64,000 bases of DNA from Catajapyx aquilonaris (Eukaryota): contig JYFJ02002003.1 in NCBI GenBank assembly GCA_000934665.2, forward strand, positions 1-64,000, given 5' to 3'. Under the pieces are notes generated by a model, which searched no databases, had not been told where the DNA came from, and saw nothing but the letters and a program-made list of their open reading frames with translations. The translations under genes and the position numbers were made by a program. Of the stretch, positions 1 to 64,000 are shown in pieces (positions within the stretch are counted from its first letter, which is position 1; each line of letters opens with the position of its first letter).

Positions 1-335
1 CGTACATGCGGCAATGCCTCTTTCGGTCTCAGCCACGGGACACTTGCCAATTTGCAAAACACTGCCCGCTCTGTGCCTCCATAGGGAAAAAGAAAATCAC
101 AACGAGCGAAAATGGAAGCCGAAAGGAATTTCTGAAAAATAAAACACTCATAAATGTTACCTGTTACACGTACTTCAACTCTTTACAACCAGTGAGCTCT
201 TTGAAGGGCAATTAAAACGAGTACTCCTAAAGCTATTGCTTGGGATAAAGAAGCGGCTGTGTGAACATGTAATGAGTCTGTATGTGAATCAAACGAAAGG
301 CGCGTGTAACCTTACACCTTGACCTTTCGTGGGGT

Positions 336-850
336 TATCGATACGACAATATATCAACACGGCCATTAAATGCCAAATAACCTTACCACAAACACCATAT
401 TATCATCTGTCAAGTAATTGTATAGAAATGCCTTAATTAATAGGAAAACATGATCGGAATCATGATTATGAAGACATATTGTGATTATCGATATACCGGT
501 TTACATGTGCAGTACTTTTTGTATGTCCGCCAATCAGATACCGGAATCAAATAAGAAGACCAACCAGCGACGGAAGCGCATGCGTACTAGTTACACACTG
601 GAATGTGTGAGCAATCTCGAGGCGATTACACCTTCCAAGCACCGTGTTCCAAACTGCGCATGTGCTAGACACGCTATTGGTCGTCCTTCCTCCATCTCGG
701 CATCTGATTGGCTAGTTCACGACCGGCGTCATCAGTTTCCATTACCGGCCGCCAGTGTCGCGTTTACCGTCGAATCACGCCGTTTTCGGTTTTTCTTCAT
801 TTTTTTTTCATTCTTCTTTTTTTCTCCCTATTCCGTGTTCGAAAGCAAAG

Positions 851-859
<9 letters not shown>
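336..859 (+). promoter_or_regulatory. Housekeeping-type promoter of MetAP2
   Basis: DRE palindromes TATCGATA at 336-343 and 486-493, NRF1/Ewg-like GCGCATGCG near 576-585 and 654-664, CCAAT/ATTGG boxes near 530, 676 and 707, and a YY1-like AAGATGGCGGCC at 848-859 overlapping the start codon. Confidence 0.6.
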
Positions 860-9394
<8,535 letters not shown>

Positions 9395-10377
9395 TGGAGC
9401 AGCAGGCCAGGGAAAGAGGTTGGACTTACTGGTCAGTACTTTAGCTTTGACGCACACTGCGATGTTTTCAAGTTCTGACTTACATCGCTACTTTTCTGAT
9501 ATTCGTACACTGTTGGTTAATAATGCTTGTGATACTGTACGAGTACAATTTTAATTCAGTGTAATGGTGATTCCAGTTGTTATTCTCATTTCAGGTTGAA
9601 AATTGCAATACATGCCCATTTCAAGAATTGTGATCTTCCTTTATTGTAATTTGGACGACAACTTGCAGATTGTTCGAGTGACTGTTGATGTTTTTTTTAT
9701 TTTTAAATTCCTTTCTTACTATAGTTTTCCCTGAGGTATTGCCTTTCTCGAAAACTGGGTCTTACGAGGCCATGTTCATAGGCTGTTTTCCATCCCTCCC
9801 TGTCTCAGTTTGTATTATTATTGTTTTTGAAGTTTCCATCCTCCAAATGAGAAAGGATAATGGAGTGTACTGCTGCAGTTCTGGAAAATGTACTTTTTTG
9901 GACTGAGTTTTATTTGCATTTGTTCATTGTCACTTTCAGGCAAATGGCAATTTGGTATGTTGCACCGGACAAGCCAATGTAAGTTGGTGAGTTTGCATCA
10001 TATTTGATGAATTCCAATAATTAGGTTTCGTATGGATTGTTGTTCCTAATTGCAATTTGACCTTCATTAAGGCTATATTGAGATAGAAGATGATGTCCAA
10101 ATTATTTGAGTTCGGTTATTGCTCAATGCTCACTAAATCATTTCTTTAATGAAATTAATGTACATCCATGTTTTCCCGTTGTATTAATAATAACCCATTT
10201 GAGAAGTGTTGGGCATCAGACCAAATGTCTGATTCCTGTCGTCTTCCAGGAAAGAGAATGAAGGAAAACTGATACTGATTTTGCAGTGATGACAAGGTCA
10301 GAGGTGGGGGTCACGCAGATGGCATATCGTATTTGTCAGGATGTTGGGCATATTTTGTCCTTGGAAGTTCATTCGAC

Positions 10378-12304
<1,927 letters not shown>

Positions 12305-13148
12305 AGTTGACTCTGTCTCTTGAAAGCAATGGAGGGTGATTTTATGCCACGCACAGTGTGGAGGATTTGTGCATGGGCAATTTAACATCTCATGAAATAA
12401 TCATGAACATTTCACACCACAATTATATCACCAGCAGCTGCGTGATGAAAGCTGTATTTTACTACATGAAATCGTGTTTTTCTATGTGCAAATAATCAAC
12501 TGTTTGATCCAATATAGTTTAATTATTTCTTATTTCGATTGACTTAAATGCATAGTCCAGTTCTTGCTGCATACTTACATTGTGCTTGGGTTAATAAATC
12601 TAATTTCCATCATCATTGTCGTTAATCACAATTCATTGTTTTTAATCATCGTTCATTGTTCCCTTGCCGGGGCAATTTCACAAGTTGGATTCATAATTAG
12701 CACAAAGCCATGTCATAATGCCAAAGTTTCAGGATTCTTGCTGCCAACCCAAACCCTCCACAATAATATTCCTCCTGTCATAATGTGGTGCATCTGTAGG
12801 CTGCATGCAATGATAGTAAGATACTGCCTACTCTTTTTCCCATCTCAAATTAACATTTCGATGGTGAGACACAATAGATGAAAAAATGTGAGAAGGGTGT
12901 AATGAAGCAAATTGATATTGGGTTATCATCACATTATTATACACGACCTTCAAGTTTCTGTATGGTGAAAAAAATGAATTCTCTCTGTCGACATCTATAG
13001 GCAAAATTCCTGGAAGATAAATAGGAGCTTAATAATATTATCATAGATAAGGATTTTACAATGAGTGTAACGTAATGGGTCAAGCAGCAAAGGGGACTAT
13101 TTAATGGCATGTGTCACACACCGTGTCGTCTTCAGACATTCATCAGAG

Positions 13149-15119
13149 ATGGACGGAATGAAACGGTGTGCTATTCTGGTGGTTCTGATCTCATTGGGAG
13201 GAGGTGAAGCGACTGCCCGAAGTCGTCTCGGCTTCGTCACCCGTGAAACTACAAAGGAACCGCCGAAACCCCAAGTGACTCAAGAAGCGCTTTCAGAAGC
13301 CATCCAGTCTTTGATTAAAACCATGGAGGACAAGTTCAGCCAGAATGGTCAGTTGAAATGATGTGTTTCACTGTGAATAATTATTAATAGATATAAGGCG
13401 TAGTTTCCCTCCATTTTTTAATGAAATGTTGATGTAATTTTTTCTGGGGTTTTAAAGCATTTATTAATTGAAGACTTGAGTTTTTGTGCTTAGCTCAAGA
13501 AATTCGGCAAATGAACGAAGAATCGAGAAAATATTTGGATGGAATTTCTGCAAGAACTGCGGTAAGGAAAATTAAGGGAATTAATATTTATTATTTCGTT
13601 CGTGGTTTTGTTAACAATTTTTTTTTCCATGCCATTCCAGAACTACATCATGGAGAAGACCGAGACTGAAGTAAAGGAACTGAGACAACAAATGAAAGTG
13701 TTGGAAGAAAGTCACCAGATGCTGCCACACAGTGTTAGGGAAGAAATAGTAAAGGACATGGGTAGTGCTCTGTCTGATATTATCGGAAATTATGCCAACA
13801 GGTTTGATGATTTAAATGGCATTAATCTTTAGCAATTAAGCCACCATTAGCGTTCCAACTTTGTAGACTAATGTGTTTATAATCGATGTGCTATAATCAC
13901 ACTATGCGGCGCAATTTTTCTGCCATTTCAGAGCTATGTCGAATTATAGTCAGACCCTGATGTCCGATGTCATCTCATTAGTCACATCTGACATCAAAGC
14001 TGCTTCCGAGAAGTTGCTTGCTGTAGAGCAGAGGCTCAAGGAAGAGCTGAAGGCAGAACTGGACACTGTGAGGTCATCTATGACCGCTGCTCAGTATTCC
14101 ATTTTTGACCAAGTAGGCAACACCACCAACCGAATTATGTCTGGTAAATATGAACACCGTTCTAAACCGAATTGCATCTCAAGTTGTCTATAAAATAATA
14201 CAGTTTGTGAATTAATTTCTCAGATGTGCATGCTATTAAGCGAATGACAATGCCGACCAGCTGTTCCGACATTAAGAGCAAAGGAAACAACCGGACTGGA
14301 ATCTACTTTGTGTTTTTGGCCGGAAATGACGTGCAGGTGAGATGTTTGGCCCACAATTTGTGCAGGCAGTATTACAAACACACTGCATGGTATTTGTTTT
14401 TTAATGTCCTCTTAAAGCTATTGAGTTTCACTTCATTCATCTGTGTGATGGTTTTTAAGGTGTACTGCGATATGGATACTGACGGAGGTGGTTGGACCAT
14501 GTTGCAAAGAAGAGACGACATCACACCTCACGTCGACTTCAACCGTGGATGGGACGACTACAAGAGAGGGTTTGGCGATTTGAATGGAGAGTTCTGGCTG
14601 GGTGAGTGTTACTGCTGCATATTATATAGTTTTAAAAAAAATGACGAATCAACTCTATTGACCAAAAATGGAATATCCTATCCGCTATCAGGCCTGGACA
14701 ACATCCACGCCCTGACCGCCTCGGAGAAAGTTCACCTGCGAGTGGACCTGGAAGACTGGGATGGAAGGCAGAAATTTGCAGAGTTCAGGGGGTTCAAGGT
14801 AGGGGACGAAGGCGACAAGTACCGTCTGTTTGCGGACGGTTACGTGGTTGGACGGGGCCTGGCTGGTGACTCTCTCAGCTGGTCACACTCTGCGATGGCC
14901 TTCTCGACGAATGACAGGGACAACGACAAGAAGACGGACGGGAACTGCGCCCAGGATCACTTCGGAGGCTGGTGGTACAAGGATTGCCACTTCTACTCCA
15001 ACTTGAACGGGCTTTATCTGAAAGGGAAGGACAAGCCAGGACAAGGAATCCAGTGGAAGACCTGGAAGGTCAACGACTATTCGCTCAAGAAAGTGGAGAT
15101 GAAGATCAGGAGAGCGTAA
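13149..15119 (+). CDS. FREP 2 (long coiled-coil neck)
   Basis: Exons 13149-13347, 13494-13561, 13641-13801, 13932-14143, 14224-14336, 14460-14601, 14692-15119; complete FBG domain. Confidence 0.93.
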
Positions 15120-15449
15120 TTAAAAGCACTGTGGTTACGAACACAATTTTTGTGTTCATTATACGCTTTCAATTCCAGAAATGTGAGATGAATCACAAAT
15201 ATTTGGGAGAGGCGAAAGTGTATTCTTCATCTGTCATTATAATGTTATATTTGTTAATTTATTGCACAAGTGCTGTACAATAAATCGTTGTTGTTCATAT
15301 TTAGTTCAGTCAACATCATTGTGGCATGCAAATAAGCGCCAAGTAGAATTATTGTGCAACCTTCCCTGTTTTTCTTCTGTGCACGTGATGTCCTTTGACA
15401 ACAGTAGAGAAGTCTTCATTGTTTAGCCTGCCGAATCTTTTAAAAAGAA

Positions 15450-16182
15450 CATCAAGTATACACATTTTAGTGTATATTAGTTATAGCAGAACCACTCCGC
15501 CACCGTGTCGCCCTCAACAGGTCTTTATTATTTTGTGCTGCACAAAAATTGTCAAGGAAACCAAATTATATTCTGGCTTAAATTTTGCACTGAACGAAAT
15601 TGATGCCAGAGCAATATTTTGTTTCCTTGACAATTTAATTCCGATAAGTCCACCTCGGTTGGCCATCTTGTATTTCCAGTTTGTTCCGGGCACAGTTATT
15701 TTGTGAAAGGTTCAAAATTTTGCTCTTTGGAATAATTCCAAACTGTTTGAATTTGTGCTCCATTTTTGTGCGTACATTTGGTCAACAATAATGCATTAAT
15801 AATATGGCAAGTTGGTAAACAAAAATGACCGTTGCTATGCGATGACATCATGAACAAATGAAGTAATTACAGGTAAAATAAAGTGGGGAAAAATCATAGC
15901 TTCAATCCTGTAGGAAGTAAGACTGTGAAGTTTTGAACACACGTCCGCACGATCATATTGCACATGCGGCCCCTTTGAAGTAGATACAGAATTCCGAATA
16001 GTTCTTACGAAAAAAATATATTTAAAAACCTATTTATTATCGGTTTTTAATTTTTTGTGAAGTACTGAAGAGGAATTCAGTCTACGTGCAAATGGTAGGA
16101 AATCACTTCATGACAGTGGGGATCTATGTTCAAAATTTGGAAGCTCTACCTGCAGCAGAATTTGCGAATTAAAAAAAACGTT

Positions 16183-16234
<52 letters not shown>

Positions 16235-16300
16235 GATGCTGAACAAACTCATTGTTCAAATGGCGTATTCGGTATTACACTTACGGGCTATCGTAAATGA
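15450..16300. mobile_element. Possible non-autonomous interspersed repeat (Helentron/DINE-like layout)
   Basis: Short hairpin TATACAC..GTGTATA at 15456-15476 after an A-rich stretch, an internal (CAA)n tract, and a small hairpin TTACG..CGTAA near 16281-16297. No second copy in the window. Confidence 0.3.
16184..16234 (+). repeat. (CAA)17 microsatellite
   Basis: Perfect trinucleotide run. Confidence 0.97.
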
Positions 16301-16708
16301 AGACCTCGGGAGAAAAACGATCATTGACTGTGACAGAGAGATGTATTTCCAACTGAGCTAAGGAACGAATATGTGCAAATTGAATTGCATATTTTAAGCA
16401 AGGTTATTGTATGAATGCAAATTAAAAGTAAATCTCATTTATTTGTTTTTCGCCCTAACCTGCATTATTTACAATATTGACGATTGTGTGTAGGGATTTT
16501 TTAAAATTGGATTCGTCTAATGACAAAAAATGAGTCCCTCGTCCTCGTTTGTAACATTTCATTGTCATCAGAGTCGTTTGTGGGCCAGAAATCAAATTAA
16601 TCAGCTTTTGTTTCCTATCTACTAATGATAGCATTACTTTTATGTATAAAAATGGTGAAGGTGATGAGTATTGAAGTTTGACAAGCGCAATTATCTGGTA
16701 GTGGTCGT

Positions 16709-18885
<2,177 letters not shown>

Positions 18886-18967
18886 CTAGATTCTAGGAGG
18901 GTGCTACACTTGACTCAATCAGACGACTCCTTTCTCCTCAATCCTGTGGGCATCGTGGGGCGTACTG

Positions 18968-18975
18968 CTTATATA
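18968..18975 (-). promoter_or_regulatory. TATA box of FREP 3
   Basis: TATATAAG about 83 nt upstream of the ATG at 18885. Confidence 0.5.
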
Positions 18976-19122
18976 GTGTCATTGGTGACCGCAAATATAA
19001 CCTTTATGGGCAGAGGGCAATGACTTCCTTATCGGAAGAGACGGGGTTATCATGCCCCACAACTTCAACAGGATCACAAGGAAGGAAAAGACCGAAAGAT
19101 AGCTTGAATTACTGTCCAATAC

Positions 19123-21205
<2,083 letters not shown>

Positions 21206-21302
21206 GAATAGAGATCATGCAAATATAAAATATGTACTGATATTATATTCAAAGTTCCCAAACTTTATTCGACGCGTTCGGAGCTGACGGATGTTAAATG
21301 GG

Positions 21303-23075
21303 TCATTTCGTATATGCCGTATTATTTGCAGTGTTGTACTGATGGTTCTGTCCATGGTTGTCTCGTCCTGATTCACCGACACGGAACTGCATTACGACCA
21401 CTAGGTACGTAGTGACTGCTCCAGTGATCTGCAGACGGAAGTGATTAAATAATACATCGGATTTTCATCACAGCCTGTGGCGTCAATAACTTACGTTAGT
21501 GAGAAGTCGTCTGTTGATGGAGAAGAAGTCTGCAGCTGTGATTTCCACAGGCGAAGTGTACATCGAATCCAGCAACAATTCGGCCTGAAATAATTCTCAC
21601 GAGTAAATGACTCGATCACGTTCTAGGTGTAATTAGACTCAGCACTTACTCTCGTCTTGCTCTCATTTCGATTCTGCAGCAGCTTAAGTTTGACTAGGGT
21701 GTCGCGAACTGCCTCAGCCTGAAAAGAGGGGGACATATTAGCATAATAACAAAATTATCAATCGATCAATCATTGCATCACTATTTCCTAAAAATGGGTA
21801 TTCAGAACTGTAATACACCAAATTCAATGATACAAGTGCTTACAAGGGTGGTGCACCAAAATAAACAGTAGTAAAAATGAGAGAATAAGAGGCAATAATA
21901 GAATCCAAATCTCCTAAAATAACAAAGGAACCGAATTGTAAAAATTTTCCCAAGTCATATAATGTGCAGAAGTAGCTGCAATGTAAATATTTACGAGAGT
22001 CATACTTGATTAATGTTTAAAATCACTGTAGGCCTACCTTATGCGGTACATCGCTCAAACTAATGGTGAAGACCAGAACTTGGATGGTGCTGAGTATGCT
22101 GATGGAGAGCATGGCGAGCTTGAATTCCAGATGGTGGATGTTGATGCTCCCAAAAAGCTGTATGGTCCAGTATGTGAAGACCACCGTCATGAAGACAAAC
22201 AGGCCGTACATGACCACCAGGTACGCTCCGAATATCCTGCTGACCGACACGACCATCTTGCGCAGGTCCAAGTACACAGAGGTCCAGGACTGCAACTCTT
22301 CTCTGCCGGTTTGGTCCATCATCAGGCTCGTTTCTGACGCAGACTCCGGACTCACTTCTTGGCCCTGCAGGTGCTTCCTGACCAGTTCAAATCTGGAGAC
22401 CAGGACTTGAACCAGCATAAATAAGGTCAACCCTGGCAGGAAGTGGGTCATAGTTGCAAAGGCAGCAGAGGCCTGCATGAATGTGAACTCGGACGCGTCG
22501 CTCCAGAGAGTTCGATTCACACTCACAAAAACAGCGTGAAGGACAAAGTGCACTCCCAGCAAAGCGGAGTACACCCACATCGGAAGGGTCATTTCCTCCC
22601 TGATCCTGCTCGGGAATTTGACCCCCATGCCTCGAAGCCTGTGGTCGAGGAGGGTCAGGTCGTGTATGAGGTCACAGAACTGGGTGCCGTAGACCATCAT
22701 GTTGGCAAAATTGATCCAGATGTGCGCGGTGCTGATCACTGAGGATATGATGCACATGGCCGAATCTGTTTTTGAACTTCCGAGCATATCGGAACCAGCC
22801 ATCCCGTACACCTCATGTGCCCTGTAGTTTGAATAAGTGGCCAACACCAGAAGGGATAAGCTCCACACAACCTCCCAGGACATCCTCCGCATCCGAACAG
22901 GCCTGTTCCTGTTCATAAACACGTTCTTCGCAGGGAACGACCCGAACACCTTACTGGCACGTAGGGTCATCGAGAGGACGCCGGGTCGTGGGTACGAGCT
23001 TGGATCAGAGTGGACGGGGATCGAACCCACGTCCCTTTTGAGGACACAGCTGACCACACGCTTACAAAGTGTCAT
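21303..23075 (-). CDS. Gustatory receptor (7tm_7 family) 1
   Basis: Exons 23075-22038, 21718-21650, 21584-21495, 21428-21303; three phase-0 3' introns; hydrophobic helices; C-terminal ITGAVTTYLVVVMQF matches the TYhhhhhQF motif. Confidence 0.92.
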
Positions 23076-23797
23076 CCTGAATGTGACTGGCGACTGCAGC
23101 CTGCTCCTTCCCAGAATAGTTTCATCATCGTAGAGACCCAACCCCAATTACGATAATGCATCTTGCATCAATCTGTCACCAAAAGATTAGGTGTATATCG
23201 TGTTTCCAACAGGTAATCAGTAGACCTAAGAGTTTGTCACGCAAAACGCGACCCTTTTGAACCACGTAAAAATGGCAAGGTCGCATGCAAGAGGTAAATC
23301 TTCAAAGTACAAGATGATTAATATCGTGTACACATTTAGTTAATTGACATCTTCGTTAATAAAGTACTTATATGAGTGTGTACTGCCCAAGTAAATTCGT
23401 GTAAAATTATTCATCAATTCAGCTAAGCCTTCTATAAGAATTAATAAAAAGAAATACACGACATCAATGCGAGCGTGTCTACTAATGGAATTAAATATCA
23501 TATACAGAGCAATCAATTCTGCCGCCCTTATGAGGAATAATTTATTCCCCATAAGCAACTAGCAGTACACGGAAAATCAATTTGCTTTAATTATTACGAG
23601 TGATTCTCGGATCGTGGCAGGTGACATTTTGACATGGTTCACGGTGACACACGACGTTTACAAAAATCGGACAACGCCCACTATTTTTTTAAATGAAAAG
23701 ACGCCAGCGTTTGACATCCAAGTGCTGCGTATAGTGCTGTACAAATGAGAAGAAATTACTTGAAGCGTGCCGGTTGCACCGTAAACACGAGTCCAGC

Positions 23798-25688
23798 ATG
23801 GGTTTGGCCAAAACTGGAAACGTGAGGCAGTTCGTAAATGTCAAGATGAGCAGGAGGTCACTCCTCCGCGAAATGTTGCCAGTGTCGAACTCTCTCCTCT
23901 GGTTTCTTCGAGTTTGCAAGTGCCTGGGTCTTTTTCCGGCCAAAAATATCTTCGGATGCGTCCATCGAGGACCACTCTTTGTCCTTCGTTCTCGCGAGTG
24001 CTTGTTCAGCTTTTTAGTCGTGGCCATCTGCTTGCCTGGGTTCGGGTACGAAGTGGTCTCATCTCTCCGTCGTACCAGAGAGACAATGGCGAATTACTCC
24101 AGTCACATGACCACGACAGTACTCGAGTCGTACTCCTTCCAGCAAACTGCTGCAGCCACCTGGAATCTCCTCCATATGGTCCTGTCCTGCTCGGCCCTGT
24201 GCACCTTCATCGGGAAATTGATGGAGCAAGACTTTAAGTTGAGAAGTGCTGGAATTCCGCTGCTGCGATGGAAAAGCGAGATGTCGCCGAGCTTGATTTT
24301 GGTCGTTGTCGCCGTGTCCACTAAGGTGTCTGCATTTTTATATCCGTTGCTGTTAATGCATTGGGGAGAAGGGTCGCAAGATGGTGATGGAATCGACCAA
24401 TTGTTGTTCGGAGTCATAATTTTGCATCAGGTACCGGCACTGATTCAAACAGTTCTGATTGGCCAGGCTTTGGAGAAGAGGTTTGCGCATGTCAACAATG
24501 CCTTGCTGGATATTGTTCGTCGCAGTCACACATCTAGATGGAACCAAGATGACTTCAGAATCCACGAGCTGTGTGACGTATACCACGGCCTGACAAAATT
24601 GGTGTCGGATATGAGCAGAATATTCGGATTTTGCTTCACCTTCATCTACGCTCAGGAGTTGATCAATATCACCTTCACGACGTACGTGGGGATTAAATTT
24701 ATGTCTACCTCGCCAGACATTTGGAGAACTTGGTCTATACTGAACTGGGTGATGTCTGTAACTTCTGCTATCCTGTTGGCTGCACTCACTTGGAAAATAG
24801 CGGAAATACCGAAAAAGGCAAGAGTCTAATTATTCTCGATTTATAAGTTTACTAACTTCTAACGAGTAATGTAAATTGTCGCATTTTTCCAGGCAAGATG
24901 TGCTTATGATGATCTGCGTGTGACGAGCGTCCAACAACTTTCAACAAATTGTCAGCAAAGAGTGAGTTTCCAAACGCATTTAATGTTATAATAATATTAG
25001 TTCCGGTTGTTTCCTAATGATTCAGACAAACTTTAATATTGAAAATAATTTAGATGCACAAAAGGATCCCTTGAAGGGTCGCTTAATGTTGAGCTTATCT
25101 GCATCCGTCATCTTATTACCTATATAATAATTGGATAAATAAATTGGATAAAAGAAAAAACACGTCACAGCATCTCTACTTTAAACTAAAATAAAAGAGC
25201 TAGTCTATTCTGCAGTGAGTTGCTGGTATTATCCGAGGTGATGGAAACGTCGTACGCTGTATCTGCTACAGATACGATGGGGTAATACACGCATTGATCA
25301 ATACTGATTATGAGTAATGAGTCTAAGATTGGTCTAAGAAGACCGAATTAATGCTCTTGCACTTTCCTTATAGAAGTTTTCCCGAATAAATATGAAACAC
25401 CCTGTATACTGCATAGAATCACTTGACGTAATTTGCAAATGTATACTTGCAGATTGCTCAGTTGTTATTGGCAATGTCGGACCGATCTAACGTCGAGGTG
25501 ACAGCCATGGATCTGTTCTCTATAAACCGTCGCATGCTAACGTCGGTAAGTACAGTACGATTACAGTTTGTCCCTTTTAATGCGAATATGCAATATTTTC
25601 TACATCTATCGGTGGTCTTTCGCAGATTGCTGGCGCCGTCACGACGTATCTCGTAGTTTTGCTCCAGTTCGACATGAGCGAAAAGTAG
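23798..25688 (+). CDS. Gustatory receptor 2
   Basis: Exons 23798-24817, 24893-24961, 25453-25545, 25626-25688; GLFPAKNIF near the N-terminus; IAGAVTTYLVVLLQF. Start codon uncertain. Confidence 0.92.
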
Positions 25689-26611
25689 TAATAATTAATA
25701 TACTGTAGTATAGGAAATGTGAAGGCTGGGAAGAAAACAAAAATAATGGTTTAAACTAATACACGTATCATATTTTTTATCAGTCAAAACATCTAAATAG
25801 CTTCTCTAACAGTGGTACTTTGCTTGTTGGATATCTCTGTTTAAATATTACTGTTCCCTGTAGTCACATTCTATTAGGAGCATTAAAGAGCAACGCAAAA
25901 AATGGTAGTCTGTGAAGGTCAAATTAGACTCCTTTAAGTGTCGGAGTTAAATAATCGACTGATGGCCAGGTGAAAGGTGACGGCCAGATCTTGTTGAACC
26001 GCAGTGTAATCTGATCGTCCGAGGAAAAAAAATTACATTGATTTGATGGAATGACTCTCACGTCATCAAAGTCGCTGGAAAACTTCCCCAATGAATTTTT
26101 AAGGAGCCAAGTGCCGCAATAAGCTATTTGCACTCCACGCCCAGTTTCCTTTGTCCGTTGATTCTCTTTCATCATCCTGTTTACATACATCGGGGCTGTA
26201 CATTGACCAAACGTCAATACCCGGACATGCCGTTTGTCACAAGACAAGTCCCATTTCTGGGGACAGGTGCTGGGAATGAAACGAAACTGAAATGATCACA
26301 AGTTATTTCGGAAAAGTGGGTTAAGGTTTCAACTAATCGGCCCACAAAAGTCCAGGTTGCGATGAGGTTTACGTAACACTCTTCCGATGAATTATGGACG
26401 AGCTACGTTACTTGCATTGAGCCAGTTTGCTTCATAAGTTGATTCCCTTTATGGTCGAGCACAATCCAATTTTCAAATGCCAGATGCGTCCTTGGATGCC
26501 ATTGTCAACAAGCCTCGACGCTGCGTGTGCAAGGTAAATTGCGGCTTATTGACTGAAACCACTGAAGAGCTTCGCACTTGACCAGTCTCATTTCTGTCAT
26601 ATGGGACAGAG

Positions 26612-28165
26612 ATGTTCGCAAAATGTTTCGGAAAGGTGGTCCATCTCAAAATCGAAATGGAGAGACCGGCCATGGTTGAAGTGGTTCCAGCTGACCAGTG
26701 CAGCCCTAGACATGGCCACCGGCAGTCACCAACAGTGTCGCCTCCTCTCCTCTGGTTCCTTCGCGCTTGCAAATTGGTCGGTCTTTTCCCAGCCAAGAAC
26801 GTGTTTTCTGATATCCACCTGGGACCGCGATTCAAGCTGATATCTGCAGAGACCGTCACCAGCTGTGCGACCTTGACTCTTCTGATGGCAGGTCTTACTT
26901 GGATCCTCACCAGCAGCTTCGGGCAATGGAACAATGGATTTCTTAAAGCCCAAGGGAACATGTCCACCAAGACAATTGTGTTGATGCAGGTGCAGTTCTA
27001 CCACATCACATTCGAAGGGATGTGGAACGTCCTGCATATGGTGCTCACCTGCCCTGGTCTGTGCTCATTGTTGAGAAGGATCTTGCAGGAGGATGAGGAG
27101 GCTAAGACGATTGGACTTGCTCTAGAGAGCCGGAAGAGTAAGCTATCTCCTACTCTGACCATCTTCTTCTTGGGCGCATTTGGAGAATTTGCCAGTCATG
27201 TCCATTCCCTCATACTGTTGTGGCCGCGCCTTAGCATGAACCAATCTGATGCCGCCAAAGTTGCATGCATGTTTATTCTGATCTCGGTTCAGTCCCTAGC
27301 AATGTCGCAACTAGTTCTGTTGTTCCGAGATATGGAACTGCGATTATCTGTGGCCAGCCAAACTCTGGTCAACCTCATTCGACGCAGCATCAACAGCAGT
27401 AGATCAGGTGGCAACAATGCTAGGGGAATCAGTGCCACTTGCAACATTTACCATAACATGACGAGCCTGGTTCACAGAGCCAGTCGTACATTTGGGCTGT
27501 CCCTCGTGCTGATGTACATAGAAAGGGTTGTCACTATCACTTTCTCGGCCTATCGCGTCATCGAGATAATAACATCCGAGTCGTGGAGCATTTCAGCAGT
27601 CAGTCACTGCGTCAGGCTCTTCTGTCGTGTTGTCACACTATCAGCGTTCACATGGAAGGCGGCGGATATTCCCAGACAGGTAAGCACTTTTTTTTTTTGA
27701 AAAAACCTATCACCCATCTTCAGTCAGTGTCATTGGCACTTTAATAAAATGCAGGCAGTGTCAGCTTACGACGAGATTCGTCTGATGGACATACGCAGTC
27801 TTCGGTCAACATGTCAGATGAAGGTAGAGTCGAGGACATTATTTTATTAAGCATACGACTTTTACTAATACTGAGATAACCGCATGGTGTCATACACATT
27901 TATGAATATCGTTCAGATATCTCAAGTGTTGCAGACCATGTCTGATTCCACGCGCGTAGAGGTGACGGCCTGCCAGCTGTTCTCTGTCAACCGTCGTCTG
28001 CTGACAGCGGTGAGTGGAAATTCAGTATAAAGTGCGCTCTGATATATGAATGGTTTATAATAGAACAAAAACTTCTCTCCTCTTCGTTTGGCACCCTGGA
28101 TGCAGATAGGTGCTGCTGTCACCACATATCTCCTAGTGCTTCTGCAATTCAGCGTTAATGGCTAG
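26612..28165 (+). CDS. Gustatory receptor 3
   Basis: Exons 26612-27679, 27755-27823, 27917-28009, 28106-28165; GLFPAKNVF; IGAAVTTYLLVLLQF. Start codon uncertain. Confidence 0.92.
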
Positions 28166-29401
28166 CGCAGCAGGACAAACGAGTGTGACACGTACTATGC
28201 ACGTCAAGCCATCCAACATTACCCCCATCATCATCATAATTTAATGCCTCAATAGTATAGAAGTTATCAGCTGATTGTTGAGACTTGTCGTCAGAGATTA
28301 GTTTCTCACACATCAGAGAGTCGGCTTAAGATTTTAAATGGCACCAAATATTTTGGCGATTTGAGAATCACGGCAGTCAGTTAGTCTGTTTATATTCTCC
28401 ATAGTCTTGCTTCCACGTGCTTATGCTTTTCTCACACTTATCATGTTTTTGAAGATAGTACAGCTCCAACGTTAAATGTGAAAATAGTTGCATTACAATA
28501 ATTATAACTGCGAAAATAAAATGTTGAAATAAGTATCAGTTTGCCTAACTGGACTACCAATCCTTCCCCTCCAATATGTCCAATACCAATGTACTCACAC
28601 ATCCTCCCTGGAACGTGGATACCACTCAAAATAACAGCTCGGATTATGCAAAAATTACATAGAGAAGTAAATACTGGAGTTCTTGAGCATTTCAAGGAAA
28701 AGGAACCATCTTTAGTGTTCGTTCAGGAATATTGCCTGTGCTCGGCAACTTATGCGTTATTAAAAGTAAGTATAGTCTGTGATTGGACTGACTGCTACTT
28801 CGCAATAGAGGTTACTATGGATTTGGTTTTCTGCAGAAATTATGTAATAGGCTACCTCGTGCAATGCACATACAAGTAGATACTGTCTTGTGGGGAGTGT
28901 CTGGCTGATTTTCCCTTCACTAAGTAATAAGGCAAACAAAGAAAAATCACAAGGTCGGCACATATGCTATAGCAGACGAAGCCGTCCTCTGGGATGCATT
29001 ACGGAATTACCATGAATAATTTCGTCTAAACAAGCCCTATCACTGTCACTCGCACACGAGCACGTGGATTTTACACGGGGTTCAAACCCAGCACCCATCA
29101 GCTTATTGGAAACGCCTACTTAAATGGTTAATATCACACGAATATTTTAAAGGGTCATTTGTCTTAATTCAGACCTTAATGAGTGTTGTGTTGATACTGT
29201 ATCACTCATAATGCTGTGCTGCAAATAATTCTGTCATCGGAACCAAAGCCTTTCTAATCGCTGTAGACTTCCTGGGTAAAAAGGTAATACTGATAAGGAT
29301 GTGGGAATGATTGCATGGTCATATAAGATTGGAAATCGTGCAACTGGTATATGTTTTAATCCTGAGGTGGTGCAGAATCAATGTTGGGAAGTTCATTCGA
29401 C

Positions 29402-31132
29402 ATGGAGCATTGCATTGTGCATGCTTTCTTGAGTGTGCTAATTCTGCTCGGAAGTGTAGCAATCGCCACTAAAAACCCAAATGAGAGCAATGTAGTTGAT
29501 CACGTTCCTGCCGAGACAGAGTTACCCGTCGCAAAACATGTCACGGAAGAAGTGGTTACAGTCGCCGTCGAAACAATGGAGGACAAATTAACTGGATTGG
29601 GTGAGTTTCTACCTAAACTCTACATGAATATTTGCACCAGGTGTTTCATGGCGATTCCAGCAAACTTCACTGGTGAACTTGTGCGAACCAGATTGTCGTA
29701 TTTTTATGTACACTTGTTTGAGTTTAATTATCTCAATAACTAGCCTCCACACACCAATTGACAACATACTGTACTGTATACATAAAGTCACACAGAAATT
29801 TACCCGACAAGTTTGCCAGCATCATCATGGGACAGGCTTTGTGAATATTATTTTTATCCAAGTTGCCCTGAATAATGAGCATTTCTTTACATAGCACACC
29901 AAATGAACGAAATGCGCAAGGAATTGAAAGAAGACATTGAAAAATTTTCTACTAGAATCGAAGCAAGTTTGAAAGAAGGTCATTCCCAATTAGCAGAAAT
30001 TAAGACCAGAGTGGACTCTCTGACTTTGTCCGTGACCAGGAATATACAAAGATTCAGAAGACAAGCGGACAACATGGCCTGCCCCACTCCATCAGCTGGA
30101 CATCACACAGGTTAATAATAAATTTCAGGCTTGCATACAAACTCGCGGTAGTATATTATAGTTCTCAGCCCTGCAAGTCGCAGAAGCATATTGCTTATGC
30201 ATTTTCTACCGTAAATTGGTCCACAAAATAATATTACAATAATTTTATGTCATTTTTTCAATATGCTTTTTCTCAGGTACTCGACCATCCAATTGCGCAG
30301 AAATTCAAAGTCAAGGAAACATCACATCTGGCGTTTACGTTGTGTCCGTCTCTGGAAAGGATATACAGGTTCGGTGTTTGGCCCGTCACATCTCACTACA
30401 GTAGTCTTCCTGTAAGAACTTTATGTTGCATTCCAAGCTATCATTTCTGTGTGTTACATCCAGGTGTACTGTGATATGACGACTGACGGAGGAGGATGGA
30501 CAGTGTTGCAGAGAAGGATGGACAGAATACCTCGCGTCGATTTTGACAGGAGTTGGAGCGGTTACAAGAGAGGATTCGGTGTCATGCAAGGAGAATTCTG
30601 GCTTGGTCAGTCACTTTAGAAAATAAATACAAATTAATAATATTTTTTAAAAATTCAAATCTACGGACAGAATCCTTCATATTTCTAATGACAAATTATC
30701 CGTCCCTTCACAGGCTTGGACAACATTCACGCCCTGACCAGTCAACCAATGCTCCCTGTCCGATTACGGGTTGACCTGGAGAGCTGGGGAAATGAGATAG
30801 TGTATGCGGAGTACGATACGTTCAGGGTCGCAAGTGAGAGCGACCAGTACCGTCTGTCCATCGGAGGATTTGACAAACGAAGCAAAGCAGGGGACTCGCT
30901 GACCCAGCAGAATGCAATGATGTTCACCACCAGGGATCGAGACAACGACGGCTACTCTTACAAGAACCAGGCAGCTCACCACGGAGGTGGTTGGTGGCAC
31001 AACAGAGGCTCCTACTCCAGCCTGAATGGACCTTACCGCAGGAGAGGAAAGGCTCACAAGTCCATATTCTGGTATTCATGGAAGGGATATTACGCACTTA
31101 AAAGAACCGAGATGAAGATCAGACCGTTCTAA
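29402..31132 (+). CDS. FREP 5
   Basis: Exons 29402-29600, 29895-30110, 30277-30368, 30464-30605, 30714-31132; signal peptide; FBG domain; introns alignable by eye to those of FREP 1 and 4. Confidence 0.92.
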
Positions 31133-31934
31133 TCAGATCACTCATTCTGCACATACAGGGTGTAATGATGTAAAAAGAGCATTAATATTCAAACATTTTC
31201 AGATTGGTTGATGCATTTTTCTCTGGTTAAGGAAATCATGAGCACAAACATCTGGGACAGAAAGCCTTTGGTAGATATAATCGGGGACGAATAATAATCT
31301 AACAACCTTTATTATAAGCCTTGCCAACAAACTTCAGCCGGATGTGGGTGGTGGCAGGAACGTGTCTGTGGTTCGAGATACTCTAATCATCTCTGTAAGT
31401 TTGTGCAAGGACAGTGCTCCAATCTCCTGGTTCGACGAAATCCCAACTTCAATAATTGATGAGCTCCCCACGTGTGCAACTTCTCCAGAGCAGGGGCATA
31501 TTATATGGCTGTTGTGCACACCTGAATCTGGAATGGATTTAAAATTACGTTTTTGTGCATGACTAAACAATTCCCATTCTCAGTAGATGTAGTCTAGTGT
31601 TGTTGCCACAATCGCATATACTGTGCCTGCGCAGGATGTAGTGTACCGGATTACATGAACTTGGATAACACTTTATTGATGGATTAAATACAGTGATGGC
31701 ATGCATTTTACACTCCAATTCAATTCCAGATATCTAGAGACTCAAATCTCCCTTCTCTAACGATGTGACTCGAGTTAAAATTGTCCGGTCATAAAATGTT
31801 GCGTGTACTGCATGTTTGCCAGTGAACCAAGGACAGTGATGCGGCCATTCAGACAACACTGGCAAATCCGTGTGATATAGCCAATAAAGCTTGCATTGTT
31901 GAGTTTAATCCCAATGTATTGATTGCAGGATGCT

Positions 31935-34063
31935 TCATATCTTTGAAGGTCTTGGTCTGACCTTCATCTCGACTTTCCTCAGGGAATAACCAAGTCCTCT
32001 CCACGACTTCCAGTAAACACCTGAACCAGACTCGTTCCTCCCTCTTCGTTGGTAAGGCCCGTTCAAGTTGGCCTCGTAGCACGAGTCGTACCACCAACCA
32101 CCGTGGTGACGATGGGCGCAGTTCCCGTCGAACCATCCGTCATTGTCCCTGTCCCTTGTGGTGAACTCTTCGGCGGAGTGGTAGGACAGGGAGTCTCCAG
32201 CTCCTCCTCGTCCTTCCTTGAACCCGTCCACCAACAGAAGGTACCTGTCCTCTTCCCCTCTGACCCTGAAGGTGTTGTACACCGCGAAGGTCTTCTCTCC
32301 TTCCCAGTCCTCCAGATCCACTCGGAGAACGTAAGCTGCAGAGGGCGTCAGGGCGTGGATGGTGTCCAAACCTGGAGGTGACCATTGTTCCTCAAATGAT
32401 TGGTTGCAGACTTAAGACCGATTGCATCAAAAATAATTTGGGAAATAATATCCTGTTATGCATTACCCTTCATAATTTGTTGTTGATGCAACAGGCCCTA
32501 AGTTGAAGTGAGAAGAAAGGCGGAGAATGAATGGGCCCCAAAGTGCAAATCAGACATGACACATTTCCGCTGATGCATCTTTACTGGCCAAGTTAAAAGC
32601 ATAATTATACATTATTATAGAGCGCAAAAATTTAGTCCTACCTACTGGTACTTAACAAAGTTCTTTGAATATTACGGTACATGAGAGACTGACGAGGTCA
32701 TATATTTACGAGAAACCTGATAAGACGTTCTTGCTAAACTGACTCACCAAGCCAGAATTCTTCTGCCAGATTTCCGAATCCTCTCTTGTAATCTGCCCAA
32801 CCTTTATTGAAGTCGACATGTCGAGTGACGTCGTCGCTCCTTCTTTGAAAGACGGTCCATCCGCCTCCGTCTGTTTCAAGGTCGCAGTACACCTGAAAAA
32901 AGACACCAAAAATTGTCACTTTCATTGAAGCATTTTCAATTCATATCGACTGGTCATCCACAGTTTGTTTTGATTTGCCATCGATCACGCAACGGGTCCT
33001 AAGAGCATCTCACCTGCACTTTTTTGCCTGCAAGAAATATTGTGTAAACTCCAGATCTGGTGGCTCCTTGACCCCTTACTTCATCGCAGCTGGATGGAAC
33101 TGTGAAGCCTTTAATCAGCTGTATGTCTGGAATAAAAATCATTATGAATAGTGGTGCAAAAATTATGTAACATGCAAGGCTAAACTGATGGCTGATAAAA
33201 TGGGTATGTTTTCAACATGAAATGCTTTAAATATATTGGACATGCTACAACATAGATGCTCACCAGATTCCATCTGACGAGTAACATTTCCCGTCTGGTC
33301 CACGTTTATATTACAGGCTTTATCCATAAACGACGTCGCACTTTCTAGCCCTGCCTTCACCTCCTCCTTTATTCGTTTCTCTGCACCCAGAAACAGTTCG
33401 GAAGCATTTCGCATGCCTAAATAGACCGACTCCATAAGCTGGTTTTGACTTCCTTCACAACTAGACATGACCCTGAAATTGCCCAGATTAAATACGTGGT
33501 ATACTTAGGCGTTTGAATAACTAACCTGTTGGCATAGGCTCCAACAATCTCCTTCAGAGAGTCGTTCGTTTCGTTCTCCATTATTTCCTTCACTCTCTGA
33601 GGCAAAGTCTCCTCTAGCCTTACCAGGCTGTAGCCCGCTTCTCTCATCAACATTTTCATTCCTTCTCGAAGTTGCTGAGACAACGATGTCACATCATATC
33701 GCACTTGTTGTAACTCGGCTTGTAGTATTTTCAGCTCCGTATTCATTTTTCTGACTTGTTGCGCTTCGCAGTCATATAAGGCAGCATTTCAATGCGTATC
33801 AGCTAATAATTCTTGGGTAATGAGCAATAATAATAATAATGTAACTTACCAGTCTGAGTAACTCCGTCTCCGACATATTCAATAGCAGACTTTAAATCCA
33901 TGATGAGCATGATCTCTTCTCCACCGGATTGTTGCTTCCTATCAGTCTCTTCCTCCAACACTCGAATATTTTCAGTGCTTGAGTTATTACTCTCATCTAA
34001 TGAATAACTCCCGTCGCACAGCAAAAGAGTCACCAACAACCAACCCCAAAAGCCGACTTTCAT
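31935..34063 (-). CDS. FREP 6
   Basis: Exons 34063-33850, 33763-33526, 33472-33264, 33126-33014, 32892-32748, 32371-31935; signal peptide [16 protein letters not shown]; complete FBG domain. Confidence 0.92.
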
Positions 34064-34683
34064 CTCGGAAGTTGCACTTCTGAACATGACTGCGTCTTAA
34101 CACGCACTCTAATGAGGCACTAACCAGCCAATTGCGTAATTGCAACCGCATTTATCAAAGAGGACAAGATGATGCCTTTATCTGCACCATTACTTGATTG
34201 TGCTTCCTACTTGGCGACTTCCACGAAGATTAGCGGAATCCACACGAAGGCCACTAAACTATACGATAAATAATGCATATCATTATTCTGATATTACGCT
34301 TTGAATTGAAAAATAATACAGTCAAGCTTTTCGGCAGGAAATTGTCGAATTTGTAATTCATACGTTTCAGTTATACAGAACGTTTAAAGTCGAGATAATC
34401 CAGTTTGGTACTTGTGCCGACGTCACAAAGGAAACAACAACTTTCAGCACCGTAAACAACGATGTAACGCAATAGTCTATTATAGTCCACATTAGTTTCG
34501 TATATAACATTGCGGCGTCCCAATATTTAAAAAGGCACTGCTATTCAGAATGGCATATTTATTCCACAAATGGCGTCCTGAAGCGTCAATTAAAACTCCT
34601 TCCTGCACTAAGAGCCCACCTGTGCCGTCGCGAAAAGTTCGCAATTTGCATCACATAAGTCCGGAAAAGACTCCACAAACGGC

Positions 34684-36013
34684 TTACAACGCAATATTGA
34701 GTCCTCGAGTGCAGTTTCCGGGTCCAACCCACCAGTCGTGAATGTCCTTATAAACTCGGCTGTCCACATTTTCGTGGAGCATCTGACACATCCGACAGAA
34801 ACAACTAGGAAACGTGGAGCTTCCGACCCTGTAGTACTTCTTCCACCAAAAGTACTGGTTGTACATGGCGTCATTTTGATCCAGAAGAGCCAGGTACTCT
34901 CCCAGATTCTTGACTGTAGGAAATGACCTGACATCGATGTATGAGTTGGGCGGAGCAACAGACGAGTAGTCAGCACCGCCGTACACCACAGGCACTATCT
35001 GCAAATGACGTGTACATGCGGTACGTCCAGCGGGTGATCCGCCACTTATTGTATACACTCACGTCAATCCCCATGGCGTTGAAGAACTTCTCAGTGACGT
35101 AGTCCCTGCAGAGCGAGTTTTCGAAGGCCAGGTAGAACTTGTAGTGCTTGTTGAGCATGTCCCAACACTTGACGTCGTCGCTCCTTGGACATGACATGTT
35201 CCCGCACGCTCCGTACACATGCACCTGGATGTACCTGGACAGCTCTCGAACCAGCACCTCTCGCTTTCCGTTCGTGTAGCAGTTGGACACGAAAATTGCG
35301 GCCATCCGACTCTTTCTGGACGCCACATTCGGACCCTCGTATGGAATCTCCGGAACCCAATTTTTCACTCCGGGGTCCACCTGATTCCCGGAAGACTTAC
35401 TTTGAATATGGGCGTATGGGAAGTAAATATCAGAGTCGGATCTGCAAAGGATGACATATTATGTATTGGGGAATGTCTGGTTTGGTCAGGTGTACCTGTA
35501 GGTAGTGGTCCAGTTGAAAAAATTGTGTAGCGGCTTAAGATATTCATTGGAACGACTGCCAGGAGATTCGAGCATGAAGAAGACGTATTTCTGACTGGCG
35601 GACCTTCTCTTTGGAACGTCTTGGAAGTCCACGCTAACTCCGTGGAAGACAATCGCGTCCCAATCCTCCAAAGGAATGAGACCTCTGAAATTACGGGATT
35701 TGTTTTGATCTCAAAATAATATTGTAGCACGATTAATCACACTGCTTTACCTGTTGGCGGAAGTGTAGCAGTTGACCTGAGGACACTTGCTGCTCACGAA
35801 GGGTTCCTGACCCTCGCCAAAGTAGTAAAAAGGCTCGCTGAAGAACGAGTTCCAGAAGAGGATCATCTTCTTCTTTGGTACGAAGATGGAAGGAGACTGT
35901 TGGATTATTATCTGTTCTATGGAAACGAGGCGATCAACGAGACTTAACATGAAAAAAAAACCAACGGAAGACGACAGCACGAGAAGCCCGAACTGAAAAT
36001 GGCGCCTGTTCAT
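34684..36013 (-). CDS. Alpha-1,3-fucosyltransferase (GT10 family), type II membrane protein
   Basis: Exons 36013-35751, 35684-35496, 35441-35063, 34998-34684; N-terminal TM; ESP, FNWTTTYR-SDSDI, YKFYLAFENSLCRDYVTEKFF, VPVVYGG, YNQYFWWK. Confidence 0.95.
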
Positions 36014-36694
36014 TGCAAGTCCTGTCACTGGCACCTGATCAGCAGAATGCAAACAATTCTCAACACTTGTTGCGGATGTTAAAGTGTGCAAGTAGGATAG
36101 AAACACCTGCTGTCAGTAATATATTTGCGGTTCCTAGTTTATACATAAATTAGTGTCACTGCTGGCCTTGAGAATGGGCCATGTAAGAATCAACAGAAAC
36201 AAAACTGATGTTATGTTGTGTAATATGCATTTCATAGTAAACCTGTGTGTAAAAATGTGTGAATAAATTCGCATACTGTGAGTACTTAGCGCGTTAGAAA
36301 ATTTACATTTTGCTTGCACATGTTTGCAGGTGTTCGATCCAGGTGCTGGGACAACACTGTTTTCAAACAATTTAATAATACTGCCAGAGGTGCATGAATA
36401 ATGCTTTTGCTTATTGAATAGCTGAAACTTACAGGACTCGTAGTCAAAATAATTCTCAATATTAAATACTCCAGGTTGTTTTTTATTGCTTCGATGCATA
36501 TAATATTTCCAAACATTCTCTGAAAAACGTGGCTTATACTTATAGTACCAAAAAATGGGATGAACATTATTTTCTCGTGTGCTGGGATGGGAGAGGAGCA
36601 GGTGCTGACCAGTATACATAATTTAACAACACTGAGCGCATGTCCCAGTAAACAATTGGTACAAAAAAAACAATGTACAAAATATTCATGGTGT

Positions 36695-39600
36695 TCATAA
36701 CCTCGGCATGATGATGGCCGCAAGAAGAACCAAACCGCAGGCTACAGACACATCCAATCTGCTGCATCGGCTGCATTCCTTTATCTCTTCTTCCTGTCGA
36801 CAACAAAAAGATAAACGATGCAATTTGGAGGAAACACAGCCACCCCTTATTATCTTATAAAATTACTGTTTGTCTTAATCTATTTAAATGCAATGATGTG
36901 AAAGTGAGATAGTTACGTCAGGATGTGAGAATATGCAGAATTCTGGTCCGCGCCTGTACAGGTCGGCTGTCATCTTGGTGCACGTGTAGTTGTTGTCGTA
37001 CATGATCTCCTTTGGGGTGATGCTGAGCCTCTTGGTCTCGCACGGGCAGTATGTGTCGGTCATCACGAACAGGATGCTGGTGTGAGGCACTTTGGTCACC
37101 AGGAACGGTCTGGAAGACACAAATGCGACCACATTCACATACTGTTTCTCACGACTTTCCTATATACAGACTGACCTGTCGCATCCCGAGCTGTGACAGT
37201 CGGTGACCTGTCCGCTGAGGACCTTGACATCCCTGCTGACCGGATGCGAAAGGACCTCGTAGTCTGCGCTGTACAGGTCTACCTGCTTGTCGCATGGCCT
37301 GGTCGTGGTTTTGTTCAGGTAGCCCGTGTTTGGGAACTCGAAGGGATCAGACTCCTCGGCCATTCCGTACTTGCTGATCAAAGGGTCGTACAGCTCGTCG
37401 GTGAAGTGGACAGCTGGAGACAAGGAAGAAGTTACTTGACAGAATGAGGCAAAAGGTATGCAACTCACAGGTGAGGGTCGCCTCCATCTCCGCCCATTGT
37501 TCCCTATCCCATTTCGGCCAGTTTTCGACAATGGGATGGGCCGGACCTTTGGTTTTGGGGGAAGCGTCGCAGGACCAGTCTGGATCCCACAGGACGTATA
37601 GGTTGGTCTGGATCAAAAGCCACACCACTTTGGCCATCAGCCACTGGAACAGCCACATTAGGTGGTTGATGGGCTGGGAAAAAAAGTGGAAAAATACATG
37701 GTCTTCATAATAACCTTTTTGAGCGCGTGTTGTGACTGACCGTCATGAGGAAGCTGGCGTCGTTGGGGTTGTACAGATCGAAGCAGACGGCTTGGTAGTC
37801 CCTGACCCTCAGTTGCTTGTAGACGCCCATGCTGACCAGCTCCTCCATGATGGATCCCTCGACGCTTCCGAAGAAGACACCCGCATTGTCAGGTTTCTCC
37901 GACGCCAGAACGAATCCGTTTCCGTCCAGCGCGTAGCACAGTATCGCGTCGGAAGCGCACGTCGCTTTGCAATCGTCTCCGTTCTTGCACTGAATCACAC
38001 ACCATCTCATTGAACCATACGACCATCAACACGATTCGACTCACCGTGGACGTGGAGTTCATGAACAGCTGGACAAACTTGTGCAGGTGGTACTGGACGC
38101 CCACGACGGCCACCGGCGTCCTAAATCCGTGGTAGCTGTGGACAATCGCGTACGACGCTGTTACCTGCGTGTCGTTCCTAAGGGCTGAAAATAAATCCGA
38201 AATTGCACTCCTGAATGTCACATCCTACTCTTGATCTTTTCACCTGCGTCGAAGGGCATGGTGAAGACAAAGTCCTTCCTCCTTCCGTAGCTGTGCTCCA
38301 CAGCTTCCTGGTACCATATCTCATCTATGGCGCGGTCCTTGGTCTCGAAAAAGTGCCTGGAAGAACACTGACCTGTATAATTATTCCGCAACAATTGGAA
38401 GCAACATAAACGAGTGTGTTCTTACGGACGAGACAGGTTTCCTCTGGCTTCTTCGGAAAGGTGGTCATGCCACCGAGTCAGACCACTTCTGGTTGACACA
38501 AAGGACAAGGTCACGCCGTACTTCTCCAGAAGGCCCTCTCTGCATCATGGATAAAAAAAAAGGTCAGACAACACCAGTCCGCACAGGATTGAACTGTGAC
38601 TTCTCACCTGTCCTTGCCTTGATCCTCGTTGAAATCACTCGTCACCATCGAGTCGAACACCAGTGACTGCAACAGCGTCCGATCACCTGAATGAAACCAC
38701 CAATTTTCAACTTGTTACACAATACGTCAAAGAAACTATTATGCTTACAGAAATATGTATCCGTATCGAACTCTTCCATATCCCCTGCAATAATAAAGAG
38801 CGATTTAGATGCCGATAATAATCATTTCGGACAACAATGACAGAGAAATATGTCCACCATCCGGATCCGGCACTCTCTCCGTCTGCCACTCCCAATCCGG
38901 CCGCTGAATCCGCTTCAGAAAATGCATGACTTCGCCTTCAGGAGACTGGTACTTGCCATGCGAACCGCCCGAGTACAGGTACTCGCAGTAAACCCTGTAA
39001 CATTTAACTTAAGCAATGAGGACGAATCTGGTACATGTCTTCCAGCTCTTACCAGTCTGGATGCACCTTCCAGCTGTCACCGTCGAACAACATTGACACT
39101 GCAAAAGCCACAGACTAGTAATTAATTATATGCTCTTCCAAATGACGTCTTTGCTGCACCTGACAGTGACGTCAACTCTTTTACCATTTCCTTGATATGC
39201 GTCCAAGTCGATTTCCGCCCTCAGTTTCTGGCTGCCGTACCTGTGTGGAAACACGATGGCCAACGAAAAAGGCGTGCCTTCGATGGGACGGTACAGGTAC
39301 TTCTGTTTCCTCATCTGGGCTCGCCTCTTCAAATCAGAATATGATACCGATATCTTTAATACCAACGACTCTGTTCATAAAAATGCTGACACTCACCATG
39401 TCGTCATAATGCACTGTGACGTTCATGATGACGTCTCCATCCACTTGATCAACCATGTCGTGTCTGAGCTGCAAAAATCACCAATGAGTCACAAATTTGC
39501 CAAAAATCTGCTAGTGCTGCGAGTTAATAACTATCTACTCTCTGCCAGCTACTCTAATATAGCTACGGCGTATTAGGTAACGTGTACAGGTGGTGGTGGG

Positions 39601-42600
39601 CAGCATGTTGATGTTTTGCTACCTATAGGCGACAACAATTATTAGGTCGAGGCTACTGTTCTATGACAGCCACGTACTAACCATGCCATGATCTACAGTA
39701 CTGTGTTGGTTCTACGCAGTTCTAACGGTGTGCTTGACGGGAAAAGAAGAACAAAATAATTTGCAGGCACAAACGCACCTTCGAATCAAAATCTCTTGGA
39801 TCCTTAGTTACGTTTTGATGGCGCGCGATAAAGAAATGTATGTGGGGAGAGATAATAAAGAAAAATAAGAGAACGAAGAGATAATGTAGGTTACAGTCAC
39901 AATGAAGAGTTTGACAGTAGCACAACGCAAATTTGCTAGGACTTCGTTACTCTATACACTTGACATGTGTACTTACGGAGAAAACAAGAGAGTCGTTACT
40001 GTCCTGCTGAGGAAACTCCATTTTCTCTTCGAGTTCAACCTCGGCCAGATCTATGCTGTTGTAGTTCGGTTTCAATATGTCTTGAAACTGTAAAACGAGT
40101 GCTCTAATTGTTTAAAAAAATTTAAATGCGATTACACACACATCAGTTTTACCACAGGTCTGAGGTCCCGATGGTACAGGATGTATCCGTTGTTGGTCAG
40201 AGCGAAGGAGTACGCATTGACCCCTAGCTGCAAATGAAGTGCAATGAGGTCAGTTCATTATGGTCGGTCAACATTACAAATTGTTGGCATACCTTATATG
40301 CTGGAACGAGCCTTTCGATCTCTTTGAGCGGAACATCGGTACCAGCCACTCCCAACAGGTCAGCGATCCTTTCTTCCTGAAAAAGCACAAATTGGATTGT
40401 CACTATATACACTTCACCAACTCACGAACTTGACCAACCGGTTGCAACTGCTGTTAAGCTACGTTCTATCTAGAAAAAAGTGACTATAGAAGCGATCTAC
40501 AGAGGTCTAGTGCTGGAGTCATGCCGTAAGTTGTGTTTATACAAAAATTGGGATGGAAAAGTGTGGTCCTATATAGAGAGTAACACTCTCGCTGGAAAAA
40601 AAATTAACTAGTGGATACTAATGGAAGCTACTAAAATGTTCTATTGTTGCTCTTAGATGGGACACTTTGGTAGTCTCTACCTCTTTAACATTGTCAACTG
40701 GATCGGAATCGTTGCCACGATTTCCGCCAGCTCCGAGATTCCACAATGGATGCTAACAAAATGGAAAGAGAAGAGTCAACAGATGACCGGAGATTATTGA
40801 CATATTAAAATGCGGTTTAGGAGTATAACCCTTATACCATCACCTTATCTGAAAATGTGTGCAGGGTGGTGCACTGCCCAAATGCATTTTTACATATCGG
40901 AACATAACATATTGTTTACGCCAAAAGCCATTTGAAGAAAAGCAACAACCTGCTTCTCTTCAAACTGGTTGCTGGGATAATAATTTTTCCCTGTGTCCAT
41001 CAACTTTGTACTGCTGTGCGTGAACTAACTGTGCAATGCATGACCCTAAAGTTTGGCTTGGTTACCTTGCTGTTGTAATGCTTGTGTCGGTCGAAAACTG
41101 GAGTGGCCACAGAGGTCATGAGGTTGTACCCGTGGTAGCGACCCTTGGTGGTTCGATTCTGAAAAAAATAATGTTGGACCGAATAAGCAACAAGCTGCAT
41201 GGAGCATTGATGTCATTAATTATTATTACCATTTGTTGAGGGTGTTTGAAGGAGACTAGCCAGTAACGCTTCAGGCTCGTTCCTTGCTGGAATGTGCAGA
41301 ATGGTAATGTTAAGCTAATTCTCATAATTATTTGCTGTCATTCAATCATCACTAATATTATTGAGCACATATCCGTACCGCAGCGTCAGCATAGACCTGA
41401 GTCCAGACGATGGGATGATCGATCTGATTCAAGACCATGGGACGTGCCATGACGGGCGTGTACTTCATAACCTTCGCTCGCACGTCAGATAACGATTTGA
41501 CGTGCAAAAAGTACCCTGATGGAAAAACACGGAAAGGGCGTTAATAAGAGATGACGCGAGTGTATTTGAGCACACACCTCTGTTTTCGCAGGCCATGAGC
41601 TTGATGTCCTCTCCTTCAGCTCCCTCGGCCTCCTTGCCAATCAGGAAGCCAAACACTTTGACCGACTTGTCATAATTGTACTCCATGAACACTTCAGTGC
41701 AGTTCTCTGTAGCTCCGTCCGTTATCAGCATTATGGCCTGGCTGCAGTTAGCTCCCCTGTAGAACTCACCTTCCTGTGGATAAATTATACTTCAGCTAGA
41801 TAACATTGCCCAATCTGAAGCGTCACTGACCTTGTCTAGTATTTCGAAGGCGTAGGCCAGTGCTTGAGTGAAGTTGGTCTGGTTGTGCATGTGGATGTGA
41901 TCCATGTGGTTCTTGAACTCTCGTATGTTCTCCAGGTTGGCCTGGAAACGACAATGGCGGTTACAGGGGAGGTGGACAGGTGGTGGTCAATTGGGAGGAT
42001 GACACCTTGCCTGCACTAGAGTGTTTTCAAAGCATGGAACCAGTGCTTTGGTCTCGTTGGTGAACGTGAAGACGTTGACGAAGTCGTTGTCGCTCAGGGT
42101 CTCCAGCAGGGTGTTGGCCACGTGGGTGGCTATCTTGATTCGGAATCCGGTCATAGACCCGGATATGTCTATCATGATGACAATGTCCTTCGGACACACC
42201 GCGGCCTGGACATACCACGACCTCATCCGGCAGTCGTAAAGGTCCGGCTCCAGCAAACTCCAAGGGGCCGCTGCAAGTACATGTGGACACATGTGGTGTC
42301 TGGTCAAGTGAATGTCCAGCCCTCTTACCTGGAAACTGCCGAAGGATTCCGCTGGAGCTTCCAAAGTACTGCCAGGAAATGGTCGGATCCGACCTGTAGT
42401 TCTTCTCAAACACTTCCTCCAGTTCTTCGGACCAAACGATGGCGTTCATCACCGCCGGGTCTCCGTCGTGCACGTTGTCTGGCACGTGCACCGAGCTGAC
42501 GTTGTTGACGATTGGGAGGTCGTCGAAGTGGTGGTCCTCGTCCATGTACTGCCAATCATCCGGATGAATGGCGTCCATCATGTTCTTGTATCCACCCGGA

Positions 42601-44989
42601 GAAGGACGCGGAACCTCCTCTTCGTCCACTGCGTACGTCTTGCCGTTGTAGTACGGGTACATTATGGTCGGGTCATGCTGCTCTTGAGTCATGAACTTCT
42701 CCTCAGCTGCTTCCATTATACGCTGTTTCATCGGGACAAACAATGGGTCAGGAATGACTGGCACACGAATTAATTATCAAGCACTAAACGACCGCCGCTG
42801 CATCAAACCGAATGGCCCACAAACAATCTCTAATATTATTGTGTACTGTGAATAGCTGCGTTTTTGGTCAAATATGTTTCGGCCCTGGAATGCGTAGATG
42901 GTAGATCATAATATGGATGCATGCATTGAGCGACCCGATTCTAACATGATTGTGGCCTCTCGTCTTTTTTATCTTTGCGGCAAGGAGATAAGCCGTTGTG
43001 TGTGTGCCCCTCCAACCCCCCCCCCCCAACCCCCAATGTTGATACAACCATTATTATTCGCTCAAGTTGAAATCTATAAAAAAACACTTGTATACTGATG
43101 GTTGTATCCCATTTGGCCTGACCTATTTTTTAAAATTGATAGTGAAAAATAGGAAATTGTCATTATCAGAGTTGATGTTGACTGTTGAATATATACCTGG
43201 ACAGCTTTAATTTTGAGATTCATCATCCTGCTGACATCGTTGGCCATTTCCTGCAGCATCTGGGCTCCGACTATCTTCTCTATCTTGGCGTTGTGTTCTT
43301 CATATCGCTGAAAAAATATGACAATTACCATATCATGTAATAAACAATGTAAACAGGCGGGCCTTAGAGGAAGACACTAAGAAGAAGTAAAGCATTAAAA
43401 AAGTAAGGTAAAATACCGAACATTCCTACTATAGAGAGGAAAAATAAATTGGTTAAATTGCATCCACTTAGAATTTAATATTTTCAATCATACTACGGTA
43501 CTGTATTACCTGTTTGATATTTGAAATTTTTGTATTCCTGATGGCACATTTATATATTGCATATTCATGTGTCGTTGGGTAATTTGTTGTTGTGCAGTTA
43601 TTGGTAACCACTGGGAAAATATTTGAGCGATTACCTCATTCATCAAGATTAGGTGCATCTTGATGTCCTAATATATTGACCTAATGAATGGAATTTTAAA
43701 AGGTTAGAGTGAAAGGGGGGATTTACTCATTTTCGTGTTGAGCCTTTTGCACAGGAATGTGCAAAAAAATCCATAAAGCAAGAAACAGCTCTACGACGAC
43801 GTACCCTTACAAAGCCCGTAAGCAATATTATTTCCATATTAAAATTGATGGGGTGTCGTGCAGTAATAATGTCCAGTAGACTAAATGCCAGATGATGTAG
43901 TTGCGTACCTACGTTATGATTACCTTTTCATCTGTAGGGATCGTGAACAACATTGCATGTTTTTAGTATATTTAAAACATCAAAGAGATCATTAAAATGA
44001 CTACCTCACGTATAGCCTGTGCGAATAAAACATTCAACGAGCGTACTTTCGACGGCTATTAATAACGATTTCGAATATTTATAATTTTAAATTTTGCCAT
44101 GCGTCGTAATTTTGAAAATAAAAACTATGCTTACAGGGTAATCAACACAACTGGCGCAAAATGCGTGTCGCTTAATTAATTTTGTACCTCGTAGGCCTAT
44201 ATCTCTTGCGCAGCACTCTGATATTCAAAAAGCTTCGGATGGAAAAGTGGCGCATAAAAAAAACACAATTCAGCGCAGTTTGGAAAAATGTGCAGCTGCT
44301 TACATTCACAAATCGACATATTATTTTAACTTATGTTATCCTGTGGTTCTTCCTATAACTAGTCATATTTCAGACGTTAACATGCGGGGAAAAGTTCATT
44401 CATTGCAAAAAAAAAGGGGGGGGGGGTGTTACCTTACCTTCCCTATTTGCACGAATCCAGTAGCTTGCTTCCCAATGTCCCAGAGTTTGTTTCCAAAACT
44501 CTCCGCCCAGTGCAGGACACTGCATGAATAAATAAAGCGAGTTAACTCACTGACATTTATGAAATATTAATGTGGCTCAAAGTGCAGGCTAAATATGAGC
44601 AAACTGGGCACTATCACTGACACTACAGAACTGCGATAAATTTTGGAGCAGTCCAACTTCCTGTGATGTCACAGATTGAATCAAATTTCGTATCAATTTC
44701 TCGTAGCACCGGTTACGTCAACAGCATTTCCGCCAATTCGATACTGCACTATGCGAAGTCATTTTTGCCAATTCGAAACCAGCAACAAGAACAGTGCTCT
44801 CCAAAAAAAAAAAAAACCAATTGAAATGCGATCTCACTCTGCCTGCGTGACGGCATCGATGTGATTGGAAGAAGACGCTGCATCCGCTGAAGACGCGATG
44901 AGGAGGAGGAGGAAGAGGGCGGCCCCGGGGCCAATAGAAGCGGCCCCGGGGCGACGACCATTCCTGCAGCTGGGGCAGGAGGCCGACAT
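36695..44989 (-). CDS. Voltage-gated calcium channel alpha2delta subunit (CACNA2D/straightjacket-like), more than 20 exons
   Basis: Signal exon 44989-44838, then 44519-44438, 43307-43197, 42722-42329, 42270-42011 and further exons to a last exon 36793-36695. Motifs SWQYFGSSSG, YDCRMRSWY, VWA MIDAS DISGS, MLITDGA, LLGVAGTDVP, ILKPNYNSIDLAEVE, DYQAVC, and a C-terminal hydrophobic GPI-type signal. Confidence 0.95.
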
Positions 44990-46320
44990 GATGTTTCTGG
45001 AAGCAGCAGCAGCAGCAACGGCACGTTGTTTTTTGTCCAAGGCCGGGCCTGTATTTTTAGCCCCAGTCCTCCTCCTCTCCCCGGCGGATCTCCCATCACA
45101 TCACTTTATTTTCGGAAACTCACTCACACACACCGCTTTTCCAGGGATACCAACAGAGGAACTGAAAAAACAAAGCAACAACAACATTTTAGCGCACTTT
45201 TGTCCGGTTCAAATCCGGTGTGTCTCAAGGCGGGAATACCTGAAGAGACCGAAACAATATGAACTGGTCTGAATTCGGTGATGCAACGACATGCTCAATT
45301 GGGTAATAGCCGAGTAATTAGTGTGCACAGCCATCAGCACTGTCCGTCTTCATCATGCACATCATTATTTGCATACACTCATGCACTACCAACAACTGCT
45401 CATCAAGCTCACATTTCGTTGGCAATATATTTAATGGAGCTGCAATGTGCCGTACTTACTTAGCTGCCTGCAACTATAGGTGCTGAACATTCACACGTGC
45501 GACACTGCGGCAGAATGATGAGAGCGGGCTAAATAATGTACGCGCACTTGTGTCCTTCCGAGTGACAGCAGCCGAGCGGCTGAGCTTGTCTCATGTCACC
45601 ACGCGGGCAGCTTTTGGAGTAAAAAAGTTTCCAACACCACAGCACCTGCAGCTGGTGTCCGTACTGTGCGTGTAACATCCCCTTGCCGACGGTGTACACT
45701 CATCGAGATAATAACGTGCTGCCTACTGCCGCTCGTTCGTTGAACTTGTCCGAGTCAATACTGGTGACTCATCCGTCGTTCGGTTTCACTATTTTCCTCT
45801 TTTATGCAACACGCAATCTGCATTGGACGGTGTGTGTTACGTACGGGATCGAATACTATACTTTCCGTGTGCAATAGTTCCGGAATTCAGTAGGGCTATG
45901 CACGGACTTTATTGATCACTGTTGACCTGGCGCATATGCAATGCGGTAATCAAGGCCATGCGGCAGTCCCAGGCGGCTGATCACACGACCTTTTTTTTGC
46001 AGTTTGATAAAATAGTTTTTTTTTTTTACAAATCAATTTCTTGAGATGTTGCGTCATAAACGTGCCTGCAATATTTAGGTCGGGTGAATGAGAGAGACCG
46101 AAAGAGTCCGAATTCATTCCAATAGGTTACATCTTCAGCATAATAAATTATCTATTCGAATGATGGACATGGATTTCGGCAAACACTGGGATATCTCTTT
46201 ATTTCAAGAATTAATATTTTAATCCTATAGAACATTGCTGGTAAAGGTATACATAGTATTATATTGGGAATAAAGAGTAAATGTTTGGAGCAATTGAAGT
46301 TGAGACTTTTAATAATAGCC

Positions 46321-46770
46321 TACCGTAATAATTGAAGGGTTTTGGTGCAAAACCCGGATATAAGTCCACTTTCGGTCGAAAATGAGTAAGGTCGTATGAG
46401 TGGTTCCGCCACCTTGGGGCCATTCTGCACCTTTTGGTACGAAAATCAGACCTGTCATGTCACAGTCCACTGAGGAAATATAGCCATCCCAAGTGACAGC
46501 ATAGGGGTGGTTCTGAGCGCACATAGGCTGCGTTTTCGCCCTCTAGCGGGTGAAATGACAAAAGGCACCTCCTAGACTTCGGCGCCATATGGAAATCGAA
46601 ATATCTTATCTGCCTAGCGACAAATATAGCTCATATCGAAACAAACTAAGGTGAGGCCAAAACTTCAGACATTTCTTAGCATTTTAAAATTTAAATCATT
46701 TAGACGTGGTCTACAGGTTTTCGAGTTATAGGGTTTCAGAATCGGGGCATTTTTTTTCGATCACCCTGTA
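46321..46770. mobile_element. Degenerate DNA-transposon/MITE relic
   Basis: Ends in CACCCTGTA (reverse complement of the TACAGGGTG Tc1/mariner-type terminus) at 46762-46770; the partner end was not identified. A similar lone end lies at about 25404-25417. Confidence 0.35.
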
Positions 46771-46995
46771 AATGACTGCATTTGAGAAATGGCACCACCG
46801 CTTTTAACCCTTTTTTTGGTGCAGACGTCAAAAGCAGCATATGGCCAAGTTACATTCACTGCATAGACAGAAGTAAGCTATAATAATAATTGCACACGGG
46901 ATAACCCCATGTGCTACATATGCCTCCTCAGATGAACACATTCCAACTTATTTTTACATGCATTCAAACAGCTTTTAAAATAAGCGCGCCAGACA

Positions 46996-47056
46996 TATCG
47001 ATATGGAACGCGCGACAAATATCGATACATCGATGTTCCAAACCAAGATGGCGGCC
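46996..47056 (+). promoter_or_regulatory. Promoter of the Myb/SANT-like gene
   Basis: DRE TATCGATA at 46996-47003 and 47020-47027; YY1-like CAAGATGGCGGC at 47044-47055; 5'UTR donor at 47149/47150. Confidence 0.65.
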
Positions 47057-47264
47057 CCCTTCTCTTGACAAAAGTCTCTTCCTCTTCTTCTTGCCCACTT
47101 TCTTCGCCTTCTTATCCAGATAGTAAGAGGACTGGAGGACTGGCCGAAGGTATATTTGGACAGCGGCACTGGCCCCGATTTGGTAATTGCAGGGAGTGGT
47201 CAGAACAAGTGCATCTGTCATTGTTCCTTTGGAGATTTTAAGTCGGATTGTTGTATGCAGGGCC

Positions 47265-49194
47265 ATGCAGACAGCAGCAACAGTGAAGGAAGAGGCGGAG
47301 GAAGAGGAAGAGCACATCTTCATGGGGGAAGAGATGTGGAGGACGATGGTGAAGCAGGACCCATTGACCCCACTGGAGGGCGAGGGAACAGCTGGTGTTG
47401 AAGGTGGGGTCGGCCAGGCTGATGGGGAGGCGGCCACGCTCCTGGAGGAAACCGTGGCTTGCAGTGCGGACGACCCTCTGGCATTCAGTCCAGGCGGGGC
47501 CAGGAAGGTATGTAGCGGAAGGCAGCTCAGGGGAAGCAGCTGCATATTATGCCAAATATTCACGTTGGGTTGGTCATTGCTTTGGCACATGTGGCTGTCA
47601 GAAGAGTTTATTAAAGGTATGATCCTACAAAGGTGATATGCGGTGAACATTGCAACTCCCATGGTATACATTTGTATGGTGTCAAAGAGACTGCTGAATT
47701 CCTCGTATCAGGGAAAACACCGTTTTCATTGAGCAGGTGGGCTTCTGTTCCCGAATCTGTTTTCACCTGTCATGGAAAAAAATCTGTTAAAAAGTACTGG
47801 TTGTGCTAGTCATGTTATTTGGCTCTGGATACAATGACATCAACCCACCCTTCTCTCCATCATCTCCCTCATCTACTAGGAGTGTGAAAGTACAGTGGAG
47901 GGGAAGACTGGTCGACGACGGCCAAACTTCACTTTAAAAGAAGTAGAAGCCTTGACAAGGGGATACGAGAAGAAATGCATGGTCCTCAATATCAAGGTGA
48001 AGAGTTCAAATGCAAAGAGGAAAGCTGCATGGGCAGCATTAACCAAGGAGGTTAATTCAGTCAGCCATTATGGTAGGAGTGTTGCAGAAGTGATGAGAAA
48101 AGTGAAGGACTTGAAAGCGGCCACCAAGAGCAAAGGTATCCATAGTTAAAATAGTCCTGTGCATGCAGACATTTAGGCATAGATTTATGACAAACAATAA
48201 TTTTGCCATATGGAATTTCGGCCTGACCCAAGTTAAGCATCTGCATCATAAAAAATGACCTCCAGGATATATTATGGCATTTTCACATGTTATCTCTTGA
48301 TCAATTCGAATATTTTTGCTCCATTTATCAAGTTATAGCATGAAACGCGTGTATTTCAGTCATGGCTCGGCGGAAAGCGGGTTGTGGTGCCTCGAGTGCT
48401 CCCCGTCTCAATGAAATTGAAGAAAGGATTGCTGCTATTCTTGAAAAGTATGTAACTTCAAGCACTGAAGAAGTGGCAGATGTTCGGATGATTCCTGAGA
48501 GTGAGAGTAAGTAGCACGTCACATGCCTTTCACCATTTTACATTTTAAAATGCGGTGTTTATCTTCCTCAGATGCAACTTCTCGTGCTTGTGGTGAGACT
48601 ACCAATGAGGAACAAGTTGCTGATGAAGATCCGAGGGTCAACACGAATGGTCATGTGGATGTTGAGGCTGAGTCACCCAAGGAGTCACCACTATCACCTT
48701 CTTGGAGTCCTGTCCAGGTGTAAGTGCAGTGCAGGCTAATGGCATGTCAGTTTTGAACCTACCATGTGACATATCTCAATGTTTGGCATTGCAGAAGATT
48801 TTGTTTCCTGCAGCTTCTGCCATTGTTTAAAGAGATGAAATGTAGCAATACATTGTAGGTGCCTGATTTTCTATTGTCGTCCAAACAAGACTTGTTAAGG
48901 GCCATTTTCTCGAACAGTGGTTCAAATGTAAACCTGGTTCAAAGCCGGTTTAAACCCTTGACAACAGCCTAACAACAATCAATCAGGGATTAAACTGACT
49001 TTGAACCCAGTTTACATTTGAACCTTTGTTCGAGAAAACGGCCCTTAATGTGCTCAGCCAACATTGATCTCTTGAGTTCTAACTGTACGCATTCCTACAG
49101 GAAAACTGAAGCAGACGAGTCTCTGGATGAACTGTGGCAACAGAAACCAGCCCTGCTGCGAGAGGAAGTTGAGGTACAGAAAGCCATCTGCTAG
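47265..49194 (+). CDS. Myb/SANT-like DNA-binding protein (MSANTD/NAIF1-type), exon 1 plus cassette A
   Basis: Exons 47265-47507, 47880-48135, 48360-48506, 48572-48719, 49101-49194. RRRPNFTLKEVEAL...KRKAAWAALTKEVNSVS...RSVAEVMRKVKDLK; the terminal exon is truncated relative to cassette B. Confidence 0.8.
48899..49044. mobile_element. 146-bp MITE with long terminal inverted repeats and TTAA flanks
   Basis: TTAA|GGGCCATTTTCTCGAACAGTGGTTCAAATGTAAAC ... GTTTACATTTGAACCTTTGTTCGAGAAAACGGCCC|TTAA; imperfect inverted repeats of about 60 nt. Confidence 0.9.
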
Positions 49195-49684
49195 AACAAT
49201 TCTGACTGGCCTGACTCCTGCAACATTAGCAATCGTGAAGAATTAGCCACACTGCATTTCTTAAGATCTTGGAGAAAAATTTGGCGGATGGACTGAGAAG
49301 TTCAATTTCAATTTAGCATGTGTGGCTAGTTGTATGATAACAAATTAAGGTGCTATTTTTGCATATAATGCATGTTTGACACGCTGATTTATTGAAATCC
49401 GTAGGGGCCACTCTGGTTGAAATTATTGGCTGCAGTGTTTTATTTTTTTAATGAACTTAAATAAGAAACTATTTTGGGTAGGTTTGACCTCTTTTAAGGT
49501 ATTGCACGGACCTTTGTTTTATGATTTTGGAATGAAGGGCTTATCCAAAACTACATGAAAATTTCTTACTCAAAAGTTGAGAGTCTGAGGGTACTAGTTA
49601 CGATATGTATTGAGTGACACTATTATGGCTCCCTCTCCCTGAGGGGAACGACATCTACTAACCCTTCCCTCCCTCATCTGATAG

Positions 49685-50883
49685 GAGTGTGAGAATATGG
49701 TTGCCAGGAAGATTGGTCGCCCACGTCCCAACTTCACCTCTGAAGAAGTAGCAGTTCTGACCAATGGATACAAGAAGAATAGCTCAATCCTCAATGTCAA
49801 GGCAAAAGGTCCCAGCATTTTGAACATAACGAGGAAGCCAACATTGGTGGCATTAACGAAGGAGCTTAATTCCGTCAGCCCTTATGGCAGAAGCGTTGCA
49901 GAAGTGATGATAAAAGTAAAGGCCTTGAGAAAAACTACCAGGAGCAATGGTAAACAGAGTTAAAATAATCATGTGCATGCAATAATTTAGGCTAAGAGCA
50001 CCAACAATGAGACATGTGTATTTTAGTCGTGGCTCGGAAGAGAATGATGACTACAACAAGGTGCGGGCCCCAGGAAATGCCTCCACTCAGCAGGATTGAA
50101 GAAAGGATTCCTGTCACCTTTGAAGAGCGTCCAACTTCCAGCAGTCCAGACGTGGCAGATGTTTCGATGCTTCCTGAGAGTGAGAGTCAGTAGCGCATCG
50201 CGTGCCTGTCACCAGTTCACATTTTTAAACGTGACATTTTCTCTCTCAGATGCAACTTCCCCTACTGTTGGTGAGACCACCAGTGAGGAGCAAGTTGCTG
50301 ATGAAGATCCAAGGGTCGACACTAATGGTCATGTGGATAATGAGGTTGAGTCACCACCATCACCTCCTCAACTCGGCAGGGGTACAGTCCAGGGGTAAGT
50401 ACAGGATAAAGGCATAACAGCTCGTAGAATGTAGATGGGGTTAAGTCAATAATGGGCATGTCATGACCTAACCATGTGACAAATCTCCCAATGTTTCCCA
50501 TGGGAAACAAGGTTTTTTTTCCTTGGGTTAGCTACTGTTGCCTGCAAAATTGAAATATCATAATGCATTGTAGATGCCAGAGTTTCTATTGCTCTGCCAT
50601 GAAGCCTAATACTTCAAAATAATTTACTGAATTTGAATTGATGCATTCTGGCAGGAGAGCGCAAGAAGAAGAGCCTCAAGACTGCCATGTCATGCAGATG
50701 CGCAAGAAGAAACTGGCCCTTCTGAGGGAGCAAATTGAGGTTCAGAAAGCCTTGGCATCCGCTGCAACAGCTCAAGCTGAAGCACTGGCTGCAATGGCCC
50801 GCTCACTGCAAGGAATTGCGGAGAATCAGCCTCGCATTCTTCAGACCCTGGAGGAAATTAGGGATGGGATTGTTTACGTGTAA
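49685..50883 (+). CDS. Myb/SANT-like gene, duplicated cassette B (exons 2-5)
   Basis: Exons 49685-49949, 50027-50185, 50250-50394, 50655-50883, all open and in the same phases as cassette A; ends in a coiled-coil (KKLALLREQIEVQKALA). Confidence 0.75.
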
Positions 50884-51687
50884 CCACAACCACAGAGTAG
50901 TTCACGTGTAGTGGTGAAAGTAGGGCTAGTTGTATCAGCCTAAATGATAAGGACAAAATTGCACATGCTGTGCACTGCACACACTGATCAGATTTAGATG
51001 CATTTAATGTTATGCCATGTCAAATGATATGATACGCAAATATCTGGAGGAATAATACTGGACAACTTCAGGGGCACAAGTTTGGACTCCGATGACGATC
51101 TCTGATCGAAGGAAAAAGTAATGCTACAATGTTTCTGTAGTGATCTTCCATAATCTGAAATATGGCCAGAATTTCCTTAATTTTCGCTGATACAGCTACG
51201 ACCACAGTATATTTGTAAATATAATATTTTCAACTAAATTTGTAATTAATGCTGAATGTAGTTTTAATACCACATTTTCCTTTGCAGTATTCCACGTTAT
51301 TTGCTCTTTCAGATGCTTATACGAGTATTTATATAGTTTTTGAGTATTGCAGTTTTTCAGGTGAATTGTGATGAAATAGAGCCAACTGATGGGGCCGGTA
51401 CGTATTATGCTGAGGGAACCAGCCATCCAGAATGAAGGGGAGGGAAATTTTGTTATTTTTTTTATTTTCCTCGTAAAATTATCCAGAGTAAATTGATAAG
51501 TGATGCACTGCCGACATGCATTTTAAAAAATATGGACATCGCAAATTTTGAAGTCTGATTTTGTGAAATGTCACCACTTATTTGAAGGTAACTTACCAGA
51601 CATTCCCATTCAGAAAATACCATTGGATGTGATTGGCCAAGTGAGATTATTACGTGGGATGTAGAGTACAATTCCATGCAGAAGGAA

Positions 51688-52971
51688 TCAGTGACGCCAA
51701 TTGGGCCTGATCTTCATCTCCACTTTCTTGAGTGAATATTTTATTCCCTTCCACGTGTACCACTGAACACCTTTGTCAATTTCTGAGCTGTTCCCTCTGA
51801 AGTACTGTCCATTTAGGTTGGAGTGCCCGCAGCTGTTGTACCACCATGCACCTTGCTGTTGATCCGCACAGTTTCCAAAGTTGTTGTCATGGTCCTTGTT
51901 CCAGGTGGTGAAAGCCATCCCGGAATGGTGCTTCATGAGCGAATCTCCCGCCGTACTTTGTTTGTTGTATCCAGACACGAAGAGACGGTAGTTATCCTCT
52001 TCGTCCGTAACCCTGAACATGTCATATTCAGCATGCGCCTTTCCTCCTTCCCAGTCCTCCAAGTCCACACGAAGTCGGACAGGAGTCGAAGGAGGACTGG
52101 TTAGAGCATGGATCTTATCCAGACCTGTCGCAGCAATGTGACGGTAGTTTGGTTGAAAAATACAAGGTCGTATGATGCTTGCATGCAAGTCACTCACCTA
52201 ACCAAAATTCCCGATTTAAGTCACCAAATCCTTGCTTGTAATCATTCCATTTTCGGTAGAAATTGACATGAGGTATGACATCGTCTCTTCTTTGGATGAC
52301 GATCCATCCACCATATGTCTCAAGGTCGCAGTACACCTGTAATAAACGTGGCGTGGCAATTGAAGTAATTCGACGCCATTACTGCATCAGTGCAAATCAT
52401 TATCACTTCTGGAATAAATTTAATTCCTTTCATAATTAACAATTACCTCAAATTGTTTTCCTGAGACAGTGATGGTGTAAATGCCAGATTGCTCACTCCC
52501 TTGTCGTTCCACCTCATCGTAGCAGTTGGATGCACTTACTTTCCGGTTTGATTTGGAAGTTTCTGACGCTGCCTGGATGTCACTCCTAAGTGCTTGTAAC
52601 TCTCGTGTAATCTTTCCCTCCAAGTGTGTCAACCTGGTCAACACCTCTTCGACGTTACGTTTGCTTGTGTATGCTGCCGGAAAGAAGCCGGATAATTAGA
52701 TCCAACCTGGTCAAGTCGGTTAGATTAACTCACAGGCGTGGATGATCTGGTTGTGAACAGATTTGATCACGACTGGTTTCAACGAGTTGACGACTGACTG
52801 GACCACACCCGAGATCACTTCATCAGTGGTTTGGAAATCACTCCCGACGGATCCCGATCCCTCTTCCTCGTTCGTGTGACTCCCACCATGGACCTCAACA
52901 TTCCCTCCTCCAAAGAGGAGGGAAAGGAGAACCTGGGAGTAGAGTACAGCAAAACTTGCATCGACCTCCAT
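51688..52971 (-). CDS. FREP 7
   Basis: Exons 52971-52734, 52673-52447, 52336-52198, 52124-51688; complete FBG domain. Confidence 0.92.
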
Positions 52972-53247
52972 AGTTCCACAAGGGCTCACAAATATGGACT
53001 GAGAATCAGATGCAACCAAGCGGGATCGAGATACAGAGGTCAGAGAGCACCATGCAACATCTGTCATGACCTTTAGATAATAAATAATTTATTATTTATA
53101 GGCTTACTTAAAGTGTGCACTTTTGTGCTAGGGACAGCATCATGACGAAATACCATGCCTGCAAAAATGGTCGGATGCTTTATTTTTGTCATTGATAAGT
53201 ATGTACATTACTTGGTATGTAAGAATGTCGGTCTCCGGTACAAAGGA

Positions 53248-54829
<1,582 letters not shown>

Positions 54830-55782
54830 CTTTGCAAAATGTTTTATGAGTAGTGTAACAGCAAGCCAAGCTACTGATATACAATCAAACGAGGAAAACT
54901 TAGCAATGCAAAGGTCAGAGTGTTATGTCACGTATTTTTGAGAGAGATCAAGGGTATCCACTCGTGCTTATCTTAAAAAAGCTAATTCGTTTATCTCAAG
55001 AGCACTCTTATTCCAATATTATTAAGTTACTTTATATCATCCGGCGACATCTTGCTGCTGCGATGAATCTGAAGAACTTATCATTAATACTGAACCGTAC
55101 TTATGTGTAATACAAGGTGGGTCAGAATTTCAGATCATTTTCTACATGTCCTATTGGTTCAAATGCCATGTATAGCGTTGCCGAGTGACTGAAAAATGTG
55201 TGTTTTTTTCTCACTTTAATCTAGGAATAAACAGTCAGGCCGTTGCTTAGGACATGCCTGACTGTTGTGGCTCAGAACAAGAGCCGTGTCAGGCGCTTGT
55301 GTGGACAGTCGGATCGAATAGTCGGCTATACGAAACTGTCGCATGACGGTGCGATTCAGGCAACGACGCCACATCATACAACAAAAAGTATTGCGAGAGC
55401 GACTTCTTAGGCTGGTGGAACTGGTCGAGTTCATAACCGGAGGAAGCTACAAAACTTCTGCGGTGAAGTCTATATACACACTGACTGGTGAGCAGATATT
55501 GTGCAGATTCAAGTTAGAGATTTGCGACGAATTATTCTGTAAGTATTAACACTAATAGTTACTTGCTGAAATGCTTGAGGGTCCAAAAAAATTCATTAGA
55601 TATTTTCCAGGTACTTTTGCTAAGTACAGTATCACATTACCCACTCTTGACATTTTAGTCGGATCTACGTTCATGAGCATTCCCAGCCTATTTCAATGTG
55701 AAATAAGTCTATGTCATACTATATGACATTTCAGGTTCTGGTAATTGCGACAACAGTTTACTGCAACTTACAAGGACCCGCG

Positions 55783-57222
55783 ATGGAGAACAGCAAAGTC
55801 CCGCGTAAACTGGAGAGATTCGTGCATCTCCTACTGTCGTATTTCTACAGCACAGAGGATTTTCTGATAGTGGACCTTCTGATGAAGAAGATATGCCTAA
55901 CAGAGAAGGACTTGGAAAAGGACCTCATGCTCGGCCACGACGTGCTTCGATCGAGTTTGCAGCACCTGATGGCCGACAAGGTCATTCATTATCGGTACAT
56001 AATCGAGGACGACGACGGGGACAGTCGACGCAAGGTCACGCCCTGCTACTACTACATCGACTACAGGAAGTTGGTGAACGCGGTCAAGTACCGCCTGTTC
56101 GTCCTGAAGAGGAACTTGAGGAACAGCCAAGGACTAATCAGGTTCAGGTGTCGGTCGTGCCAGACCGACTACGGCGACGAGAGCGCGGCCAACCTGATCG
56201 ACCCAGAGACCATGAACTACGTCTGCATCTTCTGCGCAGGAAAGGTCGAGGACGAGGGTCCCCCCAAACCAGTGGTGCGCGGACTGGTGAATAAGTTCCA
56301 CACGAAGATGGTCCCTCTGGAGTCTCTTCTGAAAGTGGTCGACCGGATGCCGCTGGAGGAGATCAGCGACATACCTGGTGGTAAGCTGGACCGGAACTCA
56401 GCAGCTGTACCCGAGATGTCCGGAGACGCGACCAGGACCAGAAGAGAGGAGGGTTTTGCACCGGAAGAGGTCAAGCAGAAGAAAGATTCCAAGGCGACCG
56501 AAGCACCTCTGGACGTGGTGGGGGAGAACGTCTGGGACATGAGCAAGCCAGAAGTCGTGGAACGTGTTGCTGTCGAACGATTCCAGCATCTGATGAATAT
56601 CGTTCAAAGGTACTGCAGCCAAGATAGGCCTGAAAAAGCAGGTACCTGCAGTAGATGGCTTGCCAGTTGTGGGAAATATAGGAATCTTATTCGTATACTA
56701 ATAGTGAAATGCGTGCCTATAAACATAGGCCTATACATCAAAACTCAAAGGATGTCGATTTATGGTCACTTTTGTTCTATATGTTCTTGTCGAAAAAGTA
56801 GGTTCAGGCAGTGCTATCGTGGAGGGCGATAAAACAATTGGCACCACCATATAATGACGATTACTTTAAAATTCACATTTCTAGAGTAATCGCATTTTGT
56901 TATAGACTACTGCAGTTATTATCATCCGCTTTTCGGTTGACGACAATGCAGCTGATATTAACTGCAGTAGTCTATAACAAACTGCGATTATTCATTGGCG
57001 GAAGAGCTGCTCAGAAAGCGGGAATTGATAGCAATGCTTTCATACAAGTCGCCTTTTCTTTCCGTTGCAGAACTGGTGTTGGACGTGGAGCCCTTAACCG
57101 AAGCCCAGTTGCAAGAGTGGGCACGGAGGACGAATTCTCTTCTCGTTAACAAGCAAGCCATAGCATTCAGAAAACGACGTAACGACAACCTATGTTTTTG
57201 CAAGTTTGACGATGCTCTCTGA
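55783..57222 (+). CDS. Divergent general transcription factor IIE alpha-like protein
   Basis: Exon 55783-56641 plus a probable last exon 57071-57222 (phase 1). Extended winged helix (VPRKLERFVHLLLSYFYSTEDFLIVDLL...LRSSLQHLMADKVI...YYYIDYRKLVNAVKYRL) and a C-x2-C-x21-C-x2-C zinc ribbon, collinear with TFIIE-alpha/GTF2E1. Confidence 0.85.
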
Positions 57223-58253
57223 GAGTACCTTTATACGAAGTGTTTCGAGACACTTGCCTGAACATATATAAAGAGCGATGCGGACAGTCAGTGTCTACAA
57301 CTGTAGAAATAAAGATCCTGTTGCTTCTTACACACTTACTTGAATCTGACAAAATAATGATGTTACGTAAGTTATATAGTGTATTGTATAGTAATTGATA
57401 CCTATAAATAGGTTGCAGCAATTCACGTTGGGCACTTTTAAATGATACTTTTCACGTGCAATCAAAAGGAAAATTATTATTACACATGGTATTGCGCGCA
57501 TTATTGTGGAGATGTGAACCAAAGATTTCCATCAGCGTGTGTCACGGCTACACAGGGTACGTGGCTTGAGAACTCTATATACTGCTTTAGTGAATATTGG
57601 GATATTGCCCACTGTTATTGGAACAGAGCAAGGCGAATATAGTCGAAGTTTTGCACCAATAACCAGCCACCATTGAAGTTCCAAGCCCCAAGCTACTTAT
57701 CCCATTTTGGGCTGTATGTGCTTGGGCGCCTCGGAAATATTTTTTGCTTACAGCATACCTTAATAAATTGTTATAATTTTTGATATAACAATATACTTAA
57801 CGTACATTTTTCTGGTTCCTTGGTAACAGTTCAGCAATTTTGGGAGACTCATTGCGAGGATAGATCCAAAGTACTCTTTCATTGCCGCGATGTTAAATAA
57901 CTCTAAGGTACCCAAAGATATTATTTTGTTTTCTTGAATGGGACTAATTTGCTCTTAATATTTTAGACCAGATCAGTTCATGATCCATAGTATTATACCT
58001 GGTGCGCATAAAGCGGCTTCTCCCTCGCCGTATTGATGATGCATATCATACAAAGGTCAATATATTATTCAGGGGTTGTTTCAGGATTGACTGCATTGTC
58101 ACCAATATGGATTGAAGATGACTTGAGTGACACCTTATCCAGTGACTTCATCTGGACCCAATCCAGCCCAGTTTCCACGGAAAGACAAGTCAAGGTGTGG
58201 CCAATTTGATCTGTAATTTGGCGATAGATCTGGAGCGTTAAGTTCAAAACGCG

Positions 58254-60262
58254 ATGGCCGGACATTGGAGCCAGATGAACCCGTTGATTGGCCTATTGAA
58301 AGATGAACGTTGGAGTCTGGCTGAGGGACTAATTAATAAAACCAGCCCTGGGCATGCCATATTCACTCCAGGTAAACAATTGGATTAATCCGAATTAGTA
58401 GCCTACAGTATATGATACATTGAACACTCGGATCTCAGTACTTCTACAAGATGATTGATAGTAATTTGATGTCATTGGTGTAGGACACCATGCTGAGTAT
58501 AGAAACGTCATGTAGAATTTTGCTTATAGATAGGCTACAGTGTTTCTGGCCAAAAATTGCTAATTAGAACTAACAGTACTGATATACCTGTTGCAGTGAC
58601 TCAATTCAAATAGCTGGTACATTCTGTTGCTATTTGTTTTCAGACCCACACAATGAATCGCCCCTTCAGTTTGTGCTTGGCCGCTACGATTACACGTTTC
58701 AAAGCCCAATTCACCTGAAGTTGGCCAACCTGATCCTGCAGAAAGGATCTGAGAGTCAGTTCAGTTCATGTCGGAAAGAGCTGATAAGCACATTCGTCTC
58801 CTCTTACCTGACAACGTGGTGCAATTGCAGCACTTACACTCGCAGGTATACGAACCAGGTCGCACTGCCTTATTGTCTGTTGGACTGGTTGTCCACTTAT
58901 GTGCCGCACGTCTGATTCAATAATTATTCCAGGAGACTAGTCCAAGGTTCTGCCCCCTTTGTGATAGGATTCGACGGAGAGATAAACATGCCCCCGGAAG
59001 AGGCCAAGCGGCAGCTGCTGCAGTTTGCCTGCATGCTGGCCGGTATGTCAAAACATCGTATGCTACATTCGTCTAAACCCTAGAGAAATATATTCAGAGA
59101 AGGGTAAAGTCATAATGCATGATGCAATCCTCACTCTTCATACCTGTGCTTTCAGACAAAGTCGGTTGGAACCGGGACGAAATATTTGTCAGCTCCGTCT
59201 TCGTCGATGTGCTGGGAAATCCCGGTGGAGACCTGGACATCCTGAAGTTGGTGTGTCCGACGGGCCATCACTTGAACGACACCGATGAAGAAAGACGAAC
59301 CCCTCTCATGCTCCTCAGCATCCGCTGCCCTAGTCCTCAGCTGCACCTGCTGGATTACCTGTGGACTCTTCCAGTGGTAAGGTGCACTGTGCGGAACAAT
59401 GCGGATGTCAACTGCTGTTGAATGTCCTATACAGGTGCCGGATGTCCATGCGAGGGACAGTGACAACCGGACGGCTCTGTGGTACGCGGTCTGGAAGGGT
59501 CACTCTGGCCTGGTTTGTTACTTGTGCGAGAAAGGCGCCAATGGAAGTTTCGACGGGCATGTGTACAGCGCCAGGTCCATGCTGAGGAGGTCACGCCTCG
59601 AGGTCAACCCCTTGGTTGCCGGAGTGCTGTCCGATTCCCTTTATTTTCCGAAGACAGGAATATTCGACAAGGGTATGGTGGACGGGATACTGCGCCAAAC
59701 CGTGTCTTCTGCTGTGGACTTGGGACACTTCAGCGACAGGGACACACTGAAACACGTCCAGGCCCTGCTTCAGGTCGACACCAACTTTCCCCACCTTGGA
59801 AGAAGAGAGAACCAGTATCGGAACAGCGTGGTCACCCTGATGTTCGGATCTCTCTCTGCCGGATTGCAGCAGCTCTGCGTGAGGGCCATCGTGAATGGCG
59901 TGTTCTTCAGACGCACTTCCAAAGGCAAAGGCAGGGCTGTCTGTTCGGATAGAAACTCTTATACATCCAAGGTGACTCTTCCTGCAGGTGGCAGCACTTG
60001 GAGCCTTCTGTCAGTGTCAGAGGTGGACATCCCCCGACCACAAGACTACAGGACGAGCAGGGACATCATTGCGTGGCATAAGAACAAGGCCAGTTGCGTC
60101 ACGCCGGAGCTTGTTGGAGACAAGATGCGTGCCCTGGGCATACCCACCACCCTCAAGACCTTCTTCGAGTTGGAGATGGCCAAGGCACAGCTTTGCTTTC
60201 ATGTCAACCAGTACGACGGAGGTCACAGGGGAGGCTGGGAGTGGGGCAGAAATGTTGAATAA
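58254..60262 (+). CDS. Ankyrin-repeat protein with SOCS-box-like C-terminal elements
   Basis: Exons 58254-58371, 58644-58845, 58933-59042, 59156-59376, 59434-60262, phase-consistent. Ankyrin repeats LNDTDEERRTPLMLL and DVHARDSDNRTALWYAVWKGHSGLVCYLCEKGAN; LQQLCVRAI and LGIPTTLKTFF. The 5' end is uncertain. Confidence 0.75.
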
Positions 60263-60374
60263 AGTCGTGCGGTTCGTTCATTTCGTGCACTAATGGTATA
60301 TACTATAGTAAGTTTATTGTGTTTCTTCCTGGTCTGGCTGCATAAGACAGACATCGTGATGACATTGTTGGATG

Positions 60375-61780
60375 TCAACGACTTTCCGGTTGCCGGAACT
60401 CTGCCTTGATTGAAATGTACGCAACCACCGCCGAAGTTAACTGAAAGAGTTGCAAGCACCTCGTTGTGAGTTAAACGAAACAGCCAACTTACGGTCGATG
60501 TCATCTGCGGTCATGCGATACTGACTGAAGAAGTAACGGTTCTTCCAATGGAGAGTAGCTTCGGTGTAGATATGCGCACCGGTGGGGCAGACAGACGGGA
60601 AATCAAAAACTGGATCTGTAAAAAAAAATCGTTTGGAAAAATAATAATTAAGTGTAGATGGTAATTACCTCTCGTTGGCATTTGGTGTCCAAGCCTGACA
60701 GCCTGACCCGGTGAAGCCGTTCCATTGCGGTCGTGTTCTGGAAAATAGGTCTCTATTGCAAGTACTGTACAGTGTACACACAGCCCGACAGTGCTTCTCA
60801 GTGCGATTACTTACGTTTAACTGTCCTTGCTTGTATTTAGCTGCGGCAACCAGAGCGAACATGATGGCCAAGGTCGTGTTAAAGTAAACCATGACCCATG
60901 CGCATTCGCAACCGATGTGAAGATGCGCTGTTAGGTAAAAGGCGGCTGCACATACCGTGGCGGCTAGGAAGGAGAGATGCTGGGTCACGAACTGGGTCGC
61001 GAAGGTCATGCTGATGGAGTCGACGGTCTTGACCAGGTGGTGGAAGGCGCCTCCAAGCTCGGACAATGCGTCGCCAACACTCTCGCTGTCGATGACCTCA
61101 TCTTCCCGCACAGGACGGTCAGAAAAGGTCTTGGGCAACTTGCGGATCTGGGCGTCGATCCCCGAATTGACCAGGTCGAAACGACGCCTGACCGCTCGGA
61201 CCAGGAAGGTCACGGTGACCGGAGTGATAGAGTACAGGAGCAGGTCGTAGGTCAGAACCAGGCTGGCCAACAGGTAGCACATGTCGCCTGAAATAACTGC
61301 TTTGCTGGCGGAATATGCCAAGTGGCAGATGGGAATGGCTGCCATCATTGCCAGGAGACTGATCGCGTCACGGCGAGAGTCACACTTGAGGTCACTGCCC
61401 ATCTTCCGGTCGAATTTGGCTATCCGTTTGAACAGGCGGGTGACCTGGCCGTGCTTGGTCTGGACCAGGACGTACCGGACGCATGTGAACGCGAAGCAGT
61501 TGAGCACAGAGGATATGAGGATGAGGAGACACGGACCCGACGGGAGAGCCTGGTCATCCCAGTGATGGTGACACCCGAAGAAGGCGGAGACTATTCCGAT
61601 CACTTGAACCGCTGGAAATATCAAGGGTGTCAACCGGTCGGTTCTGGCACAGTACGGACCGGACCAGGCCTGTTGAGTTGGAAACAGGCCCATGTATTTG
61701 GTGGCCACTGAGAGAGGACGGTACGCCTCGTATATGGTCCTTCCATCAGGTTTGCTAACATTGTCACCCGAATCACACAT
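60375..61780 (-). CDS. Gustatory receptor 4 (atypical C-terminal motif)
   Basis: Exons 61780-60815, 60737-60669, 60615-60526, 60440-60375; same 69- and 90-nt phase-0 exons as GR1; TIYEAYRPL...YMGLFP N-terminus; AATAAA at 60318-60313. Confidence 0.85.
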
Positions 61781-63917
61781 GGCGGTGGAGTAGCAGGTGA
61801 CCTGATTTGCTTCATATATTTTATTTGTGCACTGCTTGGAGTGTCGTAACTGAGCACTTGAATGTACGACAGGTGTGCCCGGGATGTGTTCAGAGATAAG
61901 CTAGTGATGGAGCTTCATTGAAAACCGGAACCGACTGATTAGAGTCTATTAAGTGAGTCAATATTCACTTATCTGCAGTGATCGTGGCTGGCCCTTGAAT
62001 TACTCAGGTTCAAAGCCAATCAGATGGCTATTGTTACAACAAATTCGTAAAGATAATGAAGTACACTCTTGATCTTATTTTTTGTTACCTTTTCCATTTC
62101 TCTCTATCGCCATCATGCACATGCGGAAGATAGACCATGTAAAGAAGTTTAACTGTTTCTTCGATGACTCTCTAATCAATTATTCCGAATACTGTCAATG
62201 GAATTAATCTACCAGCATTTGGCCTTTTGGTTGCCAAAATTTAGGGGAAGAAATAGGCTGATTTAGGGGGGAAAAAAGATATTGAGTCCCATTTATTGGA
62301 AAGTGTCAAGATCATAAATAAGAAGTACGTAGTTAGTCGTATAGTTAAAATTGATTACTGGCATGGGTCCCGAAGGTGTCTAGGAGCACCCAGAGCATCG
62401 GCTTCATCTGCAGCTCATCCTATCGCTGCACTGAACACCTTGTAAATATGCACTAAACAGGTGCATGTTCATATGGCGCAACAGCTGCTGGGAGTTATTC
62501 CCAGTGCTTCGTGATTTTTTTTCATATTGAGAACGTCATGTCGGCATTTGGTTTTTGAAATTCCTGTTGAAGGATTCTCAACATGTAATGTCAAGTAGTT
62601 ATCTCTTGCATTATTTGGTGGAATAAACTGGTTCGAATAAGAGGAAAATGCAAAGGAATGGTCTCATGCATGGGGAGGAAGGGGTTCACGCTACGTGCAG
62701 TACATAATCACCCCGATTTTGTATGGGCAGACCCCCAGTAACGGGAATTTACTTGTTAGTTTGATTTTAAAATCTTTCATGCGATTTACAAGAAGGTTAT
62801 TAAAGCAAAATTATATGATCCTATAAGGAAGAACGGAAAACCGGTCAGGTCACTTTACGGACTATTCGCCTTCGAATGAAGAGAGGCAGCTTCCACACTT
62901 CTTGGTCACTCTTTGAAGCAACTCCATTACCGGAAGAGTAAACAACCTCCAATGTGTTTTTCGAAGAAGTCTTCTTGATCGTCAGATGCGAGGAACTCTT
63001 GGGAGTTGTATGGACTATACCAATCCTTAGTTCATGGACCGCAATTCAAGTAAAAGCAAGTGCCGACCCTACAAAAACATCTATGGGAAACTTGCACATC
63101 AGCCTCATTATATAGAGTAAATTAATTCATAATATATGCACTCCTTTAGGTTCAATCGTTTATTGGAACCGTGTAGAAACAAGGTCCACAGGTGCCTTAC
63201 CCCTACCATGCACTCAATCATTATATAGATAGGCCTACACTTCTTGATGATTTCTACCCAGAATTGCGAGAGATCATTCTAAAGTATTTCACCGCGTTGT
63301 TTTCTTCCACCTTTCAGCGGAAACAAGCTACTTGTTCATTAATATTCAATGAGGCTGTTATTCGCAAGATTCAAACAGTTGTTCATGACGGATCAGCACT
63401 GTCTTGCTTTTTGTTGCGTTGGTTTACACTCTTTTTCCAATATGAGAGTTCATGAACCAAGTATATGAACCACAATTCGCAAGTGTTCCCCGCTTCAGAC
63501 GATCAAGAAGTAAGGAGCATACAACCTCCACCTGTGTTTTTCGAAACTTATTTTGCAAAGAAAATCAAAGCCTATAGCGTACAATAATGATGAGAGTTTC
63601 CGGTTGAAAGTTCTGCTATTCCATTTTCAGTTTTCTTCCTCCTCATTGACATCGATGTGACGTAGAGTGGATATGCGTATGTTCCCCTTTCTAATTTTGA
63701 TATTAATTAACTTTTGAAGTTTATATTCCCACTATAAGTGTATAGCAGATAGATATTTCGCACTCTGTGAATGGCCCGATTATTGCAACTTATTACATTT
63801 TCAAAACATACAACAACTTTGTTCTTAATAAAAGGGCCACTGACGTAACAAAAAATCAGACGATTTTTTAAGATAAATAACATCACATACTCTGAAATTT
63901 CATATTATTTTAGGTTA

Positions 63918-63986
63918 ACACAACCAGCCCTAAGTTTGTGAATAATATTAACCTAAAATTATTCACAAACTTATGGCTGGTTGTGT
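63918..63986. repeat. Near-perfect 29-bp inverted repeat with an 11-nt spacer
   Basis: ACACAACCAGCCCTAAGTTTGTGAATAAT (63918-63946) pairs with 63958-63986 with one mismatch. Confidence 0.9.
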
Positions 63987-64000
63987 TTCAGAATTTAGCG

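Follow-up and report, generated by a model that had tools for sequence, protein, structure and literature searches.

A diverged TFIIE-alpha gene of Catajapyx aquilonaris that lacks the p62-binding acidic domain

Introduction

TFIIE-alpha is normally encoded by a single-copy, slowly evolving gene, and the acidic domain of the protein is, in textbook accounts, the part that holds TFIIH. The canonical protein (human GTF2E1, PDB 5gpy_A and 7nvs_W; insect TfIIE-alpha; Pfam PF02002 and PF11521) contains an extended winged helix, a C4 ribbon with a spacer of 21 residues and a helix after the ribbon, all of which are also found in the protein described here. According to the accessible part of PMC2275666, the N-terminus is needed for binding of TFIIE-beta and the acidic region for binding of TFIIH, and the core of the acidic domain is highly conserved among metazoans. 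Mutants of F387 and V390 lose p62 binding, while in vitro transcription drops by merely 20-40% (same excerpt). Additional contacts between TFIIE and TFIIH are made through the E-dock, E-bridge and E-floater helices as well as the linker helices (MAT1 RING); further, the ribbon touches RPB7, and in yeast the winged helix and its wing reach the upstream edge of the bubble (PMC7111264, available sections). In yeast, the tip of helix 3 of the winged helix is required for dimerisation (PMC4495717, in the portion available).

Archaeal TFE-alpha (PDB 6kf4_G, 6xjf_G) also consists of a winged helix and a ribbon without a C-terminal acidic domain, as in our protein, to which it is 15-20% identical. It promotes opening, and such a core can work without TFIIH (PMC4495717, same portion). 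The likeness is architectural convergence only, because the gene described here derives from an animal gene.

Duplicates of general transcription factors are known in arthropods. The initial annotation of the locus named germline paralogs of TBP, TAFs and TFIIA only, and this premise turned out to be incomplete: stalk-eyed flies carry numerous duplicated Pol II, TFIIB, TFIIE and TFIIF genes with expression in the testis, and Teleopsis quinqueguttata, one of three species tabulated, has two TFIIE-alpha copies (PMC4824122, accessible text). Two supplementary files of the same paper gave no match to TFIIE. Like our gene, if it is a paralog, these duplicates are additional arthropod copies of general factors that usually exist as one gene; however, testis expression is demonstrated for the flies, while our gene is read from its sequence. 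Drosophila Moonshiner, a paralog of TFIIA-L, and the testis TAFs are truncated or diverged basal-factor paralogs with germline roles (PMC10183819, PMC4824122, both in excerpt). They belong to other factor families, and their partners and expression are established. In the literature searched, mostly outside subscription journals, we found no tail-less animal paralog of TFIIE-alpha. Basal-factor duplicates, even of TFIIE-alpha, are already on record, but these searches gave none that has diverged so far and lacks the p62-binding domain.

Results

Gene model and genomic setting

The window, i.e., the whole stretch of 64,000 nucleotides of contig JYFJ02002003.1 that was analysed, contains at 55783-57222 on the forward strand a reading frame of two exons encoding 336 amino acids (1008 coding bases). 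There are no internal stops or frameshifts; the second exon and its splice junction are predictions from the sequence. The gene is made up as follows:

55539..55734, + strand, possible 5' UTR intron, predicted from splice-site consensus (GTAAGT donor, acceptor at 55610 or 55734)
55783..56641 (859 nt), + strand, first coding exon, encoding residues 1-286 and one further base, open frame from the ATG at 55783
56642..57070, + strand, predicted phase-1 GT-AG intron of 429 nt with donor and pyrimidine-rich acceptor
56884..56993, no strand assigned, MITE-like inverted repeat of 110 bp within the intron, 49-nt arms that are 88% complementary
57071..57222, + strand, predicted coding exon 2, 152 nt including the stop, about 50 residues, basic and without known domain
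57308..57313, + strand, AATAAA, candidate polyadenylation signal 86 nt past the stop

Most of the coding sequence thus lies in one exon, as the initial annotation had it. The acceptor chosen for exon 2 is both the nearest and the richest in pyrimidines among five in-frame acceptors within 2.6 kb. Retention of the intron would give 349 residues with another C-terminus, likewise non-acidic. The intronic inverted repeat has no second copy within the window. A promoter scan with a few Drosophila core-promoter patterns found only TATATA at 55471 and one Inr-like match.

The gene has a cluster of fibrinogen-domain genes on one side and an ankyrin-repeat gene on the other, with 7tm_7 chemoreceptor genes near. 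These neighbours, together with the best matches of MetAP2 from the same window, indicate an arthropod. In DNA run X1, which may be the source data of the window, a single contig covers 53655-57396 with 0 differences. Among the contigs of runs X1 and X2 (one sample, possibly the source of the window), none from an extra copy at 82% identity or above aligns over 55341-56674, since in both runs the summed depth there equals the depth of the single contig. Run X5, a single shallow contig set of unrecorded kind, has zero cover from 55341 to 62000, which speaks neither way on expression.

The protein belongs to the TFIIE-alpha family

The TFIIE_alpha family of Pfam (PF02002) matches residues 14-114 with 53.4 bits, the cut-off being 22.9, and the matches to solved structures are TFIIE-alpha or Tfa1 in all eleven cases (11/11, best E 1e-25). 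The protein has the following parts:

55822..56124, + strand, extended winged-helix domain, residues 14-114, from PF02002, the AlphaFold2 models and Foldseek
56149..56235, + strand, C4 zinc ribbon (C123, C126, C148, C151), from the cysteine pattern, putatively metal-binding
56269..56343, + strand, post-ribbon linker helix, residues 163-187, helical in both models and aligned with human residues ~170-195
56419..56442, + strand, arthropod-type motif SGDATRTR that survives in the tail, residues 213-220, from a shuffle test
56548..56622, + strand, predicted amphipathic helix, residues 256-280, model pLDDT ~63

The winged helix and the ribbon are intact, which agrees with the first description of the locus. 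The spacing of 21 between the cysteine pairs of the ribbon (C123-x2-C-x21-C-x2-C151) is the canonical one, present in 110/110 insect-type proteins, and the winged helix carries a beta-hairpin wing (residues 69-91) that is acidic at its tip. AlphaFold2 gave a mean pLDDT of 90 for residues 1-199 from an alignment of 81 sequences, and with this core model Foldseek ranked human TFIIE-alpha chains at the top (E 1.7e-16). However, because the model depends on its input alignment, the Foldseek match speaks for the family more than for stability. The ESM Atlas result agrees with the assignment. Beyond the core, AlphaFold2 leaves residues 200-255 disordered and makes 256-280 helical with low confidence, the helix possibly being induced by the alignment used.

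The gene is a member of the TFIIE-alpha family, and it is not a canonical metazoan TFIIE-alpha. At the start of helix 41-48, C38, E41 and D43 are invariant in an alignment of 11 rows; we map this region onto the tip that yeast requires for dimerisation, a correspondence of our own. The protein would probably form a heterodimer with TFIIE-beta and bind the Pol II clamp and RPB7.

The acidic tail is lost and one arthropod-type motif is kept

The p62-binding acidic domain is lost. PF11521 is not found in any of three tail pieces of the protein (0/3), while all controls are positive (9/9). An acidic-domain profile built from the C-terminal 70 residues in 22 canonical sequences likewise finds nothing in the spliced protein and in 2608 six-frame segments of the window (best E 1.2), i.e., no hidden acidic-domain exon within the window, and 470 of 1000 shuffles score as well against this profile as the real tail does. 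Three arthropod sub-profiles, covering the KERPxW segment, the acidic string with its strands and the last two helices, have no match in the protein, while 5/6 controls score with each (the KERPxW controls are non-arthropod and reach 10-25 bits). A fourth sub-profile, for an IMxxLLxHE helix, also gives no match, but it is a weak profile with merely -1.5 to 5.7 bits in its controls; our guess is that this helix is the E-floater. More generally, the arthropod tail motifs may correspond to E-dock-, E-bridge- and E-floater-type helices.

After residue 200 the longest run of D/E is 2 and the best density 4 per 10 residues, compared with a minimum of 5 and a median of 6 in 110 insect-type tails. The net charge of the last 76 residues is +2 against a median of -18 in the same tails. 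The reported lack of an acidic C-terminus and of a poly-acidic tract thus holds after residue 200; however, an EDDDGD run is present at the wing tip. In all, when compared with canonical TFIIE-alpha, the protein lacks KERPxW, the acidic string and PF11521, is shorter by ~85 residues and ends in a basic C-terminus.

One piece of the tail is still recognisable. The score of SGDATRTR (213-220) is reached by 0 of 2000 shuffles, the motif having been spotted by eye before the test. A motif of SG[DE]ATR type is found in 118/119 arthropod-type proteins and does not score in the primate or fish controls, so this is a feature that the protein shares with insect and arthropod TFIIE-alpha. The helix at 256-280 has no significant match to canonical tail profiles, and the tail matches no family. 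MAFFT placed exon 2 and this helix on the helices of the acidic domain, but the profile and shuffle tests gave no support for such a remnant.

Divergence and constraint

The comparison set consists of 119 arthropod-type TFIIE-alpha proteins, 110 of them profile matches of 400-435 residues and 9 hand-picked (6 of 116 profile matches were left out for their length); the named ones are insects and prawns, and the others are assigned by similarity. The core of our protein is 30-35% identical to these proteins and 33% identical to the primate protein, while the 119 cores themselves are 46-67% identical to the primate one, with a median of 64%. This bears out the wide departure from the metazoan N-terminus that was noticed at first by eye. 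The linker ahead of the ribbon, also noted as short, has 4 residues fewer than the canonical one (19 residues against 23 in 110/110 insect-type proteins).

We found no close relative in the collections searched. An exhaustive search of 1.84 billion representatives gave 358 matches, with at most 38% identity among the 150 listed, and of ten clusters looked up, those with a name hold canonical TFIIE-alpha from prawns, primates, fish and flatworms. A word-indexed search with exon 1 returned none among 497 candidates, three proteins of the window have no exact match in the protein collection (0/3), and a scan of metagenomes with the protein confirmed 0 of 46 pattern matches.

In a quick tree of 64 rows, in which the protein is unplaced, its branch is 4.1 against a median of 0.10. 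In a careful tree of 25 rows the branch is 6.7 against 0.26, and the protein falls weakly among pancrustacean and insect rows (support 84/99 and 85/86, unstarred). The phylogeny proposed with the initial annotation gives a clear long branch and a weakly backed placement. Together with the SGDATRTR motif, this placement suggests an arthropod origin.

The acceleration appears to be specific to this gene, because MetAP2 in the same window, one gene only, evolves at a normal rate: its exon is 82-87% identical to that of 11 animals, which are themselves 79-96% identical to each other.

Even so, the substitutions are far from random. Among the columns that are invariant in arthropods and primate, 48/98 are kept, compared with 14/94 of the others (Fisher p 5e-7). 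By conservation class, 15/17, 23/37, 16/51 and 14/87 columns are kept, a series that is computed from 80 of the 150 listed representatives and biased toward agreement, as these were found with the protein itself. Simulated neutral point mutation to 60, 50 and 40% identity leaves the frame stop-free in 3, 1 and 1 of 300 runs, and GC3 after simulated neutral decay is 0.65-0.57, against 0.78 in the real core. For comparison, GC3 is 0.60-0.75 in MetAP2 and the GC of the intron is 0.39; along the gene, GC3 drops from the core to 0.57-0.60 in the tail. The usual marks of a pseudogene are absent: there are no stops and no frameshifts, and the substitutions are constrained. This shows long-term purifying selection on the core, the tests speaking of past and not of present selection.

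The remaining 50/98 invariant core columns are changed. At the wing tip a new acidic run, EDDDGD, has been gained and the equivalents of the invariant G84/K85 are lost. Out of 14 residues that contact RPB7 (list from PMC7111264, available sections), 4 match the arthropod consensus and 10 are changed, an erosion about the same as in the whole core (62/192). Given the changed invariant columns, the acidic wing tip and the short linker, normal function in the pre-initiation complex may be lost.

Origin of the gene

The status of the gene as a paralog, which the initial annotation had proposed, receives indirect support from the normal rate of MetAP2 and from the best 120 profile matches, 119 of which carry an annotated acidic domain. 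The window itself holds no second TFIIE-alpha copy.

A scan of metagenomes with canonical proteins gave 67 loci. In 13 hand-picked loci of several pieces we mapped the introns; several of these loci are near-identical and thus non-independent, and a few GC-donor calls are doubtful. All of them (13/13) have at least one intron in the span equivalent to exon 1, while our gene has none in codons 1-286 and hence none of the introns mapped in its insect-like relatives. The recurring introns are at reference codons 42 (5 loci), 98 (5), 141 (4), 153 (4) and 216 (4 clear). Most of the remaining loci are single-piece, and many are probably transcripts. The lack of these introns indirectly supports the earlier suggestion of a retro-derived gene, and retroposition is the origin that we favour from the exon structure. 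It is not proven, because intron-free canonical genes exist (two uninterrupted ones, L024 and L026, lie on contigs of 26 kb and 16 kb) and long exons are common in the window.

A diverged tail-less protein is also found in another basal hexapod. The springtail Orchesella dallaii has a protein of 210 residues with the N-terminal domain of TFIIE-alpha (CAL8070814.1, P0042, an automatic gene model). Like ours, it is tail-less, diverged (49% of arthropod consensus columns) and on a long branch; it stops directly past the post-ribbon helix. Another springtail, Allacma, has a conventional TFIIE-alpha core. Orthology of CAL8070814.1 with our protein is not supported: the two are not grouped in the tree and share 14/65 derived residues, rank 8 of 104 rows. 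Neither the tree nor the shared-residue comparison supports orthology for a further protein of 228 residues (P0027). Both are diverged tail-less arthropod-type TFIIE-alpha; each could be a truncated paralog of independent origin or a gene model that is incomplete. Since CAL8070814.1 does not group with our protein, similar truncated copies may have arisen independently.

Discussion

A possible route to a TFIIE core with loosened TFIIH coupling

We suggest, with about even confidence, that the gene is a lineage-specific paralog kept by selection, whose product is a TFIIE core loosened from TFIIH and restricted to some tissue, probably the germline. An arthropod TFIIE-alpha gene would have duplicated in one lineage, probably through an mRNA intermediate, and the duplicate would have gone on coding for a protein while its sequence changed very fast. 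Its winged helix most likely pairs with TFIIE-beta, either the canonical one or one that has diverged along with it, and the protein would sit on the clamp and stalk of Pol II in a restricted cell type, most plausibly, by analogy, the male germline. Without the acidic domain and KERPxW, its grip on TFIIH (p62) would be weaker, and so would its stimulation of CTD phosphorylation. Some promoters could thereby be served by a variant pre-initiation complex.

A selected tail-less variant would test in an animal whether TFIIE with weak coupling to TFIIH can open promoters. It would also bear on whether, outside stalk-eyed flies, tissue-specific variants of the initiation complex involve factors other than TBP, TAFs and TFIIA. 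Should the gene turn out to be silent or in decay, it would be one more duplicate that is fading in the usual way. A wider scenario can be speculated, in which a basal arthropod lineage has a second, co-evolving pre-initiation set for germline Pol II starts with little or no TFIIH anchoring, a return to the architecture of archaeal TFE, with recurrent loss of the tail in hexapods; we think this distinctly unlikely.

Alternative explanations

The changes at the functional surfaces could also be read as those of a competitive inhibitor, which binds TFIIE-beta or the clamp, can neither melt DNA nor recruit TFIIH, and thereby sequesters partners and damps initiation. The wing tip is acidified, and the G84/K85 equivalents are lost, where the yeast wing meets the upstream bubble edge (PMC7111264, available sections); the RPB7-contact loop is altered and the net charge of the tail reversed. 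Still, a simple decoy would not need all that has been kept, namely the four zinc cysteines, the helix after the ribbon and a motif of the tail, and archaeal TFE-alpha without the acidic domain aids opening all the same (PMC4495717, in the portion available); we therefore regard such an inhibitor as rather unlikely. The very long branch and the fall of GC3 towards the tail would also fit a once-functional duplicate that is now under relaxed selection or was recently silenced, its open frame a leftover. Against this stand 1008 coding bases free of stops and frameshifts, the high GC3 of the core and the strong site-specific constraint, because of which any neutral period was at most short and recent, and this explanation too appears unlikely. 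The rewritten tail would also fit a neofunctionalised adaptor, in which the core joins Pol II or TFIIE-beta to a chromatin factor through the helix 256-280 and the basic exon 2 and so starts transcription at non-canonical loci. The predicted new helix and the Moonshiner precedent in Drosophila, a TFIIA paralog (PMC10183819, in excerpt), speak for it; but the tail matches no family and the helix, of low confidence, may come from the alignment, which makes the adaptor quite improbable.

It is very improbable that this is the sole TFIIE-alpha of the organism, accelerated and with its acidic domain shed. The window holds no second copy, and transcription in vitro does not strictly depend on the acidic domain (PMC2275666, accessible part), but the canonical arthropod-type copies examined are all at least 46% identical to the primate core, even tapeworm and nematode-like rows still reach 36-47%, MetAP2 shows no lineage-wide acceleration, and metazoans conserve the acidic-domain core highly (same excerpt). 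Finally, splicing could skip exon 2 and run from exon 1 into the ankyrin-repeat exons further down, which would make a fusion protein; two acceptors, at 58644 and 59156, share the frame of exon 1 (phase 1). However, the ankyrin gene starts with an ATG exon of its own (58254-58372), the acceptor of exon 2 is the best one and an AATAAA follows exon 2, so a fusion is extremely unlikely. The selected, TFIIH-loosened paralog is thus the reading that we prefer.

Other genes in the window

The ankyrin-repeat gene downstream (58254-60262, + strand) has, after its ATG exon, a long last exon, and DNA contigs with differing letters over 59000-60200 suggest paralogs of it elsewhere. On the other side, tandem fibrinogen-domain genes with a coiled-coil-like N-terminal part occupy 10200-33800 and 51688-54840, and this array is interspersed, on either strand, with 7tm_7 chemoreceptor genes that look like single-exon genes. 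Between the two parts of the array, the minus strand carries what we take, by eye from the ORF translations, to be an alpha-1,3-fucosyltransferase-like gene (34600-36100) and a calcium-channel alpha-2-delta-like gene (37100-45100).

At 47592-51210, one X5 contig of 2037 bases unites three separate pieces, which fits a spliced transcript. This gene has internally duplicated exons (79-86% repeats), and its last piece presumably resembles a Myb/SANT-associated coiled coil. High-copy repeats, with a summed contig depth in the thousands, lie at 46600-46770 and 48895-49048, the latter being a MITE-like inverted repeat with 64-nt arms.

In the first intron of MetAP2 (ATG at 851), there is a candidate cassette exon of 1.75 kb in phase 1-1 at 1943-3697 (+ strand). 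It is stop-free and in frame with exon 1, and would add ~585 low-complexity residues rich in Pro/Ala/Lys/Glu to the N-terminal extension of the enzyme. Smaller Lys/Glu-rich candidate exons are found near 4400-4650.
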